This document shows, piece after piece, positions 1-64,000 of a stretch of 64,000 nt of DNA. How positions within the stretch are numbered: the stretch's first letter is position 1; the number at the start of each line of letters is the position of its first letter. The stretch is from Euglena gracilis. Its lineage: Eukaryota. The DNA is taken from assembly GCA_039621445.1 (NCBI GenBank), contig CP154954.1, positions 11,960,716-12,024,715 of the forward strand, read 5' to 3'. The notes below the pieces were generated by a model that saw only the letters and a list, made by a program, of their open reading frames with translations, made no database searches and was not told where the DNA came from. The position numbers were made by a program, and so were the translations under genes.

Positions 1-3000
1 TCGTACCAGGAACCTTCGTACAGCTCGTACGAGATTCCACAGCCGGAACCACAGAACCAGAACACTGACTGGGACTGGTGGTCGAACTTTGCGCACGAAA
101 CTGGACAGCTGACTCAGGAATTTAAACAGTTCAGACACAAAACTGAACGGACGAACCAGCAAACGGCAGAAACTCTGCAGCAGCTGCAACAAACAACGAC
201 GGAGTGGGTCAGCGAACTGCACGCCACAGTGAACAGACAGGGTGAAGCACTCATGACAGAAATAAACGGCAGACACGAAGAACTGACGACAGTCCTGGCA
301 ACAACACAAGCAAACATGGAACAAGTGACAGTCAACCAGAACAGGCTGTACCAGGAACATTTCAACGGAATGTCACAGCAGATCACAGAAATCAGGGAAA
401 TGTCTGGCTCACTGGGTGAAAAACTCAGGGAATTTCACAGTTTTCTGCAGATGGCAGGTGGAAACGCACAGAACCAGGGTGACCATCTGGTTGGTTTACT
501 ACATCGACAGCGAGAAAACGAAAAAACAACTGCAGAACTGCAACAGAGATTGGCTGTGGCAGAAGAACGGGTCGCAGGAATCACAGGCGGAGTCCAAACG
601 GTGAACAGCAAAGTGGACGAAACTGTGGCAACAGTGTCCAGAAAAGTTGAAAACCTCAGAGGTGAAATCAGCAGTATGGTGGAAAGAATTCAGAAGGACA
701 TGGGCAGTGAAATCGGAAATCTGGCAGGACGGGTTCAGCAGCAGGAAACAAAAACGACAACAACCATTCAAAACTGTGATTACCTGCACAAAAAACTGGT
801 CGAACTGCAGAAAATCCCAGATCAGCAGCAGCAGATTACACAGCTGAACGAGGAAATCGGCAGACTGAAACGACAGGTGGAAACCCTGACCTCCAACGAA
901 GAAAAACACAAACAACGCACTGAACGTCTGAACCTGGAGGTCGGCAACCTGGGTCACAGGGTGGACGAAACAGCCCAAACGACTCAAAACCTGCTGGGTG
1001 AACTACAAAAAGGGACCATTAAAACGGGAACACATGCCACATCTGAACATGCCAAATGGCTGGAAATGACATCTGCCATTGGCTCAATGACAACCAGGGT
1101 CGGTCAACTGGAAGCAAAACTGGCTGGTCTGACAACAAAAACTGCAGAACGGGAGACACATGACAACGGCATCTGGCAGCATTTACATTCTCTGACCACG
1201 GAACTGCAAACACAGCAGAAACGGTGGACAGAACAGCTGGTGACCCTGGACAGAAAAATCAGTACTGTGACAAAAACGACTGAAAACCTGACTGAAAAAC
1301 TGGAAAGGCAAAACACCCAGCAAATCACAACCCCCAGCCCTAGCCTGGCTGAAATACCCAAACTTTTTGAAAATCTTTGCATTTCCTCTCGCCCAGCCTG
1401 CACAGGGGCCTTCGGGCCAGAGTCAGGGGCCAGCCCCCTGGCCAGTGGGCCTCCCTCGAGGACCCAGGCTGGACAGCCAGGGGCAGCCACAACGGCCCAA
1501 CGAACAGAACCCCCCCAGGGGGCGGACAGGGCCGCGGGCCAACGGGGATCGGGGACCCCACAACCCCAGAACCAGCCCCCACCAGCCCCGAGGGGCCAGC
1601 CCACAAGACAACACGGGACGGGGACCCTAGAACCCCAGGCCTGGCCAACGGGGATGGGGACCCCACAACCCCTGGCCCAGCCACGGCCAGCCCTGAGGGG
1701 CCAGCCCGCAGGAAACCAAGGGACGGGGACCCCAGAACCCCTTGCCTGTCGAACGGGGACGGGGACCCCACAACCCCTGACAGGTATGTTCAGCCAGAGC
1801 AGCCAGCACTGGGGGGACGAAACACCACACCCAAAAATGGAAGGAGGAGCTGCAGCACTGGGGACCGTTAACTCGGCTTCCCTGGTGGGGCAGCTCATCC
1901 AACAAGAACTGAAAACTGCCTTGACACCGTTAATTGCCCAACTGACTCGACAAACAGAACGGCCGACTGCAGTCCCGACCAGCCCAGCTCTTACGACAAA
2001 CCCGACAAGCCCAGCACCACAGCCAACCCAGCCGACTCAACAGCCAGTGACGACACAACAAAACCCACAGTCCCGGACTCGGGGCTTGTTCATGTGGGCA
2101 GACGAAACCGAAACTCAGAACACAGCCACAACAACCTGGGTGGGACCCCAGATGGGGTCTGCCCAAACTGCCATCCACCACATAGGAGAGGAAACAGTGG
2201 TGGCACCCGTGGCAACGGCCCCGGCAGCATCCTTCGGGCTGCTGCTGGGTCCAGTGGGCGCGGCAATGACAAAAGACCTGGTAAGACCAACACTGCAGGG
2301 GAATTTCGCAGATTTTGCCGTGAAATTTCCGATGTACCTGCAACGTGTGTCAGCCGGTCAGGGGTCCCTGACCGATGACCTGAAACTGTCACTGCTGGAG
2401 GGCAGCCTGGACAGTGCCAGCAAACTGGAACTACAACGCAGACAGGAACGCGGTGAGAAAATAAAATACCAGGAATTTTGGAACTGGATGTGCCAGAAAT
2501 ACGGTGGAGACACGCAATCAGCCATCAAAGACGAACTGAAAACCTGAGACCAAAAACGGAAGGAAAACTGACACTGGAAGCGTGGAGGGAGTTTGAGGCC
2601 CATTTCAAACTCCTCTACAGCAGGCTGGAAAATCCATCAGAGGAAGACGCTTACAACCTGGTGGCTGAAAAAATGCCTGAAACGCAACGCAGAAGCTGCA
2701 TCAGGGAACAGGACCGCAGAAATCAGGACAGACCGACACTGAAACTGAAAGGGGTCACGAACATTATGAACGTCCCAGATGCAACAACGGAAGACATACG
2801 AGACCTGGTGGCAGCAACAGTGGGCACAGGTGAAAATTTTCAGGTGGCGCGGGACGGACAAAACTTCAGGATCCAACTGCACAGCAGCAGAGCTGCTGAA
2901 CTTCTCCTGATGAAAAACGGTTCAACGCTGCTGACTGGACACAAGCCACAATTCACACAGGTACAGGCCAAACTGACTCTGGACGAACTGTTCCAACGGG

Positions 3001-3637
3001 TGGAAACCGAACTCAGGTGCCAACAACAGTCAGACTCCCTGGGTAGGGGGTACAACGGCTGGCAGAACCAACCTCGTGAAAACAGGTCACGGTCGATGGA
3101 CCGCAGGGGTTACGTCAGGGAAGTCAAGGAGGAGGAGAAAACAAAATCCAGAAGTCGGACACCACCTTCCAGATCCCGACCCAACTCCCCTGGACCTCGA
3201 ACCCCAACACCCGAAAAACCCAGACCCCCTTCTCCACGCCAGCAGATGCCCATGGCAGTTTCAGAACAGCCTGGCCAGGGACGGAACACCAACTGGTCAG
3301 ACTGGGGACAGAACGACTGGGGCAAAGGCAAAGGAAAGGGGAAAGGTCAAAACTGGGGTTCAACCCAAAACTGGAACCAGAACTGGAATCAGAATTACGG
3401 CAAAGGCTACGATTCAGGAAAGGGATACAACTCTGGAAAGGATACGATTCTGGGAAGGGGAGCGGGAAAGGAAAAGGCAAAGGGCAGCCACAGCCACAGC
3501 CAGCAGCAACGAAAACCGAACCACAGACACAGCAAACCAATTCACAGGAGCCAGCCAACCAGCCACAGGGACAGCCAAAGGCAGAAGCATCTTCCAGCAA
3601 TCGCTGGCAGCCAGTTCAAAACACAGAACGGAAGTGA
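1..3637 (+). pseudogene. gag: Gag-like polyprotein, copy 1 (long coiled-coil, Pro/Gln-rich linker, capsid-like region, RS- and GKG-rich tail); frameshifted
   Basis: Frame open from base 1 (ORF 229-2547), continues in 2478-3653; single-base indels near 2540 and 3437 relative to copy 2; ends ERK-TGA at 3635-3637; no CCHC knuckle seen. Confidence 0.75.
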
Positions 3638-5272
3638 AGGGGCTGCGGCCTGAGGGTAGGGGACGAGAGGGGCGACTCTCTGCAGACACAACCGAAACAA
3701 CCAAACGAAACAAGGGAACCAGGTCCAGAGCCGCAGCGGTCATACACACTGGGTAAGGGAGGTAAGAAAAAACCCCAAAAGAAAAACATCCTGACAAAAA
3801 AACGACTCCACAGGCCAGAACCGAAAAGGGAACAGGTCAGCTGCAGGTTCGGCAGAGCAGCTTCACGGTGGGTGTCTGAAAACTACCACGTGAAGGAAGA
3901 AAAAATGACAGAAATTCTCTCACACTTCGGGGTCCAGCCCCAGCTGGATGCCTTTGCAACGGAAAAAAACAAAAGATTCCCGCAATGGTGGGGATCGGGC
4001 AGCCCAGACGGAACTGACGCCTTTGAAAAAGACTGGCACGGAAAACTGCTGTGGATGAACCCCCCATTCAGCAAAATTTCACAGGTGGTGAGAAAAATCC
4101 AAACAGACGAGGCCCATGCACTCCTCATGGTACCCAGATGGGTTCACAGAAAATGGTACGGAGAAATCAAAAAACTGACAGTGATGTCAATGTTCATCCC
4201 AGCGGGAACAAAACTGTTCGGACAGGGTGACAAGAACTGCAGGAATACACCGTGGCATGTGGAAGTGTTTTTGGTATGCGGACACAAAACACGGTGCAAG
4301 TACCTACCAGGTTTCCACAAACACTTCACCCCCCTACATCCGACATCCAAGGTGAGGTTCGGCACAGCCCACGAGTACCCGCCAGTGGAGGACGAGGTGG
4401 AGGGTGGTGAACAAAAACCTGATTTGGGGACAGAAAAACCACAGAAACACATCAGAAAACTGCAGGAGGCAGCCACAGCGACACCAGAATGGGCCATAGC
4501 GGAAAAACCAAAACCAAAAATGCTGGACCTGTTCTGTGGAACAAAATCGGTCAGCAAGGTGTATGAAAAAATGGGTTTCCAGGTGGTGACGGTGGACTCA
4601 GACCCCAGGTGGAAAGCGGATTACCAGGTGGACGTACTGGACTGGGACTTCAGAAAACATTTCAAACCTGGTGAATTCCACACGGTGGTTTGTGGAGTCC
4701 CCTGCACAGAATTCAGCATTGCACTGACGACAAGACCCAGAAACCTGGAAAAGGGAGACAGCCTTGCAAAGAAGGCCCTGGAAATTGTGGAATTTCTGCA
4801 GCCGCAGAAATGGTGGTTGGAAAACCCAAGGTACGGATACCTGGGAAAACGAGATTACATGAGGCCGTCCCCGTACATTGACGTGGATTACTGTCAATAC
4901 ACAAACTGGGGTTACAAAAAACCAACACGAATCTGGGGCAGCCCTGACATCCTGCAGGTACCAGCAAAACAGTGTGACGGAAAAACCTGCAAGAACCTTG
5001 ACCCGAACGGTGGTGGTCACCTGGTGAAACTCAGCAACAAACACAACATTTCAGCCTTCAAAAAATTCAGGACCCCAGAACAACTGATTCAGGACCTTGC
5101 GGGGTTCCACGAACGGCTAAGGCAAACCAGCCAAGCCCTAAGCCGCGCAGCAACAACCGCTGCAGCAGCCCAGCCCTGCCCAGACTGCACGACAAAACAT
5201 GCTCTCACAGCCCAGCGCAGAACTGACAGGTGGACAGCCAAACTCAGATTCAACGGACAAAACAGAACCTGA
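3638..5272 (+). CDS. Tandem DNA methyltransferase region: Dam-like N6-adenine MTase plus C5-cytosine MTase, copy 1
   Basis: N6 domain: LDAFA...DAFEKDW...LWMNPPF (NPPF 4058-4069)...LMVPRW. C5 domain: motif I MLDLFCG (4520), motif IV PC (4700-4705), motif VI ENP (4820-4828), YCQY...YKKPTRIW. Frame is open from the gag TGA onward. Confidence 0.9.
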   Translation, partial: RGCGLRVGDERGDSLQTQPKQPNETREPGPEPQRSYTLGKGGKKKPQKKNILTKKRLHRPEPKREQVSCRFGRAASRWVSENYHVKEEKMTEILSHFGVQPQLDAFATEKNKRFPQWWGSGSPDGTDAFEKDWHGKLLWMNPPFSKISQVVRKIQTDEAHALLMVPRWVHRKWYGEIKKLTVMSMFIPAGTKLFGQGDKNCRNTPWHVEVFLVCGHKTRCKYLPGFHKHFTPLHPTSKVRFGTAHEYPPVEDEVEGGEQKPDLGTEKPQKHIRKLQEAATATPEWAIAEKPKPKMLDLFCGTKSVSKVYEKMGFQVVTVDSDPRWKADYQVDVLDWDFRKHFKPGEFHTVVCGVPCTEFSIALTTRPRNLEKGDSLAKKALEIVEFLQPQKWWLENPRYGYLGKRDYMRPSPYIDVDYCQYTNWGYKKPTRIWGSPDILQVPAKQCDGKTCKNLDPNGGGHLVKLSNKHNISAFKKFRTPEQLIQDLAGFHERLRQTSQALSRAATTAAAAQPCPDCTTKHALTAQRRTDRWTAKLRFNGQNRT

Positions 5273-8200
5273 CCAAAACATTCGGCTTCCAAAACGACTG
5301 TGTGAACCGGTGTCCAAACTCCTGCTGGGGCAGGTCATCAGCAGAAAGAAAGCAAAACAACTCCTCATCGAAGTCCGTGCTGTGTTGCCGGACGGCAAAA
5401 AAATGTTCCTACAGGCCCTGATCGACACGGGAGCACAGGCAAACCTGGTGAAAAAGAACCTGATTCCCCAACAAAACTTCAGACGTTCACAAAAACACTT
5501 GGCCCTGATCACAGCGGACAAAACGAGGATGGAAGGAGGACTACACGAAGTCACACTGGAACTGCAGTTTTCATCACGGGTGCACAACACGGACAGAATA
5601 AGGGAATGTCCCACCATTGGAACATTCCATGACGCCGACATCCAAGTGGATGCCATCCTCGGGTATCCGTGGATGGAACAACACCAACTGGGGGTTTTTC
5701 CACACCTACAATCACTGGCCCTCATAGGTGAACCACTGCGGCTGCTGTCCAGTTGGCACCAGCTGAAGGAACAAAAACACAGGGAACGGAAAATACACCA
5801 ACTCCAGAAAAACATTTCGGCAGTGCGGGCAATGAATTTGCAGATTCCTGCTGAAGCGGGCCAGGACGAGGAAAAACTGTTTGAAGACGAAACGACGCTG
5901 GAAACACTGGCAAAACAATTTCAGAAATCGACAAATAAATCTGACAGGGTTCACGGTGTTGTGGTGGTGCCAGAAGGACAGGAAACACAAGGCGAAAAGG
6001 TGGCTGAACTGGTGAAAAAACTGCGGCAGGACTATGAAGGAGTGGTCTTGCGAGATAAAATCTTCCCAGACCCCCCTGAACGCGGACCACTGGGTTATGG
6101 GAAAATCGAACTGAAACCTGGAACAGTGGCAAAAAAGCAAAGACCCATCCACATGACGGGAGAACGACGACAGGCACTCATCGACATGGTGGACGAATGG
6201 GTTAGGGACCTGAAAGTGGAAGACGGGAGGAGTGACTGGTCCAGCCCCACGTTCGTGGTGGCCAAAAAAGGCGGAAAATGGAGAGGGGTGGTGGATTTCA
6301 GAGCACTGAACGAGGCAACAATCACAGACGCCCATCCCCTCCCCAGGATAGAAGACATCCTAGTTCAACAAGGACAACGGGCCCTGTACAGTGTACTGGA
6401 CCTGAAATACGCCTTCCACCAGGTGCCACTGAGAACAGAGTCCAGACCCTACACCTGCTGTAGCACACATAAGGGAACAAAACAGTGGAGAGTGGTGGTC
6501 ATGGGAATGAAAAACGGTGTACCGATCTTCCAGAGGGTGATCGAGTACAGCTTGGAGGAGGTACAGGACATTGCAAACCCCTACGTGGACGACATCATCG
6601 TAGGAATCATGTGGCAGGGATTTGAAGACAAAACCCTGGAACAACACGACAAGGACATCAGAAGGGTGATGGAGGCACTGAAAAAACAGCAGCACGTGGC
6701 AGACATCAAGAAATGCAAATTTTTCGTGAAAGAAGTTGAATTCTGTGGACACGTGCTGGGTGGTGGACAACGGAAACCTGCACCTGGAAAACTGATGGCT
6801 TTGGAAAAATGGGAGGAACCGAAAATGGTCACAGCCCTGCGGGCATTCCTGGGATTCACAAACTATTATGCCTCATACATCCCAGGGTATGCGGAATTGG
6901 CTGCAGACCTGATGGAAAAACTGAAGGTAAAAAAAGGACAGGGGAAGAAAGGAAGCCTGACACCTGTGTTTTTCGGTGAAAAGGAACAAACAGCCTTCCA
7001 GACCATCAAAGAAAAACTGCTCGGAAGCCTGAAACTGCAAACAGTGAACCCAGACAAACCGTTCGTACTCAGGGTGGATGCAAGTGGCAGAGCCGTAGGT
7101 GCGGCTCTGGAACAATTTGCGGAGGACACTGCAGAAAAACCAGACCCAACAACAGCCATGACCAAAAAAACAGTACCTGTAGCTTTCTGTTCACGAAAAC
7201 TGACACCTGGGCAGGTTCGCTCGTGGTCTCCTAGGGAGAAGGAGACCTACGCAGTGATCCTGGCCCTGCAAAAATGGGCTTCCTGGATAGGAATGCAACC
7301 GGTACTGGTGTTGACGGACCACAAATCCATTGAGGCATGGGCAACGGAAGCTCTGGACACCCCCAGTGGACCAGCGGGACGTAGGGCTAGGTGGCACGAA
7401 CTGCTTTCGCGGTTCGACATAACCGTTGCATACGTACCAGGCAAAGACAACACGGTCGCCGATGCCTTGAGTAGGTGGGCCTACCCCGCCTCACAGGCAT
7501 TCGCCGACGTGAGTATCCACGGGAGTGAGGAGGACGACCGACTCATGAAAGAAATCATCAAACAGGAGGAAAAGGAACAGAAAACTTGTATGGTGATCAA
7601 CGTGGCAGACCTGACACAGGCACAAAAACAGCTTCAGGAACCCGTCACTGTGGCCGTCACAACAAGGGGGGGAGCCAAAACGGGTGAAGATTCGCCCACA
7701 GTGCCTGGTTCAACGGAAAACGGTGACACCCCTCAAAAAATTTCAAACCCACCTCAAAAACCTGCAAAAACGACAAAGAAATGGGTTGTGAAGGAAACAA
7801 CTGTGGTGGAACCAAGCAAAAAACTGGCTGAGGCAACCCCAAGGGAGACCACGGATGAGGCAGGAAACCTGATCCGACCAGACCAACCAAAAAACAAAAC
7901 CCCAGAAAATTCAGACACGGCCGAGGGACCATCCACTGAGGAAGACCCACCAAGGCGAAGACCCCTGGAAGAGGACCCTGTGGAACCCCTAACAACAACA
8001 GACTCAACAAAACAACAGGACGCGCAAGGTGCGTCATCCTCAACGGGGACACCCGTTGGACCTCCATCAAGGGGAGTGCACGCCCCGGAGCTTCAACAGG
8101 GGGAACCGAAAGGGGTGATGGACAAGAAATGGAAGAACGAGTACGAAAGTTGCCCAAGGTGGGGACCTGTAAGGTGGGGACCTGTGCTCAAGATCCTGAA

Positions 8201-8291
8201 GGAAAGGGGGTTCAAAAACTGGCCTGACGGGTACCGATTTGACAACGGCAGGCTCTACAAAAAAGTCTCCTGTGTGTACCAAGTGGGTTGA
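5199..8291 (+). CDS. pol: Pol: aspartic protease, reverse transcriptase, RNase H, copy 1
   Basis: ALIDTGA and ILGYPW (protease); WRGVVDFRALN, LDLKYAFHQ, YVDD (RT); VDASGRAVGAAL, EKETYA, TDHK, NTVADALSR (RNase H). Confidence 0.95.
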   Translation: MLSQPSAELTGGQPNSDSTDKTEPDQNIRLPKRLCEPVSKLLLGQVISRKKAKQLLIEVRAVLPDGKKMFLQALIDTGAQANLVKKNLIPQQNFRRSQKHLALITADKTRMEGGLHEVTLELQFSSRVHNTDRIRECPTIGTFHDADIQVDAILGYPWMEQHQLGVFPHLQSLALIGEPLRLLSSWHQLKEQKHRERKIHQLQKNISAVRAMNLQIPAEAGQDEEKLFEDETTLETLAKQFQKSTNKSDRVHGVVVVPEGQETQGEKVAELVKKLRQDYEGVVLRDKIFPDPPERGPLGYGKIELKPGTVAKKQRPIHMTGERRQALIDMVDEWVRDLKVEDGRSDWSSPTFVVAKKGGKWRGVVDFRALNEATITDAHPLPRIEDILVQQGQRALYSVLDLKYAFHQVPLRTESRPYTCCSTHKGTKQWRVVVMGMKNGVPIFQRVIEYSLEEVQDIANPYVDDIIVGIMWQGFEDKTLEQHDKDIRRVMEALKKQQHVADIKKCKFFVKEVEFCGHVLGGGQRKPAPGKLMALEKWEEPKMVTALRAFLGFTNYYASYIPGYAELAADLMEKLKVKKGQGKKGSLTPVFFGEKEQTAFQTIKEKLLGSLKLQTVNPDKPFVLRVDASGRAVGAALEQFAEDTAEKPDPTTAMTKKTVPVAFCSRKLTPGQVRSWSPREKETYAVILALQKWASWIGMQPVLVLTDHKSIEAWATEALDTPSGPAGRRARWHELLSRFDITVAYVPGKDNTVADALSRWAYPASQAFADVSIHGSEEDDRLMKEIIKQEEKEQKTCMVINVADLTQAQKQLQEPVTVAVTTRGGAKTGEDSPTVPGSTENGDTPQKISNPPQKPAKTTKKWVVKETTVVEPSKKLAEATPRETTDEAGNLIRPDQPKNKTPENSDTAEGPSTEEDPPRRRPLEEDPVEPLTTTDSTKQQDAQGASSSTGTPVGPPSRGVHAPELQQGEPKGVMDKKWKNEYESCPRWGPVRWGPVLKILKERGFKNWPDGYRFDNGRLYKKVSCVYQVG

Positions 8292-9606
8292 CTGGAAACG
8301 TAATTCGGGAACATCACGAAATAGCCGGGCACCCAGGGTCAGCCCGACTGTGGGACCAGATGGGAAGGTGGTTTGCGTTTGCGGACCACCAAGATGCAAA
8401 GAAACTGACAGGCAAAATGATGACCATGTGTGAAACCTGCCAAGCAACAGAACCCAGCCACTTACCATACAAGTGCCCCATTGAACCGACACCGATTCCT
8501 GCACACCTGATGGACAGTGTTGCTATCGATTTGTTCTCACTACCTGAAACGACTTTTGAAGGGAAAAAATATGACACGTTGGCGTTGTGTGTGGACACGC
8601 TGAGTGGGTGGATGGTTGCAACCCCCCACCTGGCCAAGGGACTCACAGCAGAAAAGGTTGGAAAGGAAATGTACAAACAATGGGGAATTTTTGGGATACC
8701 CTCGGTGGTGAGCTCCGACCGGGGCTCCCATTTCACAGCCGGTTGGTGGAAAACACTGTGTGCTGCCCACGGGGTCCGTGTGGCGTACGGGCAGGCATAC
8801 CACCACCAAGCCAACGGACGGGCTGAGGTAGCGGGTCAACAAGTCCTCCGAAAACTGGCAAAACTGGCTGCTGAAAAAGGGGTACCCTGGGTTGAACTCC
8901 TACCAAACGCCTTGAGGGCCCTACACGACGTCCCAGGTGAAACGGGATTGTCACCGTACGAAATTGTGTTTGGCAGGCACAGACCGTTGGCGGGATTGCC
9001 ATACCAACCACAAAAGGAAGCGGAAGGGGCCACAACGTTCTTGGAAAGGATGAAAGAGCAAGACCAGTGGGTGAGTCTGGTCCTGAACGAAAAACAGCGT
9101 GAACGGGCTGAAACGGTGAACCGAAAACGCAGAGAACCACCTGCCTTGGAAATCGGTTCCAAAGTCTGGTATCAACCTAAAAGACAACCTGGTACCGGCA
9201 AACTCGAACCGAAGTGGAAAGGACCTGCGGTGGTGTTGGAACGGGTAGGACAGCCCTACGTGGTTGAACTACGACCTGGGAACCGACAACCTGCCCACCG
9301 TTCACAACTCAAACCCCACATGGAGGACCTCTACAACACAACCCCTGTCCCCCTCTACTTTTGGTCGGGCAAGGCACAGGAGTTGGATGTTGGACCGGAC
9401 GAGTGGGAGGTTGAAAAAGCGCTGAACCACCGCAGAAAAGACCGAAAACTTCAATTTTGATTCAGTGGAAAAACTGGGACCCATCTGATACTCAGTGGGA
9501 ACCCCTGAACCACTTCGTCCTTCGAACAAACAAAGATGTGGTCCAGTATTGCAAGAAACGGGACCTGGCTGTTGATGTGAGGGAGTTGCTCGATGGGATG
9601 GAGTGA
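8288..9606 (+). pseudogene. Integrase plus C-terminal chromodomain, copy 1 (frameshifts near 8265 and 9455)
   Basis: HH...H/CETC zinc finger, DLF...SDRG...NGRAE catalytic triad, WKGP motif, EWEVEK...QWKNW...QWEP chromodomain. Confidence 0.9.
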
Positions 9607-10725
9607 CACATGTCACGGGCCCCCTCACAGACACCGTCACGTCGACACCCCGAACGACCCCAAAGCCAACCCCAACCCTACCACCCAAACCAACCTCGAC
9701 TGACTTGAACCTGTACAAAATCTGCCTGGCCAAAACGACAAAACGGGCCTGGGCAGCCCCCCTGGCCAGCCCACCTGAACCTGAACCGCTGGCCAGCTCA
9801 ACTCGACCCAGCCCAACTGTCCCGTACAAGACCCGATCCGACCCGACTTGACTGACCTCAAGTGCCTCTCTTCAGCCAATCAATCCATTCTTCAATTCGC
9901 CATCGTTGTTGTTGTGGGTTGGGACCCCCCCTTGTGGAGAATGAACCTTCCCCCCGGACCTGGCAAGCCTACCTGTAAAAAAAAAAAAACACAGCCCCCA
10001 ACCCCAACCGTGGCAGCCAGCCAAAACTGGGCAAACGGTGGAAGGGGAACCTGACTTTGACCCAAAAACGCAGAGCTGGCCGACCCCGGGCCACCGGCCT
10101 GGGGGGGGGGGCGAGGATCCTCCACGGCACCAGACCTCGCACAAACCAGCCTACCCCCCAGAAAAAAATGGAAATATACAAAAAAACATTGTCCTTGACC
10201 CAGCCTGACTTTAACCAAAAACCCATCCTTCACCTGATTTTTATTAAAATTCGTCCCCGGCCAAAGCCTGACCGCTTGGCCTGGGGGGGGGTGGAAGACC
10301 CAAGCTGGACCCACCCCCCACCGAACAGACACCAAGCTTAGACACCGAATTGGCTAACCGAACAGAAAACGGCTGTCTAGGACCCTGACCGTGACAAAAC
10401 AACTCACCTGGCCTGGGAATAAAAATTTCCGGAAAATTTAACCGTGGTTGGCGCTTGGTTCACAACGGCGCCTGCCCCCCCCCCAACGACAAACAGCCCT
10501 AGGCGGGCTGGGGGGGGGGACAACACACCAGACCCCGCACAGACCCAACTGTCAAAGGAGAACATTTGACTCAGCCCCCCGGCCATAAAACGAACCTGAA
10601 CGGCACAGCCCCCTGAGGGGGGGGACCCTGAACCACAACGGTCCCCTCGCTCGCCCCCTCCTCACAACGAGTGCACTCCGCACCCCTTCCTGTTGGAGTC
10701 GTGAAGAGTTGTAAACAACTCCTTC

Positions 10726-10736
10726 GGGAAGGGGAG
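10726..10736 (+). promoter_or_regulatory. Polypurine tract, copy 1
   Basis: GGGAAGGGGAG immediately before the LTR-initial TGTG. Confidence 0.85.
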
Positions 10737-11215
10737 TGTGAGTCAGGGGTGCTGAGTGCCCAAAACAACATAACCTAACCCAACCCAACCTGATGACTCT
10801 GCAGTTAGGATTAGGAAAATCTTATTAGGAATTATTAGCAGCTGACCCCATTGTCCCTGCACAGGGCTCTGCAACTGTTTTTGTCTGTTTCAAGTTCAAG
10901 AATTGAATTATCTTGGTGGCAATCATCATTCTTACCTGGACAGTACGTGGTTCATAACATTGGTGCTGGTTTTGGAATTGCTGAATTGCTTGTATTGTGC
11001 TGTTGGTCTTGTGGATTTTTTATCAAAGAAAAGGTGTGAGCCACCCAACTCACCTGTTTTCACCAAAAAGACCCACAAAAACAAAAGAAAATGCAATTTT
11101 TAAAACAAGCCGCGAGGGGAATTGAAAACACATTGGGCAGGGTTAAAGATCCTACGCAAAGGGGTGCCGGCCTCGAGGAACTGGAAACTCCAGGGCGGGC
11201 ACCACGGGTACAACA
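10737..11215 (+). repeat. 3' LTR of copy 1 (479 bp)
   Basis: TGTGAGTCAGGGG...TACAACA; homologous to 20747-21216 and 33052-33521 but visibly more diverged. Confidence 0.93.
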
Positions 11216-12499
11216 TTATCCTATTATATTCGTTTCCGGCAATTGTTAGTTTTTTCTCTCTTTGTTCATAAGTGTCCTCATCGGGCCAGTGTATTACATT
11301 TAAAAAAAAACAGTGTATGAACATGAGTACGGGTTTTTTCTTTGCTTATTCCAATTAACAGGCTTGTACATATCACAGGTTCTCTTTCAACCAATTTGGT
11401 TTTCCTATTCTTGTTATTTTGCAAGGTGTCCCACAATCTATGTTTTAATTTGTGTTTCGTTTTTCCTTCTTTCTGTTTTTGCCATTTTGGACTGCCCTGA
11501 CCCATCTCAGCCATTATTGTACAGTTCTCCTTCGACGTCCCTGTCGCCTCCGACCATTCCATTGCTTTTGAGACCACCTACATTTCAGCCCCAATCCCTC
11601 ATCCAAAACCTTTCGGCGTGTACCAATCTGACAGCATCTCAGGTTTTTTTGTGGTGGTATTACTCATAATTGGTTATGATTACCACCTCTGCGGCCCAGT
11701 TATGTATATTTTCCCTGGACACCATCCTCTTTTTTCTGGCCTCACATTTTTCCCGGGGGCAGTTTTCACAAGTTATCAATTCTGTATTTGTGTTTGCGGT
11801 TGAGATTTCCCCTCCCATTCAGCCATCTGTTATTTACAGCGGATGTTGGTCCTGGGTTCCGTGATGGAGTCTCGTGAATGATGTTTGTCATAGTGCTTCG
11901 ATTTGGCCACCACACTCAACCCCTGTATTTTCCTCCCCCCGCTTACACGTTGGACCCGGACCCATCCGTCATGAACGTTTTGGTGGCTTGCTTTTCTTCA
12001 TTTCCTGCACCAGTTTCTGATTTTATCCTTTCTCCTTTGAAATGCTGGGCTCCCATAATTTGCACTGCGCACCACCATGAAACTTCGGCGTCCCATTTTT
12101 CGCCCCTTGATTTTCATGCTGCCTGCACTCTGGTTCTTCAACGCTCCCTTGCTCTAAAATTTCCCCTCACCTAACCCCCCCCCAAAGCTCCCTGCCACCC
12201 CTTTTTTTGGCCTGCCCTAACTTTTGTCCACGCTGTGGGCCTCCCCCATTGCATTCATCTTGTCATATGGCTCTCGCCCACGGGCTGGCTGTACTTGCTA
12301 CGTGTGCTTTTGTTTCCCTTATCTCCAACGCTCGGTTGCCTGGCGGGACCTTTTTTGAGAATCTTTCTCTTGGTCATGTTCAACCAGTTTTCCGTTCTCA
12401 TACTCAATGCCTGGCCCACCCCTCCCCAGGGCTCCGGGTCCCTTCGTGGGGATAGCTGTGGAAGTCGCCACCTCCTTCTCCTCACGGGAGCAGCCCTTC

Positions 12500-13130
12500 T
12501 GATGCAGTCTCTTTTCTTTCCATGAACTGTGGAGGTCGTGGATTTCTCCTCACCACCTTTTTTTCACTCCTTTTTTCTGTTGACCTCGATGCAGTTTTCT
12601 TGCAAGAAATGTGGGATGTTTCTTTTGCCTCTGTCCCGTCGCTTAAGTGTTTTTTTGATCATCAAGAGTACAGAACGTGGTCCTGGGCGGGGTATGGAGA
12701 TCTTTTTTTCATGGACACTTTGGGTTATGTAACTGTTTTGTATGATGGTTGGAATTGGTTTGCAACAGCTGTTCATAACCCCACCAGCCCCTCTTTTTAC
12801 TCATAAATGTTCATCTGGATACCCACCTCTCCCCTCACACCAAGGAGTTTGAGCTCTCTCATATTGTTGCTTTGTTACATCACATACAGCACTTCGTTTC
12901 CCTAGTATGTCGATTTCAACATTCCACGTCGCCCCAGGTCTTTGCTTCACAGACCGATGCAGGCCGGCAACTGTTTGGAGTCCCCCGGTCAATACACAAA
13001 CGTTGTTTCCCGTGCCGGTCGTCTATCTATCACTGAAATTGAATATATTTTAATTCCCTGGCAGTTCGGCCTCTCGTCTTTTCTCCGTCTTCCTGGTTTA
13101 AACAGTCATGTATGTTTAACAGGTTCTCTT
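12500..13130 (+). pseudogene. Decayed LINE (non-LTR retrotransposon) AP-endonuclease domain
   Basis: Across frames: FLSMNCGG (SWNVRG-like), DAVFLQEMW (DIIFLQET-like), NVHLD, VDFN (GDFN-like), TEIEYIL (RIDYI-like), NSH (SDH-like); many stops; no clear RT motif downstream. Confidence 0.5.
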
Positions 13131-16100
13131 CTTCTATCTCTTCCAGTTTCTTTTTCTCCTACCCGTCGACATGAGCATCATGCGTGCACTCCTCATCAAA
13201 GAAATTGTGTAGCCATTTTGTTGGGGATTTATTGGTTGTGGCTAAAGTGGCATTCTGTTCACCCTGATGCATGTATTTTTTTGTTTCTGCTATTTGGCTG
13301 ACTCTATTCTCATCCCAGCAAACCCCTGTCTTGTTCCATGTTCCTCCCCCTCTCGCTGCTTTTTGTCTCCCTCCTTTTTGGTTAACCCTGAGCTTTTGCA
13401 GAAGTAGTGGGAAGCACTGAAGCATAGACTCTTTATGCATGTTCTGCGCTTGCCCACTGATGTTCTTGGCTGTGTATATATTTTATCTCAACATCCCGAT
13501 TGCTGCGCCTCTCGTCAGGGAAGCCATATCAGCCATATCGGATCTTTTGCCTGAACCTTCTCATGTTCATCTTTCTAGAGCTGCTGCTCTCGTTTTTGCT
13601 GCCGCGGAGCTTCAAGATTACCATGGATCGTGCGGCATGTGTATGGACCTTCCCCGCCTCATTTCCTGTCAACCAATCTCCCATCTCCGAATGATGATCC
13701 AAGCTTTTCCACTTTTTTTTGCCTCCTGTCTCATGCTGAATGGTTTGAATGTTTCCCCGAACGGATTCGATTTCGCTGCTTGCATCAGAAATATCTGGTC
13801 TTTAATGAACCTCACCTCACCCATGCCCTTCAGCAGCTGCGGTCCGGTATGGCAGGTTTGATGACTTTGACGGCCTCCAAATTGCCTCTCCTTCCTGTCT
13901 GTGGTGTTGCTGCCTTGGTCCATCTTTCGGTGTTTGTTATCAGCCCCCCATGGCACACCACTCATGTTTTTGACCACCCCTTTTTCCTTTTTTTTGGATG
14001 GGGCTGTCCCTCTCTTTCTGTGTGTTGTGACCTCAATTTTCTGCATGGCTATTTTAAGACTCTTTTCAGCAGGAGTGTTTTGTTTGACGGACCCTTCTTC
14101 TGCAACAGACCGTCTCTCTCCCTCTTGGTGATGATGATGCAAATCATTTTTTGTGTCTGCAGCAAATTTATAGCAGCTCTTCACTGCCCGCGTCCATTTA
14201 CGCCACCCCCCATCCCGACTCTCTCAGAACATCTCCTCAGCAGCCCTGTCCTGTTTGTCACCACAGATGCTGGCCTCGCAGTCCCGGATGACCCTCTGAT
14301 GGTGTGTCACGCCGGTGTGCTGGTGTGGGGGTTGTTATTGTTTACGGTCACCAACAGGCGTTTTGGTTCTCATGGAGTCTTCCCACAATGTGTGCCTCTT
14401 CCATTGAATTGGAATGATTAGCTCGTTTTTGCGTATTGTTTTTACTTCGCGATGTCCCTGGAAAATTGTACCTCTTCTGTGGCAATGATACCGTGCAATT
14501 GCAAACGTTTTCTCAGCGTGTTAACTGCCCCGGTTCGTTGGACGCTCTTGCTCGTTTTTCTCTGTCTTCCCGTTTGTTTGCATTTAACAGAATTTCGCTC
14601 CCCTGCACAGCATGACTGTCGACACATCACTCTTTCAGCTCAATGGCAAGAGCGAGCCGACTGCTTGCCACTGAGGGTATACATTTTCCTTGTCGTTCTC
14701 CTCTTCCCGTTTGTACCTTCATGAGCTTCATCGGTTTCTTGCCCCCCCCCCCCCATACTGACATTTCGAGCAGGTGTTATTTTCAGACTCTCCAAGTTTT
14801 TTTTTTCTTTCAAATTTGAAATGTTTTTGTCTGCCGCCAAACATCCGCTTTGTTGAATCTTCTGTCCTGTTTACCTTATGGAGTTTCCTTTGATGCCCGT
14901 TGTTGGGAATCTGTTTGGTGATCCTGCTGTCCCTCTGCTTCTTCACCGTGTCGCCTTTGAGCTCCGCTGTTTTTGTGTCCTTCCTCTCGCTTTTTCTCAG
15001 TTCCAGAGTGACGTTTTTCTGATGTTTTCGCTGGTGCCCATCCTGGTCGCTGGATAGCTTGCCCAAGCCTCTATTCTCGGTTATGCCGTGCGCTCTCCGA
15101 TGTTCTCGCGCTGCTGCAGAATTCCTTGACGTGCCTGTGGTTGAGACACGCGACGTTGTTGCTCTTTTGCGTCACGCATCTCGTTTTTTCTTTCTCGTAT
15201 TAACTTCTGAATTTGATGTTTTCTAATTGCTTTGATGAATGCATCGTTTTATCGTGGTCTAGCTTTTTGGAATTACCACCCGGTTCCCTTTTCACATCCC
15301 CCTTTTGACACGTGTTAGCCTTTCCCTTTTGCGTGCTACGATCGATGTCTCATCATTGTGATTTTCGTTCTCCCTCTCCCATGTCCATGATTGTCAGTGA
15401 TGCCTCTTTTCTTCAAAATGGATGTCATTCAACCTCCATCCCACTTTGTTCACAACACAATTTAGCTTGGTTTGTTCACATCGATCTGTGTTGCCGTGTA
15501 AATTTTTCGCATTATCAGTTTGACATTCCTCTATGGAGTTTTGGTTTTTTCTTCCCTCTTTCATCTGGGTTCTTCCTTGCATTCAGCATGTGTGTTTCGC
15601 TTCTCATCCACCGCCAGCCACTCACTCTCCTTCGAGTTCTGCTTTTTGTGCCTGTTTGTCTCTTTGGTGTTTCCCCTTCCCTTCTATTCCTTCATCTTTG
15701 TGCGAGGCCTCAGTGGGGCCCACTACTTCGTGTGCCCCGAGAACTCCGGGGAACTCAACCAACCAACCAACCAACCCGTGCTTAGGCGCCTTTTTCTGAG
15801 TTTTTCTTTGGTCGTTCGACCGTTAATCCTATTCTGCTACCAAGTGTACGTCCCACCCCGGCTTTTCTACTTATGCTTTCCTCCTGAAAAGTCCGTGGGG
15901 GGAGTAACAGTAAAATTTGCTTCCCTTTTCCCTTTTCAATGCAAAGCACAAGAGCAGAAGAATTGGTGGGACCGCAGTCCCTTATATGAAAGTGACTATT
16001 GCTCTTTCGAGCTTTGTAAAAGAAAGAAATAAAACTTGTATTCAAATGGGACTTCGACCTCAGAATTCAAAAGAGAATTGCAAAGCACCAAACCCAATAA

Positions 16101-16399
16101 CCTTGAATTAGGAACCAGTTGCTTTTGCTAAGCTTTTGGCAGCTCTGAGATTCTCTCTTTGTCTTATGGTTTAAACATGCCACTGTGTACAGCCCGGCCG
16201 TAGCCAGCTTGTAGGCCGTAGCCCATTGTATCTGGTACACAGTGCCATGGCGGAATGGCTGCCTGGTACACAACCCCCCGCTGTGATCTGAGCCGTCGAA
16301 ATAATTGTGGTGAATTCCCCTTTTTCAACGAAATCTCCTGCAACGTTCCTAATAGAGGCTGTCTTTTGGCATTTGGAAGATCCAATCCACGACTTGCAC

Positions 16400-19300
16400 G
16401 AGAAAATGTCGTGATTGGAGGGTGCCTTGTGGGGGCTCCAACCTCTTCTAGGGGCCCTCGTCAGCAAAGTGCAGGAGCTGCAAGCTTGGCAAGAAGCCAA
16501 GGCCCCCACCGAAGCCAAGGCCTCAACGGAAGCCAGGGGCCCAATCCAAGCCAAGGCCCTAACACCTCTGACAGAAGCCATGCCCTCAGCCCTGCCGACT
16601 TGTTCAGAAGTATGGTGCAGCCATAAGCAGCAGCAACGGCGGTGCATGATGGTGCAGCCATAAGCACCAGCAACGGCGGTGGCCACATGTGTGGAGTTGG
16701 AAAGTGAAATTATAAATTTGAGGTAAGAAATGGCAGCTTGCGAATCCAGCGCAAGGTGGATTTGCGACCTTCGCCGTTACAAGATTTGGGGAAGGGAAAG
16801 TGATTCGGGTCAAATTACAGGTGCAGCTTTTTCGAATAACCTGAAAGGGTGGTTCTTCAACTCAAAACCCTAGTACAAGGCTGGTTCCACCGAAACATAT
16901 TGTTCAACCCTAACAGGAACCTTCCGGTTTCATGCCCATGAACACTCCCTTTTTTTTTAGCACCTAGTCGAAACAATTTTGAGAGCATTGGTCCCCAAAC
17001 CCAGGTCAAGGTCATGGTGCAAGGTGTTCCGGGATTTATGGCAATGACATCATTGAAACCCATTATGCAAGATGTTGGACGACAACCTTGATTTTCTGGG
17101 TACGTGCAAGATGCCCCCGAGCTTGAAAGAGAATGGGAGGAGGTGGAAAGAATTTTTCAGGAAACTTCCCCCTACGATCTCTCCGAATTTGCCACTTTGA
17201 TGCAATTTCGCAGCTGCCTCGACGAGGCAACATCCCTAAAAATGAAACCCGTGTGAATAGGGAAAGGAATATGACCTACAAAAGTTTTCGTGAAGAATTT
17301 GGAAGAGAGTTTGGGGTGGGTACCATCAAACAAAGTCGGGCTTATTGGCATCGGGTTTCACTCAAATGCTCGGGTCTCCCAGCGCAAAACTCATCATTTT
17401 GGATTGTGTGAAATTAGCAGCGGAATTTGTGGCCAAGAGGGACCGGGTGGAAGCACGAACAGATGCCGGGGGAATTAGGCAAAAAAACATTGGAAAACAT
17501 TTTCTGGTCCACAAAAAACACCTGTGCCTTGCGTTTATGGGACGGAATTGAGGTACCCCAGGCGCCCCCGTCGAGGAGTTGAAGTGGGTGGGTAATGACC
17601 CCCAGGGGTTGTCATGTTAAAGGGGGGGGGGATAGGGAATTAGCAAAAACTGCTGACGACGATTTTCGAAAATACGGCTAATATATGCGAGAATTAATAA
17701 AAATCACTGATACCGAGTAGGTCACTGAAATCTTCTGTGTCAAAGACCTGCAAAAAAGGTTATGCTTTTTATGGTTTAAACCAACCCAAAATGAGGAATG
17801 GAGACACTCGGTGATACTATTTTTGCAAACCAAAGCAGGAAAATAAGATAGATCCAAAAAACCACAGTGGCATGGAAACCCTTCGTCGAGGACGCTTTTC
17901 AACCATGTGGTTTTATTGAAAAAAAATCTCGCACCTGGGAATTCACACATTGTAATGGCAAGTCATTTTCTGCAAAATGCCCCCATTTTTGTATAAAAAA
18001 GGTGATGGTTGAGCCGGCAAAAAAGGAGGTACAAACTGTGGGTTCGGTTTCCCTCGACCGGAATCTGATGGGTGAACCGTTTCTGCAGGAGTTGGTGCGG
18101 GTGATTGCACACTGACTGTGGAGGAACCACGAGGCGGTGCGTAGTTGTTTGCTGAACGGGATCAATTCTTAGCTTTGGATGGGTTCCTCGTGGATAACCA
18201 GAAGGTTTCTGCAACCTGTCATGAAAACCAAATGACGGGTGATGAAAGTTTTGAATTTGTCACCTCATTCCTTCGGACGGAGAAGGAGTATGTTGCCACT
18301 CGGAATGCATATGGGTTGTATGAAAAGACAAAATCCTCCTCCCCAGCAAACATGCGAGTTTTTGTTGATGACCCTCCTAAGAACGTGGTGGGGAAAGTAC
18401 CAACAAAAATATTCCGACCATAGGAAAATCATCTTGGAAGCCGAAGGCTCAATCCTACCCGTAGAACGGGGATGGTAAACCATCCTCCCATGGAAGGGGC
18501 CCAGGTGCAAAATCTCCATCGTCCAAGGGAAGTGCTTCACTTGCAAAAAGGCGTGCAGGGATTTCGTCGAGGACTTCAGAAAATGCTCGTTTGCGCGAAA
18601 GGCTTGTTCGGGGGTTTGGTCTCCAAAGTCCGGCGAAAGCGGGCCGAAGGGGGTGAAAGAAACTCCTCCCATCGCCCAATCCCCTTAGTAGGGGGGTCAG
18701 AGCGATTCGGGAGTCCGTTCTGCAGATGCAAATTTCCCATCTTTGGGGTGAGGGGTGTTTTGCCTCCTACAACCCCTCCTTGTTTGACACGTTTGATAAC
18801 TCTCTACGTGATCGAGGCACTGTCGGAGGCCTCTTAATCAAAACCACCCGCACCATTGTCAGATGAAGCATCGCCTGAGGAAGAGGAGGCAGTGGGGAAT
18901 ATTTTAAAGGAAAAAAAATTTGACGCCACTCGAAAATTCGGATGGTGAAACCATCCGGGAGGTTTTGCGTGAGTGACGGTTAATGTCTTTGAAGGCGGGG
19001 TGGGTGAAGGAGGTCCATTTGCATCTATTAACCAAACTTGATGTCTTGAGAGGTTCCCAGCAGTTTCGGGCCTTGGTCGACACGGGGCAGAAGTTTGCTT
19101 GGTGAAAAGAAATTTGCTGCCCCGTGCTTTTTTCGCTCCATCGGCAAAACCCGTCAACTTGGTTGCTGCCAACAACCAAAGGGTGAAGGGCGGGTGGGAT
19201 CAGACCTTGGTAGAATTGAAATTTTCAGGGGTGGTGCAAGACACCAAAAATGTGGTTGTTTTCTAAATTCTTACGCTTTTATATGAGGCCGACGTGGAGG

Positions 19301-20746
19301 AAGCTGTGATCCTGATACGTGTGGTTGGCTGAAAGCAAATTGAATGTGGTGCCAAGGAGACATGAGATTCAAGGTGTTCCCGAAGGTTGTTCGGTTTGGA
19401 TTTGCGGTGTTCTCACATGGTGGGGGGCCATCGTAGACTTCATTCGAACCCGTCCCCCCCGTGTCCATTCAGGCGGTCCACAAATTTCGTCCCAAAGCCT
19501 TGTATATTTTTTTCTTGCAGAGGGAGTGTCGGGAAGGTATTACTGGACCACGGATACGAAGTGATATCCCTGGATGTGGATGATAGGTTGTAACCCACCC
19601 CACGTGTGGATATTTTAACCAGTGGTTACCAGAAAGATTTTTCTCCGGGTGAATTTGAAATTGTAACCGCATGCCTCCCGCTGTACCGAGTTCAGTCTGG
19701 TCTTAAGCCGTGGGTCGAGACGGTTGGAGCCGGCTCTGGAATTGGTGCGAGGAACACTTGAGATTATCAAGTTTTTGATACCCAAGGTTTGGTGGTTGGA
19801 GACCCTCCGAACAAGAATTCTTGCCCGGCGTGCTCTTTAGGCGAAGTTCCAGTTCTGGATGCGAACCATTGCCAATATGAAAGGTGGGGATATCAAAAAA
19901 CCACCACATTTTTTTGAGTCAGCATTTGCTTTCACTGCGCAATGTCGTTTGTGGGGGAAGGATCCCAACAATCCGAACGAGCTTCGAGCACATAAAGCCA
20001 AGCTTGGTGGGGGGGGGGGCAAATGGGAGTGCAAAAAAGGAGCTCACCTATCGTAATTCCTTACCGATTGGTGGAACATCTGTGTGTTTTTACCTCCAAC
20101 AGCAAGGAAATGGTTTTGGGGGGGACCATGTTTTGGACTCACCTCGAGCTTTGACGACGGACGAGGAAGCGGAGACCAAAAATGAGAATTTAGTGGATTC
20201 AATGCCCGAATGTCCAGATGATTTTCTTGGGGAGGGTGATTCTCCGACTTACGGATTGGAAATCCGCCAAGCGGTCGAGATGGCGAAAAAAAATGCGACT
20301 TTCGGCCAGACCGGTGCCCATTTGTAAATGGAGGATGAGGGGGAGAATGTCATCCGTGAAGTGGCAAAACACATGGTTTGGGCGACAGCCCGTATGAATT
20401 TTGTGAAGGGTGCGATTGATATGAGGTGGGAGACCAATGAAACCCTCGAGGAAGTGCTGAAACAGGATATTGTTGAACACTTTCGGGATTCATCACTTTC
20501 TGGTATTTGCCTTCGGTTTGCGGGAGGGTGCCACGCCCGTTAGTCAAAAGCCCTATCACATGACGGGTGAGAGACGGGAGTCTCATCAACGTCTTGTGGA
20601 TGACGCCTTGACAATGGGGAAAGTGGCGCCCGGTTTGCGCCCGTGGAATACACCATCTTTTCGGTACCCAAGAAACCCCAAAGAAAGTATCGCTTTGTAC
20701 AGGATTTGCCACCCCAAAATCTTTTAACCTTGAAAGTTGGACATCC
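16400..20746 (+). mobile_element. Heavily decayed second Gypsy family (gag, PR, C5-MTase, start of RT), cut at the 5' LTR of copy 2; left boundary approximate
   Basis: Gag-like RERNMTYKSFREEFGREFG (~17260) and NQMTGDESFEFVTSFLRTE (~18230) match the main family gag; protease FRALVDTG..VCLVKRNLLP (~19060); C5-MTase ~19490-19920; RT start PVSQKPYHMTGERRES...WNTPSF (~20540-20660). Confidence 0.8.
19490..19920 (+). pseudogene. C5-cytosine methyltransferase relic of the second Gypsy family
   Basis: GSVGKVLLDHGYEVISLDVD, DFSPGEFEIVTACLP-CTEFSLVL, LEIIKFLIPKVWWLET, HCQYERWGYQK align to the copy 1 and copy 2 C5 domain across frameshifts. Confidence 0.8.
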
Positions 20747-21216
20747 TGTGAGTCAGGGGTGCTGAGTGCCCAAAACAACATAACCTAACCCAACCCAACC
20801 TGATGACTCTGCAGTTAGGATTAGGAAAATCTTATTAGGAATTTCAATTGCTGACCCCATTGTCCCTGCACAGGGCTCTGTCTTGTTTTTGTCTGTTTCA
20901 AGTTCAAGAATTGAAAATATCTTGGTGGCAATTATCATTCTTACCTGGACTCTACGTACTTTTGGTTTTGGATCGGTGTGGTGTATTTGCTGAATTGCTT
21001 GTATTGTGCTGTTGGACTTGCGGATTTTTTTCAAAGGAAAGCCAACCAACCCACCTGTTTTCATTAAAAAGACCCACCAAAACAAAAGAAAATGCAATTT
21101 TTGAAACAAGCCGCGAGGGGAATTGAAATCACCCTGGGCAGGGTAAAAGATCCTACGCAACGGGGTGCCGGCCCCGAGGAACTGGAAACTCCAGGGCGGG
21201 TACCACGGATACAACA
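20747..21216 (+). repeat. 5' LTR of copy 2
   Basis: TGTGAGTCAGG...GATACAACA, direct repeat of 33052-33521. Confidence 0.95.
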
Positions 21217-21228
21217 TGGTCGCAGAGG
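21217..21228 (+). promoter_or_regulatory. Primer binding site, probably initiator tRNA-Met
   Basis: TGGTCGCAGAGG directly after the LTR end; one mismatch to TGGTAGCAGAGG, the complement of the 3' end of animal-type tRNAiMet. Confidence 0.7.
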
Positions 21229-21331
21229 TAGACTGCCCAATTTTGATTCCCCTCCAACGTGCGGCTACGAACAACAAGCTGAAAAACGACAAGAAACTGC
21301 AAAAACTGACGCTGACATGCCAGCTGCCGAA

Positions 21332-21550
21332 ACCGCCATCGCTAGGGTGGTGGAGCCGGCGGAGGGCAACTCAGCCATGTACCAAACTCTGGATGTGCCA
21401 ACTGCCTTAACCGCCATCGCTAGGGTGGTGGAGCAGGCGGATGGTTTCCCAGCCATGAACCAAACACTGGAAATGCCAGCTGCCTTAACCGCCATCGTTA
21501 GGGTGGTGGAGCCGGCAGATGGTTTTGCCGCCATGTACCAATCACTGGAC
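21332..21550 (+). repeat. About three in-frame 78-bp (26-aa) tandem repeats at the gag N-terminus
   Basis: ACCGCCATCG(C/T)TAGGGTGGTGGAG at 21332, 21410, 21488; peptide TAIARVVEPAxGxxAMYQTLD. Confidence 0.9.
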
Positions 21551-24500
21551 AGCAACAGGTGGACTGAAACTGAACAAGACGGCACAGACATTACAGTGCC
21601 ACGGACATGCAATGACAGCCCACGTGTCATTGCCATGGTGCACATGGACCAGGACGACACCGAACAGACCGGTCCAGCACCAGATTACACAGAACTGGAC
21701 GAAAACAACGAACCGTACTTCGACGAACAGGTGTTTGCACCACAAAACTGGTACCAACAGCCAGAAACGGACACTCAGAACAACCAAAACTGGCAAACCG
21801 CAACAGCACAGCAACCAGGAACCCCGAGTTTTGCACTGGTGGCGGTACGACAGAGCCCGGAACAACCAGACCGCCTCCAGGGTGAAACTGAAACTTCGTA
21901 CCAGGAACCTTCGTACAGCTCGTACGAGATTCCACAGCCGGAACCACAGAACCAGAACACTGACTGGGACTGGTGGTCGAACTTTGCGCACGAAACTGGA
22001 CAGCTGACCCAGGAATTTCAACAGTTCAGACACAAAACTGAACGGACGAACCAGCAAACGGCAGAAACTCTGCAGCAGCTGCAACAAACAACGACGGAGT
22101 GGGTCAGCGAACTGCACGCCACAGTGAACAGACAGGGTGAAGCACTCATGACAGAAATAAACGGCAGACACGAAGAACTGACAACAGTGCTGGCAACAAC
22201 ACAAGCAAACATGGAACAGGTGACAGTCAACCAGAACAGGCAATACCAGGAACATTTCAACGGAATGTCACAGCAGATCACAGAAATCAGGGAAATGTCT
22301 GGCTCACTGGGTGAAAAACTCAGGGAATTTCACAGTTTTCTGCAGATGGCAGGTGGAAACGCACAGAACCAGGGTGAACATCTGGTTGGTTTACTACACC
22401 GACAGCGAGAAAACGAAAAAACAACTGCAGAACTGCAACAGAGATTGGCTGTGGCAGAAGAACGGGTCGCAGGAATCACAGGCGGAGTCCAAACGGTGAA
22501 CAGCAAAGTGGACGAAACTGTGGCAACAGTGTCCAGAAAAGTTGAAAACCTAAGAGGCGAAATCAGCAGTGTGGTGGAAAGAATTCAGAAGGACATGGGC
22601 AGTGAAATCGAAAATCTGGCAGGACGGGTTCAGCAGCAGGAAACAAAAACGACAACAACCGTTCAAAATTGTGATTACCTGCACAAAAAACTGGTCGAAC
22701 TGCAGAAAATCACAGATCAGCAGCAGCAGATTACACAGCTGAACGAGGAAATCGGCAGACTGAAACGACAGGTGGAAACTCTGACCTCCAACGAAGAAAA
22801 ACACAAACAACGCACTGAACGCCTGAACCTGGAGGTCGGCAACCTGGGTCACAGGGTGGACGAAACAGCCCAAACGTCTCAAAAACTGCTGGGTGAACTA
22901 CAAAAAGGGACCATTAAAACAGGAACACATGACACGTCTGAACATGCCAAATGGCTGGAAATGACATCTGCCATTGGCTCAATGACAACCAGGGTCGGTC
23001 AACTGGAAACAAAACTGGCTGGTCTGACAACAAAAACTGCAGAACGGGAAACACATGACAACGGCATCTGGCAGCATTTACATTCGCTGACCACGGAACT
23101 GCAAACACAGCAGAAACGGTGGACAGAACAGCTGGTGACCCTGGACAGAAAAATCAGTACTGTGACAAAAACGACTGAAAACCTGACTGAAAACTGGAAA
23201 GGCAAAACACCCAGCAAATCACAACCCCCAGCCCTAGCCTGGCTGAAATACCCAAACTTTTTGAAAATCTTTACATTTCCTCTCGCCCAGCCTGCACAGG
23301 GGCCTTCGGGCCAGAGTCAGGGGCCAGCCCCCTGGCCAGTGGGCCTCCCTCGAGGATCCAGGCTGGACAGCCAGGGGCAGCGACAACGGCCCAACGGACT
23401 GAACAACCCCGCCAGGGGGCAGACAGGGCCGCGGGTCAACGGGGATCGGGGACCCCACAACCCCAGAACCAGCCCCCGGCAGCCCTGAGGGGCCAACCCA
23501 CAGGACAACACGGGACGGGGACCCCAGAACCCCACACCTGGCAGACGGGGATGGGGACCCCACAACCCCTGGCCCAGCCACGGCCAGCCCTGAGGGGCCA
23601 GCCCGCAGGAAACCAAGGGAAGGGGACCCCAGAACCCCAGGACTGTCAAACGGGGACGGGGACCCCACAACCCCTGACAGGTATGTTCAGCCAGAGCAGC
23701 CAGCAGTGGGGGGACGAAACACCACACCCAAAAATGGAAGGAGGAGCTGCAGCACTGGGGACCGTTAACTCGGCTTCCCTGGTGGGGCAGCTCATCCAAC
23801 AAGAACTGAAAACTGCCTTGACACCGTTAATTGCCCAACTGACTCGACAAACAGAACGACCGACTGCAGTCCCGACCAGCCCAGCACTACTTACGACAAA
23901 CCCGACAAGCCCAGCACCACAGCCAACCCAGCCGACTCAACAGCCAGTGACGACACAACAAAACCCACAGTCCCGGACTCGGGGCTTGTTCATATGGGCA
24001 GACGAAACTGAAACTCAGAACACAGCCACAACAACCTGGGTGGGACCCCAGATGGGGTCTACCCAAACTGCCATCCACCACATAGGAGAGGAAACAGTGG
24101 TGGCACCCGTGGCAACGGCCCCGGCAGCATCCTTCGGGCTGCTGCTGGGTCCAGTGGGCGCGGCAATGACAAAAGACCTGGTGAGACCAACACTGCAGGG
24201 GAATTTCGCAGATTTTGCCGTGAAATTTCCGATGTACCTGCAACGACTTCAGCCGGTCAGGGGTCCCTGACCGATGACCTGAAACTGTCACTGCTGGAGG
24301 GCAGCCTGGACAGTGCCAGCAAACTGGAACTACAACGCAGACAGGAACGCGGTGAGAAAATAAAATACCAGGAATTTTGGAACTGGATGTGCCAGAAATA
24401 CGGTGGAGACACACAATCAGCCATCAAAGACGAACTGAAAAACCTGAGACCAAAAACGGAAGGAAAACTGACACTGGAAGCGTGGAGGGAGTTTGAGGCC

Positions 24501-25544
24501 CATTTCAAACTCCTCTACAGCAGGCTGGAAAATCCATCAGAGGAAGACGCTTACAACCTGGTGGCTGAAAAAATGCCTGAAACGCAACGCAGAAGCTGCA
24601 TCAGGGAACAGGACCGCAGAAATCAGGACAGACCGACACTGAAACTGAAAGGGGTCACGAACATTACAAACGTCCCAGATGCAATGACGGAAGACGTTCG
24701 TGACCTGGTGGCAGCAACTGTGGGTACAGGTGAGAATTTTCAGGTGGCACGAGACGGACAAAACTTCAGGATCCAACTGCACAGCAGAAGAGCTGCTGAA
24801 CTGCTCCTGATGAAAAACGGTTCAACGCTGCTGACTGGACACAAGCCACAATTCACACAGGTACAGGCCAAACTGACATTGGACGAACTGTTCCAACGGG
24901 TGGAAACCGAACTCAGGTGCCAACAACAGTCAGACTCCCTAGGTAGGGGGTACAACGGCTGGCAGAACCAACCTCGTGAAAACAGATCACGGTCGATGGA
25001 CCGCAGGGGTTACGTCAGGGAAGTCAAGGAGGAGGAGAAAACAAAATCCAGAAGTCGGACACCACCTTCCAGATCCCGACCCAACTCCCCTGGACCTCGA
25101 ACCCCAACACCTGAAAAACCCAGGCCCCCTTCTCCACGCCAGCAGGTGCCCATGGCAGTTTCAGAACAGCCTGGCCAGGGACGGTACACCAACTGGTCAG
25201 ACTGGGGACAGAACGACTGGGGCAAAGGCAAAGGAAAGGGGAAAGGTCAAAACTGGGGTTCAACCCAAAACTGGAACCAGAACCAGAACTGGAATCAGAA
25301 TTACGGCAAAGGCTACGATTCAGGAAAGGGATACAACTCTGGGAAAGGATACGATTCTGGGAAGGGGAGCGGGAAAGGAAAAGGCAAAGGGCAGCCACAG
25401 CCACAGCCAGCAGCAACGAAAACAGAACCACAGACTCAGCAAACCAACTCACAGGAGCCAGCCAACCAGCCACAGGGACAGCCAAAGGCAGAAGCATCTT
25501 CCAGCAACCGCTGGCAGCCAGTTCAAAACGCAGAACGGAAGTGA

Positions 25545-27137
25545 AGGGGCTGCGGCTTGAGGGTAGGGGACGAGAGGGGCGACTCTCTGCAGGCACAACC
25601 GAAACAACAAAACAAAACAAGGGAACCAGGTCCAGAGCCGCAGCAGTCATACACACTGGGTAAGGGAGGTAAGAAAAAACCCCAAAAGAAAAACATCCTG
25701 ACAAAAAAACGACTCCACAGCCCAGAACCGAAACGGGAACAGGTCAGCTGCAGGTTCGGCAGAGCAGCTTCACGGTGGGTGTCTGAAAACTACCACGTGA
25801 AGGAAGAAAAAATGACAGAAATTCTCTCACACTTCGGGGTCCAGCCCCAGCTGGATGCCTTTGCAACGGAAAAAAACAAAAGATTCCCGCAATGGTTCGG
25901 ATCTGGCAGCCCTGAGGGCACAGACGCCTTTGAAAAAAACTGGCACGGAAAACTGCTGTGGATGAACCCCCCATTCAGCAAAATTTCACAGGTGGTGAAA
26001 AAAATTCAAACAGACGAGGCCCATGCACTCCTCATGGTACCCAGATGGGTTCACAGAAAATGGTACGGAGAAATCAAAAAACTGGCAGTGATGTCAATGT
26101 TCATCCCAGCGGGAACAAAACTGTTCGGACAGGGTGACAAGAACTGCAGGAATACACCGTGGCATGTGGAAGTGTTTTTGGTATGCGGACACAAAACACG
26201 GTGCAAGTACCTACCAGGTTTCCACAAACACTTCACCCCCCTACATCCGACATCCAAGGTGAGGTTCGGCACAGCCCACGAGTACCCGCCAGTGGAGGAC
26301 GAGGTGGAGGGTGGTGAACAAAAAACCGACCTGGGGACAGAAAAACCACAGAAACACATCAGAAAACTGCAGGAGGCAGCCACAGCGACACCAGAACGGG
26401 CCACAGCAGAAAAACCAAAACCAAAAATGCTGGACCTGTTCTGTGGAACAAAATCGGTCAGCAAGGTGTATGAAAAAATGGGTTTCCAGGTGGTGACGGT
26501 GGATTCAGACCCCAGGTGGAAAGCGGATTACCAGGTGGACGTGCTGGACTGGGATTTCAGAAAACATTTCAAACCTGGTGAATTCCACACGGTGGTGTGT
26601 GGGGTTCCCTGCACAGAATTCAGCATTGCCCTGACGACAAGACCCAGAAACCTGGAAAAGGGAGACAGCCTTGCAAAGAAAGCCCTGGAAATTGTGGAAT
26701 TTCTGCAGCCGCAGAAATGGTGGTTGGAAAACCCAAGGTACGGATACCTGGGAAAACGAGATTACATGAAACCGTACCCGTACATTGACGTGGATTACTG
26801 TCAATACACAGACTGGGGCTACAAAAAACCAACACGAATCTGGGGCAGCCCCGACATCCTGCAGGTACCAGCCAAACGGTGTGACGGGAAAACGTGCAAG
26901 AACCTGGACCCAAACGGTGGAGGTCACCTGGTGAAACTCAGCAACAAACACAACATTCCAGCCTTCAAGAAATTCAGGATCCCAGAACAACTGATTCAGG
27001 ACCTGGCGGGGTTCCACGAACGGCTACGGCAAACCAGCCAAGCCCAGGCCGCGCAGCAACAACCGCTGCAGCAGCCCAGCCCTGCCCAGACTGCACGACA
27101 AAACATGCTCTCACAGTCCAGCCCAGCCCAGAACTGA
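25545..27137 (+). CDS. Dam-like N6-adenine MTase plus C5-cytosine MTase, copy 2
   Basis: Same motifs as copy 1 (NPPF; LDLFCG, PC, ENP), all intact; same frame as gag after TGA 25542-25544. Confidence 0.9.
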   Translation, partial: RGCGLRVGDERGDSLQAQPKQQNKTREPGPEPQQSYTLGKGGKKKPQKKNILTKKRLHSPEPKREQVSCRFGRAASRWVSENYHVKEEKMTEILSHFGVQPQLDAFATEKNKRFPQWFGSGSPEGTDAFEKNWHGKLLWMNPPFSKISQVVKKIQTDEAHALLMVPRWVHRKWYGEIKKLAVMSMFIPAGTKLFGQGDKNCRNTPWHVEVFLVCGHKTRCKYLPGFHKHFTPLHPTSKVRFGTAHEYPPVEDEVEGGEQKTDLGTEKPQKHIRKLQEAATATPERATAEKPKPKMLDLFCGTKSVSKVYEKMGFQVVTVDSDPRWKADYQVDVLDWDFRKHFKPGEFHTVVCGVPCTEFSIALTTRPRNLEKGDSLAKKALEIVEFLQPQKWWLENPRYGYLGKRDYMKPYPYIDVDYCQYTDWGYKKPTRIWGSPDILQVPAKRCDGKTCKNLDPNGGGHLVKLSNKHNIPAFKKFRIPEQLIQDLAGFHERLRQTSQAQAAQQQPLQQPSPAQTARQNMLSQSSPAQN

Positions 27138-29660
27138 CAGGTCGACAGCCAAACTCAGATTCAACTGACAAAACAGAACCAGACCAAAACATTCGGCTTC
27201 CAAAACGACTGTGTGAACCGGTGTCCAAACTCCTGCTGGGGCAGGTCATCAGCAGAAAGAAGGCTAAACAACTCCTCATCGAAGTCCGTGCTGTGTTGCC
27301 GGACGGCAAAAAAATGTTCCTACAGGCCCTGATCGACACGGGAGCACAGGCAAACCTGGTGAAAAAGAACCTGATTCCCCAACAAAATTTCAGACGTTCA
27401 CAAAAACCCTTGGCACTGATCACAGCGGACGGAACAAGGATGGAAGGAGGACTACACGAAGTTACACTGGAACTGCAGTTTTCATCACGGGTGCACAACA
27501 CGGACAGAACAAGGGAATGGTCCACCATTGGAACATTCCATGACGCCGACATCCAAGTGGATGCCATCCTCGGGTATCCGTGGATGGAACAACACCAAGT
27601 AAGGGTTTTTCCACACCTACAATCACTGGCCCTCATAGGTGAACCACTGCGGCTGCTGTCCAGTTGGCACCAGCTGAAGGAACAAAAGCACAGGGAACGG
27701 AAAATACACCAACTCCAGAAAAATATTTCGGCAGTGCGGGCAATGAATTTGCAGATCCCTGCTGAAGCGGGCCAGGACGAGGAAAAACTGTTTGAAGACG
27801 AAACAACACTGGAAACACTGGCAAAACAACTTCAGAAATCGGCAAATAAATCTGACAGGGTTCACGGTGTTGTGGTGGTGCCAGAAGGACAGGAAACACA
27901 AGGCGAAAGGGTGGCTGAATTGGTGAAAAAACTGCGGCAGGACTATGAAGGAGTGGTCTTGCGAGACAAAATTTACCCAGACCCCCCAGAACGCGGACCA
28001 CTGGGTTATGGGAAAATCGAACTGAAGCCTGGAACAGTGGCGAAAAAGCAAAGACCCATCCACATGACAGGAGAACGCCGACAGGCACTCATCGACATGG
28101 TGGACGAATGGGTTAGGGACCTGAAAGACGCCTTCCACCAGGTGCCACTGAGAACAGAGTCCAGACCCTACACCTGCTGCAGCACACCTAAGGGAACAAA
28201 ACAGTGGAGAGTGGTGGTCATGGGAATGAAAAATGGTGTACCGATTTTCCAGAGGGTGATCGAGTACAGCCTGGAGGAGGTACAGGACATTGCAAACCCC
28301 TACGTGGACGACATCATCGTAGGAACCATGTGGCAGGGAACTGAAGACAAAACCCTCGAACAACACGACAAGGACATCAGAAGGGTGATGGAGGCACTGA
28401 AAAAACAGCAGCACGTGGCAGACATCAAGAAATGCAAATTTTTTGTGAAAGAGGTTGACTCTGTGGACACGTGCTGGGTGGTGGACAACGGAAACCCGCA
28501 CCTGGGAAACTGATGGCCTTGGAAAGATGGGAGGAACCGAAAACGGTCACAGCCCTACGGGCATTCCTGGGATTCACAAACTATTATGCCTCATACATCC
28601 CAGGGTATGCGGAATTGGCTGCAGACCTGATGGAAAAACTGAAGGTAAAAAAAGGACAGGGGAAGAAAGGAAGCCTGACACCTGTGTTTTTCGGTGAAAA
28701 GGAACAAACAGCCTTCCAGACCATCAAAGAAAAACTGCTCGGAAGCCTGAAACTGCAAACGGTGAACCCGGACAAACCATTCATACTCAGGGTGGATGCA
28801 AGTGGCAGAGCCGTAGGTGCGGCTCTGGAACAATTTGCGGAGGACACAGCAGAAAAGCCAGACCCAACAACAGCCATGACCAAAAAAACAGTACCCGTAG
28901 GTTTCTGTTCACGAAAACTGACACCTGGGCAGGTTCGCTCGTGGTCTCCTAGGGAGAAGGAGACCTACGCAGTGATCGTGGCTCTGCAAAAATGGGCTTC
29001 CTGGATAGGAATGCAACCGGTACTGGTGTTGACGGACCACAAGTCCATTGAGGCATGGGCAACGGAGGCGCTGGACACCCCCAGTGGACCAGCTGGACGT
29101 AGGGCTAGGTGGCACGAACTGCTTTCGCGGTTCGACAAATAACCGTTGCATACGTACCAGGCAAAGACAACACGGTCGCCGATGCCTTGAGTAGGTGGGC
29201 CTACCCCGCCTCACAGGCATTCGCCGACGTGAGTATCCACGGGAGTGAGGAGGACGACCGACTCATGAAAGAAATCATCAAACAGGAGGAAAAGGAACAG
29301 AAAACGTGTATGGTGATCAACGTGGCAGACCTGACACAGGCACAAAAACAACTTCAAGAACCCGTCACTGTGGCCGTCACAACAAGGGGGGGAGCCAAAA
29401 CGGGTGAAGATTCGCCCACAGTGCCTGGTTCAACGGAAAACGGTGACACCCCTCAAAAAATTTCAAACCCACCTCAAAAACCAGCAAAAACGACAAAGAA
29501 ATGGGTTGTGAAGGAAACGACTGTGGTGGAACCAAGCAAAAAACTGCCAGGAGCAACCCCAAGGGAGACCACGGATGAGGCAGGAAACCTTAACCCGACC
29601 AGACCAACACAAAAACAAAACCCCAGAAAATTCAAACACGGCCGAGGGACCATCCACTGA
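27060..29660 (+). pseudogene. pol: Pol (PR, RT, RNase H), copy 2, with internal deletion and frameshifts
   Basis: ALIDTGA; VRDLK|DAFHQ junction lacks 64 codons; YVDD; frameshifts near 28458, 29138, 29590. Confidence 0.9.
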
Positions 29661-31317
29661 GGAAGACCCACCAAGGCGAAGACCCCTGGAAGAGGACCCT
29701 GTGGAACCCCTAACAACAACAGACTCAACAAAACAACAGGACGCGCAAGGTGCGTCATCCTCAACGGGGACACCCGTTGGACCTCCATCAAGGGGAGTGC
29801 ACGCCCCGGAGCTTCAACAGGGGGAACCGAAAGGGGTGATGGACAGGGAATGGAAGAACGAGTACGAAAGTTGCCCAAGGTGGGGACCTGTGCTCAAGAA
29901 CCTGAAGGAAACGGGGTTCAAAAACTGGCCTGACGGGTACCGATTCGACAACGGCAGGCTCTACAAAAACGGTCTCCTGTGTGTACCAAGTGGGTTGATT
30001 GGAAACGTAATTCGGGAACATCACGAAACAGCCGGGCACCCAGGGTCAGCCCGACTGTGGGACCAGATGGGAAGGTGGTTTGCGTTTGCGGACCACCAGG
30101 ATGCAAAAAAACTGACAGGCAAAATGATGACCATGTGTGAAACCTGCCAAGCAACAGAACCCAGCCACTTACCATACAAGTGCCCAATTGAACCGACACC
30201 GATTCCTGCACACCTGATGGACAGTGTTGCTATCGATTTGTTCTCACTACCTGAAACGACTTTTGAAGGGAAAAAATACGACACGTTGGCGTTGTGTGTG
30301 GACAGGCTGAGTGGGTGGATGGTTGCAACCCCCCACCTGGCCAAGGGACTCACAGCAGAAAAGGTTGGAAAGGAAATGTACAAACAGTTGGGAATTTTTG
30401 GGATACCCTCGGTGGTGAGCTCCGACCGGGGCTCCCACTTCACAGCCGGTTGGTGGAAAACACTGTGTGCTGCCCACGGGGTCCGTGTGGCGTACGGGCA
30501 GGCATACCACCACCAAGCCAACGGACGGGCTGAGGTAGCGGGTCAACAAGTCCTCCGAAAACTGGCAAAACTGGCTGCTGAAAAAGGGGTACCCTGGGTT
30601 GAACTCCTACCGAACGCCTTGAGGGCCCTACACGACGTCCCAGGTGAAACGGGATTGTCACTGTACGAAATTGTGTTTGGCAGGCACAGACCGTTGGCGG
30701 GATTGCCATACCAACCACAAAAGGAAGCGGAAGGGGCCACAACGTTCTTGGAAAGGATGAAAGAACAAGACCAGTGGGTGAGCCTGGTCCTGAACGAAAA
30801 ACAGCGTGAACAAGCTGAAACGGTGAACCAAAAACGCAGAGAACCACCTGCCTTGGAAATCGGTTCCAAAGTCCGGTATCAACCCGAAAGACAACCCGGC
30901 ACCGACAAACTCGAACCGAAGTGGAAAGGACCTGCGGTGGTGTTGGAACGGGTTGGACAACACTCCTACGTGGTTGAACTACGACCTGGGAACCGACAAC
31001 CTGCCCACCGTTCACAACTCAAACCCCACGTGGAGGACCTCTACAACGCAACCCCTGTTCCCCTCTACTTTTGGTCGGGCAAGGCACAGGAGTTGGAGGT
31101 CGGACCTGACGAATGGGAGGTTGACAAAGTGCTGAACCACCGCAGAAAAGACGGAAAACTTCAGTTTTTGATTCAGTGGAAAAACTGGGACCCATCTGAT
31201 ACTCAGTGGGAACCCCTGAACCACTTCTTCCTCGGAACAAACAAGGATGTGGTCCAATATTGCAAGAAACGGGACCTGGCTGTGGATGTGAGAGAGTTGC
31301 TCGATGGGATGGAGTGA
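29575..31317 (+). CDS. Integrase with intact C-terminal chromodomain, copy 2
   Basis: HHCC, DDE, WKGP, then EWEVDKVLNHRRKDGKLQFLIQWKNWDPSDTQWEP. Confidence 0.92.
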   Translation: MRQETLTRPDQHKNKTPENSNTAEGPSTEEDPPRRRPLEEDPVEPLTTTDSTKQQDAQGASSSTGTPVGPPSRGVHAPELQQGEPKGVMDREWKNEYESCPRWGPVLKNLKETGFKNWPDGYRFDNGRLYKNGLLCVPSGLIGNVIREHHETAGHPGSARLWDQMGRWFAFADHQDAKKLTGKMMTMCETCQATEPSHLPYKCPIEPTPIPAHLMDSVAIDLFSLPETTFEGKKYDTLALCVDRLSGWMVATPHLAKGLTAEKVGKEMYKQLGIFGIPSVVSSDRGSHFTAGWWKTLCAAHGVRVAYGQAYHHQANGRAEVAGQQVLRKLAKLAAEKGVPWVELLPNALRALHDVPGETGLSLYEIVFGRHRPLAGLPYQPQKEAEGATTFLERMKEQDQWVSLVLNEKQREQAETVNQKRREPPALEIGSKVRYQPERQPGTDKLEPKWKGPAVVLERVGQHSYVVELRPGNRQPAHRSQLKPHVEDLYNATPVPLYFWSGKAQELEVGPDEWEVDKVLNHRRKDGKLQFLIQWKNWDPSDTQWEPLNHFFLGTNKDVVQYCKKRDLAVDVRELLDGME

Positions 31318-33040
31318 CACATGTCGCATACCCCTGCACTCTCTCACAGATGCCGCCACGTCGCCACCCCAACCTTACCACCCACACCAACCTCGACCAG
31401 TCCCCTTCACCATCCCGACAATACTACCCCCACCCCTACGTGCCCTTGAGGCCCAACTTCCTTCCCCCCTATGCCTCCGAATTTCAACACCAACGCAAAC
31501 GAGGCCACCCCCACCACCATACCGCCACCCACCGCCATACCAACCCCCACGACAACCCTCACCTCAACCCCCTCACGAGCCCCCACAGCCACCCCCACAG
31601 CGGAGCCCCAGCCCGAACCCCCCACAGCCGGAGCCACCGAGCCCTCCGCGGCGGCGGAGACGCTCAGTTTGCTCCAGCCTGGCCAGCTTCCGGGGGGTAT
31701 CGCTGCCCCTGGACAGCCCCCCAGCAACACCCCCCCACAGTCCGCGACCCCCTCACCGCAGCCCAAGCCCCCCACCGACGACAACCTCCCCAAGAAACAG
31801 TGGTGGGTAGCGGAGCTGCTGGACCTGTGACGGGTGAACCCCCCTCGCAAGGCGCGGGTGCCCCCACGGGCCCCGCATGTATACTCAGAGCCTTGCGGTG
31901 GGACCCGAAAACACTTGACAAACCTGAAAGAGACTTCACGACCGAACTTCCGAGCTGATTTACGACCCTGACCGAATTCTCAAGCTGCACACCCAAGTCC
32001 GACATGAACCTGTACACCACTGACAAAACCTGCCTGACTGAAAACGACAAAACGGGCTTGGGCAGCCCCCTGGCCAGCCCACCTGAACCTGAACCGCTGG
32101 CCAGCTCAACTCGAACCAGCCCAACGGACCTGAACAAGACCCGACCCGACCCGAATTCACTGACCTCAAGTACCTCTCTTCTGCCAATCAATCCATTCTT
32201 CAACTCTTCATCGTTGTTGTTGTGGGTTGGGACCCCCCCCCCGTGGAGAACGAACCTTCCCCCCTGGACTTGGCCAGCCTACCTGTAAAAAAAACAACAA
32301 AACACAGCCCCCAACCCCAACCGTAGCAGCCAGCCAAATCTGGGCAAACGGTGGAAGGGGAACCTGACTTTGACCAAAAAACACGGCCTGGCCGACCCCG
32401 GGCCACCGGCCTGGGGGGGGGGGGGCGAGGGCCCTCCACAGCACCTGACCTCGCACAAACCAGCCTACGCCCCAGAAAAAAAAAACAAAAATACAAAAAA
32501 AACATTGACCCAGCCTGAATTTTAACCGAAACCCAGCCTGCACCTGACTTTTATTAAAATTCGTCCCCGGCCGGAGCCTGACCGCTTGGCCTGGGGGGGG
32601 GGGGCTGGAAGGCCCCAGCTGGACCCACCCCCCACCGAACGGACACCAACCCCAGACAGCGAATTGGCTAACCGAACAGAAAACGGCTGTCTAGGACCCT
32701 GACCGTGACAAAACAACTCACCTGACCTGGGAATAAGAATTTCCTGAAAATTTTAACCGTAGCTGGCGCTTGGTTCACAACGACGCCTGCCCCCCCCCCA
32801 ACGACAAACAGCCCTAGGCGGGCTGGGGGGGGGACAACACACCAGACCCCGCACAGACCCAACTGTCAAAGGAGAAAATTTCACTCAGCCCCCCGGCCAT
32901 AAAACGAACCTGAACGGCACAGCCCCCTGAGGGGGGGGGACCCTGAACCACAACGGTCCCCTCGCTCGCCCCCTCCTCACAACGAGTGCATTCCGCACCC
33001 CTTCCCTTTGGAGTCGTGAAGAGTTGTAAACAACTCCTTC

Positions 33041-33051
33041 GGGAAGGGGAG
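33041..33051 (+). promoter_or_regulatory. Polypurine tract, copy 2
   Basis: GGGAAGGGGAG before the 3' LTR. Confidence 0.85.
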
Positions 33052-33521
33052 TGTGAGTCAGGGGTGCTGTGTGCCCAAAACAACATAACCTAACCCAACC
33101 CAACCTGATGACTCTGCAGTTAGGATTAGGAAAATCTTATTAGGAATTTGAATTGCTGACCCCATTGTCCCTGCACAGGGCTCTGTCTTGTTTTTGTCTG
33201 TTTCAAGTTCAAGAATTGAAAATATCTTGGTGGCAATTATCATTCTTACCTGGACTCTACGTACTTTTGGTTTTGGATCGGTGTGGTGTATTTGCTGAAT
33301 TGCTTGTATTGTGCTGTTGGACTTGTGGATTTTTTTCAAAGGAAAGCCAACCAACCTACCTGTTTTCATTAAAAAGACCCACCAAAACAAAAGAAAATGC
33401 AATTTTTGAAACAAGCCGCGAGGGGAATTGAAATCACCCTGGGCAGGGTAAAAGATCCTACGCAACGGGGTGCCGGCCCCGAGGAACTGGAAACTCCAGG
33501 GCGGGTACCACGGATACAACA
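33052..33521 (+). repeat. 3' LTR of copy 2
   Basis: Direct repeat of 20747-21216, TG...CA termini. Confidence 0.95.
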
Positions 33522-35230
33522 TCTAGCAAGTCTAGCTAGCCCCTGGGCTCTCCAACAAATTTCATTATTCCAGACCCTAGACCCCTCACCCCTCGAACCT
33601 GACCGGTGCGGTTGGCTCGCAACCCGACAGGGAGGCCCCGCGGGACCCCCCCCCCAGTGCCTGGGCTCCGGGGGGTTCAGGTTCCAACCAAAAGGGCCAG
33701 CCTTCGCCTGGCCAGGGGCGGGGGGTCTTACATGGGGTGGGTCTGATATGGGGGGGGGGGCATGGTAGTGGAAAATGAGAGAGGCCATTCACCCCCAACC
33801 ATCAAAACGGTGAAGTTCACTGGTGAACTCGGCGGTGAAGTTCACGGCCGAAAGCACCGCCCCCCCCCCCCGGTGAACTTCACCAGTGAAGTTCACTGAC
33901 AGGGTCCACAACCCCCCCACGTACTGCCTAACCTCCTTTGTGAAGGGTGTGGCGTATTGTGACATCCACTGCCACGGGGCCACCGCTGTCCAAGCGGTTT
34001 GAAGAGTTCAGGGGAGTAAGGCTATGTACAGAGGCAACAGTCTGTGCACGCTGGTGGAGGGAGGGAAGGTAAAGGGGACGAGCTTAGAGAATAGTAGAAG
34101 GCGCGAGGTGAGGCCGCTGTTGATCAGCTTCCGGTGTTCTTCGGCCACGCGAGTCAGAGTGGTTGGGCAGGCAATGGGGAGGTGGCAGGGCTCGGTGCCG
34201 TTTAAGGTGGGTGTTGATGACGGGGCCGGTGATTCCGTTTTCCGCTGTCTTTCGCGCCCTGCGGCTCCTCGGGGGCGTCGTTGAGGCTCCGACGTGCTGC
34301 GTTGGTGGCGTGGCGGGTGTGGAGTCCTGCTTGCTTTGGCTGCTCTGTAGAGGTCAACTGCGGTAGTTGTTTGTCGAAGTCCACTTCAGGAGACGGTATG
34401 TGAGCATCTTCCCAACGAATTGTTTCCTCCAGCGCACCTCAGTTTGTTGTACTGACAGGCCTTATGGGTAGCATTGCGACGTAATTTACAAATGTAAGTT
34501 TCGCGTGTAACTTACAGGTAACTTACAGCGTAATTTATTTTTAAATTACGGTCGTGTAATTTTTGTTTTGCGTCCTTCTGGAATTTGGGATTGCCTATGT
34601 TTTTTCTTTGTTCAAAAACGTGGTCGTTTAATGGAGACAAGGCACAGGGGGGGGAGGGGGGGTCCGAGGGGGGGGTTGGAAGCTGTATAGGGGGGGGGGT
34701 CCCCAGAAAATCACAACTGTACTGCCTACCCCCGAGACAGTTGCAACATTTTTTGTCCAATTGAGGTTGGCAATGATGGATTTTGCGAAATTCAGATGCA
34801 TTTTGCGAAATATTTGTCTCTTGTAAAAAGAATGGTAGCCAGTGTTTTCACTTTAAACACTCAGCAGAAAGGCAGGAAGCAGCTTCAATCACTCCCCCTT
34901 GGCACACCATGCGTAATTGAGCTAAGGTTGACGTTTTTTTGTTTTTCAACAAAGAACAAAAAATATTTTTTTTTCAAAAAAAACACAAAAAAACTGTCCT
35001 TTTTCCTTGCGAAATGGCCATTTTTTGAGGAAAAAGGTCATTTTTTTGGTCATTAAAAGTGAGGTTTTTTTTAGTTTTTCCAGACACTTGATCCAGCACC
35101 CTTTACGACTACGAAGCTGTAGAGATGAAAAAAGGACCTTTTTTCTAAAAAAAACAAGTTTCAAAAAAATTACCCCAAACCCTCCATGAGGTTTTTTTTT
35201 AAGGGGGTACTACTATTTTTCTTAGGGGTA

Positions 35231-35520
35231 CATGGGTCATGATGGCCATCATGGGGCCTGATGGCCATCATGGGTCATGATGGCCATCATGGGGCCTGAT
35301 GGCCATCATGGGTCGTGATGGCCATCATGGGTCATGATGGGCATCATGGGTCGTGATGGCCATCATTGGCCATGATTGGCATCATGGGTCATGATGGGCA
35401 TCATTGGTCATGATGGGCGTCATGGGGCATGATGGGCATCATTGGTCATGATGGCCATCATGGGTCATGATGGCCATCATGGGTCATGATGGGCATCATG
35501 GGTCATGCTGGCCATCATGG
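35231..35520. repeat. 19-bp minisatellite (about 15 units), consensus GATGGCCATCATGGGTCAT
   Basis: GATGGCCATC recurs at 35241, 35260, 35279 and onward; adjacent units form the palindrome CATGATGGCCATCATG. Confidence 0.9.
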
Positions 35521-36494
35521 CCCCGAGGGGGGGAGGGGGGGTTCGGGGGGGGTTTCCCCCACGGGTAAGCTTCGCTCTTACCCATAAAGGGATAAGGGCT
35601 CAGAGACCCCCCCATATAAGACCCCCCCTCGAAGGTTAGGCAGGGGTGGGGGGGGGGGTTGGGGGCTTCGCCCCTAAAGGAATTTCAATGGAGAAACTTC
35701 ACCGGTGAAGTTCACCGGTGAAGTTCACCGCCATGTATTTCCAATGAAGACGGGGGGGTGGGGGGGGTCCCGCCCGAAAAACCCAAAGTTCACTGCCTGA
35801 TCTCCCTCGGGAGCCAAAATCCCAGGGGGGGTCTTATATGGGGGGGCATGGTAATTACGGTTGTCAGCCCCGTTGCACAACTTTTTTGTTTTCCCCGTGA
35901 CCCGAGAATCGATCCTTCGCCATTCTTTTTTTAAAGCATTTTTTTAAAAAAACAATGAACTTTCATGCATCCGCCCAATGCACCTTCATACCCAAAAATG
36001 GCCAAAAAACTTTTCCTTTGAAAGAAGTGCCAAAAACTGGTGCATTTCCCCACCCAAAACGGAATTTTCTCAAAAATGGCCCAAAAAAACTTCATCCCAA
36101 AGACGTGTTGGTCAAGAAAATCCTAACAAAATTCCCTTTCAAAAAAATGACCAATTTTATCACGATGCAACGTCATGGATGTTGCCTCCCGGCCACCTGC
36201 AAAGTGGCATACTTCCCCCGTGACCCCCCCCCCGCCCCGTGACCCCCCCCATGACCCCCCCCCCGCGACCCGCACCACCCCCTTAAAAAAAGCATGTTTT
36301 TTTGTTTCAAAAACAACAACCCGTTTTTTAATATTTTTTTTTCATCTGTCTCGGGGGGGGTTGGAAGTGGGGGGGGAGGGGGGGGTCCCGGGAGGGGGGG
36401 GGTTGGAACTGTACAGGGGGGGAGGGGGGGTCCCAAGGTTTGACCAACTGTACTGCCTTGTCCCCAAATGTAAAAGCAGCTCTTAGAATCACAA

Positions 36495-36563
36495 GGCGAG
36501 TGGCATAGTGGTACAGCGTTTGTCTGTCAACCGTGTGGTCGTGGGTTCGATTCCCACCTCGTC
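36495..36563 (+). pseudogene. tRNA-like relic or tRNA-derived SINE head (GTC at the anticodon position)
   Basis: A-box TGGCATAGTGG, T-arm GTGGG-TTCGATT-CCCAC, acceptor GGCGAG/CTCGTC, T6 terminator; anticodon stem does not pair. Confidence 0.6.
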
Positions 36564-36948
36564 TTTTTTGGTTCCACTTTTGTGGTAAAAATCGCCCCCC
36601 CTATTTTGGTTTTGTTTTTTAACCACCCACCCCTATTTCATTTTTTTTCACCCCCCCCCCCACTGGCTGTAGGGCTGTTTCGATTAATCGATAATCGATT
36701 AACCGTTCGTCATCGCCGATTAATCGAATCGTTCGACCCATGGCGATTAATCGTTCATTGTGGACATAAACCACAATAGGCACAATATTTGTTGAAATCA
36801 ACAAAAATTAGTGGGGTAGTCAATCAGATAGCACACTGCTGCTGGTACACCATGAAAACGGTTGTTAAAAGTGGCCAATGAGTCACCGAACGTGCCCGTG
36901 AAACATCGCGCGATTCTGATTAAGATACAGCAGTTCCTAATAAGCTTC

Positions 36949-37265
36949 GATTTGCGAAGCAGGCTATGAATGGGTAACAACAACCATCACCTTACGCCCA
37001 ACAAAGTTTCAGCTGAAGGTGGTAAGTACAACGGAAGGGTGTATGTACAAACCTACACTACTCTACGATGGAACATCAGCAAAGCAGCGGAGGAGTTAGT
37101 TTGATTGTAGAGGCTTACTTCCAATAAAGGAATCTGTGAAGAAATATTTACAGATTCAGTTTTGAATTCTTGTCGCGTAACGGTTCGCAAATCTCGAGAT
37201 TGGTGAATCTCTGGATTTGCGAAGCAGGCTATGAATGGGTAACAACAACCATCACCTTACGCCCA
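36949..37265 (-). repeat. 3' split-direct-repeat block B1-A2-spacer-B2
   Basis: Exact repeats read directly from the sequence; A2 and B1 abut with a one-base gap. Confidence 0.9.
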
Positions 37266-37284
37266 TCTGTCTGTATAAGGGCGA

Positions 37285-38620
37285 TCAGAGTGATAAAATT
37301 CCAATATACTTCACAACAGAGAAGGAGGTGCATAAATGATCCCACAATTCAGAAGCAGTTGTGACTGCTTGATGATGATCTCTGGAGAAAGGAATTCTAG
37401 AAATGGGGTCAGCGGGTTGGTTTTGGGAAGCACACCAAAGGATGTGCGTATTTAATTTTGACCAAAGCAGGCGATTTAATATTCGGCGTGTAATTGTACA
37501 CAGCACCGGACTACTTAATTGTGGGCGGAGATTGGTGGCTATGTAGCAAACACCCATATTATCTCCTATATAAGTCAAGCTGTTCCAATGAAGCCGTACA
37601 GCCAGATTGGTGGCGTAGTCCAATGCAAAGTATTCAGCTTGTTGTTGTGAGGAAACATAGGGAGGACACAGAGATAATTTTGCACCGAAGGATGGAGAGA
37701 AAAGTCCAATATAGTAAGAATCTGCAAACCTTGCAGCATCTCCACAAATGACGTGTGTAAAGAAAGGTGGTGGAATGGGATCAGTTGCTTCCCAAGGGGA
37801 ACAAGAAAGTATAGTGGTTCAAAAAGTGAATACACCATTTTGTTGGAAGGTTGTGGAAGGTAACGTCTCCCATGCCAACGGTGAAGATACCAGGAGCGGA
37901 GAATAGATGTGATACCAGGAAGGGGTCGGACAGACCATAATAAGTGTCCCAAAATGACATCAATACGCTTGTCAAACACTGGTATTAAGGATGCCAAAAC
38001 GGATCGTGAAATTGTACAAAGAAGGGTATGGTGTGTATTGGTAATTTGTCGTTTGTTGAGCAAAAGCAATTTTCCAAGCCACTTGATCTGTTGGCTGGGG
38101 TTGAGACATGATTTTTTTGAAATAATCAGCGAATTTTGTTGTAGCACAGAAACGAAAAATTGAGTTATGTCGTTGCATAGTGAAAAAGTGGTTGCAAGTA
38201 GAAAGACATCGTCGTAATAAACAAAATACCAAAATTCGGAACGATACAATAAAGAAAAATGTGAATTTTCCAAAGAGGAAGAGAGTAAAAATTCTAAGGA
38301 CTTTTGTGCAATAATTGGAGAAAGATTCCAACCAAAGGGGGGTGATGTGGAGGAAAAATTGTCGATTCTAAAAATATGTTGAGCTTCTTGTGGTAATTGT
38401 AAAGACCAAAAAAAATTTGTAAGGTCGAGGGTAGTAGCAAATAAAGTTGAAGGAGGAAATTTTCGAATGATTTCTGCAATGTCTGAAAGGGAAGGTAAAT
38501 GAAAAGAAGGTAACGGGGTCGGTGTCAATTGATTCAGACCTCGTAAGTCTGCAATAAAAGCTGCTTTTTCGGAAGATTTGGGTCTCAAAAAAACTGATAG
38601 GTTAGAAGGTGAGTGTTTTG
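37285..38620 (-). pseudogene. Reverse transcriptase plus RNase H of the YR element (frameshift near 37810)
   Basis: FIADLRGLN, LDLTNFFWS, PFGWNLSP, VYYDDVFL, IKWLG; RNase H CGDAA...QQQAE...IGDN...NQPADPISR. Confidence 0.9.
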
Positions 38621-39955
38621 AGTGTTTTGAGTAGAGTGTTTTGGGGATGGGATCAAAAATTTGTCTCTCACAAGAGAGGATAACAAAATTTTAGTCAGAG
38701 ATTTTGTTTTTCTTGGCTCAAAAGGGGGTGGAGGGATGTATGTTCGAAGGTGGTTAAGGAGACTGTTGGGTACATATGTGTGCCAAATATGAGGTGGTAT
38801 CGAAAAATGTCCACGTAATCCCAAACCTCTTGCGGCTATGTCTGGTGTGACAGAAGAGGGAGTTGTTTCATGAAGGTAATATTTGATAAGGAGCAAAATC
38901 AGCCATGAAATGGTGTGAAGTTGTAACAGGAGCTTCAGAAAAGCATGAAGGGTGATTTGTATGTTCAAAGCATTTCGTCTTTGTAGAAAAATGATGACGA
39001 GTTGGCGTAATCTCAAGAAAATTTGTTGTCGGGTTAAGGGAAAAGGGAGCGCAGAACGAGAAATGTTTCCGGCTATACCCCAAAGAGTATTACGGAGCTT
39101 GTGGTTCAAGATGGGTGTGGTTAATGGATGTTTAGGTTCGTGATCGTTTGTTTTTGGAGCATTTGGGTTCGAAGGTTTGGGGTGAATGCCAGAAACATTC
39201 AGGGCCTCCGGGCAAAAAAGTTGCTTCGAATGGGGGTAGGACGGAGAAAGGAGCCCATGGCAAGGTTTTGGGCCAGAGGAGGGGTGTATCGTCATATCCA
39301 ATGTATTTTTTGGCGGTGTCTGGACTGGCCCAACGACACCAATGCTGGATGACATTGATGTCGATGCCGAATTGAAACATTCCACGTGCCGTTGCTCGAC
39401 TGATAGAGTGAAATGAACAATGTTCGGCGTCTGTGTGGGTGAAATATTCACGGGTAAACTGTTGTATTTGATTGATTGAAAAGAAGGGGGTAGTGGGATC
39501 GGTGAAAGGATGGGAACGCTTCCAAAAGGCGATCCATGCCATAATGAATAGTGGGGGACTTCTGAAGATGCGTTGTTGATTGTGTGGTGGTTGCTTTTCT
39601 GGCATGAACCAGATTCCACCACCTGCAGGGGTGGACAGATTGTCACATGGTCTAATTGAGGCCACTTCACCAATACGTAGTCCGAGGGATAATGCCACAA
39701 GGAATACGCACAAGATGAAATGGGTTTGCTTAAGGTTACAAACTTGTGCAATATGTGTGAAAGATGTGGGGGGGAACCACGTTTTGGTGGGAATGAGGCG
39801 CATTCTGTCTGCCGCTCTGGAAAATCTCCAGTATGTTTGTGGAAATAGGGGTGTTGTCCAGCCCAATGTGTGTAATGCTTGGAATGCTGAAAGAGTGTTT
39901 CGAATTGTGGAGGCGGCACACTGTTTTTGTATAAATGTTGATATGTATTGTTGGA

Positions 39956-42624
39956 CAGCAGTGCGGTCGTCAAAAAGGAGGACATTTGTCAGGGGTTTTT
40001 TACAGACATTAATCCTTGTCAGTCAGAAATCCAGGGAGTTTTTGACGGGGTTTTTGTCATCGGGCTTGCGTCGAGGCCATTAGAGCACTTTTCCCGCTCG
40101 TGGGTCCGTCGTTCCGCCGAAATTTATTCCCCCCCTTTTCACCCGCCATTTTGATGAAGTGCCGTGGTGGTTCTCAGTGCCTGGTGCTGGGCATATCGGA
40201 CTGTCCCCAAATGAACGAGCCCCGGTGAAGGACGTTTTTGGGGGGGGGGGGTAACAAGGAGTCCTGCTGCGTGCCTTTTTCTTTTTAAAAAAAACACTGC
40301 AGAGCACACACAAAAACGGGCAACTGATCAACGAATTTTTTTTGTGTTAAAAGAGAGGGGTAGGGGGGGGGCGTGTTGAGAAAACGGGCGGTGCCACCAC
40401 CTACCAGTTTGGCTTTGAGAAATGGAAGAGAACACTGCCACGGACCCCGAAAAAGACCCAGGTGGTGGCACCCCACGTCCCTGGTGATGGCAGTGGTCCA
40501 TTTAAATGGCACTGTTCCAGCGCACGTAGCATTCCCTATGGAAATGCTGCTCTGTAAGGGAATGTCGATCAGCTTGTAGATGGCCACACGCTGACCACAG
40601 CCGCTCCACGGCACCCGTGGAACTGGGGAGGGACGTCAGCCTGCCCCCCAAGGGGGCCAGCACGTTATCCGCAAACAAACTCCCTGACAGGCTTAATCTT
40701 TCACCAACCCCAGGGCCAGGGGGGGTGTGCATACAAAAAGGAAACCGAACAAACAGCCGCTGCATCACATTTTAAAAACGGGCTTTTCAAAAAAACCGTG
40801 TCCTGAATTTTTTTTTTGAAAAACCGACGGGGAGAACGGGCAATTTCAAAAAACTAACCCCCCCCCCTGGTGTGCAAAAAAAACTTGAAATTTAAGCCTG
40901 TTCCAAAAAGCGTACGGGGGAGTGCATGGTTTAGCGAAGGTCTTGGCAGCCTCCCAGCAACCCGTCATCTCCACCCACGCCAATAGGTCTGCAACTGTGG
41001 GCACCGTGGCGTCCGGAAGGAGGGCGGGACGCCTTCAGAGTCCCTCAGGGACGTACAATTTTTTTACCAACCCCCCCCCCGGGGGTCACTTCCACTTTTC
41101 CCAAGACGAGTCATTTTTCCGGTGGGGGGGGGGGGAGGGGGGAAGGGGGCCACAGTGGAAATCAAAGGACCAGAGAGCTGAAAGAAAGCCAAAACCATTT
41201 CCCGGGTATACTCAGGGGGGGGGGACAAAGCCATTCGTTCCATCAACACTGCCCGGGGCGCCCTGTTCTGGCAGTGTTCTGCAGGAAGTCGAACACCTCG
41301 CGCAAGCGCTTGCGTGTCCCCCACAGGCCTGTTGATCACAGCTTCTCTGAGGTACTGGCCGTCCGCAACTCTTTCTTCGGTGTACACCACTCGCGGGTAG
41401 CCCCGGCGGAAGAATTCCTCCACCTGCTCGGCCTTCGCGATAGTGCTTTCCCATAGTGAAAGGACGTCTTTGGCCAGCAACTGTCCTGTGCAGTCAGAAA
41501 AAAACCAACACTTAAGCTAAAACTTGAAAGTCACCTGTGTGGGCATGGCAGTTGAGAGGTATGACAGCGTCTGTGTCGAAGAGGTCCCGGAGGGCGGCTT
41601 GGCAGTTCGCCGCGTTGTCCGCCTGCAGAGCGATTACGTTACACCCCAGGCCTTTCAGTTCGGACATTACGTCCCGTATACTGTCCTGCAGTTCGGCACT
41701 GGTATGTCTTTGCTTGAACCTGTGAAGATGCACATTTTGAAAGATGATCCTTTGTGAAAAAGAAACACACCGCTTGATCTGGAACAGAATGGGCTGTTGC
41801 TTGCAACTCAGGGCGGGGCCACGCAAGTGCATGTGACATTATGAAAATTATGTAATGCAATGGCGTGAATGTGCACCATGAACTCAATGGTATGAAAATG
41901 AGCACCATCTTCCCACATATCAAGGGCCACCGCAACGTATGGTAACTTCACCAGTATTTGTTCCACTCTCTGAGAACACGAAAACAAACAGGGATAGGGG
42001 ACTGGGATACACCTTCTTGATGTCCATGTACACATCTAGTTGTCTCTTCTGCATTGTCTCCCTGCACGGCAGCCGGAAGTCTGCCCGCAAAACCGCCAGG
42101 AATTCCTTCATTTCCGGGCAGCTGACCACCTCCAGGGGTACACCTCTCTTCATCTGCAGCAGGCTCAGCCTTTCTTCTGCCAGCCTTTGTTGCGCTGCCG
42201 TGAAAGGCCTATCGCCGAACGTGCAAATCAGGGCTTGCTTCTTCTTCGCCGGCTGTGGCGTCAGGTTCTCCTCGCCAGTGGCTTCGACGGCCCGCCGTGC
42301 CCTGACCATGTGGCTGTGACGGACGTAATGCAACGCACATCGCGTGGCATGGTGGGCAGATTCCCACATACAGTGTTTGCATCTCACCTTGATACATCTT
42401 CCAGTTCGATCCCATTCAATTTCTGTAAACTGGTCCCACTCAGCACGCTCAGGACGTCCAGACATGTAACAACCGTGCTACCCTGTGAGGAGCGGACATT
42501 AATTCAAGCCGGGCGATTCCTTATGAGAAACGCGAATACTTGACACCTGACAAATGTCTAAATGTCATATTTATGTCAAATGTCTGTCAGAAACCCTTGT
42601 CATTTGCCAAAATTTGCACTGCTG
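39956..42624 (-). mobile_element. hAT DNA transposon, internally truncated
   Basis: TIR CAGCAGTGC / GCACTGCTG; 8-bp TSD TTGTTGGA at 39948-39955 and 42625-42632; transposase exons inside. Confidence 0.9.
41250..42465 (-). pseudogene. hAT transposase 5' part (BED zinc finger, first catalytic Asp, DN..N and CxxH motifs) with three short GT-AG introns
   Basis: W..F...CKHC...H, VALDMWED, ADNAANCQAA, CHAHT; introns of about 43-52 nt (for example 41970-42012) join the frames; C-terminal half absent. Confidence 0.8.
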
Positions 42625-42888
42625 TTGTTGGATAAGAACAGTGATTGGTATCTTTCTGTCACAAGTGAGTCGGAATTTTTCAAACTGAAGAATTTTTTGT
42701 TTATAAGTTCTGATGGTTGTGGGTGCCCAAGAGTACAAGAGTGCTTGTTGTATGTTTTGGGGACGTTGATGGTGTTCGAAAGCGGAAAATTTGGTGAGCA
42801 TAGATTCCCACTCAAGGACACTGGGGTGGATGTCTGAAATTTGTGTTGTTGAGGGGTAAGCTGATATAGCTTCCCCTTTTGGCAGGAG

Positions 42889-43761
42889 TCATTTGGAATT
42901 CTGATTTTCACATTCCCAATGCCAGTGGTATCGGGAACAACGAAAACATTTTTTGGGCGGTGGAAATTTTACATTCCACAAGGAACCGTCCCGGGAAATA
43001 TAAAATTTGTCTTCCCCAAGAATAGCAAAATTTTGTAACCCATGAGGGGTGTGTTCCTCATATACTTTCCCACCTCGTCGAATTAATTCATCCACCCCAA
43101 AATTCACTGGTGGGTGAATCCGTTGTACTGAAGAGGACGAGGATTGTAAGAAAGAATTTGAGGGAGATTGTGACGAAGGAAATGATGAGGAGACATGAGA
43201 AGAAGGAGAAAATGAATGAAAAGGTGATGAGGAACGTAAAAATTCGGACGAAAAAGAATTTGTTGTTTTGAAGGACGTTTTGTAACAGAAAAAAGTGTGC
43301 ACCATGAGTTTCCACAATTCTTGAAGTGGGTCACCATCTTCTTGTATGTCCTCAAAACTGGATTGAAAAATCTTGGACATTTCACGCATCCAAACGGGAA
43401 GGTGTTCAAATTTTTGAAAGGTTAACACAGATTCAAGTGAAAAATTTTGTGATAAATATTCTTCAGAAGAAGTGTTGATGGTCATCTTTTGAACTTTAAG
43501 TTCAGCAATTTCCTTTTGAAGCATGGAAATTTGTTCCAACAATGCGGAATTTTGACTTGCGGAAACAGCGGAATTAGGTGACCAAAGAAAATGGTCATCC
43601 TGAATTTGTAAAATTACATCTGCATACACTTCGTATGCGACAAATAAAGGGAGTGCATCGTCAACCGATAATTGAAAAGAGGTGCCAACAAGGAGTGTCT
43701 GCCACCAGGAAGGTGGCCAGGTTTGAGAGCGAAATTTTAGTTCAATTTTTTTGCGTGACAT
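42889..43761 (-). CDS. Gag-like protein of the YR element with a C-terminal Cys/His knuckle
   Basis: ATG 43761 MSRKKIEL; short coiled-coil, Ser-rich linker, PPPKKCFRCSRYHWHWEC; lies directly upstream of the YR. Confidence 0.7.
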   Translation of the reverse strand: MSRKKIELKFRSQTWPPSWWQTLLVGTSFQLSVDDALPLFVAYEVYADVILQIQDDHFLWSPNSAVSASQNSALLEQISMLQKEIAELKVQKMTINTSSEEYLSQNFSLESVLTFQKFEHLPVWMREMSKIFQSSFEDIQEDGDPLQELWKLMVHTFFCYKTSFKTTNSFSSEFLRSSSPFHSFSPSSHVSSSFPSSQSPSNSFLQSSSSSVQRIHPPVNFGVDELIRRGGKVYEEHTPHGLQNFAILGEDKFYISRDGSLWNVKFPPPKKCFRCSRYHWHWECENQNSK

Positions 43762-43834
43762 TTCTATGGAAGAAATGGACTGCAAAAATTCGTTTGCAAA
43801 GGAGGTGCAAAATTCTTGAAACGGAACAAATTGC

Positions 43835-44445
43835 GGGTCCCGGATTTTGTTCAATGTCACCTGAGAGGAGCAATAGTTTTCGTATATTCCAAAAGGTATG
43901 TTTGGTGTTGATATGGAAAACATAAATGGGCCAGGGGGGGTGGGCAGTATACGACGGTTGGAAAAAATAAATATTGGTTCATTCGGGAGGAGTAAATGCT
44001 GAGTGGAAATTTTAAATAAAAATGCAAGGGGATATGGATATATGACCGGAAAGAGCAAGACGATATGTACGGGTTGATTTTTCAGTCGATCCAGCACACG
44101 ATTCAACAAATGAAATGGGGGGTTTGCCCAGATTAATTTTTCTGAAGACCAATTATGCAAAAAAGCGTCATCGAAAATCGACCAAAATTTTGGTACGCGA
44201 CAATTTTCAGGTGAAGCAAAAGCATCAATCGAGGGTAAAGGTAAGTCAAAAAACGCAAAAATTCTGTAAAAATACTTTGGAATCAAAGCATAATCTTGTT
44301 GGGCCTGCTGAAAATAAAGATTCCTTGAAGGGCCAGGATTCATTTGAATGTCTCCACAAAGCAGCAGAAAAAGGAAGTTTAGAAACGTAAGAATTTTTAA
44401 AAAAAGGGGTAGCAGAAAAAAATGTTCGGAATAAATGATTTCCAA
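43835..44445 (-). CDS. Dam-like N6-adenine MTase flanked by two 2A-like peptides (one-base frameshift in the G7 run 43934-43940)
   Basis: LLLCGDIQMNPGP (44367-44329), DYAL...IDAFAS...DAFLHNW...WANPPF (44124-44113), then LLLLSGDIEQNPGP (43876-43835). Confidence 0.82.
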
Positions 44446-46931
44446 AAGAATGTTTTGATTTTAAGGGTTAAAAGAATAGTGTACCAAAAGAAAAATCGGT
44501 ATACCATCAAAAAAAACTGCAAAGTTTCCAAACTGCTGAAAAGTTTTTTGACTGCTGTTGTTAAAAACAAACGTGAAATTTTTTTAACTTTCAAAAGGAG
44601 AAATAACAAAAAACACAAAAACAGGGGTGCTCCAGACAGCAAATGTTGTGCAGAAGGGGGGTAAGCCATTTGTGTGGGTTTTGAGGGGAAATGTTTGTAA
44701 TCTTGCAATTTTTCAATGAAGTCAGGGAAAAGCCCATACACAGGTGGTAAAAAAATAATGGAATCATCAATCCACTCAAAAATAGAATGTCTCAACACAA
44801 CATGTTGAAGTTTGTCCATCCCAGCATTTTGATGTAGATAAAATTCAAGTTTTTTGGCAAATTTTAAATAATTTTGGTAAAGTTGTTGTCTTTCACTTGG
44901 TGAGATTGTTACAGAAAACAAACTTGCTATGTCTCCAACATTGCTTTCAGGTGCCACCATTGGTGTAGAAACTGGGGGGGCAGGGGGGGCGGCCGCCCCC
45001 CCCCCGAGATTTTTTCGCCCCCCCCCCCCGAGAATTTTTTTGACTCAAAAATTTTTCGCCCCCCCCGAAAAAAAGTTACCCTCAAAAAAATTTTTGTAGG
45101 TTGTGAAAAATTTCTTTCAAGATTAAGAAACCAACTTTTCATTGAACTTTCAGGTGTTTTTGCTATTGGACATCGCTACCGTCTCGCCGCCCTTCGGGCG
45201 GCCAAACAAGCCCAAAACTCATGGGCTTGGAGGGGAAATGAGTCTTCGTATTTTCAATTTGGGGTTGTTGTTTGTGAATATCTCCACCGCCGTCTCGCCG
45301 TCCTTTGGTGGAAACAGGAAACACATGTATCTTGACTAGGCTTCTAGCATTCAATATTCTAAAAGAGCAAACCAGTTCTTTTGTTGTTCCAAATCTGTGT
45401 TTTCTGGTGCGAAAAATCATGCTTTCAACCCAAAAAAAAACAAAAAAATGAATGCTGCAGAGATAAAAAATGAACTTTTTTCTAAAAAAAACATTGCAAA
45501 AAAAAATTCCCCAAACCCTCCATGACGTTTTTTTTTGTTTTTTTTAAAAAAACTTATTATTTTTAAAAAAACATGTTTTTTTTGTTTCAAAAAAAACAAG
45601 CCGTCAACCTTGCTTGAAACTGGCAAAAAAAAACGTCCCATGTTAAAGAAAGAGTCCCCAATGAACTTAACGTGACCCCCCCCTATATGGCACCCCCCTG
45701 GGAGCGTTTTTGACCCCCCTGGCGACAATTAGGGGGGGGTGACAATTAGGGGGGGGGGGTTACTCAATTTACCCTACATGTCCATGGGTCCACGAGTAAC
45801 CCCCCCCCCTAATTGTCGCCCCCCCCCAAGGGGGGGGCGACTATTAGGGGGGGGTGACAAATAGGGGGGGGGTCACGTTAGTCGGCCTACGGCCTCCTCC
45901 GGGGGGGGGGGGGGCTGCCGCCCCCCGGACCGTTCTTTGTCACGTTCAATGCCTTCTTTCAAAAAAAGTGCTACCGTCTCGCCGCCCTTCGGGCGGCAAA
46001 AAGAAAACAACACATACAAACAACATTGGTAATAGGGGTTTTTTCAGTCATGGACCCCGGGGGGGGGAGGGGTGGTAGGGTGGGTGGGTCCGGCCGAGCC
46101 CCCCCCCCCTCCCGGGGGGGGGGTCACCCCAGGGGGGAGTGGGATATGCTTTTTGGTGCCGAAAATTTTTGAAAAAGTGCTATTTTTGGAATTTTTCTGT
46201 TTATGGCCGGCGCTAACTTCGCTTCTGGCCCAGGTTCTCGCCCCCCCCGAGAAAAAATTGTTTCTACACCGATGGGTGCCACAGAGCAATCAACAGCTGT
46301 ATTGACTTCTGAAAGGTCCACAGTATCAAGCATGGGAGGAGGTAGCGGAATAAAAAAATTGTCCTGATAAGCAGACTGATAAAATGCAGGGTAATTTTGT
46401 TGAACAGAAGGTAAAAAAACTGATACTTGTTGAATCCAGGAAAGGAGTCGTTGTTTTTGGTGATCCACAATTTCATCAGGAGATGAGTTCAAAATTTCAA
46501 TCATGTCAGAGAAATGTTGAGAATGTTTCTGTTGCAGAGAAACATTTTCCCAAATTTGAGAGGGACTGTCAGAAAGATGAATTGAGGAGTCTGATTTGTT
46601 CTCTGCAGAATTGAAAGAATCAGGACAATTTTGTACAAGCTTGTTCAAAAGACTCAAAGGCACAGGAACACAATCTGGGGGAAGGGATTGTGCAGTAACA
46701 TTCTGTTGTGCACTGATGTGTGGGTTGACAAAAAGAGGAATTAGCAGCATTCAAAGGAAAGCTGTTTGGCTGTTGTGGAACACAGGTTCCTGTATAAGTT
46801 GATAATTGGTTTGGGAGAGAAGCTCCAAAAGGAGCAGGTAATACTCCAAAAGGAGTTTGAATAACTCCACAGGGAGTCTGCACAGGTTGGTTTTGGTTTG
46901 TCAACATTGGGATTCCAGAATAAAGATTCAA
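44397..46931 (-). pseudogene. Unknown ORF of the YR element (Pro/Gln-rich start, hydrophobic C-terminus), split by the 44958-46274 insertion
   Basis: Removing the insert joins DCSVAP|ESNVGD in frame (ORFs 46124-46750 and 44397-44960); no recognisable domain. Confidence 0.55.
44958..46274. mobile_element. Non-autonomous hAT-type element (1.3 kb)
   Basis: TIR CATTGGTGTAGAAAC / GTTTCTACACCGATG (1 mismatch); 8-bp TSD GGTGCCAC at 44950-44957 and 46275-46282. Confidence 0.9.
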
Positions 46932-47026
46932 AGGAAAATGCGAGTAGGGGGCTGGGATCAGGGGAACAGATTGTTGTACAACTGCAGGGGTGACAGGAGG
47001 GGTAGGGAGGGACCTTAGGCGTGATA

Positions 47027-47368
47027 CTAGGTTGTGATGAGCTCTTGGCCAGCACTGTCTTTTCTTGCTTTCTTTCCAGTCCCAGTTTCACTATAATCTC
47101 TCTTCTTCTTCTTCTGGTCTTCCTTGAACGGTTGTCCATCGGGGTGTGCTACCCTGAGAGCAGCAGGGTGCTGGCCTTCTGCACGGGCATCACCAACTTC
47201 AAAACTGACTTCCTGTCCAGGATGTAGAACCGGGACTCCAACTCCCAGTGTCAGCAGCTGACTCACGTGTATATAATACGTGGTAGCTTCACCAGAGTCG
47301 GTGTCAGATGATTGAAGAAAACCAAAACCCCTGTGGGGAAACCATGTTGCCACGGTGCCAGTCGGCAT
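47027..47368 (-). CDS. Cold-shock domain protein with a basic tail; first ORF of the YR element
   Basis: MPTGTVATWFPHRGFGFL (RNP1), YIHVSQL (RNP2), LHPGQEVSFEV...AALRV; KKKKR tail; starts about 100 bp inside repeat A1. Confidence 0.85.
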   Translation of the reverse strand: MPTGTVATWFPHRGFGFLQSSDTDSGEATTYYIHVSQLLTLGVGVPVLHPGQEVSFEVGDARAEGQHPAALRVAHPDGQPFKEDQKKKKRDYSETGTGKKARKDSAGQELITT

Positions 47369-47467
47369 CTTGAAAAACCAAAGGTGATCCAAATTAACTT
47401 TCAGACTTGACAGAGGTGCAAGTTCCTGTTGGTCGGTATTCTGCAGCCCCGACCGGCTAAGACTTCA

Positions 47468-47569
47468 AGGCTTACTTCCAATAAAGGAATCTGTGAAGAA
47501 ATATTTACAGATTCAGTTTTGAATTCTTGTCGCGTAACGGTTCGCAAATCTCGAGATTGGTGAATCTCT
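47468..47569 (-). repeat. 5' repeat A1 of the YR element
   Basis: Identical by eye to 37111-37212. Confidence 0.92.
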
Positions 47570-47898
47570 CGTTCTGCCATGTTCTGCCAAAAAAACGTTC
47601 TGCCATGTTGAAAGAGAATGGATACAAAAATTCGTCGACGGGCACAAAAAGAAATGGTCTGTGTTCGATATTACAATTTCTCAGGAAGGATTCATAATCA
47701 AAAAAATCCAAAAATCGGAAGGGACCAATTAATCGTTAGTCGTCCGAGACACCCCGATTAATCGCGATTAATCGTTCGCCGGCCCAAAACGATTAATTGG
47801 CACAACCCTACTGGCTGGAGTTGATGGCTTCCACAAAATCCAAATTCCATAAAATATGGCTGGCACCCTTTAGTGATGATTCTGAGAATGTATGCATC

Positions 47899-47971
47899 GC
47901 TCACATAGCTCAGTTGGTACAGTGCCTGCTTCATGACAGGGAGGTCGCGGGTTCGAACCCTGCTGTGTGCA
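47899..47971 (+). pseudogene. tRNA-like relic (CAT at the anticodon position)
   Basis: TAGCTCAGTTGGTA A-box, GCGGG-TTCGAAC-CCTGC T-arm, acceptor 6/7 paired; D and anticodon stems mispaired. Confidence 0.6.
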
Positions 47972-48041
47972 CCTTTTCCTCATATTTTTGCCTTAATGTA
48001 TAATATTAAAAGAATTTTCTCCTACAAATATGGTTAAAAAG

Positions 48042-48116
48042 TGCACACACGGTGGGGTTCGAACCCACGACCGCTCGCTTACTCAACGAGCGCAGTACCA
48101 ACTGAGCTACATGTAC
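48042..48116 (-). pseudogene. tRNA-like relic (AGT/Thr at the anticodon position)
   Basis: GTACATG-TAGCTCAGTTGGTA..., anticodon stem CTCGT/GCGAG, GTGGG-TTCGAAC-CCCAC, T-run downstream; U33 replaced and D-stem broken. Confidence 0.6.
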
Positions 48117-49629
48117 GATGCCTATCAAAAGCGTCTGAATAGATAAAGGACCTTTGGACGACAGAATTTGTCCCCCCCCAAACAAAGTGGCCAGTGCCTT
48201 CTCCCTTGTCACCCCCCAAAGTGTCCGTGTCCCCCCCCCCCCCGAGGGTGGACATTTCAGGGTCCCACGGCACCCTGGCCACTTTGGGGGGGGTGAGGGT
48301 ATATGGTTTTTGAGGTTGGGGGAGGGGGCCAAGGTGAATTGTTCAAACAAAATAAATTTCATAAATTTCATAAATTTCATAAATTTCAGTAAGTTACCAT
48401 AATGTAATTTATAAATCTTAAATTACGCGAAATTCGCAATGCTACCTATGGGCGCTTTGGAAAAACGCAGGGAGGTGGCCTACGCCTGGAGGAAAGTCCT
48501 ACCGAGACTCGAATGTACCACCCCCCCCCCCCCATATTGTCCCCCCCCCATATTGTCCCTCGGCCCGGCCGACGAGGGGTTTTTTTGGCTCGGCCAGAAA
48601 TTTCCTTTGGTACCCCCATATTGTCCCCCCCCCCATATTGTCATGTCGGGCCTCCTGGGGAGAGGTCGGTGGGACAATATGGGGGGGGGGGGTAGGACTC
48701 ACGTGCTCAAGGTGTTTCCTAACTTTCATGACCGAAAATGAAAGGAAAGGTTTCACGGATTTTATCTTTCTTTCAGAGCAGTTTTCACAAATTGAACAAC
48801 CCTGTCACGGGAAACTGTCGTGTTGGACAAGGTTCCCGAGTTGCGCTGTTCCAATTTGGAAAGCAAGTTAAATTTATGTACTGCAGAAACAATGCAAGCC
48901 GTTAACGTTACAAATGCATGTGTGACTAGTGTTGCTGCTGCACTCCCTCCACTTTGGTAGATCACCTCTGATCTTTCAAATTGTACAGGTAATTTGGCGG
49001 GACTTCAAACAGCATTTTGAACTTTTCTGTAGCCAGCAAGTGTTCCCTCCAACCGGGATGGTGTGTTTCTTTATCGGATCTGGCATTTCATTGTGAGACA
49101 AGTGGCAATTGCTTTTGAGAAAATTGCAGTTACGTTTTGAGACAATGGAAAGGATTTTGAGACGGGTGGCAAGTCATTTTGAGACTGATGGCAGACAGTG
49201 AGCAGTTATTTTTGCAACCTTCAAAAACGTTGTAAACTGACCTTGTTTAAAGTGTTTATAATTCCACACACAGACTTTTTAAGTTCAGTATGGCGGCCCC
49301 ACATCCTTTTTTGCACTTCCACTGCCGACACATTTGAGGTGCTACAATGGGAGCTGGTGCCTCAAGCGGGCCCGGTGTGCCTGCATGCCTGCCCCACCTC
49401 TAGCATACAACATTGAGCAGGCCATGGAAAACCATGAAAAAAGCGCCAAGCCAACCGAAGGAATCTCCCTTTTCCTGGTCAATGTCGTGGGATAAAAAAC
49501 CATTTTTTTTCCAAGCCTTTTTCCCTGAGCCAACACCATCTAACCCCCCCCCCAACTTACCCTCACCCCCCTCAAAGTGCCTCCACCCAAGGTGACCAAT
49601 TTTTTTTGGCAAATGTGGATTACCCTCAC

Positions 49630-52600
49630 CAGGGTGTGACGTAGAGCTCTTTGGGACACCACCCCAGCCCGGCCCGGCGCCCGGCGCGGCCCGGCGGCCT
49701 TGGCCCGGCGGCACGGCCCGGCGGCCCGGCGGCCCGGCCCGGCTGGCGGGTCGAAAACTGCTCATTTTCGGCTCAAAAACAGGTTTTACGGGTCCTGGAG
49801 GCCAAAAAACATTGTTCTGGGCAAAATTTTTTTTCGATTTTTTTCGACTTTTTTGGCCCGGTTTTGACCCAAAGTCAATGGGTTGGTGGCCCAAAACGGG
49901 GCACTGGAGGGTCGAAAAACGCTCATTTTTTTGGCTCGAAACCACTTTTTCAAGGTCCGGGAGGTCAAAAAACATGGTTTTGGGCGAAAAAAAAATTGAA
50001 TTTTTTGACTTTTTGACCCAAAAATGGCTAAGTCCACCGGCCAGGGGGGCGGGCCCCAGACAGGGGGGGCAGGGGGGGGGGTTCGGGTCGGAAAATTTTT
50101 TTTTGCCCAAAAACACTTTTTTTGATGTTCTAAAGTGAAAAAAAGTGTTTTTGAGCGAAATTTTTTTTCAAAATTTTGGGTCCCGACCTGCCACCCGGCC
50201 CCCCCCCGCCCAACCGCCCTTGAACCCCTGCAGGGGTCCCCTATTACCCAAAACTGGCCCAAAATCGCACAACCAGACCCCGGGAACCCCAAAAAACGGT
50301 CAACCCCCCCCCCCAAACCAATGATTGATCCCCTGGTTTGGGTCCCAACTCCCCGTCTAGCCCGAGATACGGCCAATTTACGGTTTCGGGCCCCGAAATG
50401 GCCAAAACTGGCAAAACGGGCCCAAAACCCCCAAAACGGCCGTATCTCGGGCTAGGCGAGGAGTTGGCCCAAACCGCGCATACCACAGGCTATTCACTTT
50501 GGGGGCCACGAAATCCAGTCACATCGATAATCCCGGGGTTTCCGGACCTGCCCAGGGGGGGGGGGGCGGGGGGTGGGGGGCCCGTCGCCGGGGTGGTAAG
50601 CTTCGCTCTTACTCTAAAGAGATAAGAGCTCAGCGACCAGGGTGTGACGTAGAGCTGAGCTCTTTGGGGGACCACTCCGGCCCGGCCCGCGAAAAACGCT
50701 CATTTTAGGCCCAAAAACATGTTTTCTGGGTCCGGGAGACCATAAAACATCGTTTTGGGCCAAAAAATTTTTCGCTTTTTTTCGACTTTTTTGACACGGT
50801 TTTGACCCAAAATCAATGGAGCTTTGGCAGGGGGGGGAGGGGGGGTCCCGAGGTCAGTTTTTTTTGCATTTTTTGGCACTTTTTGCTGTACTGTCTCAAC
50901 ACAGGGGGGGGGGTCCTGGGGTCCCAACTGTACTGCCAACCCCCCCCTCAAAAATTGGCCAAAAACCGGCGCCGAAGGCGCCGGAAAAATTTTTTAGGGC
51001 CTTTTTTTTTGGTCCAAAAAGGCCATTTTTGGTGTCAAAATTTTCATCTGTCTCGGACCGTGCACCAGGGGGGGGGTCCCAAAAATCCCAACTGTACAGG
51101 GGGGGGGAGGGGGGGGTCCCCAGAAAACCCCAACTGTACTGCCGTCGCCCCAATGGGTTGGCGAACCAAAAAGGGGCCCTGGTGGGTCAAAAAACGCTCA
51201 TTTTCAGCTCAAAAACACTTTTTCCGGGTCCGGGTGTCCAAAAAACATGGTTTTGGGCGAAAATTTTTTTCGATTTTTTTTTTCGACTTTTTGGCCCGAA
51301 AACGGCTAAGTCGGACAGTGGGAAAAGTGTACAAAACGGCCATTTGGACCGAAAAACGGCCATATCTCGGCCCAGGCGCGGAGTTGGCCCAAACTGCGAA
51401 CACCGGTGGATGGGGCGTCCCAAAGTTGTGGAATGAGGTACTCTTTACTTTTTCTCAACTCCCCAGCGTTTTCGAGATATTTTGAATTTTTCGATTTTTT
51501 GACCCCAAAATGACCCCCTGTTGCCGGTCCAACAAACTTTCTTTGAAAAAAAAACGGAAGACAACTTTTTTGCTCCGGCCATATCTCCGGCCTGGCGTGG
51601 AGTTGCGGGCAAAGTGAGGGCTCTGGACAACCTAGGGGGGTGTTTCCCCCGCGACCCCCCCGCGACCCCCCCCCCCCGCGACCCCCCCCCGCGACCCCAC
51701 CCTGAGCCCGATTCGGGTTTCCAAAAAGGACAAAAAAATTAATTGCATTAATTAATTAGGAATTGCATTAATTAGGAATTTGCCGCTGAATTAGGAATCA
51801 AAAACATGAAAAATTGGTCCCAAATTCCTAATTGTACCTATTTTCGGACCTAAATGGCTCGCAAATTCCTAATTGGGATCTAAATTTAGAGGATAGAATG
51901 ACGTCACACAAGTCACGCATGACCTGTCGCGAAACCCATTTCCCCCCCGCCCCCCCCCCCCCCCCCCCCCCCGACCCCAACACCCCTTAGGGACCCTCTC
52001 CTAACCTATAGGCTATTAACTTTTCGGGTCCGGAAATCAGGTCACATCGATAATCCGCGGGGGCCCGAGCCTACTCAGGGGGGGGGGCGGGGGGGTTAGG
52101 GGGGTTTGGGGGGGGGGGGGGGTAAGCTTCGCTCTTACTCTAAAGAGATAAGAGCTCAGCGACCCAGGGTGTGACGTAGAGCTGAGCTCTTTGGAAGACC
52201 ACCCCGGCTCGGCGACCCGGCCCAGCCCGGCCCGGCGGCCCGGCCGGCCGGCGGCCCGGCACGGCCCGGCCCGGCCGGCGGCCCGGCGCGGCCCGCCCGG
52301 GTTTGACCCAAAGTCAATGGGTTGGCGGCCCAAAACGGGGCGCTGGCGGGTCGAAAAACGTTCATTTTTGGCTCGAAAACACTTTTTTCGCGTCCGGGAG
52401 GTCAAAAAACATGGTTTTGGGCAAAATTTTTTTTGAATTTGTTTGACTTTTTGACCCAAAATTGGCCAAGTCCACCGGCCAGTGGGGCAGGTGGACCTGG
52501 GGGGGCCTGGGGGGGGGGGGTCCGGGTCGGAAAATTTTTTTTCGCTCAAAAACACTTTTTTTGATGTTCTGAAGTGAAAGAAAGTATTTTTGAGCGAAAA

Positions 52601-55600
52601 AATTTTTTTAAAATTTTTTGTTCTGACCTGTTACCTAACCCCCCGTCGCCCAGCCGCCCTCACACCGCCCGCTGGGGTCCCCGAATACCCAAAACTGGCC
52701 CAAAATCGCACAACCAGACCCCGGGAACCCCAAAAAACGGTCAACCCCTCCCCCCCCTGAACCTAATGATTGACCCCTGGTTTGGGTCCCAACTCCCCGT
52801 CTAGCCCGAGATACGGCCAATTTACGGTTTCGGTCCCCGAAATGGCCAAAACTGGCAAAACGGGCCCAAAACCCCCAAAACGGCCGTATCTCGGGCTAGG
52901 CGAGGAGTTGGCCCAAACCGCGCATACCACAGGCTATTCACTTTGGGGGCCACAAAATCCAGTCACATCGATAATCCCGGGGTTTCCGGACCTACCCAGG
53001 GGGGGGGGGCGGGGGGTGGGGGGCCCGTCGCCGGGGTGGTAAGCTTCGCTCTTACTCTAAAGAGATAAGAGCTCAGCGACCAGGGTGTGACGTAGAGCTG
53101 AGCTCTTTGGGGGACCACTCCGGCCCGGCCCGCGAAAAACGCTCATTTTAGGCCCAAAAACATGTTTTCTGGGTCCGGGAGACCATAAAACATCGTTTTG
53201 GGCCAAAAAAATTTTCGCTTTTTTTCGACTTTTTTGACACGGTTTTGACCCAAAATCAATGGAGCTTTGGCAGGGGGGGGGGTCCCGAGGTCAGTTTTTT
53301 TTTGCATTTTTTGGCACTTTTTGCTGTACTGTCTCAACACAGGGGGGGGGGGGAGGGTCCTGGGGTCCCAACTGTACTGCCAACCCCCCCCTCAAAAATT
53401 GGCCAAAAACCGGCGCCGAAGGCGCCGGAAAAATTTTTTAGGGCCTTTTTTTTTGGTCCAAAAAGGCCATTTTTGGTGTCAAAATTTTCATCTGTCTCGG
53501 ACCGTTCGGCACCAGGGGGGGGGTCCCAAAAATCCCAACTGTACAGGGGGGGGGAGGGGGGGGTCCCCAGAAAACCCCAACTGTACTGCCGTCGCCCCAA
53601 TGGTTAGGCAAACCAAAAAGGGGCCCTGGCGGGTCAAAAAACGCTCATTTTCAGCTCAAAAACACTTTTTCCGGGTCTTTTTTCTGGCCAAAAAACATGG
53701 TTTTGGGCGAAAATTTTTTTTCGATTTTTTTTTCGACTTTTTGGCCCGAAAACGGCTAAGTCGGACAGTGGGAAAAGTGTACAAAACGGCCATTTGGACC
53801 GAAAAACGGCCATATCTCGGCCCAGGCGCGGAGTTGGCCCAAACTGCGAACACCGGTGGATGGGGCGTCCCAAAGTTGTGGAATGAGGTACTCTTTACTT
53901 TTTCTCAACTCCCCAGCGTTTTCGAGATATTTTGAATTTTTCGATTTTTTGACCCCAAAAATGACCCCCTGTTGCCGGTCCAACAAACTTTCTTTGAAAA
54001 AAAAACGGAAGACAACTTTTTTGCTCCGGCCATATCTCCGGCCTGGCGTGGAGTTGCGGGCAAAGTGAGGGCTCTGGACAACCTAGGGGGGTGTTTCCCC
54101 CGCGACCCCCCCGCGACCCCCCCCGCGACCCCCCCCCGCGACCCCACCCTGAGCCCGATTCGGGTTTCCAAAAAGGACAAAAAAATTAATTGCATTAATT
54201 AATTAGGAATTGCATTAATTAGGAATTTGCCGCTGAATTAGGAATCAAAAACATGAAAAATTGGTCCCAAATTCCTAATTGTACCTATTTTCGGACCTAA
54301 ATGGCTCGCAAATTCCTAATTGGGATCTAAATTTAGAGGATAGAATGACGTCACACAAGTCACGCATGACCTGTCGCGAAACCCATTTCCCCCCCGCGAC
54401 CCCCCCCCCCGCGACCCCCCCGCGCCCCCCCCCCCCCGCGACCCCACCCCCCCCTAGGGACCCTCTCCTAACCTATAGGCTATTAACTTTTCGGGTCCGG
54501 AAATCAGGTCACATCGATAATCCGCGGGGGCCCGGGCCTTCCCAGGGGGGGGGGCGGGGGGGTTAGGGGGGTTTGGGGGGGGGGGGTAAGCTTCGCTCTT
54601 ACTCTAAAGAGATAAGAGCTCAGCGACCCAGGGTGTGACGTAGAGCTGAGCTCTTTGGAAGACCACCCCGGCTCGGCGACCCGGCCCAGCCCGGCCCGGC
54701 GGCCCGGCCCGGCCGGCGGCCCGGCACGGCCCGGCCCGGCCGGCGGCCCGGCGCGGCCCGCCCGGGTTTGACCCAAAGTCAATGGGTTGGCGGCCCAAAA
54801 CGGGGCGCTGGCGGGTCGAAAAACGTTCATTTTTGGCTCGAAAACACTTTTTTCGCGTCCGGAAGGTCAAAAAACATGGTTTTGGGCAAAATTTTTTTTG
54901 AATTTGTTTGACTTTTTGACCCAAAATTGGCCAAGTCCACCGGCCAGTGGGGCAGGTGGACCTGGGGGGGCCTGGGGGGGGGGGTCCGGGTCGGAAAATT
55001 TTTTTTCGCTCAAAAACACTTTTTTTGATGTTCTGAAGTGAAAGAAAGTATTTTTGAGCGAAAAAATTTTTTCAAAATTTTGGGTCCCGACCTGCCACCC
55101 GACCCCCCGTCGCCCAGCCGCCCTCACACCGCCCGCTGGGGTCCCCGAATACCCAAAACTGGCCCAAAATCGCACAACCAGACCCCGGGAACCCCAAAAA
55201 ACGGTCAACCCCTCCCCCCCCCTGAACCTAATGATTGACCCCTGGTTTGGGTCCCAACTCCCCGTCTAGCCCGAGATACGGCCAATTTACGGTTTCGGTC
55301 CCCGAAATGGCCAAAACTGGCAAAACGGGCCCAAAACCCCCAAAACGGCCGTATCTCGGGCTAGGCGAGGAGTTGGCCCAAACCGCGCATACCACAGGCT
55401 ATTCACTTTGGGGGCCACAAAATCCAGTCACATCGATAATCCCGGGGTTTCCGGACCTACCCAGGGGGGGGGGGCGGGGGGTGGGGGGCCCGTCGCCGGG
55501 GTGGTAAGCTTCGCTCTTACTCTAAAGAGATAAGAGCTCAGCGACCAGGGTGTGACGTAGAGCTGAGCTCTTTGGGGGACCACTCCGGCCCGGCCCGCGA

Positions 55601-58600
55601 AAAACGCTCATTTTAGGCCCAAAAACATGTTTTCTGGGTCCGGGAGACCATAAAACATCGTTTTGGGCCAAAAAAATTTTCGCTTTTTTTCGACTTTTTT
55701 GACACGGTTTTGACCCAAAATCAATGGAGCTTTGGCAGGGGGGGGGGTCCCGAGGTCAGTTTTTTTTTGCATTTTTTGGCACTTTTTGCTGTACTGTCTC
55801 AACACAGGGGGGGGGGGAGGGTCCTGGGGTCCCAACTGTACTGCCAACCCCCCCCTCAAAAATTGGCCAAAAACCGGCGCCGAAGGCGCCGGAAAAATTT
55901 TTTAGGGCCTTTTTTTTGGTCCAAAAAGGCCATTTTTGGTGTCAAAATTTTCATCTGTCTCGGACCGTTCGGCACCAGGGGGGGGGGGTCCCAAAAATCC
56001 CAACTGTACAGGGGGGGGGAGGGGGGGGTCCCCAGAAAACCCCAACTGTACTGCCGTCGCCCCAATGGTTAGGCAAACCAAAAAGGGGCCCTGGCGGGTC
56101 AAAAAACGCTCATTTTCAGCTCAAAAACACTTTTTCCGGGTCTTTTTTCTGGCCAAAAAACATGGTTTTGGGCGAAAATTTTTTTTCGATTTTTTTTTCG
56201 ACTTTTTGGCCCGAAAACGGCTAAGTCGGACAGTGGGAAAAGTGTACAAAACGGCCATTTGGACCGAAAAACGGCCATATCTCGGCCCAGGCGCGGAGTT
56301 GGCCCAAACTGCGAACACCGGTGGATGGGGCGTCCCAAAGTTGTGGAATGAGGTACTCTTTACTTTTTCTCAACTCCCCAGCGTTTTCGAGATATTTTGA
56401 ATTTTTCGATTTTTTGACCCCAAAAATGACCCCCTGTTGCCGGTCCAACAAACTTTCTTTGAAAAAAAAACGGTAGACAACTTTTTTGCTCCGGCCATAT
56501 CTCCGGCCTGGCGTGGAGTTGCGGGCAAAGTGAGGGCTCTGGACAACCTAGGGGGGTGTTTCCCCCGCGCCCCCCCCCGCCCCCCCCCCTCGCCCCCCCC
56601 CCCCCGCGACCCCACCCTGAGGACCGATTCGGGTTTCCAAAAAGGACAAAAAAATTAATTGCATTAATTAATTAGGACTTGCCTTAATTAGGAATTTCCC
56701 GCTGAATTAGGAATCAAAAACATGAAAATTGGTCCCAAATTCCTAATTGTACCTATTTTCGGACCTAAATGGCTCGCAAATTCCTATTGGTATTTTCTAA
56801 TTTAAGGATAGTAAGACGTCACAACAGTCACGCATGACCTGTCGCGAAACCCATTTCCCCCCCCCGCGACCCCCCCCCCCCGCCCCCCCCCCGCGACCCC
56901 CCCCCCGCGACCCCAACACCCCCTAGAGACCCTCTCCTAACCTATAGGCTATTAACTTTTCGGGTCCGGAAATCAGGTCACATCGATAATCCGCGGGGGC
57001 CCGAGCCTACTCAGGGGGGGGGGGCGGGGGGGGTCAGGGGGGTTTGGGGGGGGGGGGTGGTACGCTTCGCTCTGACTCTAAAGAGATAACAGCTCAGCTA
57101 CCCAGGGTCTGACGTAGAGCTGAGCTCTTTGGAAGACCCCCCCGACTCGGCGACCCGGCCCAGCCCGGCCCGGCTGCCGTCCCGGCGGCCGGCCCGGCCC
57201 GGCCCGGCCCGCCCGGGTTTGACCCAAAGTCAATGGGTTTGGCGGCCCAAAACGGGCGCTGGCGGGTCGAAAAACGTTCATTTTTGGCTCGAAAACACTT
57301 TTTTTCGCGTCCGGGAGGTCAAAAAACATGGTTTTGGGGCAAAATTTTTTTTGAATTTGTTTGACTTTTTGACCCAAAATTGGCCAGTCCCACCGGCCAG
57401 TGGGGCAGGTGGACCTTGTGGGGAGCCATGGGTGGGGGGGGGTCCGGTGAAAACCAAGCGGAAAACCAACAAAATAGGGGAAAATGCCGGTGAACAAAAA
57501 CGAAGGTGAAAAGGGAAGGGATGATGGACAGGGTGAACTGTACGGTTAAAGGTGCCTATCGGATCTAGCCATGGAGGTAAGGGGCAGAAGAAACAGAGTG
57601 GTGGCGGTGCTATTAGTGAGGGAAAGCATGTCTCCCTTGCACACTTTTTATTTCGCTCAAAAACGTTTTTTGATGTGTCTGATGAAGAAAGTTATCTTTT
57701 GAGCGAAAAATTTTTTCAAAATTTTTGGGGGCGCCCAAAATCGCACAACCAGACCCCGGGAACCCCAAAAAACGGTCAACCCCTCCCCCCCCTGAACCTA
57801 ATGATTGACCCCTGGTTTGGGTCCCAACTCCCCGTCTAGCCCGAGATACGGCCAATTTACGGTTTCGGTCCCCGAAATGGCCAAAACTGGCAAAACGGGC
57901 CCAAAACCCCCAAAACGGCCGTATCTCGGGCTAGGCGAGGAGTTGGCCCAAACCGCGCATACCACAGGCTATTCACTTTGGGGGCCACGAAATCCAGTCA
58001 CATCGATAATCCCGGGGTTTCCGGACCTACCCAGGGGGGGGGGGGGCGGGGGGGGGGGGGCCCATCGCCGGGTGGTAAGCTTCGCTCTTACTCTAAAGAG
58101 ATAAGAGCTCAGCGACCAGGGTGTGACGTAGAGCTGAGCTCTTTGGGGGACCACTCCGGCCCGGCCCGCGAAAAACGCTCATTTTAGGCCCAAAAACATG
58201 TTTTCTGGGTCCGGGAGACCATAAAACATCGTTTTGGGCCAAAAAAATTTTCGCTTTTTTTCGACTTTTTTGACACGGTTTTGACCCAAAATCAATGGAG
58301 CTTTGGCAGGGGGGGGTCCCGAGGTCAGTTTTTTTTTTTGCATTTTTTGGCACTTTTTGCTGTACTGTCTCAACACAGGGGGGGGGGGAGGGTCCTGGGG
58401 TCCCAACTGTACTGCCAACCCCCCCCTCAAAAATTGGCCAAAAACCGGCGCCGAAGGCGCCGGAAAATTTTTTTAGGGCCTTTTTTTTGGTCCAAAAAGG
58501 CCATTTTTGGTGTCAAAATTTTCATCTGTCTCGGACCGTTCGGCACCAGGGGGGGGGGTCCCAAAAATCCCAACTGTACAGGGGGGGGGAGGGGGGGGTC

Positions 58601-61600
58601 CCCAGAAAACCCCAACTGTACTGCCGTCGCCCCAATGGTTAGGCAAACCAAAAAGGGGCCCTGGCGGGTCAAAAAACGCTCATTTTCAGCTCAAAAACAC
58701 TTTTTCCGGGTCCGGGTGGCCAAAAAACATGGTTTTGGGCGAAATTTTTTTTTCGATTTTTTTTTCGACTTTTTGGCCCGAAAACGGCTAAGTCGGACAG
58801 TGGGAAAAGTGTACAAAACGGCCATTTGGACCGAAAAACGGCCATATCTCGGCCCAGGCGCGGAGTTGGCCCAAACTGCGAACACCGGTGGATGGGGCGT
58901 CCCAAAGTTGTGGAATGAGGTACTCTTTACTTTTTCTCAACTCCCCAGCGTTTTCGAGATATTTTGAATTTTTCGATTTTTTGACCCCAAAATGACCCCC
59001 TGTTGCCGGTCCAACAAACTTTCTTTGAAAAAAAACGGTAGACAACTTTTTTGCTCCGGCCATATCTCCGGCCTGGCGTGGAGTTGCGGGCAAAGTGAGG
59101 GCTCTTGACAACCTAGGGGGGTGTTTCCCCCGCGACCCCCCCGCGACCCACCCTGCGACCCCCCCCGCGACCCCACCCTGAGCCCGATTCGGGTTTCCAA
59201 AAAGGACAAAAAAATTGCATTAATTAGGAATTTGCCGCTGAATTAGGAATCAAAAACATGAAAAATTGGTCCCAAATTCCTAATTGTACCTATTTTCAGA
59301 CCTAAATGGCTCGCAAATTCCTAATTGGGATCTAAATTTAGAGGATAGAATGACGTCACACAAGTCACGCATGACCTGTCGCGAAACCCATTTCCCCCCC
59401 GCGCCCCCTCCCCCGCGCCCCCCCCGCGACCCCCCCCCGCGACCCCAACACCCCCTAGGGACCCTCTCCTAACCTATAGGCTATTAACTTTTCGGGTCCG
59501 GAAATCAGGTCACATCGATAATCCGCGGGGGCCCGAGCCTACTCAGGGGGGGGGGGGGTGGTGTGTGTGGAGGTGTGTGGGGTTGGTTGTTGTGGGGGTG
59601 TTTTTTGGTTGTTGGTGTGTTGGGTGGGTTTGATGTATGTGGTGTGGTGGTTTTTTTTTGGTTTTGTTTTTGGTTGGTTGGCTTGTGTGTGTTGTGTGTT
59701 GTTTTGTGTTTTGTTTTTTTGTTTTTTTGTTGTTTGTGTGGGGGGGGTAAGCTTCGCTCTTACTCTAAAGAGATAAGAGCTCAGCGACCCAGGGTGTGAC
59801 GTAGAGCTGAGCTCTTTGGAAGACCACCCCGGCTCGGCGGCCCGGCCCGGCCGGCGGCCCGGCACGGCCCGGCCCGGCCGGCGGCCCGGCGCGGCCCGCC
59901 CGGTTTTGACCCAAAGTCAATGGGTTGGCGGCCCAAAACGGGGAGCTGGCGGGTCGAAAAACGTTCATTTTTGGCTCGAAAACACTTTTTTCGCGTCCGG
60001 GAGGTCAAAAAACATGGTTTTGGGCAAAATTTTTTTTGAATTTGTTTGACTTTTTGACCCAAAATTGGCCAAGTCCACCGGCCAGTGGGGCAGGTGGACC
60101 TGGGGGGGCCTGGGGGGGGGGGGGTCCGGGTCGGAAATTTTTTTTTCGCTCAAAAACACTTTTTTTGATGTTCTGAAGTGAAAGAAAGTATTTTTGAGCG
60201 AAAAAAATTTTTCAAAATTTTGGGTCCCGACCTGCCACCCGACCCCCCGTCGCCCAGCCGCCCTCACACCGCCCGCTGGGGTCCCCGAATACCCAAAACT
60301 GGCCCAAAATCGCACAACCAGACCCCGGGAACCCCAAAAAACGGTCAACCAACCCCCCCCCCCCCCCCCTCACCCCCTAACTAATGATTGACCCCTGGTT
60401 TGGGTCCCAACTCCCCGTCTAGCCCGAGATACGGCCAATTTACGGTTTCGGTCCCCGAAATGGCCAAAACTGGCAAAACGGGCCCAAAACCCCCAAAACG
60501 GCCGTATCTCGGGCTAGGCGAGGAGTTGGCCCAAACCGCGCATACCACAGGCTATTCACTTTGGGGGCCACGAAATCCAGTCACATCGATAATCCCGGGG
60601 TTTCCGGCCCTACCCAGGGGGGGGGGGGGCGGGGGGTGGGGGGCCCGTCGCCGGGGTGGTAAGCTTCGCTCTTACTCTAAAGAGATAAGAGCTCAGCGAC
60701 CAGGGTGTGACGTAGAGCTGAGCTCTTTGGGGGACCACTCCGGCCCGGCCCGCGAAAAACGCTCATTTTAGGCCCAAAAACATGTTTTCTGGGTCCGGGA
60801 GACCATAAAACATCGTTTTGGGCCAAAAAAATTTTCGCTTTTTTTCGACTTTTTTGACACGGTTTTGACCCAAAATCAATGGAGCTTTGGCAGGGGGGGG
60901 GTCCCGAGGTCAGTTTTTTTTGCAATTTTGGCACTTTTTGCTGTACTGTCTCAACACAGTGGGGGGGGAGGGTCCTGGGGGCCCAACTGTACTGCCAACC
61001 CCCCTCCGCAAAAATTGGCCAAAAACCGGCGCCGAAGGCGCCGGAAAATTTTTTAGGGCCTTTTTTGGGTCCAAAAAGGCCATTTTTGGTGTCAAAATTT
61101 TCATCTGTCTCGGACCGTTCGGCACCAGGGGGGGGGGTCCCAAAAATCCCAACTGTACAGGGGGGGGGGGGGGGGGGTCCCCAGAAAACCCCAACTGTAC
61201 TGCCGTCGCCCCAATGGTTAGGCAAACCAAAAAGGGGCCCTGGCGGGTCAAAAAACGCTCATTTTCAGCTCAAAAACACTTTTTCCGGGTCCGGGTGGCC
61301 AAAAAACATGGTTTTGGGCGAAAATTTTTTTTCGATTTTTTTTTCGACTTTTTGGCCCGAAAACGGCTAAGTCGGACAGTGGGAAAAGTGTACAAAACGG
61401 CCATTTGCACCGAAAAACGGCCATATCTCGGCCCAGGCGCGGAGTTGGCCCAAACTGCGAACACCGGTGGATGGGGCGTCCCAAAGTTGTGGAATGAGGT
61501 ACTCTTTACTTTTTCTCAACTCCCCAGCGTTTTCGAGATATTTTGAATTTTTCGATTTTTTGACCCCAAAAATGACCCCCTGTTGCCGGTCCAACAAACT

Positions 61601-63530
61601 TTCTTTGAAAAAAAACGGTAGACAACTTTTTTGCTCCGGCCATATCTCCGGCCTGGCGTGGAGTTGCGGGCAAAGTGAGGGCTCTTGACAACCTAGGGGG
61701 GTGTTTCCCCCGCGACCCCCCCGCGACCCCCCCTGCGACCCCCCCCGCGACCCCACCCTGAGCCCGATTCGGGTTTCCAAAAAGGACAAAAAAATTGCAT
61801 TAATTAGGAATTTGCCGCTGAATTAGGAATCAAAAACATGAAAAATTGGTCCCAAATTCCTAATTGTACCTATTTTCAGACCTAAATGGCTCGCAAATTC
61901 CTAATTGGGATCTAAATTTAGAGGATAGAATGACGTCACACAAGTCACGCATGACCTGTCGCGAAACCCATTTCCCCCCCGCGACCCCCCCCCCCGCCCC
62001 CCCCCCCCCCCCGCGACCCCAACACCCCCTAGGGACCCTCTCCTAACCTATAGGCTATTAACTTTTCGGGTCCGGAAATCAGGTCACATCGATAATCCGC
62101 GGGGGCCCGAGCCTCCTCAGGGGGGGGGGGGCGGGGGGGGTCAGGGGGGTTTGGGGGGGGGGGTGGTAAGCTTCGCTCTTACTCTAAAGAGATAAGAGCT
62201 CAGCGACCCAGGGTGTGACGTAGAGCTGAGCTCTTTGGAAGACCACCCCGGCTCGGCGGCCCGGCCCGGCCCGGCACGGCCCGGCCCGGCCGGCGGCCCG
62301 GGCGGGCCGGGCCGGGCAAAGTCAATGGGTTGGCGGCCCAAAACGGGGAGCTGGCGGGTCGAAAAACGTTCATTTTTGGCTCGAAAACACTTTTTTCGCG
62401 TCCGGGAGGTCAAAAAACATGGTTTTGGGCAAACTTTTTTTCGAATTTATTGAATTTGTTTGACTTTTTGACCCAAAATTGGCCAAGTCCACCGGCCAGT
62501 GGGGCAGGTGGACCTGGGGGGGCCCGGGGGGGGGTCCGGGTCGGAAAATTTTTTTTCGCTCAAAAACACTTTTTTTGATGTTCTGAAGTGAAAGAAAGTA
62601 TTTTTGAGCGAAAAAATTTTTTCAAAATTTTGGGTCCCGACCTGCCACCCGACCCCCCGTCGCCCAGCCGCCCTCACGCCGCCCGCTGGGGTCCCCGAAT
62701 ACCCAAAACTGGCCCAAAATCGCACAACCAGACCCCGGGAACCCCAAAAAACGGTCAACCCCTCCCCCCCCTGAACCTAATGATTGACCCCTGGTTTGGG
62801 TCCCAACTCCCCGTCTAGCCCGAGATACGGCCAATATACGGTTTCGGGCCCAAACAGGCCCGAAATGGCCAAAACTGGCCCAAAACCCCAAAACTCTCGG
62901 GCTAGGCGAGGAGTTGGCCCAAACCGCGCATACCGATCGATAGGGCGTCCAAAAGTTGTGGAGGGACGTCCTCTTTTCTTTTCCTCAACTCCACAGTGTT
63001 TTCGAGATATTTTGAATTTTTCGCTTTTTTGACCCCAGCCCGGCAGCCCTCGAACCCCTGCAGGGGTTCCCGAACATCCAAAAATGGCCCAAATTCGCAC
63101 AACCAGACCCCGGGAACCCCAAAAAACGGTCAAAACCCCCCTCTAAACCTAATGATTGACCCCCTGGTTTGGGTTCCAACTCCTCGTCTAGCCCGAGATA
63201 CGGGCAAATTACGGTTTCGGGCCCCAAATGGGCCCGAAACGGCCAGAACTGGCCAAACTGGCCCAAAACCACAAAACGGCCGTATCTCGGGCTAGGCGAG
63301 GAGTTGGCCCAAACCGCGCATACCGATCGATCGGGCGTCCCAAAGTTGTGGAATGAGGTACTCTTTACTTTTTCTCAACTCCACAGCGTTTTCGAGATAT
63401 TTTGAAATTATCGAATGACCCTGCAATTTTCCCGGAAAAAAAAACGGTAGACAACTTTTTTGCTCGGGCCATATCTCCGGACTGGCGGGGAGTTGCGGGT
63501 AAACTAAAGGCTCCTGAGATACTAGGGATC
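49630..63530. repeat. Complex satellite, unit about 2.45-2.6 kb, about 5.5 tandem copies
   Basis: Marker GCTTCGCTCTTACTCTAAAGAGATAAGAGCTCAGC at ~50600, 52125, 53043, 54590, 55508, 57065, 58079, 59751, 60663, 62170 (two per unit); units vary mainly in G/C homopolymer length. Confidence 0.95.
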
Positions 63531-64000
63531 GTCCCCTAACCTATGGGCTACCCTCACCCCCCCCCCCTAATTGCCCCCCCCCTAATTGGCTAATTGGGGG
63601 GTCCTTAAGGGAGGTCCATTAGCCAATTAGGGGGGGGGTTAGCCCAATTGGCCAATGGACGTTCCCTTGGCCTACTTTGGCCAATTTCGGCAAAGGCTCA
63701 GAAAACCTCCAAAAACGTCCGTTTCGAAAATGTGAAAAATTGCCGGATACGAAAAAGTCATGACCAATCCAAAAATGCACAAAAAATCGACCAATTTTGC
63801 ACACGTCAAAAAATATGGGGTCGGGGTCCTCGAGCCCCCCCCCCCCTAATTGTCCCCCCCCCTAATTGGCTAATTGGGGGTCTGAAGGAGCCCGGCCATT
63901 AGCCAAATAGGGGGGGGGGGTGAGGGTACCCTCCTCAAAGTGGCCACTTTCTTTTGGCGCCGAAGCAGAATTTGACCCCCCCCCCCAAATGTCCCGCTTC

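Follow-up and report, generated by a model that had tools for sequence, protein, structure and literature searches.

How the enzymes of a retrotransposon are produced is not obvious when their reading frame lies directly behind a stop codon and lacks a start codon of its own ahead of conserved sequence, and a locus in Euglena gracilis poses this question. The window, the whole stretch of 64,000 nucleotides that was analyzed, is best explained as carrying a 12.8-kb Ty3/Gypsy chromovirus-like LTR retrotransposon that inserted twice, independently (Table 1). The flanks of copy 1 are unlike those of copy 2, and the insertions are therefore independent. The copies are 97% identical, with 412 differing aligned sites and 39 indels, several of which fall in coding sequence, and both copies carry frame-breaking indels. 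The 5' and 3' LTRs of copy 2 differ at 4 sites in approximately 470 nt. The features of a Ty3/Gypsy chromovirus were found: LTRs with TG...CA ends, the order PR-RT-RNaseH-IN, and a chromodomain at the C terminus of IN. Pfam matches in ORF2 were RVT_1, RT_RNaseH, Integrase_H2C2, rve, SH3_Tf2-1, and Chromo.

At the start of the long ORF2, a Dam-like N6-adenine methyltransferase (MTase) and a C5 DNA MTase precede PR-RT-RNaseH-IN-chromodomain. PF05869, PF00145, and PF00385 occur together in one LTR element, which is the EpiLTR combination as judged by Pfam module content. The structure model of the N6 MTase matches the N6-adenine MTases PCIF1 and KsgA. MTases and PR-RT form an uninterrupted single frame in neither copy, as copy 1 has an indel at 5139 and copy 2 has one at 27114, and the continuity is present in P0001, the protein of a third copy (96% identical), and in distant relatives. 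In genome contigs, 251 pattern matches led to 3 confirmed loci, all bacterial or from MAGs, whose weak matches (29 to 33% identity) covered the C5 MTase only and were uninformative about the junction.

Table 1. Features of the two retrotransposon copies (positions within the window)
Feature	Copy 1	Copy 2	Strand	Remark
5' LTR		20747..21217	+	TG...CA ends; a TGG... primer-binding-like site follows
ORF1 conserved domain (helical + RRM-like) and GK/PQ-rich tail		24246..25541	+
TGA ending ORF1	3635..3637	25542..25544	+	Copy 2: ORF2 follows directly in the same frame
Spacer, 69 codons, K/P/Q-rich	3638..3844	25545-25751	+	In-frame stop-free; ATG-free in all frames
Four G-runs, G-quadruplex-type motif	3639-3672	25546-25579	+	Begins 2 nt past the stop
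Candidate extended stem-loop	3642..3737	25549-25644	+	Starts 4 nt past the stop
Conserved in-frame segment RFGRAASRWVSENYHV	3845..3892	25752-25799	+	Upstream of the first Met
Dam-like N6-adenine MTase domain	3878..4300	25785-26207	+
First ATG past the stop	3905..3907	25812-25814	+	Met90 of ORF2
C5 cytosine DNA MTase domain	4517..5104	26424-27011	+	3' end approximate
PR-RT-RNaseH-integrase(-chromodomain) of ORF2	5142..9460	26885-31317	+	Copy 1: two frames; copy 2: several frames
3' LTR	10737..11216	33052..33522	+	Copy 1 is cut by the window start

The TGA is carried by both copies (2/2) in the same context, ...GAACGGAAG TGA AGGGGCTGCGGC..., as an earlier sequence-only reading had reported. That reading had also placed Gag and MTase-Pol in one frame. 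This was directly true of copy 2, where the ORFs at 24012..25544 and 25545..27137 adjoin, but copy 1 departs from it through a 1-nt indel at 3434: its main ORF1 frame (2457..3653) is shifted, and the frame that ends at the TGA is open from 3080 only. The 16-nt overlap arrangement of copy 1 results from this indel, which breaks the GKGYDS repeats that are intact in copy 2. The geometry is of the readthrough type, with ORF1 and ORF2 in the same frame and a single stop between them. Frameshifting by -1 or +1 was rejected because ORF2 occupies the ORF1 frame. General reassignment of TGA was rejected as well, this being the sole in-frame TGA in 3,067 codons (1,203 + 1,864), which contain no further in-frame stop, and ORF2 itself being terminated by TGA. 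Since TGA makes up approximately 80% of the stop triplets of this T-poor strand (72, 63, and 81 per frame versus 7 to 10 for TAA or TAG), the choice of TGA is itself uninformative. The context AAG-UGA-AGG matched none of the leaky contexts UGA-C, UGA-CU(AG), UGA-CGG, and AA before the stop that are given in bioRxiv 10.1101/2022.12.06.519325 and PMC3159437.

Approximately 90 sense codons without an ATG had been claimed to follow the stop; we counted 89 stop-free codons, and the 267 nt contain no ATG in any frame, while the remaining two spacer frames have 4 and 3 stops. In shuffled spacers, the probability of 89 stop-free codons was 0.029 and that of no ATG was 0.041, both modestly beyond chance. 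No other part of the element goes as long without an ATG as the 660 nt (25152-25812) that span the ORF1 tail and the spacer. The dN/dS ratio over codons 1 to 70 (3638-3847; 7 differences) was 0.73, which indicates no constraint on the first 69 codons. Conservation of the spacer peptide was rejected when the N termini of nine relatives were compared in a shuffle test: the best score, against P0002, was equaled in 24 of 500 shuffles, those against seven other relatives were equaled in at least 122 of 500, and P0079 gave 9 of 500 with a different segment.

The four G-runs said to follow the stop (GGGG, GGG, GGGG, and GGGG) are present, and the motif is one of 3 of the G-quadruplex type on the plus strand of each ~12-kb copy. 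Conservation of the G-runs is uninformative because there are only two copies, so nearly identical; the 108 nt past the stop have approximately 5 copy differences and show no extra conservation. In the candidate stem-loop, the arm GCUGCGGC (3642-3649) would pair with GCCGCAGC (3730-3737) in a GC stem of 8 bp, with 3 more past a bulge, in copy 1 and of 10 bp in copy 2. A comparable stem occurs at 2.6% of positions, and the sole stem difference between the two copies is one-sided (C/T at 3650). Relative to shuffles, the 131-nt folds had z values of 0.21 and -1.15, the 108-nt folds had -0.81 and -2.0, and the 53-nt folds had +0.8, so that folding near the stop was no better or marginally better than that of shuffled sequence. 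Rfam gave no match at E≤1 in 3400-4000 and, across the whole window, 3 tRNAs only, with no SECIS or other element. Predicted RNA structure of the kind proposed to stimulate readthrough is therefore marginal (z from +0.8 to -2.0), and neither a known leaky context nor a 3' stimulator of a proven type was found at this TGA.

The search with the ORF1 domain returned 316 homologues, of which the best 150 were examined; 81 had a match that reached the domain end, and none of these 81 continues into Pol. Their tails past the domain have a median of 113 aa and a maximum of 351 aa, with 45 of the 81 ending 100 to 260 aa beyond the domain, and the tail of the window element has 152 aa. Likewise, the ORF1 domain is missing upstream in all 23 long MTase-Pol proteins recovered (the Pfam scan covered 17 MTase-Pol relatives, 15 of them from these 23), and P0001 begins at the first GTG past the stop position, without run-in from ORF1. 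Between the copies, the 1,864 codons compared in ORF2 had 103.5 synonymous versus 70.5 nonsynonymous differences and a dN/dS of 0.19; that of ORF1 was 0.26. This substitution pattern indicates that purifying selection acted on ORF2 while the TGA was present. Because none of the 81 homologues enters Pol, the copies are independent, and ORF2 is under purifying selection, we conclude from these comparisons that the TGA is a genuine ORF1 terminator and not a lesion.

Conserved ORF2 coding extends upstream of the first ATG. In both copies, this ATG lies downstream of ENYHV, and the MTase of a YR (DIRS-like) element in the same window has DYAL at the matching place, as had been noted before. All 12 aligned relatives have Tyr83 of ORF2, in the (E/D)Y motif, and RFGRxxSRW is common to the closest relatives; the conserved residues 70 to 85 precede Met90, which is not itself conserved (the residues found there in relatives include Y, Y, Y, Q, and F). 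In the AlphaFold model, order begins at about Glu81 and Met90 sits inside the N-terminal MTase helix (87-97), residues 60 to 80 are predicted to be disordered, and the Dam family of Pfam is matched from residue 92 on. ORF2 has no start of its own before conserved sequence; thus, ribosomes must enter it without that ATG.

ORF1 has approximately 1,400 codons, with a long coiled-coil-like N-terminal part (weak Pfam matches); in copy 2, the upstream parts, including the coiled coil, are in other frames because of indels. The model of the conserved domain (pLDDT, 86.7) contains a canonical beta-alpha-beta-beta-alpha-beta RRM-like fold, and its best PDB structure matches are RRM domains (TM, 0.75 on target). 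No capsid fold was among the PDB matches listed for the domain, which was queried whole, including its 7-helix N-terminal part, and the viral library gave no match to it at E≤0.001. The name Gag, used in the sequence-only reading, is a label that reflects the position upstream of Pol. A CCHC zinc knuckle is absent from the ORF1 tail of the window copies. A terminal CCHC knuckle is frequent among the ORF1 homologues: Pfam zf-CCHC was found in P0089, P0090, P0101, and P0123, and CCHC-type motifs were seen by eye in P0100 and P0103.

A native TGA together with conserved coding before the first ATG requires either bypass of the stop or entry without that ATG. The best reading, to which we give an even chance, is UGA readthrough that yields an ORF1-MTase-Pol fusion. 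Most ribosomes would terminate at the UGA and release the ORF1 protein; in a small fraction, a near-cognate tRNA would decode the UGA, and translation would continue through the 69-codon unconstrained linker. The product would be the ORF1-MTase-Pol fusion, and the ORF1:Pol ratio would be fixed in this way. The RNA just 3' of the stop, G-rich or able to form a stem, may aid the bypass. The geometry, the native stop, and the coding before the ATG support the readthrough proposal of the earlier reading; the stop context and the marginal RNA structure count against it. A further point against readthrough is that, in many relatives, the Pol ORF contains a Met before the domain, which would permit separate initiation in them. 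A junction query made of the ORF1 tail, X in place of the stop, the spacer, and the N6 start brought up 5,926 word-sharing candidates, none of which scored; the low-complexity tail swamped the word index, and the result is uninformative about other copies.

Four other explanations were weighed against readthrough. That the TGA is an inactivating mutation passed to two dead copies of a single-ORF element would fit the frame-breaking indels in both copies and a sample of two, but it is exceedingly improbable: ORF1 homologues end before Pol with tail lengths that bracket that of the window element, long MTase-Pol proteins and P0001 do not begin in ORF1, and independent insertions share an ORF2 under selection whose codons, with those of ORF1, are otherwise stop-free. 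Initiation of Pol at the first ATG, on a subgenomic or internally initiated message, would leave the upstream segment outside the active protein. We consider this very improbable, because the segment stays in frame with Tyr83 in all aligned relatives and the unconserved Met90 falls within the first helix of a fold ordered from about residue 81, even though this ATG ends the 660-nt ATG-free stretch, the Pfam match starts just after it, and residues 60 to 80 are predicted to be disordered. A cis-spliced or spliced-leader trans-spliced mRNA, in which the TGA is removed or bypassed and Pol is made from an in-frame upstream exon or a separate mRNA, is unlikely. Copies 1 and 2 have 154 and 267 in-frame GT/GC-AG pairs across the stop, respectively, but these numbers equal the chance expectation, and none has a good polypyrimidine tract. 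One donor, GAA/GTGAAG, overlaps the stop and with the acceptor CTGCAG/G at 3846 would fuse ...AERK to FGRAASRW, a junction at the start of the conserved segment, and the Met that many relatives have ahead of the domain also favors splicing. However, a separate mRNA from the spacer would initiate at Met90 and drop the invariant Tyr83, and an intron would not need the open spacer frame that is observed.

The remaining explanation, which we regard as rather unlikely, is termination-dependent AUG-independent reinitiation, or initiation at a near-cognate codon in the spacer, to give a separate MTase-Pol as in human LINE-1 ORF2. Translation of L1 ORF2 is described as AUG independent and as requiring a completed upstream ORF (PMC4091050, citing Alisch 2006). 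In the window element, the ORF1 protein resembles LINE ORF1p more than capsid in its coiled-coil-like N-terminal part and RRM-like fold, the longest ATG-free stretch covers the ORF1 tail and spacer, the TGA context is not known as leaky, and copy 1 has an in-frame near-cognate codon, CTG, at 3650, for which copy 2 has TTG. Reinitiation leaves unexplained, however, that ORF2 shares the frame of ORF1 and stays open back to precisely the ORF1 stop (P of approximately 0.03 for the open frame, × 1/3 for the frame). Moreover, Pol usually reaches the particles of LTR elements as a Gag-Pol fusion, and reinitiation downstream of a 1,400-codon ORF is normally very inefficient. If true, it would be a LINE-type translation strategy within a Ty3/Gypsy element. 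The more far-reaching version, that no Gag-Pol fusion is made and that a LINE-ORF1p-like ORF1 is followed by AUG-independent reinitiation after the UGA, or its weaker variant of G-quadruplex-driven readthrough, is in our estimate quite improbable. In the weaker variant, the stimulator at a nonleaky UGA-A would differ from the types presented in bioRxiv 10.1101/2022.12.06.519325 and PMC3159437.

An in-frame-stop gag-pol junction is already known in chromoviruses, a precedent that favors readthrough. The sequence-only reading had assumed that most Gypsy elements use frameshifting or one ORF; this background needs correction, as such Ty3/Gypsy junctions are described for Tj1, Tosmo1-3, and Tcry1 of the fission-yeast Tf1/sushi chromovirus branch, with Tca2 and skipper cited alongside them (bioRxiv 10.1101/2022.12.06.519325). 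Like Tj1, Tosmo, and Tcry1, the window element is of the chromovirus type, with a single in-frame TGA before Pol and a proposed control of the Gag:Gag-Pol ratio. Theirs is a strictly conserved GAA-TGA-CT, as described there, whereas the window element has AAG-TGA-AG, its PR is preceded by a 69-codon linker and two DNA methyltransferases, and its ORF1 of approximately 1,400 codons includes a coiled coil and an RRM-like domain. The gammaretrovirus MuLV shares the in-frame stop between gag and pol and the purine- or G-rich sequence just 3' of it but has UAG, an 8-nt spacer, and a compact pseudoknot (PMC3159437); no compact MuLV-like structure was predicted at the window TGA, either in the 53-nt folds or by Rfam. 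The alphavirus and furovirus stimulators resemble the candidate stem in the UGA, in the long-range stem around ~80 to 100 nt, in its ~10 to 11 bp, and in the 1-nt bulge, and they differ in their spacer of 7 to 9 nt, against 4 nt, and in C rather than A at +4 (PMC3159437). The predicted energy of the candidate stem is only marginally better than that of shuffles in the two copies (the 108-nt values).

In module content, the window element resembles the EpiLTRs, LTR retrotransposons with DAM, DNMT, and chromodomain described from Euglena gracilis and Cymbomonas tetramitiformis (bioRxiv 10.64898/2026.05.21.726589), in that a single Ty3/Gypsy-like Pol ORF carries all three of these epigenetic modules. 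The DNMT retrotransposons of Symbiodinium were rejected as a match, being of LINE and DIRS types as given in PMC5890265. Dual-methyltransferase LTR elements are a recent finding (the 2026 preprint), the main text of which does not treat the balance of structural protein and enzymes; "gag," "stop codon," "readthrough," and "frameshift" do not occur in that main text. At the window locus, the methyltransferases stand at the extreme N terminus of Pol, behind one in-frame stop and without a start codon of their own, so that whatever passes the stop determines their dosage. If readthrough is the mechanism, the locus would contribute an example of protist type in which the UGA-A, G-rich context is unusual. 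Otherwise, the architecture of ORF1 would point toward a LINE-like strategy within an LTR element, the more surprising outcome. Unlike human LINE-1, the window element carries LTRs, PR, and IN, and its ORF1 homologues are often CCHC ended; like that of LINE-1, its ORF1 protein combines a coiled-coil-like part and an RRM-like fold, and the AUG-independent entry into ORF2 that is described for LINE-1 after translation of an upstream ORF (PMC4091050) would be a further likeness.

The two copies of the element aligned over their full length, with 96 to 97% identity internally and 88 to 90% over the LTR regions in the self-comparison, and a global alignment contained 412 mismatches and 39 indels. 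The LTR pair of copy 2 differed at four sites. The flanks beyond the 3' LTRs of the two copies were unrelated; thus, copies 1 and 2 are independent insertions, and segmental duplication as their origin was ruled out. The domains found by a Pfam run on stop-to-stop frames indicate a Ty3/Gypsy chromovirus-like element whose Pol N terminus bears two DNA methyltransferases (MTases). Named protein matches were limited to one "Genlisea aurea" record, itself partial, and to weak ones from Symbiodinium. Downstream of the chromodomain region, copy 2 had approximately 600 nt of extra sequence in three blocks of 204, 168, and 208 nt (31335-32014, compared with 9623-9714 in copy 1), and copy 1 had 192 extra nt, in frame, in the protease (PR)-RT region at 6217-6408. 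Among related chromovirus-like Pol ORFs outside the window (proteins P0002-P0086), the MTase modules were shuffled: both N6-C5, the order of the window element, and C5-N6 occurred, PR lay ahead of N6 in P0072, and the order was N6-PR-C5 in P0075, P0078, P0079, and P0081.

Features of the element and of the rest of the window
Feature	Position	Strand	Remark
Copy 1	1-11216	+	5' end cut by window start; window self-comparison
Copy 2	20747-33522	+	window self-comparison
Copy 2 LTRs	20747-21217 and 33052-33522	+	~470 nt, TG...CA ends
ORF1 (gag position)	1-3634 (copy 1); 21068-25541 (copy 2)		~1,400 codons
Junction TGA	3635-3637 (copy 1); 25542-25544 (copy 2)		
Spacer	3638-3844 (copy 1); 25545-25751 (copy 2)		69 codons
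G-runs 3' of TGA	3639-3672 (copy 1); 25546-25579 (copy 2)		
Predicted GC stem	3642-3649 with 3730-3737		8 bp, perfect
First ATG of any frame after TGA	3905 (copy 1); 25812 (copy 2)		
Longest ATG-free stretch, all frames, copy 2 internal region	25152-25812		660 nt
Dam-like N6-adenine MTase PF05869	residues 92-190 of post-TGA frame		profile positions 21-119; Pfam
C5 DNA MTase PF00145			follows N6 MTase in ORF2; Pfam
Aspartic protease, RT, RNase H, integrase (H2C2, rve, SH3), chromodomain			downstream of C5 MTase; Pfam
DIRS-like tyrosine-recombinase retroelement	~37500-45050	-	RT, Phage_integrase, Dam-like MTase
DIRS-like element RT	37578-38690	-	
DIRS-like element Phage_integrase (tyrosine recombinase)	39135-40022	-	
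DIRS-like element Dam-like MTase ORF	42892-44460	-	own Met 16 residues ahead of DY motif
Tandem array	50275-63032		at least 5-6 units, each ~2.4-2.6 kb; identity between units, 61-100%; ORFs without Pfam match, no Rfam match
tRNA Gln-CTG	36493-36566		
tRNA	47899-47973		anticodon call unreadable
tRNA Thr-AGT	48043-48116		

The TGA between ORF1 and the MTase-Pol gene (ORF2) was found in both copies where the sequence-only reading had placed it, and the 18 plus 21 nt around it were the same except for two substitutions. The four G-runs were located as well, and the approximately 90 ATG-free sense codons that had been described were counted as 89. In copy 2, ORF1 (24012..25544) was directly in frame with ORF2 (25545..27137), and the claim of a single frame held there, but the direct coincidence was confined to this copy; in copy 1, a one-base difference at 3434, within GKGYDS repeats whose pattern is intact in copy 2, displaced the main ORF1 frame (2457..3653). 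Likewise, the proposed single MTase-Pol frame was interrupted between MTase and PR-RT in both copies (one being shifted by a 1-nt difference at 5139 and the other by a 5-nt difference at 27114), but MTase ran into PR in a single frame in P0001, a 96% identical protein from a third copy, and in distant relatives. Frameshifting at the junction was ruled out by the frames of ORF1 and ORF2. General reassignment of TGA was also rejected, as the junction TGA was the only in-frame one and ORF2 itself terminates with TGA. The coding strand was poor in T, which made up 14.8% of the element and 10.5% of the spacer, so long open frames are cheap; even so, shuffled spacers stayed open in only 2.9% of trials and were ATG-free in 4.1%, and the other two spacer frames contained 4 and 3 stops. 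On the + strand of both copies A strongly exceeded T (AT skew of ~0.43), and noncoding frames are therefore often long and open, and TGA accounts for ~80% of the stop triplets whichever frame is read. Thus, the identity of the stop codon as TGA carries no weight.

Searching a representative library (E≤0.001) with the conserved ORF1 domain of copy 2 (24246-25085) gave 316 homologues, the best 150 of which were examined. In the 81 of these that matched to the domain end, the tail past the domain had a median of 113 aa and a maximum of 351 aa (152 aa in the window element), and none of the 81 had a Pol-sized extension. As in the window element, at least 400 aa lay upstream of the domain in 15 of the best 150, and the homologue tails were GK-rich like its own, with CCHC knuckles added in several; CCHC was absent from the window element's tail. 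None of 23 long MTase-Pol proteins had the ORF1 domain upstream of MTase-Pol; the Pfam scan covered 17 relatives, 15 of them among the 23, and the called ORFs of the long proteins opened shortly ahead of the first MTase domain. In a scan of genome contigs for related loci, the only loci recovered were bacterial and matched the C5 MTase. Codon-wise comparison of the two copies, with the open frame chosen per stretch between indels, gave a dN/dS of 0.19 for ORF2 overall (103.5 synonymous versus 70.5 nonsynonymous differences in 1,864 codons), 0.10 for the C5 MTase part, 0.31 for the N6 domain, 0.20 for PR-IN, and 0.26 for ORF1 (1,203 codons), while the value of 0.73 for the spacer reflects only 7 differences. 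No in-frame stop besides the junction TGA occurred in the 3,067 codons of either copy. Thus, selection on the ORF2 protein was acting while the insertion lineages diverged, and the junction TGA is present in both, indicating that ORF2 was expressed with the TGA in place during their divergence. That the TGA is a lesion of dead copies is hardly credible: ORF1 homologues stop short of Pol, Pol ORFs occur without ORF1, and ORF2 was under selection, three lines of comparison that mark the TGA as an apparent feature of the element.

Alignments with relatives (29 to 45% identical) revealed a conserved in-frame segment ahead of the first Met of ORF2, with RFGRxxSRW[VI] common to the closest relatives and an (E/D)-x-Y-x-V motif whose Tyr83 (post-TGA frame numbering) was kept in 12/12 relatives; in place of Met90, relatives had Tyr, Gln, Phe, or another residue. 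The N6 domain thus starts before the first ATG, as had been suggested, and the proposed DYAL counterpart was recovered as QDYAL in the DIRS-like element, spaced from its IDAFAS motif as in the LTR element. An AlphaFold2 model of ORF2 residues 60-290 (13-row alignment; mean pLDDT, 71.7; core, >90) was disordered at residues 60-80 and ordered from about Glu81, placed Met90 within the N-terminal helix (residues 87-97), and matched the N6-adenine methyltransferases PCIF1 and KsgA/Dim1 in the PDB. Given this conserved segment and ordered fold before Met90, the translated protein reaches back to at least residue 70 and certainly includes residue 83. No ATG lies between the TGA and residue 83, and initiation at Met90, by which the invariant Tyr83 would be lost, is improbable. 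Similarity of the first 69 codons to the relatives' N termini was not beyond chance, and these codons look like an unconstrained linker.

To readthrough as the route into ORF2 we give about an even chance. Ribosomes would pass the UGA and continue in the ORF1 frame into ORF2, and this would account together for three properties of ORF2, namely its position in the ORF1 frame, its opening exactly at the ORF1 stop, and its independence of an ATG. The frame, the open spacer, and the absent ATG fit the readthrough that had been proposed, but AAG-UGA-AGG is not among the leaky stop contexts named in the cited work on readthrough (bioRxiv 10.1101/2022.12.06.519325 and PMC3159437). Fairly unlikely is entry by AUG-independent reinitiation or near-cognate initiation, a route reported for human L1 ORF2, whose translation is described as AUG independent after completion of the upstream ORF (PMC4091050, citing Alisch 2006). 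ORF1 consists of a long coiled-coil-like N-terminal part, a P/Q-rich stretch, the conserved domain, and a GK/NW/PQ-rich tail. The domain model (pLDDT, 86.7; 30-row alignment) had seven helices, then a beta-alpha-beta-beta-alpha-beta unit of canonical RRM type, and finally one long helix; RRM domains were its best PDB matches, no capsid was among these matches, and the viral library gave none at E≤0.001. As modeled, ORF1 is laid out more like LINE ORF1p than like Gag, and reinitiation gained weight because the model was RRM-type with no capsid match. Another point for reinitiation is that no longer ATG-free stretch exists in the element than the one that spans the ORF1 tail and the spacer and runs to the first ORF2 ATG. 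Splicing or trans-splicing around the TGA is unlikely: splicing from a candidate donor that overlaps the stop to an acceptor at 3846 would fuse ORF1 directly to the conserved segment, but the in-frame GT/GC-AG pairs across the stop (267 in copy 2 and 154 in copy 1) equaled chance expectation.

For stimulation of readthrough by RNA structure, also proposed from the sequence, the evidence 3' of the stop is suggestive only. RNA G-quadruplexes are able to stimulate recoding, and three G-quadruplex-type motifs (four runs, loops of ≤12 nt) lie on the + strand of each ~12-kb copy, one of them beginning 2 nt past the stop. The predicted GC stem begins 4 nt past the stop and encloses ~80 nt; its 8 bp lengthen to 11 bp, bulge included, in copy 1 and to 10 bp in copy 2, and a comparable stem was present at 2.6% of element positions. 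The predicted quadruplex and stem overlap and are mutually exclusive. Motif and stem favor the proposal, but the weak folding z-scores (+0.21 and -1.15 for 131 nt, -0.81 and -2.0 for 108 nt, and +0.8 for 53 nt) count against a stimulator, and the junction region had no Rfam match.

A preprint of May 2026 (bioRxiv 10.64898/2026.05.21.726589) reports elements with this domain set from Euglena gracilis and Cymbomonas under the name EpiLTRs, and these share DAM, DNMT, and chromodomain with the window element; "gag," "stop codon," "readthrough," and "frameshift" do not occur in the preprint's main text, and its supplements may bear on the point. The Symbiodinium DNMT elements are described as LINE and DIRS types (PMC5890265). 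Among the literature matches listed for LTR retrotransposon gag readthrough at an in-frame stop, none concerned dual-MTase elements. The predicted stem recalls in shape the extended stem-loops by which readthrough of UGA is reported to be stimulated in alphaviruses and in several viruses of plants, but those have a 7- to 9-nt spacer and usually C at +4 (PMC3159437), whereas the window element has a 4-nt spacer and A at +4. In the Tf1/sushi branch, Tj1, Tosmo1-3, and Tcry1 have an in-frame TGA between Gag and Pol that is read as programmed readthrough, the Tj1 stop is reported to be essential for transposition, and Tca2, skipper, and MuLV are cited beside them (bioRxiv 10.1101/2022.12.06.519325). 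With these precedents, the window junction joins a known class of in-frame-stop gag-pol junctions; compared with them, what differs here is the context, AAG-TGA-AGG rather than the conserved GAA-TGA-CT, and the unusual cargo right after the stop.

Follow-up and report, generated by a model that had tools for sequence, protein, structure and literature searches.

LTR retrotransposons that encode a DAM domain, a cytosine DNA methyltransferase (DNMT) and a chromodomain were recently named EpiLTRs (Fernandez-Moreno et al., bioRxiv May 2026, 10.64898/2026.05.21.726589); the preprint reports them from Euglena gracilis and Cymbomonas tetramitiformis and places their DNMT sister to DNMT4, in a clade common to the elements of the two hosts. 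The same source describes CpG methylation as heavy and as the default state in E. gracilis, finds DAM-LTR insertions to carry more 6mA than other LTRs do, and reports that related DAMs expressed in dam- E. coli gave no gain of 6mA, for which its authors raise an RNA-DNA hybrid as substrate. Retrotransposons that have captured a C5 DNMT have also been described (KnitGypsy-Dnmt3, SymbioDIRS-Dnmt3 and SymbioLINE-Dnmt); these carry it in the coding region with key residues kept and Ka/Ks < 0.2, and de novo CG methylation by retrotransposon DNMTs has been demonstrated (de Mendoza et al. 2018, PMC5890265). The initial annotation of the DNA analysed here cited Dam-like methyltransferases (MTases) in DIRS elements and DNMT capture in dinoflagellate and charophyte retrotransposons, in agreement with that paper; its further remark that no LTR element was known to carry both types of MTase is superseded by the EpiLTR preprint. 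Iyer, Zhang and Aravind (2016, PMC4738411) placed the MTase domains of DIRS1 in the PCIF1 clade, suggested RNA binding or PCIF1 mimicry as their role, and deemed DIRS-type MTase domains likely inactive.

The stretch of E. gracilis DNA analysed here (64,000 nucleotides of contig CP154954.1; hereafter the window) contains two copies of a Ty3/Gypsy chromovirus-like LTR retrotransposon of about 12.8 kb, both on the + strand, as are all of their features given below. Copy 2 (20747-33522) is full length and copy 1 (1-11216) is truncated by the window start. As to identity and architecture, we are confident that both are copies of one high-copy element of the EpiLTR kind; 29,833 contigs of a single DNA run (X1) were placed on copy 2. 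From 5' to 3' the element consists of an LTR, a gag whose N-terminus is a long coiled coil, an in-frame TGA, a Dam-like domain, a C5 MTase of about 215 amino acids, aspartic protease (PR), reverse transcriptase (RT), RNase H, DDE integrase, chromodomain, a long 3' region, polypurine tract and LTR. In copy 2 the DAM, the DNMT and the chromodomain all lie between one LTR pair. The LTRs of copy 2, located by self-BLAST and sequence reading at about 20747..21216 (TGTGAG...ACAACA) and about 33052..33521, have TG...CA ends and are 99.15% identical across 471 bp (20747-21217 versus 33052-33522 in the self-BLAST), and the 3' LTR of copy 1 (10737..11216) has about 89% identity to them (LTR divergence of copy 1 from copy 2, 10.9%).

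Reading of the sequence places a polypurine tract at 33041..33051, immediately 5' of the 3' LTR of copy 2, and a putative primer-binding site, a TGG... stretch at 21217..21228 that abuts the 5' LTR. This stretch occurs once in the window, yet 26 of 100 shuffles held at least one match to it; the Rfam scan of the window returned three tRNAs and nothing else, and none of the three has a matching 3' end. Copy 2 shows no target-site duplication, the five bases before the element differing from the five after it. Contigs of an RNA library (X20) span 28 of 30 bins of the element, including the gag-TGA-DAM and DAM-C5 junctions, a coverage that does not show transcription. Elsewhere in the window, the - strand carries at 37111-47569 a DIRS-like element that encodes a tyrosine recombinase (Pfam) and a Dam-like domain of its own, and a tandem repeat with a unit of more than 500 bp lies in the region from 48 to 64 kb. 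We considered and rejected a DIRS identity for the MTase-bearing copies themselves; they have H2C2 and rve integrase domains, and the tyrosine recombinase of the window belongs to the separate element.

The gag region of copy 2 (21068..25544; ORF lists, translations and the indel list) comprises an N-terminal coiled-coil part, a PQ-rich spacer, a gag-like core and a low-complexity GKG/NWNQ tail, and 1-bp indels that distinguish it from copy 1 divide it into ORFs 21068-23488, 23191-24270 and 24012-25544. That of copy 1 (1..3637), whose 5' end is lost at the window start, is represented by ORFs 1-2547 and 2457-3653, with 1-bp indels again shifting the frame. In Pfam the gag region gave weak coiled-coil-type matches only, and no CCHC knuckle. 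Gag and the MTase-pol frame are separated by an in-frame TGA at 25542..25544 in copy 2 and 3635-3637 in copy 1, and the copy 2 ORFs that start at 24012 and 25545 have a common frame. One TGA common to both copies suggests that pol might be expressed by readthrough, with this codon as the candidate site. Among the rows listed, other runs show no difference at this position, which does not establish that they conserve the codon. In the relatives P0007 and P0008 the frame is open upstream of the DAM domain, which counts against TGA readthrough. A structured signal of the hairpin or pseudoknot type 3' of the TGA was considered and rejected (MFE -15.3 kcal/mol, z +1.16; an equally good fold arises in 177 of 200 shuffles). 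A G4-like run begins 1 nt past the TGA in both copies, but is a lead only, because the + strand of the window holds 53 such runs.

The two MTase domains lie between the gag-like ORF on one side and the PR (DTG)-RVT_1-RNase H ORF on the other, in stop-to-stop ORFs at 3638..5272 in copy 1 (Dam-like about 3851-4342, C5 about 4499-5152; Pfam and indel list) and 25545-27137 in copy 2. The ORFs and Pfam matches thus bear out what had been claimed for both copies, a Dam-like domain followed by a C5 MTase between gag and protease. Frameshifts occur outside the MTase cassette in both copies, but over its roughly 1.5 kb (3638-5138 and 25545-27045) there is not one indel between them, and self-BLAST found no repeat flanking it. 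The frame into PR is broken at separate indels in the two copies, near 5139 (copy 1) and near 5208, and is unbroken in a third, metagenomic copy (P0005, 97% identity), where DAM, C5 and PR form one ORF. Both domains are genuine folds that retain their catalytic motifs, and they are encoded in the frame of pol.

Between the two copies the MTase domains are under purifying selection comparable to that on the core pol enzymes. The dN/dS ratio is 0.30 for DAM (5 synonymous and 6 nonsynonymous changes), 0.07 for C5 (20 and 6) and 0.13 for the two together, against 0.35 for PR, 0.13 for RT, 0.08 for RNase H and 0.21 for integrase, all figures coming from a single pair of copies with small counts; neutral evolution of the domains, which would have spoken against the initial annotation, is not what this one pair displays. 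Both domains occur in 24 of 194 fetched relatives and in 12 of 18 long polyproteins (integrase and chromodomain are also present in 4 of these 12), the environmental relatives have the two MTase domains in at least six orders, and the catalytic motifs are retained in relatives of as little as 32-36% identity whose domains form a fusion with RT-RH-IN-chromo. A metagenome DNA scan for loci with both domains returned 19 loci, each of which matched the C5 part alone, and a phmmer search of the PDB sequences with P0001 gave no match.

The pol order PR-RT-RNase H-IN holds, with an integrase of the DDE type. In copy 1 the PR (DTG)-RVT_1-RNase H ORF is intact (5142..8291, 1049 amino acids; translation and Pfam), with Pfam scores of 86.7 bits for RVT_1, 75.1 for RT_RNaseH and 67.6 for RT_RNaseH_2. 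The parallel region of copy 2 (26885..29660; ORF list and indels, the domains having been called on the copy 1 ORF) is split into ORFs 26885-28513, 28459-29142 and 29109-29660, and 192 bp of copy 1 are missing from it. The integrase ORF of copy 2 (29512..31317) matches H2C2 (26 bits), rve (28.5 bits, under its cut-off of 32.6) and SH3_Tf2-1 in Pfam and has a chromodomain at its end (about 31114-31218; PF00385, 38.4 bits, cut-off 25.1). The initial annotation had the integrase end in a chromodomain; this holds for copy 2, but in copy 1 (integrase at 8243..9610; Pfam, three-frame translation and indel list) a 1-bp frameshift near 9455 interrupts the chromodomain.

The Dam-like N6-MTase-like domain (25758..26249 in copy 2, with DAFA and NPPF motifs; Pfam and AF2) matches PF05869 with 32.0 and 32.1 bits in the two ORFs (cut-off 28.1; residues 92-179/190), and also matches phrog_111 and TIGR01712 (phage N6A MTase), the latter with 27.5, far under its cut-off of 97. 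An alignment of 38 Dam-like domains shows P71 without variation and conservation of 90% or more at D33, F35, N70 and P72. The domain of the DIRS-like element in the window is 31% identical to that of the LTR element over 88 residues (pairwise E 3e-12). The AF2 model of the Dam-like domain (pLDDT 88.3) gives a different ranking of relatives from that of the sequence profiles: PCIF1/CAPAM chains were the top three Foldseek matches in the PDB (best E 1.3e-5, TMq 0.60) and six of the eight with E <= 0.001, the other two being KsgA rRNA adenine methylases, and in the VIA wide search PCIF1 (6irx_A) had Z 11.1 (rmsd 3.6, alignment of 150 of 164 residues), a lead of 2.7 over the following row, compared with Z 7.8 for the Dam proteins of E. 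coli and T4. Among the matches listed, the closest solved fold to the predicted one is therefore that of PCIF1, the RNA cap m6Am methyltransferase. This ranking may be biased, because PF05869 members are absent among the matches listed in both fold searches. PCIF1 itself carries an NPPF motif. The likeness to PCIF1/CAPAM is nonetheless one of fold, with 11-17% identity in the structural alignments, and the WW domain was absent from the Dam-like ORF in Pfam. The profile of the 38 Dam-like domains found no PCIF1 chain among the PDB sequences; its matches were all insignificant (E >= 0.15) and fell on the C5 part of long rows.

The compact C5 MTase domain (26406..27059 in copy 2) has motifs I (FCGTKS), IV (VPC), VI (ENP), an VIII-like KPTRIW and an X-like FRIP. 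It matches PF00145 with 22.8 and 23.0 bits in the two ORFs, about 1 bit over the cut-off of 22 (residues 294-396), a match limited to profile positions 2-110 of 324, that is, to motifs I-VI; both MTase profiles are thus above their gathering cut-offs, although PF00145 only marginally. The predicted structure (AF2, pLDDT 94.2, pTM 0.89) confirms a complete C5 MTase fold that includes the part beyond the PF00145 match: its top Foldseek matches in the PDB were DNMT1, DIM-2, DNMT3A/B and M.HaeIII (prob 1.0, TMq 0.46-0.63), and for most of the leading DNMT1/DNMT3 matches the alignment extends over 181-194 columns. By profile (A1) against the PDB, motifs I and IV-VI align to DNMT1 (E 2.7e-6), to its PCQ and ENV. 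Across an alignment of 56 C5 domains, which range from 38-100% in identity to its first row, P68 and C69 are invariant and E108-N109 nearly so. The catalytic motifs had been called intact, and NPPF, LDLFCG, PC (as VPC) and ENP are indeed present in both copies, but in motif I of the window Lys replaces the second Gly of FxGxG (FCGTKS, where most relatives have FSGTGS); Lys is found there in four other sequences of the 56 rows (P0005, P0038, P0053 and P0058) and Asn in three. We would give even odds that both MTase domains are catalytically active.

The C5 domain resembles stand-alone viral MTases of about 210-220 amino acids. It matches phrog_757 (6.6e-14), and stand-alone C5 MTases of phages (Bacillus phage Deep Blue type) are of similar size and similar over their full length; tblastn covered at least 80% of the domain in 27 of 58 phage records, with 28-31% identity in the 15 listed. 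The top match in BFVD was a 218-amino acid protein of Tetraselmis virus 1 (E 6.4e-22, TMq 0.79, 34% identity), and metagenome ORFs of 200-226 amino acids also match, one of them adjoining a tail-fibre-like gene. The short viral C5 MTases are free genes, whereas the domain in the window is part of a retrotransposon polyprotein, and in a quick tree 111 retroelement C5 domains stand apart from eight stand-alone ones with weak support (80).

The two copies also carry a signal of CpG hypermutability. Positions in CpG context differ between them in 10.5% of cases, compared with 3.1% elsewhere (3.4-fold), and their CpG observed/expected ratios are 0.57-0.59. The faster CpG change fits copies that are 5mC-methylated in the genome; it does not indicate which enzyme is the writer.

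The initial annotation had proposed that the element may mark its own cDNA or new insertion, and these features can be joined in a scheme of that sort. Occasional readthrough of the TGA would give a Gag-Pol fusion whose pol part begins with the two MTase domains, and we propose that the MTases would therefore be packaged in the particle beside reverse transcription. The C5 domain would methylate the cDNA or the newly inserted copy, with CpG as the most likely target, and the new copy would then match the default CpG methylation of the host genome. The Dam-like domain would N6-methylate adenine in nucleic acid of the element (RT intermediate, cDNA or RNA), a mark that might favour expression of the new copy or of its transcript, and the chromodomain would steer integration to chromatin marked by methyl-lysine. 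Against this reading stand the lack of 6mA gain with related DAMs in dam- E. coli (10.64898/2026.05.21.726589), the view that DIRS-type MTase domains are likely inactive (PMC4738411), the closeness of the Dam-like model to PCIF1, the Lys in motif I and the marginal PF00145 score of the C5 domain, the single shared TGA with no stable structure after it, the frameshifts in both copies and the missing target-site duplication of copy 2. The scheme as a whole is offered tentatively, as a possibility that we would not press; as the best overall explanation of the locus we mildly favour an EpiLTR-type element with a self-marking mechanism of this kind.

Other explanations assign the cassette different roles. 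The Dam-like domain may be a PCIF1-like RNA module rather than a writer of 6mA on DNA, leaving the C5 domain alone to act on DNA; its substrate would be either the transcript of the element itself, at an adenosine next to the cap or at an internal one, or the RNA strand in the RT hybrid, or the domain might merely bind template RNA or mimic host PCIF1. PCIF1 tops both Foldseek and VIA (Z 11.1, against 7.8 for Dam), and the placement of DIRS1 MTases in the PCIF1 clade (PMC4738411) and the lack of 6mA in E. coli expressing related DAMs (10.64898/2026.05.21.726589) point the same way, but the sequence profiles (PF05869, TIGR01712 and phrog_111) say Dam and find no PCIF1, the structural matches listed include no PF05869 member, the preprint reports higher 6mA on DAM-LTR insertions, and a common fold does not fix the substrate. 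We consider this somewhat unlikely, and find a more specific form of it less likely still, namely that the Dam-like domain, also in DIRS elements, is a PCIF1-type methyltransferase of RNA or RNA:DNA hybrid that acts on the template of its element and not on double-stranded DNA, with a virus-derived mini C5 MTase as the partner that methylates the cDNA. If that were true, the cassette would mark both sides of reverse transcription, RNA with one domain and DNA with the other, which would account for the negative outcome of the dam- E. coli assays and reconcile the 2016 PCIF1-clade and 2026 "prokaryotic DAM" readings.

The C5 domain might instead restrain its own element by methylating new insertions, with immediate silencing, less damage to the host and persistence of the family as the outcome and the Dam-like domain as a structural or regulatory partner. 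CpG depletion and the 3.4-fold faster CpG change in the copies are in keeping with this, as are LTR expression that is low or undetectable in E. gracilis despite the 6mA of DAM-LTRs and the usual tie between chromodomains and integration in gene-poor chromatin (both 10.64898/2026.05.21.726589). It is nevertheless distinctly improbable in our estimate: the very high abundance of the element (29,833 contigs in one DNA run) argues against strong self-limitation, element-level selection for self-silencing would be hard to maintain, and the CpG data do not separate methylation by the host from methylation by the element. That the cassette is only a passenger, whether through nested insertion, through chimeric assembly or as a functionless capture in decay, is disfavoured and seems to us most improbable. 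The preprint does warn that nested insertions or artefacts of assembly may be among the DAM-LTR/DIRS mixtures of Euglena (10.64898/2026.05.21.726589), the window does hold a DIRS-like element with a Dam-like domain, and both copies are defective; against this, the cassette has the same position in two copies, a third ORF runs on into PR, there is neither a flanking repeat nor an indel over about 1.5 kb, dN/dS is 0.13 across both domains, the motifs are kept in relatives of 32-36% identity fused to RT-RH-IN-chromo, and the Dam domain of the DIRS-like element is only 31% identical to that of the cassette.

Compared by description only, the element in the window fits the EpiLTRs reported from Euglena. 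Those are Ty3-like LTR elements with DAM, DNMT and chromodomain that occur alongside DAM-carrying DIRS-like elements, and the window has the same combination; their host has CpG methylation by default, and the window copies have hypermutable CpGs. Their domain order is not stated in the accessible text of the preprint, in which there is likewise no mention of a PCIF1-like fold, a TGA boundary or a range of domain orders. The EpiLTR of Cymbomonas tetramitiformis is also chromovirus-like, with DAM, DNMT and chromodomain, and its DNMT reportedly has a common origin with that of Euglena, but it has the DNMT at the 3' end of pol (10.64898/2026.05.21.726589), whereas in the window element both MTases stand in tandem between gag and protease. 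The DNMTs of de Mendoza et al. (PMC5890265) are, as described there, of the Dnmt3 type or of a Symbiodinium-specific lineage and have no Dam-like partner; the C5 domain in the window is compact (about 215 amino acids) and viral-like. With DIRS1-type MTase domains the element has PF05869 and the DxFA ... NPP[FYW] motifs in common, but DIRS1-type elements have a tyrosine recombinase and the Gypsy copies in the window have a DDE integrase (H2C2 and rve) and direct LTRs. The kind of element is thus real but not new, and because it is now in the preprint the window is mainly an independent, well-resolved example, in which the LTRs and frames can be read, two copies have diverged and a DAM-DIRS element lies in the same stretch. 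What is added here is the PCIF1-like predicted fold, which sharpens the question of enzyme activity and substrate, the likeness of the C5 domain to viral MTases, at least six domain orders and the 3.4-fold faster change at CpG. Elements that write marks on DNA or RNA and also read histone marks would mean that transposons can edit the epigenetic state where they land, beyond suffering silencing.

The two copies of the Ty3/Gypsy-like element both lie on the forward strand, and self-BLAST of the window aligns them in three blocks, copy 1 positions 1–6216 with 21896–28127 of copy 2 (96.9% identity), 6398–9614 with 28117–31325 (96.3%) and 9711–11216 with 32020–33522 (90.5%). Copy 2 is bounded by direct repeats of 471 bp (20747–21217 and 33052–33522, 99.15% identical by self-BLAST), and is therefore a complete element, some 12.8 kb long (20747–33522); the 5' part of copy 1 lies beyond the window start, and its 3' LTR occupies 10737–11216 (+ strand). 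The LTRs begin with TGTGAG and end with ACAACA. A stretch starting with TGG stands directly 3' of the copy 2 5' LTR and matches no tRNA encoded in the window, a purine run (33041–33051, + strand, from the sequence) stands just before the 3' LTR, and no target-site duplication was found at the copy 2 ends. A long stretch separates the stop codon of the integrase ORF from the 3' LTR (31318–33051 in copy 2, 9614–10736 in copy 1). That of copy 2 has three additional blocks (204, 168 and 208 bp) relative to copy 1 and a 252-codon ORF (31200–31958) without a Pfam match; the portions common to both copies are about 90–93% identical, below the coding region.

The methyltransferase (MTase) cassette is a single stop-to-stop ORF on the + strand of each copy, 544 codons at 3638–5272 and 530 codons at 25545–27137. 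The initial annotation described a Dam-like domain (DAM) followed by a C5-MTase (C5) in both, and the ORFs, the motifs (NPPF, LDLFCG, VPC and ENP, all present in both copies) and Pfam agree with it: Dam (PF05869) scores 32.0 and 32.1 bits in copies 1 and 2 (cut-off 28.1) and DNA_methylase (PF00145) 22.8 and 23.0 bits (cut-off 22; profile positions 2–110 of 324). Beyond the cassette, an intact 1049-codon ORF of copy 1 encodes a DTG protease (PR) motif and gives Pfam matches to RVT_1 at 86.7 bits and to RNase H at 75.1 bits; integrase (H2C2, rve) comes next. The chromodomain claimed for the integrase terminus does form the end of that ORF in copy 2 (PF00385, 38.4 bits; cut-off 25.1); in copy 1 a 1-bp frameshift near 9455 interrupts it. 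The gag region opens with a long coiled coil; then come a spacer rich in P and Q, a core resembling gag and a low-complexity GKG/NWNQ tail, and Pfam finds no CCHC knuckle. At the N-terminus of gag (1–1400 and 21380–23300) the predicted coiled coil extends over several hundred residues and is followed by PQ-rich repeats, the coiled-coil part having only weak Pfam matches (Apolipoprotein-type and other coiled-coil types); this is not a usual N-terminus for the gag of a Gypsy element.

In copy 2 the last gag ORF (24012–25544) shares its frame with the MTase ORF, a single TGA lying between them, and the identical TGA is present at 3635–3637 in copy 1, where a 1-bp indel at 3435 is all that puts the two frames out of register. 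We infer that this TGA is the gag/pol boundary and that pol would be expressed by stop-codon readthrough. No stable hairpin was found 3' of the TGA (folding z +1.16). A G4-like run (GGGG N11 GGG N2 GGGG N6 GGGG) begins 1 nt past this codon in each copy (3639–3672 and 25546–25579) and might affect readthrough; such runs are common, with 53 on the + strand of the window. The frame from cassette to protease is lost at separate indels in the two copies, near 5139 and 5208, and a third copy represented by protein only (P0005, 97% identical) runs uninterrupted through DAM-C5-PR, so the cassette is part of pol. As read from these sequences, the element order is gag, TGA, DAM, C5, PR, reverse transcriptase (RT), RNase H (RH), integrase (IN) and chromodomain.

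Nei-Gojobori dN/dS values for copy 1 against copy 2, a single pair with small counts, are 0.30 for DAM (5 synonymous and 6 nonsynonymous changes), 0.07 for C5 (20 and 6) and 0.13 for the two together (29 and 15); those for the other enzymes are 0.35 for PR (7 and 8), 0.13 for RT (11 and 6), 0.08 for RH (11 and 3) and 0.21 for IN (15 and 11). Over about 1.5 kb of cassette the two copies align without an indel. Their LTRs have diverged by 10.9%, which, with the low cassette dN/dS, indicates that the copies come from sub-lineages that split while the cassette was constrained like the core enzymes. The gag coiled-coil/PQ-rich region has a dN/dS of 0.36.

The 38 aligned Dam-like domains all have P71 and show at least 90% conservation of D33, F35, N70 and P72. 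Sequence profiles assign the domain to Dam (PF05869, phrog_111, and TIGR01712 below its cut-off), and the 38-domain profile found no PCIF1 chain among PDB sequences. The nearest solved structures to its predicted model (pLDDT 88.3) are PCIF1/CAPAM, not Dam: of the eight Foldseek matches at E ≤ 0.001, PCIF1/CAPAM chains account for six and KsgA for two, and VIA, which is independent of Foldseek, places PCIF1 first (Z 11.1, rmsd 3.6, 150 of 164 residues; next row 8.4), with E. coli Dam and T4 Dam at Z 7.8. Iyer, Zhang and Aravind 2016 (PMC4738411) assigned the DIRS1 MTase domain to the PCIF1 clade and considered it probably inactive.

An alignment of 56 C5 relatives (38–100% identity to the first row) shows the PC dipeptide invariant, E108-N109 of ENP nearly so, and the stretches KPTRIW and, at the C-terminus, [YF]RIP also kept. 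C132, C159, C164 and H174, which vary little or not at all, could together make up a zinc site within the small target-recognition region. Motif I is FCGTKS, with Lys at the second Gly position of FxGxG; most relatives have FSGTGS, four other sequences have Lys there and three have Asn. The AlphaFold2 model from this alignment (pLDDT 94.2, pTM 0.89) matches DNMT1, DIM-2, DNMT3A/B/C and M.HaeIII in the PDB (Foldseek probability 1.0, E from 4e-8, TMq 0.46–0.63), with 181–194 columns aligned in most DNMT1/DNMT3 matches, and the C5 profile aligns with DNMT1 at motif I and motifs IV–VI (E 2.7e-6). The closest non-retroelement kin are free viral MTases of about equal size: phrog_757 matches the domain (E 6.6e-14), tblastn finds 58 phage records (27 covering at least 80%; 28–31% identity among the 15 listed), and the best BFVD structure is a 218-aa protein of Tetraselmis virus 1 (E 6.4e-22, TMq 0.79, 34% identity). 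Metagenome ORFs of 200–226 aa also match, one of them adjoining a tail-fibre-like gene. On a 12-kb metagenome contig (L001) a stand-alone short C5 MTase (phrog_757; 6108–6725, + strand) lies 2.5 kb from a second small MTase (phrog_799, a weak match to the Dam-like domain; 9211–9732, – strand), a pair that is possibly a free-living counterpart of the cassette.

A word-indexed search found 57 related proteins, eight of which span at least 78% of the two-domain query (34–97% identity), and a HMMER scan of 1.84 billion representatives gave 5152 at E ≤ 1e-3, 1498 at ≤ 1e-10 and 178 at ≤ 1e-30. When 194 fetched proteins were scored with the window's own MTase domains, 24 had both, in the orders DAM-C5(-PR) (14), C5-DAM (3), PR-C5-DAM (2), PR-DAM-C5 (2), DAM-PR-C5 (2) and C5-PR-DAM (1); C5 alone matched in another 103, many of them fragments. 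Both MTases occur in 12 of 18 long polyproteins, and four of these 12 (P0203, P0205, P0210 and P0213) also have RT-RH-IN-chromodomain. A quick tree of 120 C5 domains places the window inside a supported clade (97) of 16 rows holding the DAM-C5-PR types and the PR-DAM-C5 types in a separate supported clade of 15 rows; a weakly supported split (80) sets eight stand-alone metagenome ORFs apart from the 111 retroelement rows. The family is very abundant in the organism of one DNA run, since 29,833 of its contigs map to copy 2. Contigs from leaf-litter metatranscriptome RNA libraries cover 28 of 30 bins of copy 2, which is not proof of transcription, and two metatranscriptome pieces (812 and 754 nt, about 97%) span gag-TGA-DAM and DAM-C5.

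CpG o/e is 0.57–0.59 in the element as against 0.62–0.68 in most flanking parts, and the copies differ at 10.5% of CpG-context positions as against 3.1% elsewhere. This excess shows the signature of 5mC deamination and points to methylated copies; it does not tell which enzyme is the writer. ApT, the host 6mA site according to a preprint (bioRxiv 10.64898/2026.05.21.726589), has an o/e of 0.63–0.64 in the element and 0.82–0.92 in neighbouring sequence, a depletion that could just mirror the A-rich, T-poor coding strand.

A DIRS-like element (37111–47569, – strand) with 100% identical 102-bp repeats (37111–37212 and 47468–47569) lies nearby. It encodes RVT_1 (37575–38690, Pfam), a tyrosine recombinase (39132–40022, PF00589, 27.2 bits), its own Dam-like ORF (42889–44460, PF05869, 29.5 bits), whose Dam domain is 31% identical to that of the Gypsy element, and a cold-shock-domain ORF (47027–47464; 26.3 bits, just under the Pfam cut-off of 27). 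Three tRNA genes (36493–36566, 47899–47973 and 48043–48116) are Gln-CTG, a gene whose anticodon call is odd, and Thr-AGT; two of them adjoin the outer side of the DIRS-like element's upper repeat. A tandem array (about 49600–64000) has units of about 2.4–2.6 kb, 92–97% identical and with internal sub-repeats, GC of 54% and CpG o/e of 0.79 (above the rest of the window), and only low-complexity ORFs; Tandem Repeats Finder returned no rows for it, the unit being longer than its 500-bp period limit.

De Mendoza et al. 2018 (PMC5890265) reported DNMTs within Symbiodinium elements of LINE-like and DIRS-like type and within a Klebsormidium Gypsy element, and noted Dam-like domains in DIRS, in agreement with the background given in the initial annotation. 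Its further claim, that no LTR element was known with both MTase types, does not stand, as the architecture is already described in the same preprint (May 2026), which reports Ty3/Gypsy-like LTR elements with DAM domains from several lineages and names those with DAM, DNMT and chromodomain EpiLTRs, in Cymbomonas and Euglena gracilis. There the Cymbomonas EpiLTR has its DNMT at the pol 3' end, that of E. gracilis is "structurally distinct", and the EpiLTR DNMT clade is sister to DNMT4; CpG methylation is the default in E. gracilis, 6mA is higher on DAM-LTRs than on other LTRs, and DAMs expressed in dam- E. coli gave no 6mA gain. Literature searches for "EpiLTR", and for "Euglena gracilis" with retrotransposon, chromodomain and methyltransferase, found only this preprint. 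The tandem cassette, the chromodomain and the DAM-DIRS neighbour in a CpG-methylated, repeat-rich genome fit, by elimination, the Euglena EpiLTR as that preprint describes it. The accessible preprint text does not give the predicted PCIF1-like fold for the Dam-like domain, the likeness of C5 to viral mini-MTases, the TGA as boundary, the occurrence of six domain orders in environmental relatives or the selection figures for each domain.

What the first reader, a model, noticed from the sequence alone, without database searches (positions are those of the whole stretch)
19050..20746. Second Gypsy family has the same C5-MTase in a different slot (after the protease) and no visible N6-MTase
Seen: the relic reads gag, PR (ALVDTG ~19070), C5-MTase (~19490-19920), RT start, whereas the young family reads gag, N6, C5, PR, RT. 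Gag, PR, C5 and RT fragments all resemble the young family but are very diverged. Inference: C5-MTase carriage is an old, lineage-wide trait with domain shuffling or repeated capture, pointing to a whole clade of methylating LTR elements. None of this is visible in the ORF track because of frameshifts.
Basis: seen in the sequence. Interest (0 to 1): 0.8.

Follow-up and report, generated by a model that had tools for sequence, protein, structure and literature searches.

The report
Decayed retrotransposon with differently placed cytosine methylase
A broken fragment of a jumping gene carries a DNA cytosine methylase between its protease and its reverse transcriptase, the opposite order to its intact neighbour, and database relatives show this order marks a whole second branch of such methylase-carrying elements.

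Summary
Window 19052-20746 (+) reads protease (ALVDTG at 19070-19087), C5 DNA methyltransferase (19510-20079), linker, then the first part of reverse transcriptase. It is cut at 20746 by the LTR of young copy 2. The stretch is a pseudogene: 10 frameshifts and 3 in-frame stops against an intact 366-aa database protein of the same family (P0091, 79% identity).

The PR-C5-RT order is not a local rearrangement. 39 database proteins share it. In PR and RT trees one branch separates "PR before C5" from "C5 before PR" (the young family's order), and the C5 tree allows the same single split (p-AU 0.55). This favours one old C5 acquisition followed by one swap, not repeated capture.

No N6 (DAM) methylase is detectable in 11217-20746 with three family HMMs, nor in 16000-19100 with frameshift-tolerant alignment. 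However, the 3' part is missing and the 5' extent is unproven. 11 of 15 relatives with more than 100 residues before PR carry DAM there. "Family without N6" therefore stays open.

Gag is not confirmed.

The kind is known: EpiLTRs (2026 preprint) and Gypsy-Dnmt3 (2018). The slot split looks like a new variant.

The parts
16000..19051 (+). Upstream stretch with no demonstrable coding homology. It may be diverged gag or unrelated DNA. No DAM is present.
   Evidence: No hit from 61+29 relatives upstream of 18980. DAM HMMs are negative. Frameshift-tolerant alignments score at shuffled level. Pfam is negative.
19052..19096 (+). Protease N-terminal segment with the catalytic ALVDTG (19070-19087). It lies in a different frame from the PR core.
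   Evidence: ORF 18977-19105. The PR HMM aligns 'FRALVDTG' to 'vLvDTGAev'. On its own this is weak (i-E 0.4); its position is collinear with the PR core.
19084..19314 (+). Protease core, with one in-frame stop at 19264.
   Evidence: tblastn to the young PR gives E 3e-11 and 35% identity. The family PR HMM gives i-E 1e-18. Aligned to P0091.
19316..19509 (+). Protease C-terminal part and the PR-C5 linker, read across two further frameshifts.
   Evidence: Frameshift-aware alignment to P0091 residues 74-140.
19510..20079 (+). C5 cytosine DNA methyltransferase domain, dead. Pieces: 19510-19671, 19673-19834, 19837-19914, 19985-20020, 20041-20079. Motif I reads FSCRGS, motif IV SRCTEFS, motif VI WWLETL.
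   Evidence: C5 HMM gives 2e-22 and 1.4e-17 in two frames. Composite and motif comparison. Stops at 19591 and 19838.
20080..20517 (+). C5-to-RT linker. Its length matches that of relatives without DAM.
   Evidence: Collinear tblastn with P0063 (287-629), P0068 (621-900) and P0071 (313-584) up to 20744. About 195 aa separate the C5 end from the RVT_1 start, against 176-221 aa in P0063-P0072 and 376 aa in P0062, which holds DAM there.
20518..20746 (+). N-terminal part of reverse transcriptase, cut off at 20746.
   Evidence: tblastn: young RT 40% over 48 aa. P0065 47% over 53 aa and 65% over 29 aa. P0075 52% over 48 aa.
20747..21217 (+). 5' LTR of young copy 2, which ends the relic.
   Evidence: Direct repeats 20747-21217 and 33052-33522 at 92-99% identity. 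The sequence at the junction starts TGTGAG.
25545..27137 (+). Comparison: the young family ORF with DAM (aa 77-215) then C5 (aa 294-486).
   Evidence: Pfam PF05869 and PF00145. Family HMMs.
26885..28513 (+). Comparison: the young family PR (aa 129-235) then RT.
   Evidence: Pfam. PR HMM.

Best explanation
Window 19052-20746 is a decayed, truncated copy of a Ty3/Gypsy-type LTR retrotransposon family distinct from the young one. In this family the pol polyprotein reads protease, C5 DNA methyltransferase, about 190 aa of linker, reverse transcriptase. In full-length relatives RNase H and integrase follow.

This order is inherited. It defines one of two deep sister lineages of C5-MTase-bearing elements. 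The young family (DAM-C5-PR-RT) belongs to the other lineage.

The most economical history (inferred) is one acquisition of a compact (about 200 aa) C5-MTase by the common ancestor, followed by one exchange of the PR and C5 positions.

In living members the enzyme would be made as part of pol. Its catalytic residues are almost invariant, so it probably methylates cytosines. The target, whether the element's cDNA or chromatin at insertion sites, is inferred from the literature and not shown here.

This particular copy is dead. It has 10 frameshifts and 3 stops, has lost an invariant motif I glycine, and has lost everything beyond the RT start. The retained part has no DAM. Its nearest long relatives (P0063-P0067) have none anywhere in pol either.
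For: - Domain calls and order in the relic.
- Same-family intact ORF: P0091 at 79% identity (276 of 350 aligned residues), with PR and C5 in one frame.
- 39 proteins of the P0001-P0096 pool have PR before C5, and 19-22 have C5 before PR.
- Full polyproteins reading PR-C5-RT-RH(-IN): P0063, P0064, P0065, P0067, P0071, P0072.
- PR tree: 58 rows, the two orders need 1 change, SH-aLRT 90, 0 of 500 shuffles as low.
- RT tree: 45 rows (23 vs 15 labelled, 7 unlabelled), 1 change, SH-aLRT 100.
- C5 tree: 89 rows (39 vs 22 labelled, 28 unlabelled), 3 changes, with well-supported branches (SH-aLRT at least 95) forcing only 1. P0091 sits in a clade with support 97 that holds 32 rows, 29 of them PR-before-C5.
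- AU test: the tree with the 39 rows held together is 3.16 lnL better than the free quick tree, p-AU 0.55.
- The relic's own C5 composite falls in the PR-before-C5 clade with support 96.
- Catalytic motifs: the PC dipeptide is kept in 22 of 22 and 38 of 39 proteins, the Cys in all, and the motif VI Glu in all.
- AlphaFold model of P0091: pLDDT 85.9. Best PDB fold matches are DIM-2, DNMT3A/B, MET1 and DNMT1, at E 3e-7 to 2e-6.
Against: - All relatives were found by similarity to C5 or PR-C5, so C5-less relatives that could break the 'single acquisition' picture were never sampled.
- The trees are 'quick' searches with SH-aLRT support only. The PR alignment has 107 columns, and its key branch has support 90, below the 95 level used above for well-supported branches.
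- The root is unknown, so the ancestral order cannot be told.
- The AU group was named after a tree had been seen.
- The relic shows no LTR, gag, RNase H, IN or chromodomain of its own.
- Pfam itself does not detect any domain in the relic. The calls rest on HMMs I built from database relatives.
- P0091 and the relic have RC in place of the PC dipeptide (the only such case among 61 proteins). This family's enzyme may have been impaired even when intact.
- No methylation activity was tested.
Confidence: 0.85

Rival explanations
1. The relic's family does carry a DAM (N6) methylase, most likely upstream of PR. This copy merely lost it by 5' truncation, deletion or replacement of the upstream part. 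On this reading the relic is a second EpiLTR arrangement (DAM-PR-C5-RT), not a C5-only element.
For: - Of the 15 PR-before-C5 proteins whose PR starts beyond residue 100, 11 have DAM upstream: P0012, P0068, P0069, P0070, P0073, P0075, P0077, P0078, P0079, P0081, P0083.
- Nothing upstream of 18980 in the window is recognisably part of the element, so a 5' truncation just before PR is possible.
- In the C5 tree the rows nearest to P0091 by path are P0095 and P0096, both PR-C5-DAM.
Against: - 4 of those 15 (P0026, P0043, P0062, P0074) have no DAM upstream.
- The relic's closest long relatives, P0063-P0067, show no DAM in pol ORFs of 754-1816 aa. Their ORFs start at most 43 aa before PR.
- The slot between C5 and RT is present in the relic and is too short for a DAM: about 195 aa against 376 aa in P0062.
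- The DAM tree disagrees with the RT and PR trees, so DAM seems to come and go.
Confidence: 0.4
2. The PR-C5 order is a local accident of this copy, caused by rearrangement, nested insertion of one element into another, or misassembly.
For: - The copy is heavily damaged and sits among nested insertions.
- Young copy 2 has no matching target-site duplication: CATCC on the left, TCTAG on the right.
Against: - P0091, an uninterrupted ORF from elsewhere, has the same junction at 79% identity.
- 39 database proteins share the order.
- The relic is collinear with whole polyproteins from PR to the RT start.
Confidence: 0.02
3. The two lineages captured the C5-MTase independently (repeated capture), each in its own slot.
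For: - Retrotransposons have captured DNMTs repeatedly (de Mendoza 2018, PMC5890265, sections 6, 7 and passages of 9 read).
- The same C5 type also occurs outside retroelements: P0057, labelled Symbiodinium microadriaticum, carries it beside a Pox_A32-like domain. A common outside donor therefore exists.
- No C5-less outgroup was sampled.
Against: - The C5 tree is compatible with the same single split as the PR and RT trees.
- Both lineages share the same compact domain, including the CxxxxC pair and the KPTR motif.
- Two captures from the same donor type that then mirror RT history is less economical than one capture.
Confidence: 0.1

Closest known systems
EpiLTRs: LTR retrotransposons with DAM + DNMT + chromodomain in Euglena gracilis and Cymbomonas tetramitiformis (Fernandez-Moreno et al., bioRxiv 10.64898/2026.05.21.726589; abstract, sections 6, 7, 8, 11 and search passages read; figures and supplements not seen)
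   Same: - The young family in the window has exactly this domain set: DAM, C5, PR, RT, RNase H, IN, chromodomain.
- The relic's C5 is of the same type as the young family's C5: 41% identity over 142 HMM columns, and both fall in one C5 tree.
- The preprint stresses modular assembly and differing domain organisations.
   Different: - The relic shows PR-C5-RT with no DAM in what survives. Its chromodomain cannot be tested.
- The text I read places the DNMT at the 3' end of pol in Cymbomonas and gives no order for Euglena.
- It does not describe a split into PR-before-C5 and C5-before-PR lineages, nor DAM-less DNMT elements. Its screen started from DAM.
- That the window comes from Euglena is my guess, not a result.
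KnitGypsy-Dnmt3 of Klebsormidium nitens (de Mendoza et al. 2018, PMC5890265; passages of section 9 read)
   Same: A Gypsy-type LTR element with a cytosine DNMT inside the pol polyprotein, with conserved catalytic residues.
   Different: - There the DNMT is of the Dnmt3 type, and the element has DIRS-like repeat structure.
- Here the C5 domain is a compact domain of about 200 aa. Pfam matches cover only PF00145 positions about 2-118.
- According to the 2026 preprint the EpiLTR DNMT is sister to DNMT4. I did not test DNMT class.
SymbioLINE-Dnmt and SymbioDIRS-Dnmt3 of Symbiodinium (same 2018 paper, sections 6 and 7 read)
   Same: - Retrotransposon-borne C5-MTases kept under purifying selection.
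- Two SymbioDIRS structures differ in domain order, which is a precedent for slot variation.
   Different: Those are LINE and DIRS backbones with tyrosine recombinase or endonuclease, not PR-RT-RH-IN Gypsy elements.
DAM-carrying DIRS elements (cited in both papers)
   Same: One lies in the same window on the minus strand: DAM ORF 42889-44460, tyrosine recombinase 39132-40022, RT 37575-38690. Its DAM is homologous to the LTR-borne DAMs.
   Different: It has no C5-MTase, no PR and no integrase. It is not part of the relic.

Membership tests
Ty3/Gypsy-type LTR retrotransposon | Aspartic protease with a D-T/S-G active site | tested here: met
   ALVDTG at 19070-19087. PR HMM i-E 1e-18 at 19084-19314.
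Ty3/Gypsy-type LTR retrotransposon | Reverse transcriptase followed by RNase H, then integrase (IN after RT) | tested here: inconclusive
   Only the RT start survives (20518-20746). The order RT-RH-IN is seen in relatives P0064, P0067, P0071, P0075, not in the relic.
Ty3/Gypsy-type LTR retrotransposon | Flanking long terminal repeats and a target-site duplication | tested here: not met
   No repeat pair belongs to the relic. Its 3' part is absent after 33522.
Ty3/Gypsy-type LTR retrotransposon | Gag upstream of pol | tested here: not met
   No significant similarity in 16000-19060.
C5 cytosine DNA methyltransferase (PF00145-type) | Sequence homology to the family | tested here: met
   Family HMM 2e-22 and 1.4e-17. 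Intact relatives reach Pfam PF00145 at 20-34 bits against a cut-off of 22. Pfam does not hit the relic itself.
C5 cytosine DNA methyltransferase (PF00145-type) | Motif I FxGxG, motif IV PC with the catalytic Cys, motif VI ENV-like Glu (motif names recalled) | tested here: not met
   In the relic an invariant motif I Gly is replaced by Cys, motif IV reads RC (Cys kept, Pro lost), and motif VI reads ETL. In relatives the motifs are almost invariant.
C5 cytosine DNA methyltransferase (PF00145-type) | DNMT fold | tested here: met
   Tested on P0091, not on the relic. pLDDT 85.9. Foldseek top hits are DIM-2, DNMT3A/B, MET1 and DNMT1, at E 3e-7 to 2e-6.
C5 cytosine DNA methyltransferase (PF00145-type) | Open reading frame and methylating activity | tested here: not met
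   The frame is broken: 10 frameshifts and 3 stops. Activity cannot be tested with these tools.
EpiLTR (DAM + DNMT + chromodomain LTR element, 2026 preprint) | DAM domain in the element | tested here: not met
   No DAM in the six frames of 11217-20746, with a positive control. The relic is incomplete, so this speaks for the fragment only. The young family meets it.
EpiLTR (DAM + DNMT + chromodomain LTR element, 2026 preprint) | DNMT domain in the element | tested here: met
EpiLTR (DAM + DNMT + chromodomain LTR element, 2026 preprint) | Chromodomain at the end of integrase | not testable with these tools
   The 3' part of the relic is missing. Among PR-before-C5 relatives, P0083 and P0088 have a chromodomain. 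P0064, P0067 and P0075 show none in Pfam.
DNMT class (DNMT3, DNMT4 and others) | Placement in a tree with reference eukaryotic DNMT classes | not tested
   No reference set was at hand. The preprint reports EpiLTR DNMTs as sister to DNMT4 (section 8 read).

The most novel reading that the evidence does not exclude
The compact C5-MTase is the old, stable accessory gene of a large clade of chromovirus-like LTR elements. That clade split once into a PR-before-C5 and a C5-before-PR lineage. The DAM adenine methylase is a labile add-on that has been inserted, moved, exchanged between the two lineages, or lost many times. Seven DAM arrangements were seen, and the DAM tree disagrees with the RT and PR trees. 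The relic would then stand for a cytosine-only branch (PR-C5-RT, like P0063-P0067). That would show 5mC writing alone is enough to keep such elements going, and that 'EpiLTRs' are a subset of a wider DNMT-LTR clade missed by DAM-based screens.
Probability: 0.35. Interest if true: 0.6.

Novelty: new variant of a known kind. Interest (0 to 1): 0.45.

Why it matters
Retrotransposons that write DNA methylation on their own behalf are rare, and their purpose is unclear.

If the C5-MTase has stayed in one clade through a PR/C5 swap and through repeated gain and loss of DAM, with catalytic residues almost invariant, then cytosine methylation is probably central to these elements' life cycle.

The two slots also give natural variants for experiments. 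In one, C5 is released upstream of PR. In the other, C5 sits between PR and RT. These can be used to ask how the enzyme is released from pol and what it methylates.

For annotation, DAM-based or Pfam-based screens will miss such copies. Pfam found nothing in this relic.

Tried and rejected
- Pfam on frames of 11217-20746 with stops read as X: no domain.
- Young gag against the relic: nothing below E 0.45.
- CCHC zinc-knuckle scan: none in the young gag or the relic. A looser pattern, derived post hoc, matched only P0043 and window 18533. It did not beat shuffles and was dropped as evidence for gag.
- Continuation of the relic after copy 2 (33523-50000): no PR, C5 or RT hit. The flanks of copy 2 do not form a target-site duplication. 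The rest of the relic is therefore gone, most simply through recombination or deletion between young copies (inference).
- phmmer of P0091 and a profile of alignment A1 against PDB sequences: only weak hits, generic SAM-MTases at 1e-4 and DNMT1 at 0.008-0.05. The fold search was needed instead.
Source names and contig context of these proteins stayed unknown.
- The search for homologous proteins 'longer' with P0091: no long protein above 50% identity. No full-length member of the relic's own family was found.
- CpG observed/expected: 0.57-0.79 in all parts of the window, 0.79 in the relic and 0.59 in copy 2. This gives no useful contrast.
- The genome-contig scan (bacteria and archaea only) was not used, because it cannot hold this eukaryotic element.
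- Complex prediction and the atlas search were not used.
Full report
**Layout of the window**

- Direct repeats and ORFs show two copies of a young LTR element.
  - Copy 1 runs from the window start to about 11216.
  - Copy 2 spans 20747-33522, with LTRs of about 471 bp at 20747-21217 and 33052-33522.
- Pfam on the young ORFs gives, in one ORF (25545-27137), a Dam N6-adenine methylase (PF05869) followed by a C5 DNA methylase (PF00145). The next ORF holds protease and RVT_1. RNase H, integrase and a chromodomain follow.

**The relic**

- tblastn of the young proteins against 11217-20746 gave three collinear hits:
  - PR at 19084-19314 (E 3e-11, 35% over 77 aa);
  - C5 at 19474-19914 (E 5e-13);
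  - the region just before and into RT at 20518-20661 (E 4e-6, 40% over 48 aa).
- ALVDTG lies at 19070-19087 in a neighbouring frame.
- HMMs built from database relatives score as follows:
  - PR 1e-18;
  - C5 2e-22 in one frame and 1.4e-17 in another. The middle of the domain (SRCTEFS...WWLETL) is in the second frame.
- Pfam itself sees nothing in frames with stops read as X.
- An HMM-column composite of the C5 pieces is 41% identical to the young C5 over 142 columns. It is about 50% identical to the best of the first 61 database proteins.

**A same-family intact ORF**

- An exhaustive phmmer search with the frame-1 read of 19042-20745 found 193 proteins at E up to 1e-3.
- The best hit, P0091 (366 aa, E 2e-70), is an uninterrupted ORF running from just after the DTG through the whole C5 domain.
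- A frameshift-aware alignment of P0091 to 19099-20167 has 350 aligned residues, of which 276 are identical (79%). It shows 10 frameshifts, 3 in-frame stops (19264, 19591, 19838) and 13 missing residues.
- The relic is thus a dead copy of a family whose PR-C5 junction exists intact elsewhere.

**Is the order typical of a lineage?**

- The young MT ORF found 61 database proteins. P0046 found 29 longer ones, and P0091 found 41 longer ones.
- Domain maps with the family HMMs and Pfam show many arrangements:
  - DAM-C5-PR (the young type);
  - C5-DAM-PR;
  - C5-PR-DAM;
  - DAM-PR-C5;
  - PR-DAM-C5;
  - PR-C5-DAM-RT;
  - PR-C5-RT-RH-DAM;
  - PR-C5-RT and C5-PR-RT with no DAM seen.
- Full polyproteins such as P0064 (1772 aa) and P0067 (1816 aa) read PR-C5-RT-RH-IN.
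- The relic is collinear with such proteins from PR to its cut end. Examples are P0068 residues 346-629 and 621-900, and P0063 residues 46-320 and 287-629.

**Trees**

All trees are quick IQ-TREE searches with SH-aLRT support only. Labels come from HMM coordinates.

| Tree | Rows | Columns | Labelled rows (PR-before-C5 / C5-before-PR) | Changes needed | Support or test |
|---|---|---|---|---|---|
| PR | 58 (rows under 75 filled columns dropped) | 107 | 39 / 19 | 1 (one branch) | SH-aLRT 90; shuffles mean 16.3; 0 of 500 as low |
| RT | 45 (rows under 70% filled dropped) | 239 | 23 / 15 (7 unlabelled) | 1 (one branch) | SH-aLRT 100 |
| C5 | 89 (rows under 140 filled columns dropped; P0091 stands in for the relic) | 198 | 39 / 22 (28 unlabelled) | 3; branches with support of at least 95 force only 1 | AU test, below |

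- In the AU test on the C5 tree, holding the 39 rows together gives a tree 3.16 lnL better than the free search (p-AU 0.55). That group was named after a tree had been seen.
- The relic's own composite row has a long branch. It falls inside the PR-before-C5 side with support 96.
- The relic's RT start is also closer to that lineage: 43-52% identity to P0075, P0080, P0081 and P0065, against 31-40% to P0084, P0086, P0087 and the young family.
- Together this favours one acquisition of C5 and one PR/C5 swap, inherited since. The root is unknown, and C5-less relatives were never sampled.

**The N6 question**

- Three DAM HMMs (17 members, 32 members, and the 11 DAM-PR-C5 proteins) find nothing in any frame of 11217-20746. 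The same HMMs hit the minus-strand DAM at about 43936-44301 at 1e-17 to 3e-21.
- Frameshifts come about every 110 bp and could hide a domain from single-frame HMMs. I therefore also ran a frameshift-tolerant alignment of seven DAM domains against 16000-19100. Scores were 33-48, against 33-44 for shuffled queries and 108-134 for the positive control.
- The C5-to-RT gap (about 195 aa) matches DAM-less relatives (176-221 aa). It does not match P0062, which has DAM there (376 aa).
- The surviving piece therefore has no DAM. Three limits apply:
  - everything 3' of 20746 is missing, and one relative (P0080) has DAM after RNase H;
  - nothing upstream of 18980 can be shown to belong to the element;
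  - 11 of the 15 PR-before-C5 proteins with more than 100 residues before PR carry DAM there.
- On the other side, the nearest long relatives (P0063-P0067) show none in pol.
- The DAM tree (34 rows; rows under 85 filled columns dropped) disagrees with the RT/PR split:
  - a clade with support 99 joins PR-DAM-C5 with C5-DAM-PR proteins;
  - P0062 groups with the young-type DAMs (support 89).
- DAM therefore looks labile. I put 'family without N6' at roughly even odds.

**Is it a real C5-MTase?**

- Across 61 labelled proteins the motif IV Cys, the motif VI Glu and the KPTR motif are invariant or nearly so.
- The PC dipeptide is kept in 60 of 61. The exception is P0091, which has RC, as does the relic.
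- Motif VI reads ENP in all 22 C5-before-PR proteins. In PR-before-C5 proteins it reads ETP in 29 of 39 and ENP in 10.
- The relic has further hits at invariant sites: a motif I Gly replaced by Cys, and the Pro after ET replaced by Leu.
- An AlphaFold model of P0091 (alignment A1 of 36 sequences; pLDDT 85.9, pTM 0.68) matches DIM-2, DNMT3A/B, MET1 and DNMT1 best in the PDB, at E 3e-7 to 2e-6 and probability 1.00.
- Sequence-only PDB searches were weak.
- Function in living members is inferred from conservation and fold. No activity was tested.

**Gag**

- No support.

**Why the relic stops**

- Copy 2's flanks (CATCC and TCTAG) are not a duplication.
- No PR, C5 or RT similarity follows 33522.
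- The simplest reading (inference) is that recombination or deletion between young copies removed the rest.

**Literature**

- de Mendoza et al. 2018 (PMC5890265; introduction, sections 6 and 7, and passages of 9 and 11 read) described SymbioLINE-Dnmt, SymbioDIRS-Dnmt3 and KnitGypsy-Dnmt3.
- A May 2026 preprint (10.64898/2026.05.21.726589; abstract, sections 6, 7, 8, 11 and search passages read; figures and supplements not seen) reports the following:
  - it describes DAM-LTRs and 'EpiLTRs' with DAM, DNMT and chromodomain in Euglena gracilis and Cymbomonas tetramitiformis;
  - it places the DNMT module as sister to DNMT4.
- The young family fits that description. That the window is from Euglena is my guess.
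- Three full-text searches found no paper that describes:
  - a PR-before-C5 versus C5-before-PR split;
  - DAM-less DNMT Gypsy elements of this type.
- The preprint's unseen figures may show such orders.
- A 2019 opinion paper (PMC6338049, passages read) only cites the 2018 work.

**Verdict**

- The observed order and the lack of a visible DAM are real.
- The order is inherited and marks a second lineage.
- The claim that the family lacks N6 is open.
- The gag claim fails.
- The kind is already described. The slot split and the contrast between a stable C5 and a labile DAM are a modest extension of it.

Noticed in passing
window 37575-44460, minus strand: A DIRS-like element. ORF 42889-44460 carries a Dam domain (Pfam 7e-7; family HMM 3e-21). 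ORF 39132-40022 carries a tyrosine recombinase (Phage_integrase). ORF 37575-38690 carries RVT_1. Its DAM is homologous to the LTR-borne DAMs, at up to 32% identity.
   Followed up: partly
window 20742-20746 and 33522-33527: Young copy 2 has no matching target-site duplication (CATCC against TCTAG), and the relic's RT does not resume after it. This suggests recombination or deletion between young copies rather than a simple insertion.
   Followed up: partly
window about 50275-63032: Array of five to six tandem units of about 2.4-2.6 kb, 61-100% identical to each reference copy. ORFs of about 258 aa in the array (50709-51485, 58188-58967) have no Pfam match.
   Followed up: no
window 12000-16000: Strong strand asymmetry (AT skew -0.36 to -0.39, GC skew -0.16 to -0.20). 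The plus strand is T- and C-rich. No protein similarity on either strand.
   Followed up: partly
database protein P0086 (1965 aa): A polyprotein reading C5, PR, a histone-mRNA stem-loop binding domain (SLBP_RNA_bind, Pfam 6e-23), DAM, RT, RNase H, IN, chromodomain. This is a further accessory domain in this clade.
   Followed up: no
database protein P0057 (385 aa, named by NCBI as Symbiodinium microadriaticum putative cytosine-5 methyltransferase, partial): The same C5 type lies next to a Pox_A32-like packaging ATPase match (Pfam 2.5e-4, below the cut-off). This hints that the C5 module also occurs in virus-like elements.
   Followed up: no
database proteins P0012 and P0118 (named by NCBI as Genlisea aurea hypothetical proteins, partial): DAM-PR-C5 proteins of this clade are filed under a carnivorous plant. 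Whether they are plant genes or come from organisms in the sample was not examined.
   Followed up: no
C5 alignment columns 101-103: Motif VI reads ENP in all 22 C5-before-PR proteins. In PR-before-C5 proteins it reads ETP in 29 of 39 and ENP in 10. This is a lineage-linked change next to the catalytic glutamate.
   Followed up: partly
window 16493-16563: An 18-bp tandem repeat of 3.9 copies (unit GAAGCCAAGGCCCCAACC), inside a 134-aa open frame upstream of the relic.
   Followed up: no

Follow-up and report, generated by a model that had tools for sequence, protein, structure and literature searches.

A decayed YR retrotransposon of Euglena gracilis with a VIPER-like layout and a methyltransferase module between two 2A motifs in ORF1

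The 64 kb window of Euglena gracilis DNA analysed here (the whole stretch of 64,000 nucleotides) harbours on its minus strand a YR retrotransposon, a member of the order DIRS in the broad sense, with an RT that has an RNase H-like match, a tyrosine recombinase (YR) and split-direct terminal repeats. The copy in the window is dead and decayed: it has six or more frameshifts and holds two hAT-like inserts, each flanked by an 8-bp target duplication. We consider it quite probable that it belongs to a multi-variant YR-retrotransposon family with a VIPER-like layout, three ORFs, split repeats and an ORF1 which is split by 2A motifs and holds a cassette; here "VIPER-like" is a provisional label, given only for the architecture (order of the genes, arrangement of the repeats) and the phylum of the host. 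The cargo upstream of gag is a family trait and not a one-off, because the intact ORF1 of another copy, P0018, runs from the cold-shock domain (CSD) to gag in one frame.

Layout, repeats and ends of the element

Pfam scanning of 13 element ORFs gave the module order CSD, methyltransferase (MTase), gag-like, YR, RT and RNase H (RH) on the minus strand, in which the gag-YR-RT/RH order proposed by the initial annotation is recognized, and gave no rve or endonuclease families (Table 1). The split direct repeats described earlier are also borne out, arranged as A1...B1-A2-B2 with both pairs 100% identical: along the minus strand A1 is followed at the far end by the abutting B1-A2, 110 unique nt (37001-37110) and B2. 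Aligned in register, repeat A has 101 nt at 100% identity (47568 to 47468 against 37211 to 37111), and by repeat search 110 nt at 97% (47468-47577 against 37111-37220); repeat B has 52 nt at 100% (37214-37265 against 36949-37000). A1 contains the acceptor-like TTCTTCACAG, its end at 47491. Terminal inverted repeats of the element were not reported by the repeat search over 34000-50000, and self-BLAST with 36801-47800 as query detected the element body nowhere else in the window. Empty-site-like joints in DNA contigs, 36949 to 47602 and 36955 to 47624, put the 5' end at least at 47577 and probably at about 47601, uncertain by about 30 nt, so that the earlier limit of 47569 was too short. Without both inserts the element measures about 6.65 kb.

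Table 1. Features of the element, in positions of the 64,000-nt window
Feature	Positions	Strand	Basis
Whole element including two nested inserts	36949..47601	minus	repeats and empty-site-like contig joints
Repeat A1, 101 nt, identical to A2	47468..47568	minus	in-register alignment
ORF1 start (ATG at 47368) and cold-shock domain, RNP1-like RGFGFL	47168..47368	minus	Pfam CSD, PDB matches, P0018 residues 1-111 at 100%
ORF1 K-rich tail, P/Q-rich linker, first half of domain X	46275..47167	minus	tblastn of P0018
Insert 2, hAT-like MITE; TSD GGTGCCAC, 8 bp (44950-44957, 46275-46282); TIR ~16 bp	44958..46274		contig joints
ORF1 second half of domain X and hydrophobic region	44353..44949	minus	frame arithmetic, piecewise translation, tblastn
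2A-1, LLLCGDIQMNPGP; DIQMNPGP here, DIEMNPGP in intact P0018 (motif 44352-44329)	44329..44352	minus	sequence
Dam-like N6-adenine methyltransferase module, about 165 aa, catalytic NPPF	43859..44328	minus	Pfam PF05869
2A-2, LLLSGDIEQNPGP; DIEQNPGP (motif 43858-43835)	43835..43858	minus	sequence
Gag-like protein: coiled coil, S-rich linker, knuckle; ends UGA (42891-42889) then C	42889..43834	minus	translation, AF2 model
ORF2 (YR), N-terminal part, same frame as gag past UGA	42625..42888	minus	frame arithmetic across insert 1
Insert 1, hAT-like; TSD TTGTTGGA, 8 bp (39948-39955, 42625-42632); TIR CAGCAGTGC	39956..42624		contig joints
ORF2 (YR), main part	39135..39947	minus	Pfam Phage_integrase; P0015 match
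ORF3: RT with YYDD, then RNase H; overlaps YR ORF end	37288..39094	minus	Pfam RVT_1, RVT_3
Repeat B1	37214..37265	minus	repeat search and alignment
Repeat A2	37111..37211	minus	repeat search and alignment
Repeat B2, 3' end of element	36949..37000	minus	repeat search and alignment

Regarding known systems, the Euglena element shares with VIPER/TATE the three ORFs in the order Gag-like, YR and RT/RH, split repeats that open the element with A1 and close it with B1-A2-B2, and a euglenozoan host; the zinc-knuckle type motif that some members have in Gag has a zinc-knuckle-like counterpart here (PMC6681497, in the parts drawn on here). In those parts VIPER ORF1 is Gag-like alone, without described MTase, CSD or 2A, whereas the Euglena element has all three, the CSD by a sub-cut-off score; its repeats of 101 and 52 nt stand against those of full VIPER copies, 136-414 bp (A) and 219-308 bp (B) in T. 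cruzi and C. fasciculata, and against 83 and 57 bp in Bodo saltans; 110 nt separate A2 from B2, unlike in VIPER; and the host is a euglenid instead of a kinetoplastid. The initial annotation had credited the YR-before-RT order with split repeats to kinetoplastids and related euglenozoans, and only the former is supported: Ribeiro et al. 2019 (PMC6681497) searched kinetoplastid genomes only, namely 44 trypanosomatids and Bodo saltans, report few significant blastp matches outside Kinetoplastida and, as far as the text drawn on here goes, describe none of these elements in other euglenozoans.

Both inserts are missing from DNA contigs of two other sequencing runs, X3 and X5. Insert 1, whose depth is similar to the rest of the element, interrupts the YR ORF; the joint from 39947 to 42625 in both runs skips 2677 nt with 8 letters fitting both sides, and X5 contig record 17 crosses the site without the insert. 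For insert 2, the joint from 44949 to 46275 in both runs skips 1325 nt, again with 8 letters fitting both sides.

The knuckle of the Gag-like protein is spaced C-x2-C-x3-H-x4-C (CFRCSRYHWHWEC) against the canonical CX2CX4HX4C, which is the spacing in the relatives P0025 and P0026, and the proteins of P0016, P0018 and P0019 end at the same residue as the window gag, ...QNSK. Its AF2 model (30-row alignment, pLDDT 85, pTM 0.42) gave no capsid match in PDB at E<=0.001 with Foldseek (best E 0.64), and the VIA wide search gave a best Z of 6.4, to generic helical bundles over residues 117-193 only. The YR matches Phage_integrase at E 3.8e-6 (27.2 bits against a cut-off of 27.1), with GLRIGE, HSISR and KKY as its R, HxxR and Y boxes as read by eye; it has no sequence match in PDB at E<=1, and residues 1-94 of the main part match residues 74-167 of P0015 (E 8e-9), where YR stands before RT as well. 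ORF3 matches RVT_1 at E 3.3e-10 and the RNase H-like RVT_3 at E 0.003, below the cut-off. Its frame is broken twice, near 38625 and near 37815, so that P0004 and P0020 map to it by tblastn in three frames; RT-RH relatives of 570-590 aa align colinearly with it.

ORF1 and its cargo in other copies

In P0018, which comes from another assembly, ORF1 has 1057 aa in a single frame, in the order CSD, basic tail, P/Q-rich linker, domain X (~250 aa), hydrophobic helices (~100 aa), 2A, MTase (~165 aa), 2A and a 317-aa Gag-like protein. It shares a 90% cluster with P0016, which includes the EukProt record EP00667_Euglena_gracilis_P028634, and in the nearest Atlas clusters Euglenozoa is the commonest taxon, the phylum being known for only 3 members. 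P0018 maps onto the window colinearly in five pieces. By tblastn its residues 99-220 fall on 47075-46710 in a second frame, 222-368 on 46714-46274 in the first frame, and 366-570 on 44957-44352; the frameshifts in the part of ORF1 from the K-rich tail to the first half of domain X lie near 47036-47075 and at about 46712, and the DNA contigs have 8 extra letters within 46550-46946 compared with the window copy. Once the insert of 1325 nt is removed, 44353-44949 is in frame with 46750-46275, and the extra coding sequence upstream of gag, bounded 5' by A1, comes to about 2.2 kb, close to the 2.3 kb or so first estimated.

The CSD, whose ATG lies 100 nt downstream of the A1 end, scores 26.3 bits in the window ORF (PF00313, E 6.7e-6), slightly below the 27-bit cut-off, and 21.8 bits in P0018 against the same cut-off; in PDB the region matches two proteins of the cold-shock type, 5o6f (E 8.7e-4) and 9xw3 (E 1.3e-3), and we take RGFGFL and YYIHV to be its RNP1 and RNP2. 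Hydrophobic stretches occupy P0018 residues 467-497 and 539-569 (Kyte-Doolittle windows above 1.6), and a search for longer proteins with part of domain X as query gave no matches. In six frames of the 64 kb, full 2A motifs are just the two flanking the MTase; two further bare NPGP strings have no D[VI]E context. Both motifs stand in one ORF in P0018, GDIEMNPGP (567-574) and GDIEQNPGP (732-739), and fit D(V/I)ExNPGP. The second is out of frame in the window copy via two compensating shifts and is in frame in P0016, P0018 and P0019. Between them, the MTase matches PF05869 at E 7.3e-7 (29.5 bits, the cut-off being 28.1) over profile positions 30-76 of 169, consistent with the truncated eukaryotic form in a May 2026 preprint (bioRxiv 10.64898/2026.05.21.726589, main text), which reports Dam-carrying DIRS and LTR elements in E. 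gracilis. The window also carries two EpiLTR-type copies (chromodomain, Dam, DNMT). The Dam of the window's EpiLTR has no 2A motif, and its tree group has 2A in 0 of 18 rows; the MTase is 31% identical to the stretch of the window's LTR element that holds its Dam.

Inserts and frameshifts fill the window copy, and the preprint warns in its main text that insertions in E. gracilis can be nested and its assemblies chimeric; both would fit a 5' module that is a one-off at this locus, produced by nested insertion, host-gene capture or assembly chimera. We judge this highly improbable against the continuous ORF of P0018, the two independent DNA runs in which contigs join the module to A1 and to the MTase side, and the relatives at 24-36% identity that have 2A-MTase-2A-gag too. 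The 43800-47400 segment, whose absence from other copies was to be expected of a one-off insertion, is present in P0018 and in X5 contig record 21 (44416-47497 without insert 2), and CSD and MTase occur together in another copy, P0018. The X5 contigs cover 38284-39947 plus 42625-43647 and 44416-44949 plus 46275-47497, and DNA depth is even between the 5' module and the RT/YR body (147-225 in the X5 contig records, about 660-1360 in X3). P0016, P0018, P0019 and the window copy differ from one another by substitutions, and at single positions as many as 4-6 contigs of one run disagree.

Relatives, and the origin of the cargo

A representative search with P0016 gave 526 matches at E<=1e-3. At least one 2A motif is present in 10 of the 12 non-self matches at E<1e-30, the remaining two being C-terminal gag fragments, and a 2A-like motif in 61 of 149 non-self matches, among the matches listed. 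The 2A-MTase-2A-gag layout recurs in P0021, P0022, P0024, P0025, P0026, P0027 and P0029. What precedes it differs: P0026/P0170 begin with a G/K-rich region and no CSD, and P0027 with a P-rich region and a hydrophobic segment, so the N-terminal cargo is, as judged from these proteins, not conserved over the wider group.

This variation of the segment before 2A-1 among related lineages would suit another reading, in which the CSD-X-hydrophobic protein is a hitch-hiking host gene fragment without a role in transposition and the functional cargo is only 2A-MTase-2A-gag. So would the transcripts: in a short form (P0017, X16 contig) 46980 is joined to 46689, which would leave a small CSD protein as its only product, and in raw RNA reads (5% of run X21) depth is only 2-6 over the CSD region, where most of the reads lie, and zero over MTase, gag, YR and RT. 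We find this reading improbable, however, since the 575 aa before 2A-1 are unbroken in P0018 and the DNA depth is the same as in the remaining element; furthermore P0032, only 24% identical in MTase-gag, is colinear with residues 33-334 of P0018 (E 6e-4), an alignment that begins within the CSD, and therefore points to long retention of the N-terminal region.

The 2A-flanked MTase is also found in P0048 and P0070, ORFs with RT and no YR, and because of this presence in other retroelement ORFs we read 2A-MTase-2A as suggesting a portable cassette. A rival account, which we hold possible though unlikely, is that the family is a rearranged DIRS1/PAT-type Dam-DIRS, one of the preprint's Euglena DAM-DIRS lineages, whose ancestral MTase moved from pol into ORF1, and not a VIPER-like element with a captured cassette. 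Dam-DIRS share with it YR, RT/RNase H and a truncated Dam-like MTase with NPP[FWY], and among the RTs compared the nearest to the family are the RT(-RH)-MT proteins P0141 (E 1e-10) and P0158 (E 1e-8 to 3e-6), nearer than the window's gypsy RT (E 1.6). In addition, the preprint's main text places almost all Dam domains of eukaryotes in one monophyletic set of DIRS origin, with a mixed Euglena DAM-LTR/DIRS group, and a search of E. gracilis for proteins with both Dam and YR domains would very likely have caught this family. On the other hand, the RT is no more than 22-27% identical to those of P0141 and P0158, and the 2A-flanked MTase of P0048 and P0070 fits cassette transfer. The layout is also unlike: DIRS1-like elements have ITR and ICR and the order RT/RH-(MT)-YR, with MTase in pol after RNase H, as the initial annotation rightly stated (P0108 and P0158 read RT-RH-Dam, and in P0141, where RNase H is not matched, Dam follows RT), whereas the Euglena element has split direct repeats, YR before RT and its MTase in ORF1 before Gag, between two 2As. 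In a quick-search tree of the MTase, in which P0018 is a composition outlier, it is not grouped with the other gag-linked MTases.

The preprint's group of Euglena DAM-DIRS/DAM-LTR elements and the EpiLTRs share with the element the host and a retroelement-borne Dam domain family, and the preprint's main text reports domain exchange ("ongoing domain transfer") among Euglena retroelement classes. That main text mentions no 2A, NPGP, cold-shock domain, VIPER or gag, nor the ORF1 placement, 2A boundaries, hydrophobic protein and YR-before-RT order read here, which counts against the Dam-DIRS account. The initial annotation had concluded on a new YR family with RNA-chaperone and DNA-methylation accessories; the 5' cargo does belong to the family, while a DNA-methylation accessory is not new in itself, because Dam-carrying DIRS-like elements have already been reported in E. 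gracilis.

Proposed expression and what it would mean

For the VIPER-like family with a cassette, we propose that at either NPG|P of ORF1 the ribosome would leave a peptide bond unmade, so that one mRNA and one initiation would yield three proteins in equal amounts: a nucleic-acid chaperone tethered to membranes, the methyltransferase in free form, and Gag. The RNA-chaperone and DNA-methylation roles of these products are those we infer. For YR, ribosomes would either read through the UGA-C stop, which is conserved and in frame, or re-initiate, and RT/RH would be translated from the overlapping frame. The split repeats would let reverse transcription restore full ends, YR would integrate the DNA without target duplication, and the methyltransferase may mark the cDNA or integrated copy with 6mA, as the preprint's main text proposes for Dam-carrying retroelements. 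A functional 2A is known in L1Tc, another euglenozoan retroelement, where an in-frame 2A near the 5' end of the coding region separates products (PMC5814959, in the parts drawn on here); L1Tc is a LINE with one 2A and no YR, MTase or CSD, whereas here two 2As would release an enzyme from the interior of a polyprotein that includes Gag. In the searchable literature L1Tc was the sole case of 2A in a retroelement we found, and we found no description of a YR element with an ORF1 split by 2A into an RNA-binding membrane protein, a Dam methylase and a Gag-like protein.

More generally, and tentatively, retroelements of euglenozoans and related protists may use 2A-bounded accessory cassettes, with the slot before the first 2A filled here by a putative membrane-anchored CSD protein. 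A 2A-flanked module would be independent of protease site, promoter and splice signal, and therefore movable among YR, LINE-like and other ORFs with its free protein kept. The CSD protein could anchor element RNA at membranes and so provide a platform for replication or assembly, and a spliced short mRNA could add CSD protein; among retroelement accessories such a CSD-plus-membrane protein would be of a new kind.

Of the retroelement orders, that of the YR retrotransposons is the least understood, and to our knowledge VIPER-like elements were previously known from kinetoplastids only. The present family extends the VIPER-like architecture to a euglenid and offers a YR element with an apparent 2A polyprotein as its ORF1, placing a retroelement Dam as a predicted free-standing product of ~19 kDa in the same amount as Gag. 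This prediction bears on the inactivity of Dam domains cut from polyproteins in heterologous expression, 6mA not having been raised by eukaryotic Dam domains in dam-deficient E. coli (bioRxiv 10.64898/2026.05.21.726589, main text), and the 2A sites offer natural MTase domain boundaries for assays. The 2A-flanked cassette suggests a simple mechanism for modular swapping of epigenetic enzymes across retroelement classes, and if this is true, 2A cassettes would explain how the ongoing domain transfer in Euglena comes about.

Repeats, gene order and termini of the element

Both pairs of direct repeats were detected by a repeat search and self-BLAST of the window and then aligned in register. From 5' to 3', A1 is followed after about 10 kb by B1, which abuts A2 directly, and 110 unique nucleotides then separate A2 from B2. 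This is a split-direct-repeat layout; the available text of the VIPER paper (PMC6681497) tabulates the same layout, with A1 at the 5'-end and B1/A2/B2 at the 3'-end. Within the 64-kb window, self-BLAST showed the body of the element to be present only once. A Pfam scan of 13 minus-strand ORFs of the element gave a cold-shock domain (CSD), a Dam methyltransferase (MTase), a tyrosine recombinase (YR), a reverse transcriptase (RT) and an RNase H-like (RH) match in this order, and no DDE integrase or endonuclease family. The CSD also matches solved cold-shock proteins (5o6f, E 8.7e-4; 9xw3, E 1.3e-3), and in all six frames the only full 2A motifs of the window are the two flanking the MTase.

Repeats, domains and 2A motifs of the window copy, ordered 5' to 3' along the element
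Feature	Position	Strand	Details
Repeat A1	47568 to 47468	minus	101 nt, identical to A2, in-register alignment
CSD		minus	Pfam E 6.7e-6, 26.3 bits (cut-off 27)
2A-1	44352-44329	minus	LLLCGDIQMNPGP, 5' side of MTase
Dam MTase		minus	Pfam E 7.3e-7, 29.5 bits (cut-off 28.1)
2A-2	43858-43835	minus	LLLSGDIEQNPGP, 3' side of MTase
Phage_integrase		minus	Pfam E 3.8e-6, 27.2 bits (cut-off 27.1)
RVT_1		minus	Pfam E 3.3e-10, 40.5 bits (cut-off 29.6)
RVT_3 (RNase H-like)		minus	Pfam E 0.003, 17.9 bits (cut-off 21.6)
Repeat B1	37265 to 37214	minus	52 nt, identical to B2, in-register alignment
Repeat A2	37211 to 37111	minus	101 nt, identical to A1, in-register alignment
Repeat B2	37000 to 36949	minus	52 nt, identical to B1, in-register alignment

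At the element ends (36940-36955 and 47598-47624), contigs resembling empty sites join 36949 to 47602, with TCCA between, or 36955 to about 47605. One such variant carries CGATTTGCCATG at the junction and has GATTTGC in common with the outer end of B2; GATTTGCGAA is present inside A too, in the opposite orientation. The YR may have its recombination core here. Within 300-450 nt on both sides of the element lie tRNA genes (36493-36566, plus; 47899-47973, plus; 48043-48116, minus), namely a Gln-CTG gene, a gene whose anticodon is unclear and a Thr-AGT gene, and an Rfam scan of the window returned these three tRNAs and nothing else. Word depths in the flanks reach 1e4 to 3e5 in the DNA runs, and the element is therefore located inside a very high-copy repeat. 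At 35231-35520 a 19-nt unit, CATGGGTCATGATGGCCAT, forms a tandem array of 15 copies with 88% matches, which is self-complementary over about 140 nt.

The first ORF and its 5' module

For the MTase-gag ORF the sole close relative found was P0016, a protein of another copy, with 93% identity. Its 90% cluster includes a EukProt record, EP00667_Euglena_gracilis_P028634 (P0017, a transcript fragment), and P0018, a protein of 1057 aa from a 3936-nt contig in which ORF1 is intact in a single frame. P0018 begins with Met and the CSD (residues 3-67), followed by a K-rich tail, a P/Q-rich linker, domain X (about 250 aa), two strongly hydrophobic stretches at 467-497 and 539-569, the canonical 2A motif GDIEMNPGP (567-574), the Dam-like MTase (NPPF at 644), a second canonical 2A, GDIEQNPGP (732-739), and a Gag-like protein ending CFRCSRYHWHWEC...NSK.

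The initial annotation had taken the extra coding sequence upstream of gag for a trait of the family, against which copies without the 43800-47400 segment would have spoken. Other copies do have it: P0018 has this segment in frame, and the 5' module is joined to the start of A1 in an X5 DNA-run contig (record 21). Contig depth is even from the 5' module through to the body with RT and YR (depths of 147-225 in the X5 contig records and of about 660-1360 in those of X3), and a similar depth is seen over insert 1, a nested insertion of the window copy. Several variants exist as well: substitutions separate P0016, P0018, P0019 (a further copy) and the window copy, and within one run as many as 4-6 contigs disagree at a single site.

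A search for longer homologous proteins with part of domain X as query returned nothing, residues 215-480 of P0018 had no match of use in the Atlas, and the single-sequence AF2 model of whole P0018 has a pLDDT of 37, hence no fold was read for domain X or the hydrophobic region. For the Gag-like part, AF2 on an alignment of 30 rows yielded a model of good confidence (pLDDT 85, pTM 0.42). It predicts an N-terminal alpha/beta domain, after which come a long helix and a bundle of helices, then a disordered linker rich in S and a small beta domain preceding the knuckle. This model had no capsid match by Foldseek (best E 0.64), and a VIA wide search gave at best helical bundles over residues 117-193 only (Z 6.4) and no capsid. 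Because the fold searches gave no capsid, the label "Gag" rests on position and a knuckle-like motif; the missing match is no evidence of a new fold.

P0016, P0018 and P0019 all terminate at the last residue of the window gag (...QNSK), whose stop at 42889-42891 is UGA followed by C, with the YR ORF next in the same frame. The common end residue in three other copies and the in-frame YR suggest that UGA-C may be subject to programmed read-through.

Decay and possible transcripts of the window copy

The region 36000-48500 was compared with contigs from four runs, two of DNA and two of RNA or possible RNA. In both DNA runs joints are found at 39947 to 42625, where 2677 nt are skipped, and at 44949 to 46275, where 1325 nt are skipped, with 8 letters fitting either side in each case. 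At the insert ends, 8-bp duplications (TTGTTGGA; GGTGCCAC) and terminal inverted repeats (CAGCAGTGC; CAT[T/C]GGTGTAGAAAC) are seen; from the insert-free joints, the duplications and the inverted repeats it therefore follows that both inserts are hAT-like and that only the window copy has them. Both sites are crossed by X5 contigs (38284-39947 plus 42625-43647, 2682 nt; 44416-44949 plus 46275-47497, 1766 nt). With the inserts left out, frame arithmetic and translation piece by piece show that the ORF at 46750-46275 runs on into 44949-44400 and the YR ORF at 42888-42625 into 39947-39135.

Small indels also separate the window from the contigs (8 letters in 46550-46946, 9 in 42676-43647 and 14 in 38284-39947). 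By tblastn P0018 maps to the window in five colinear pieces (47368-47036, 47075-46710, 46714-46274, 44957-44352 and 44421-42892), and the window ORF1 therefore has frameshifts near 47050, 46712 and 44400, in addition to the MITE (insert 2) and an E>Q change in 2A-1; 2A-2 is out of frame through two compensating shifts. With two more frameshifts interrupting the RT/RH ORF, the window copy is dead. Inside insert 2, a 37-nt stretch (46197-46233) with sharp loose ends to the left and right has extreme depth in all runs, the bin depth being up to 7.7e5 in X3 and 15-16 among raw RNA reads; this stretch probably forms the core of a short repeat that is very abundant.

Beyond the CSD region there is hardly any RNA coverage. 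In the transcript fragment P0017, ...TPPVTPAV, with its end at 46980, is followed by NPFPQIVFLCL and a stop, encoded at 46689-46657 on the minus strand, across a 290-nt skip with ends GT...AC. A contig of 624 nt and depth 24.8 from the possible-RNA run X16 (record 8) likewise matches only as far as 46980, and past 47491 this contig has 24 unmatched letters where the element has TTCTTCACAG up to the junction, an acceptor-like site inside A1. Such a form could be a short mRNA, spliced and with a trans-spliced leader, that encodes the CSD protein by itself, or it could come from a deletion derivative.

Relatives, lineage and a proposed mechanism

A full HMMER scan with P0016 gave 526 matches at E<=1e-3, of which 13, P0016 itself among them, reach E<=1e-30. 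A 2A motif occurs in 10 of the 12 non-self matches at E<1e-30, the remaining two being C-terminal gag fragments, and the arrangement 2A-MTase-2A-gag is conserved in P0021, 22, 24, 25, 26, 27 and 29 (31-36% identity). Among the matches listed, 61 of 149 non-self ones have a 2A-like motif, and 107 have NPP[FWY], with a 2A within 130 aa upstream in 26, within 150 aa downstream in 26 and on both sides in 12. The segment preceding the first 2A varies (G/K-rich in P0026 and P0170; in P0027 P-rich, plus a segment that is hydrophobic), and P0032 (804 aa; 24% identical over MTase-gag) is colinear with P0018 residues 33-334, starting inside the CSD (E 6e-4).

The 2A-MTase-2A unit is found also in long ORFs with RT and without YR (P0048, P0070) and upstream of RVT_1 (P0067, P0093, P0096); by their motifs, these are probably LINE-like. 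Other proteins have classical arrangements and lack a 2A motif: RT-RH-Dam (P0108, P0158), RT-Dam (P0141), gypsy (P0147) and copia (P0115). Long ORFs from other assemblies (P0048, P0070, P0062, P0039) hold three to five 2A motifs each, which bound several small modules, including a Dam MTase, before an RT-type C-terminus, suggesting that multi-cassette 2A polyproteins may be common in retroelements of this group. P0018 is a composition outlier of unstable position in an MTase-domain tree from a quick search (70 rows), and no donor or transfer direction is therefore claimed for the MTase.

The RT ORF retrieved just 15 proteins (P0001-P0015) at <=52% identity; the link between these RT relatives and the MTase-gag relatives (P0021-P0032) is putative. 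P0015 has a YR N-terminus (E 8e-9 vs the window YR) and then RT, thus the YR-before-RT order recurs. By BLASTP the family RT matches DIRS-type RTs (P0141, E 1e-10; P0158, E 1e-8 to 3e-6; 22-27% identity) and not the window gypsy RT (E 1.6). An RT-alignment search of metagenome, genome and viral contigs gave no confirmed relative, nor did P0007 alone against metagenome contigs. In the Atlas clusters nearest P0004 Euglenozoa is the commonest taxon, with the phylum known for 3 members only. The initial observation is confirmed, and its interpretation as a new VIPER/TATE-like YR family holds in large part, with lineage and novelty only partly supported.

In the available text, the VIPER study (PMC6681497) searched only kinetoplastid genomes, with few significant matches outside, and a functional 2A is described for L1Tc, a LINE of T. 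cruzi (PMC5814959). A preprint on Dam-carrying retroelements (bioRxiv 10.64898/2026.05.21.726589) reports, in its available text, that eukaryotes at large have Dam domains in elements of the DIRS and LTR types, and that Euglena has a mixed DAM-LTR/DIRS group; its main text has no 2A-like, NPGP, skipping, self-cleav, cold, CSD, VIPER or gag. In the literature searched, no paper was found that describes a YR retrotransposon with a 2A, a CSD or an MTase located in ORF1. At window positions 1 to about 9900 and about 21000-31960 (plus strand) lie two copies of a Ty3/gypsy chromovirus-type element, with Dam (PF05869) and C5 DNA_methylase (PF00145) in a single ORF (3638-5272; 25545-27137) upstream of RT/RNase H, integrase and chromodomain. 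This is the architecture described for E. gracilis as EpiLTR (chromodomain, Dam and DNMT) in the available preprint text; its Dam is 31% identical to that of the YR element and has no 2A motif. These DNMT-carrying gypsy elements had at first pointed to a dinoflagellate host, a reading rejected in view of the EukProt name in the P0016 cluster.

As to mechanism, StopGo at both 2As would give three proteins in equal amounts, of which the CSD protein may act as a nucleic-acid chaperone tethered through its hydrophobic helices, and the free Dam-like MTase may act on cDNA or integrated copies. Two points count against this scheme, namely the near absence of RNA outside the CSD region and the negative E. 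coli assays of eukaryotic Dams in the available text of 10.64898/2026.05.21.726589, and the activities are putative. The YR would be made via UGA read-through or re-initiation, RT/RH would be translated from an overlapping frame, and the YR would insert the DNA with no target duplication. Judged from its sequence, the element is a YR retrotransposon of Euglena with VIPER-like architecture, whose ORF1 is a predicted 2A polyprotein with a putative CSD-membrane protein and a Dam methyltransferase.

Follow-up and report, generated by a model that had tools for sequence, protein, structure and literature searches.

How the long open reading frames of a retrotransposon become working proteins is the question raised by this locus. 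In the window, by which we mean the whole 64,000-nucleotide stretch of Euglena gracilis DNA that was analysed, a Dam-like methyltransferase (MT) module has a 2A-like motif on either side, and an earlier note on the same letters had proposed that a protease-less retroelement frees this enzyme from a polyprotein by co-translational skipping at both ends. Comparison with other copies and relatives leads us to a reading to which we give a probability of about 0.8: ORF1 of a Euglena DIRS-order element would encode a polyprotein in which the MT is bracketed by 2A/StopGo peptides and from which three separate proteins would be made, with the window copy decayed. The features at the centre of the argument are as follows.

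44329-44388, minus strand: 2A1, TFLNFLFLLLCGDIQMNPGP, with a putative skip site between G (44332-44334) and P (44329-44331).
43838-44331, minus strand: the Dam-like adenine methyltransferase together with the 2A2 tail, a putative released product that has 165 aa in intact copies.
43835-43900, minus strand: 2A2, HTFWNIRKLLLLSGDIEQNPGP, with a putative skip site between G (43838-43840) and P (43835-43837).
42892-43834, minus strand: third ORF1 product, Gag-like by position, in which a disordered, Ser-rich linker joins a helical domain to a beta-rich domain at the C-terminus; conserved in relatives.

Both motifs lie on the minus strand where the earlier note had put them. 2A1 (LLLCGDIQMNPGP, minus strand; NPGP at 44329-44340) stands upstream of the MT module in the context ...FLFLLLCGDIQMNPGP within a 523-aa open frame (42889-44460, minus strand). 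2A2 (LLLLSGDIEQNPGP, minus strand; NPGP at 43835-43846) stands downstream in the context ...RKLLLLSGDIEQNPGP within a short frame (43742-43978, minus strand), which is shifted by -1 from the MT frame, so the second motif is indeed in another frame, as had been noticed. The six translated frames of the window contain the pattern D[VI][EQ]xNPGP twice, and none of 200 block shuffles contains it; NPGP occurs four times in the six frames, the remaining two without 2A context. Chance is no explanation for the window motifs. Directly upstream of them are FFFLLLC and RKLLLLS, with poly-Leu at both sites, and the candidate peptides have the length of 2A (~18-30 aa) and a predicted helical, hydrophobic or Leu-rich upstream part.

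Two proteins from independent short-read contigs, P0001 (487 aa) and P0003 (1057 aa), run without a frame change from the MT through 2A2 (PTPPWPIYVFHINTKHTFWNIRKLLLLSGDIEQNPGP) into the downstream protein. 2A2 is the same in both, and P0004 deviates at two upstream residues (...WNTQK...); the core is GDIEQNPGP in the window, P0001, P0003 and P0004. 2A1 is GDIEMNPGP in intact P0003 (FFFLLLCGDIEMNPGP), which has E where the window has Q (codon 44344-44346). The E to Q change described earlier is therefore correct for the window and does not extend to the family: it is a private change of the window copy and no family trait. Judged by sequence, the intact copies carry the 2A consensus D(V/I)ExNPG/P, from which the window 2A1 departs (Q for E). 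The motifs lie in frame inside a long ORF and between folded products in P0001, P0003 and relatives, unlike the frame-shifted window 2A2.

The element that hosts these motifs is laid out as follows.

36949-47569, minus strand: DIRS-order retroelement of ~10.6 kb, nested insertions counted, whose coding content lies between its split direct repeats.
47468-47569, minus strand: split direct repeat A1, the 5' end of the element (repeat family D2, 47468-47577 versus 37111-37220).
47168-47368, minus strand: start of ORF1 (M1 at 47366-47368) and cold-shock-like domain of the N-terminal product; P0003 tiles from 47368.
39132-40022, minus strand: tyrosine recombinase ORF (Pfam Phage_integrase PF00589, E 3.8e-6, 27.2 bits versus a cut-off of 27.1).
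37288-39988, minus strand: reverse transcriptase/RNase H-like ORFs (38585-39988, 37575-38690 and 37288-37818), which overlap the recombinase ORF.
36949-37265, minus strand: 3' split repeats B1 (37214-37265), A2 (37111-37220) and, after ~110 nt, B2 (36949-37000).

The repeats follow the order A1...B1-A2...B2, with B1 abutting A2; A1 and A2 (110 nt) are 97% identical and B1 and B2 (52 nt) are 100% identical. This split-direct-repeat layout matches the description in PMC6681497. Reverse transcriptase was recognized by Pfam in ORF 37575-38690 (RVT_1 PF00078, E 3.3e-10), and RVT_3 gave a weak match in ORF 37288-37818 (E 0.003, 17.9 bits versus a cut-off of 21.6). Because reverse transcriptase, tyrosine recombinase, Dam and split repeats (A1...B1A2...B2) occur together, the window element is a tyrosine-recombinase (DIRS-order) retrotransposon of the split-direct-repeat type (PAT-like / Ngaro-like / VIPER-like layout), which agrees with the retroelement of the earlier proposal. 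Pfam recognized no protease or integrase (rve) family in the 13 window ORFs scanned, in agreement with a protease-less element, with a very divergent protease conceivable. A GC-richer segment (40100-42560) was considered as a hAT-type insertion from its Cys/His pattern and was dropped, as Pfam gave no support at E<=1. Two Ty3/Gypsy-like copies in the 64-kb window also bear a Dam domain.

ORF1 encodes, in order, a cold-shock-domain protein, 2A, the MT, 2A and a Gag-like protein (1057 aa in intact P0003). The cold-shock domain (Pfam CSD PF00313) matches at E 6.7e-6 in the window ORF, where 26.3 bits fall slightly under the cut-off of 27, and at E 1.8e-4 in P0003. It is followed by a stretch of ~90 aa before 2A1 that is strongly hydrophobic (Kyte-Doolittle up to 2.3). 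Pfam Dam (PF05869) matches aa 77-123 of the 523-aa window frame (E 7.3e-7, 29.5 bits versus a cut-off of 28.1), which also carries an NPPF motif. NPPF and an upstream DxFA are invariant in alignment A1 (12 sequences, 25% mean column identity), and a (D/N)PP(Y/F) motif is present in 111 of the 155 proteins collected. The AlphaFold2 model of P0001 has pLDDT >90 over residues 17-146, a helix at 147-160 before the 2A2 motif and then low pLDDT to residue 170; 2A2 is thus placed, in this model, exactly between two well-folded domains. Foldseek matches are weak, with N6-adenosine and adenine methyltransferases in the top rows; the best is the cap-specific adenosine N6-methyltransferase 6irw_B (E 3.6e-4, TM 0.22 over the three-domain model). 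Together, sequence and model point to a predicted Dam-like N6-adenine methyltransferase of a eukaryotic retroelement branch. In the available part of bioRxiv 10.64898/2026.05.21.726589, other retroelement Dam domains did not raise 6mA in dam-deficient E. coli.

The third product is ~320 aa long in intact copies and ends in a C-terminal Cys/His knuckle; AlphaFold2 models cover it, and its C-terminal domain contains CFRCSRYHWHWEC at 42913-42951. It is labelled Gag-like because of its position and Cys/His knuckle only. Foldseek found no match to its fold at E<=0.001, a wide structure search (VIA) gave generic helical-bundle rows only (best Z 6.8 over 76 residues) and a protein atlas search with P0003 residues 540-1057 gave no usable match.

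The device that we propose would work as follows. The intact 1057-aa polyprotein would begin with the cold-shock-domain protein and its very hydrophobic tail, followed by 2A1 (...LLLCGDIEMNPG/P), the 165-aa Dam-like MT, 2A2 (...LLLLSGDIEQNPG/P) and the ~320-aa Gag-like protein. At each NPG/P, the ribosome would skip the Gly-Pro bond, let the growing chain go and then continue (StopGo), so that three separate proteins could arise from one mRNA with no protease needed. The freed MT would have an N-terminal Pro and a 2A tail of ~25 aa, and the two putative skip sites would define the natural ends of the mature enzyme. On this reading, the MT of the lineage is no longer fused behind RT/RNase H, its classical position, but forms a 2A-delimited cassette in front of Gag or RT.

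Conservation of the bracket reaches far past this family. The 523-aa ORF had one match among 7,281 candidates in a homologous-protein search, and a HMMER search gave 526 relatives at E<=1e-3, from which 150 listed representatives (pairwise <50% identical; Logan, ENA or JGI assemblies among the 20 relatives checked) were scored. NPGP is present in 66 of these 150 and the full D[VI]ExNPGP in 58, with two or more full motifs in 17 and five in one. Together they hold 100 NPGP, where shuffles gave 0.94 (at most 4), and 80 full motifs, where shuffles gave none, and the conservation in other elements on which the earlier proposal depended is thereby borne out; all the checks it had named that a computer can run agreed with its predictions. 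The sites keep a fixed position: the median distance between NPGP and NPPF is 67 aa for sites that precede NPPF (n=34) and 95.5 aa for those that follow it (n=30). Among the 35 proteins that extend far enough to either side to hold both sites, 14 have the pair (12 when counted over 33 distinct clusters) and the other 21 lack one or both; where both are kept, this can be in relatives only 25-40% identical. The invariant columns of A1 are the MT motifs, the G, D, E, N, P, G and P of 2A2 and the G and P of the 2A1 NPGP, the N and first P of which occur in >=90%. E stands at site 2 in 27/27 representatives and at site 1 in 25/30, and over all sites position -8 is most often L.

Arrangement varies among these relatives. 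P0051, P0077 and P0080 encode Dam, then 2A, then reverse transcriptase in one ORF, and the Ty3-type Dam element P0131 has no NPGP. In a tree of the MT domain (89 rows, quick search), the 2A label is clustered, with 17 changes versus 29 in shuffles, and starred branches force at least 4 changes, with many rows truncated and unscorable for 2A. A homologue search with A1 returned two matches, both already in the set. A metagenome scan with the 2A motif as pattern found at least one locus, L001, which was rejected as a family member and is instead an ordinary non-LTR element (2A, endonuclease, reverse transcriptase).

The strongest alternative, which we consider unlikely, is that the 2A sites are mainly translational throttles that act by stalling, drop-off or reduced output, with separation partial or a by-product; the yield of the MT would be reduced and that of the Gag-like protein reduced further, or all of ORF1 would be kept low. 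The poly-Leu directly before the motif at both sites fits this alternative, since a poly-Leu stretch before GDxExNPGP drives both skipping and lower protein abundance according to the available part of bioRxiv 10.64898/2026.06.17.732966. Most retrotransposon-associated 2A-like peptides assayed there fell in reduction classes (70% of ORF1p and 59% of ORF2p occurrences, in the same part of that preprint), so separation may not be the sole or main effect of such peptides. Q or H variants of E also recur at site 1 (4/30 representatives), and E14Q is partially active, at 56% or 26%, in the available part of PMC12846837. Throttling has no need for domain borders, yet the two sites coincide exactly with the borders of the folded MT; moreover, several relatives have three to five 2A sites between modules, which is a pattern of polyprotein processing, and site 2 is strictly canonical. 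Throttling and separation are not mutually exclusive, and the release of separate ORF1 products is the reading that we retain.

Much less probable again is that GD(V/I)ExNPGP serves as a linker or as a recognition site, for instance for a host protease, for docking or for targeting, and that ORF1 is used as a fusion. The hydrophobic ~90 aa before 2A1 could have a separate function as a membrane anchor, which would fit this view. Against it, the conserved columns are exactly the StopGo consensus, with none other around them, the 80 full motifs have no counterpart in shuffles, and the same consensus is active in viruses and non-LTR elements, as given in the available parts of PMC3708506 and PMC12846837.

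The window locus itself is a dead copy, and nothing is skipped there. It has the E>Q change and five frame changes, two of them on either side of 2A2; it has also lost 9 nt and gained an insertion of 1,325 nt. The following features record this damage.

43934-43940, plus strand: G7 run (C7 on the coding strand), one base fewer than in intact copies, with a frame change at 43939.
43828-43830, minus strand: T3 run, one T more than in intact copies, with a frame change at 43829-43836.
44950-46274, no strand assigned: nested insertion of a very high-copy repeat, 1,325 nt long, which interrupts ORF1 and has an 8-nt duplication (GTGGCACC) at its flanks.

2A2 is in the -1 frame of the window copy because a C is missing from the C-run. 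The earlier note had predicted that one added base in the G7 run would bring the second motif into frame and had advised that other copies be examined for G8; P0001 and P0003 have the extra base and read ...RRILPTPPWPIYVFHINTKHTFWNIRKLLLLSGDIEQNPGP, with 2A2 in frame with the MT. Both read PTPPWPIYVF across the C-run, P0004 reads this run in yet another frame, and contig record 3 of X1 has +1 nt relative to the window over 43885-44245. The extra T, which the earlier note did not mention, follows NPGPAI ~100 nt after the C-run, where P0001 and intact copies read NPGPAIVPFQEF; contig record 2 of X1 has -1 nt relative to the window over 43754-43880. This compensating T restores the frame, and the long window frame therefore stays open and hides 2A2. 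Programmed -1 frameshifting, either at the C-run or at the A-run that precedes the stop codon of the 2A2 frame, was rejected once the 2A2 frame had proved to be -1 from that of the MT and P0001 and P0003 to read plainly in frame. Contigs of three DNA runs link 44949 to 46275 without the insertion, the 8 letters fitting both sides; their lengths agree with one base more at the G-run and one fewer at the T-run, and read depth is 10^3 to 10^6 inside the insertion compared with ~10 to 2,000 outside. Whatever the status of the two homopolymer shifts, the window copy is really decayed, because an insertion with a target duplication is missing from the contigs of three runs. The device would be broken here through Q for E at 2A1, 2A2 out of frame and further breaks in ORF1.

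That the motifs or frame shifts come from chance, homopolymer assembly errors or a chimeric assembly has a negligible probability and is already largely refuted: both shifts around 2A2 lie in homopolymer runs (C7 and T3) in a region with 642 of 4,480 bases in runs >=5, and P0004 reads the C-run a third way, but the motifs recur in independent short-read contigs and dozens of distant relatives, the frame changes at ~47036 and ~46710 are outside homopolymers, and the insertion has its own target duplication. In ~5% of the reads of one RNA run, none fell on 42800-44892; those found lie only on the 5' cold-shock part (46986-47468) and differ from the window. P0002 (113 aa), an Euglena gracilis transcript from EukProt in the P0001 cluster, likewise covers the 5' part only.

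More tentatively, and at slightly less than even odds, StopGo could be a regular polyprotein-processing device of a large, hitherto undescribed, protease-less DIRS-order lineage in which a Dam-like MT has moved from Pol to a 2A-delimited cassette and is made free, with 2A acting as a plug-and-play joint that shuffles modules between retroelements in Euglenozoa and beyond. The presence of up to five 2A sites between modules in relatives would mark 2A as such a joint. If this is true, an MT free from the reverse transcriptase could act in trans on element cDNA or host chromatin (6mA). For the window lineage, the 2A bracket offers a concrete and testable answer to how long ORFs become working proteins in protease-less DIRS-order elements. 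The family is also a library of ~100 natural 2A variants from protists, including Q and H at the E position, and multi-gene expression tools are scarce in protists. Full-text literature searches yielded, among the matches listed and with supplementary tables outside their scope, no paper that links 2A with DIRS-order elements; the main texts of recent large 2A surveys lack the terms methyltransferase, recombinase and Euglen-, and DIRS is absent from the one in which it was sought. The bracket widens the range of cellular 2A, already known in non-LTR elements, to a second order of retroelements.

Among known systems, the closest in motif are the APE-type non-LTR elements (L1Tc and Ingi of trypanosomes; Rex1, L2, CR1 and Crack of animals), in which D(V/I)ExNPGP lies inside a retroelement ORF with the presumed role, in the available parts of PMC3708506 and PMC5814959, of separating products from one ORF. 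L1Tc and Ingi share the host phylum Euglenozoa with the present element, and a second retroelement order with 2A in this phylum bears on the origin of 2A and its movement between elements and viruses. Unlike these non-LTR elements, in which one 2A lies close to the start of ORF2p or ORF1p, the present element has two sites that bracket an internal enzyme, belongs to the tyrosine-recombinase (DIRS) order and has relatives with up to five sites. Polyproteins of picornaviruses, iflaviruses and other RNA viruses appear similar in sequence, with NPG/P motifs, multiple sites and, upstream, a helical part rich in Leu. Viral 2A is matched by some relatives: P0054 carries KGRGSLLTCGDVEENPGP, which corresponds to the last 17 residues of Thosea asigna 2A. 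Unlike the RNA viruses, the present system is a cellular retroelement with no viral protease alongside, and its cargo is a DNA methyltransferase-like domain. The Dam retrotransposons of Euglena gracilis and protists in bioRxiv 10.64898/2026.05.21.726589 share the Dam family and the organism with the element in the window and include Dam clades of E. gracilis in which DIRS and LTR elements are mixed; in its main text the preprint does not describe a 2A bracket, has neither 'NPGP' nor 'skipping' and mentions cleavage once in passing. Classical DIRS1-like/PAT-like MT elements have the MT as a fusion behind RT/RNase H; P0092, P0125 and P0142 are of this kind and have no NPGP. In the present element, by contrast, the MT is located in ORF1, ahead of the Gag-like protein and delimited by 2A, and follows an N-terminal cold-shock-domain protein that is unusual compared with DIRS1-like/PAT-like elements.

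A Dam-like methyltransferase (MT) module on the minus strand of the window is flanked by two 2A-like motifs, 2A1 before it and 2A2 after it; both are present as the earlier note described, the second in another frame.

42889-44460 (-): long open frame, 523 aa; reads ...FLFLLLCGDIQMNPGP and then the MT module
43742-43978 (-): short frame with 2A2, offset -1 relative to the long frame; reads ...PPWPIYVFHINTKHTFWNIRKLLLLSGDIEQNPGP
43934-43940: G7 run named in the earlier note, a C-run on the coding strand

The MT module carries the motifs DAFASPEN and WANPPF in the window frame and matches Dam in Pfam (PF05869, E 7.3e-7, 29.5 bits, cut-off 28.1; window ORF). NPGP occurs four times in a six-frame scan of the 64 kb, and only 2A1 and 2A2 have the D[VI][EQ]xNPGP context, which is absent from every one of 200 shuffles of the window.

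Module and motifs lie in ORF1 of a DIRS-order (tyrosine-recombinase) retrotransposon copy (36949-47569, -), the split-repeat layout of which is set by the direct repeats A1, B1, A2 and B2.

47468-47569 (-): split repeat A1
37214-37265 (-): split repeat B1
37111-37220 (-): split repeat A2, 97% identical to A1
36949-37000 (-): split repeat B2, 100% identical to B1
44950-46274: nested insertion in ORF1, 1,325 nt, with the 8-nt duplication GTGGCACC at its flanks
~40100-42560 (-): GC-richer stretch (0.53 versus ~0.43) between ORF1 and the recombinase ORF

The minus-strand order between the repeats is ORF1, the GC-richer stretch, a tyrosine recombinase (PF00589, E 3.8e-6) and RT/RNase H-like ORFs, the RT ORF (RVT_1, E 3.3e-10) overlapping weakly matching RNase H-like ORFs. 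Pfam detected neither a protease nor a DDE integrase family among the 13 ORFs scanned, in agreement with the proposal of a retroelement without a protease. ORFs of the GC-richer stretch, possibly a second nested insertion, show Cys/His-rich patterning (e.g., 41920-42477) and no Pfam match at E<=1.

Other copies bear on the frame of 2A2 and on the Q in 2A1. Searched against 5.8 billion proteins, the 523-aa frame had a single match (P0001, 487 aa, 93% identical; four members in its 90% cluster, the others being P0002, P0003 and P0004). P0001 reads ...RRILPTPPWPIYVFHINTKHTFWNIRKLLLLSGDIEQNPGPAIVPFQEFCTSF... and then stays in frame through the downstream protein, which is exactly the reading predicted if one base is added to the G7 run. 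In the window, an extra T in the run at 43828-43830 returns the reading to the long frame; these two shifts compensate, so that the long frame stays open and 2A2 is hidden. The first site is canonical in P0003, an intact 1057-aa ORF1 from a 3.9 kb contig (FFFLLLCGDIEMNPGP), with E where the window has Q. The C-run at 43934-43940 has three readings in four copies (C7 in the window, in frame in P0001 and P0003, third frame in P0004). Since P0004 reads the run before 2A2 in the third frame, run length differs among copies and, judged from these sequences, the MT/2A2 junction is an indel hot spot. The remaining cluster member (P0002), labelled in EukProt as an Euglena gracilis transcript, covers the N-terminal part only. 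Contigs of three DNA runs, compared with window positions 42800-47600, have one base more over 43885-44245, one base fewer over 43754-43880, and no 44950-46274 segment. In one RNA run (~5% of its reads), reads fell on 46986-47468 only and none on 42800-44892.

Tiling of P0003 over the window was used to score decay. Window ORF1 has five frame changes (~47036, ~46710, ~44400-44421, 43939 and 43829-43836), a 9-nt deletion and the E to Q change in 2A1. The two shifts around 2A2 may themselves be sequencing errors. Two of the five frame changes fall outside homopolymers, and other copies lack the insertion, so the decay is real and goes beyond homopolymer sequencing error: the window copy is a dead copy, a relic. 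The insertion, whose flanking GTGGCACC is a target duplication, belongs to a repeat of extreme abundance (contig depth, summed, 10^3 to 10^6; flanks ~10 to 2,000) rich in long G/C and A/T homopolymer runs.

The surroundings contain the following features.

36493-36566 (+): tRNA-Gln(CTG)
47899-47973 (+): atypical tRNA-like call, its anticodon 2 nt long
48043-48116 (-): tRNA-Thr(AGT)
3938-4270 and 25845-26177 (+): Dam-like domains of two Ty3/Gypsy-like LTR copies, matching the P0003 MT

The insertion site of the element may have been a cluster of tRNA genes, which lie ~330-470 nt from either end. Just beyond its 3' end is a partly self-complementary tandem array (35174-35580; ~21 copies of a 19-nt CATGATGGCCATCATGGGT-like unit). 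Long arrays of a ~2.4 kb repeat rich in G/C homopolymers occupy 48000-64000, with ORF fragments starting AQKHVFWVRETIKHRFGPK... at 50709, 53152, 55617 and 58188. The Ty3/Gypsy-like copies (~1-10 kb and 21-32 kb), with Dam domains 27% identical to P0003 residues 607-713 (E 1e-9 and 4e-9), look like the Dam-LTR elements of 10.64898/2026.05.21.726589. No 2A motif lies beside these domains; the sole plus-strand NPGP (25117-25128) is in a non-2A context.

Conservation of the motifs was assessed in a HMMER search with P0001 of 1.84 billion cluster representatives, which gave 526 proteins at E<=1e-3. Among the best 150 of these 526 (pairwise <50% identical), NPGP occurs in 66 and the full D[VI]ExNPGP in 58, with at least two full motifs in 17 and five NPGP in P0046. 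Over 48,793 residues, NPGP was counted 100 times and the full motif 80 times, against 0.94 NPGP (maximum 4) and no full motif in shuffles. NPGP precedes NPPF by a median of 67 aa (range 32-87, n=34) and follows it by 95.5 aa (range 91-139, n=30). Both sites are present in 14 of 35 family proteins with enough sequence on each side (12/33 per cluster, two of the 35 being cluster-mates of others), and one or both are missing in 21. At site 2, E is found in 27/27 representatives; at site 1, in 25/30 (Q twice, H twice, A once). In a 12-sequence alignment with a mean column identity of 25%, the MT motifs, the G, D, E, N, P, G and P of 2A2 and the G and P of the 2A1 NPGP are invariant, and N and the first P of the latter reach at least 90%. 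NPGP is absent from three relatives arranged classically as RT-RNase H-Dam (P0092, P0125, P0142) and from a Ty3-type Dam element (P0131), and three single-ORF proteins (P0051, P0077, P0080) have the order Dam, 2A, RT. In a quick-search MT-domain tree the 2A label is clustered, and the bracket may have had one or several origins. By these comparisons the bracket is a family trait. The proposed release of a free MT by skipping at both ends is supported at the family level but not at the locus itself.

Intact ORF1 has, in order, a cold-shock-like domain at residues 3-67, a region that is first rich in Pro/Gln and then strongly hydrophobic, 2A1, a 165-aa MT module, 2A2 and a ~320-aa protein. The ~100 aa ahead of 2A1 (P0003 470-570; window ~44360-44660, -) are extremely Phe/Leu-rich, reach 19-aa Kyte-Doolittle means of 2.3, and lack conservation among relatives; they look like two or three putative membrane-spanning helices with which the cold-shock-domain product would end. 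For P0001, an AlphaFold2 model (150 aligned relatives, mean pLDDT 83.6) has a compact MT fold at residues 17-146 (pLDDT >90). A helix at 147-160 leads into 2A2, modelled with low confidence as far as residue 170; a helical domain at 175-361, a disordered Ser-rich linker and a beta-rich C-terminal domain carrying CFRCSRYHWHWEC come next. The top Foldseek rows are N6-adenosine and adenine methyltransferases, all weak (6irw_B, E 3.6e-4). For the third product, Foldseek and a wide fold search gave no clear structural relative.

Because of established 2A/StopGo knowledge, ORF1 can be read as three proteins. At each NPG/P junction the ribosome would release the chain and then carry on, yielding a nucleic-acid-binding cold-shock-domain protein ending ...NPG, a free MT that starts with Pro and ends in a 2A tail, and a Gag-like protein with Pro as its first residue. 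We consider it probable (about 0.8) that the intact 2A sites are functional StopGo sites. PMC12846837 describes contacts of 2A D12, E14 and N16 with 28S rRNA and a residual activity of 56% or 26% for E14Q. A poly-Leu helix ahead of GDxExNPGP is reported, in 10.64898/2026.06.17.732966, to drive skipping and lowered protein output; a poly-Leu stretch is present at both 2A1 and 2A2. An FMDV 2A fusion in E. gracilis gave cells both drug-resistant and GUS-positive, a phenotypic readout (PMC8230907). Methylation by the MT itself is putative; other retroelement Dam domains were negative for it in E. coli (10.64898/2026.05.21.726589).

2A-like sequences are already known in RNA viruses and, according to PMC3708506, in APE-type non-LTR retrotransposons, including trypanosome L1Tc and Ingi, likewise Euglenozoa. 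Recent large 2A screens extend the list to ORF1p-like and ORF2p-like proteins as well as a single Ty3-like RT. A 3447-nt metagenome contig, found because the scan pattern was the 2A motif itself, is a non-LTR retrotransposon of ordinary type in which an N-terminal 2A (LILLSGDIETNPGP) precedes endonuclease and RT. Full-text literature searches over the main articles gave no link of 2A/StopGo to DIRS, Ngaro, PAT-like or tyrosine-recombinase elements, and the main texts of 2A surveys mention neither methyltransferase, recombinase nor Euglena. Dam-like domains are already known in DIRS elements and E. gracilis retrotransposons (10.64898/2026.05.21.726589, the main text of which contains neither "NPGP" nor "skipping"). 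The recoding signal is thus known; the novelty lies in the element order and in an internal enzyme that would be cut out at both ends.
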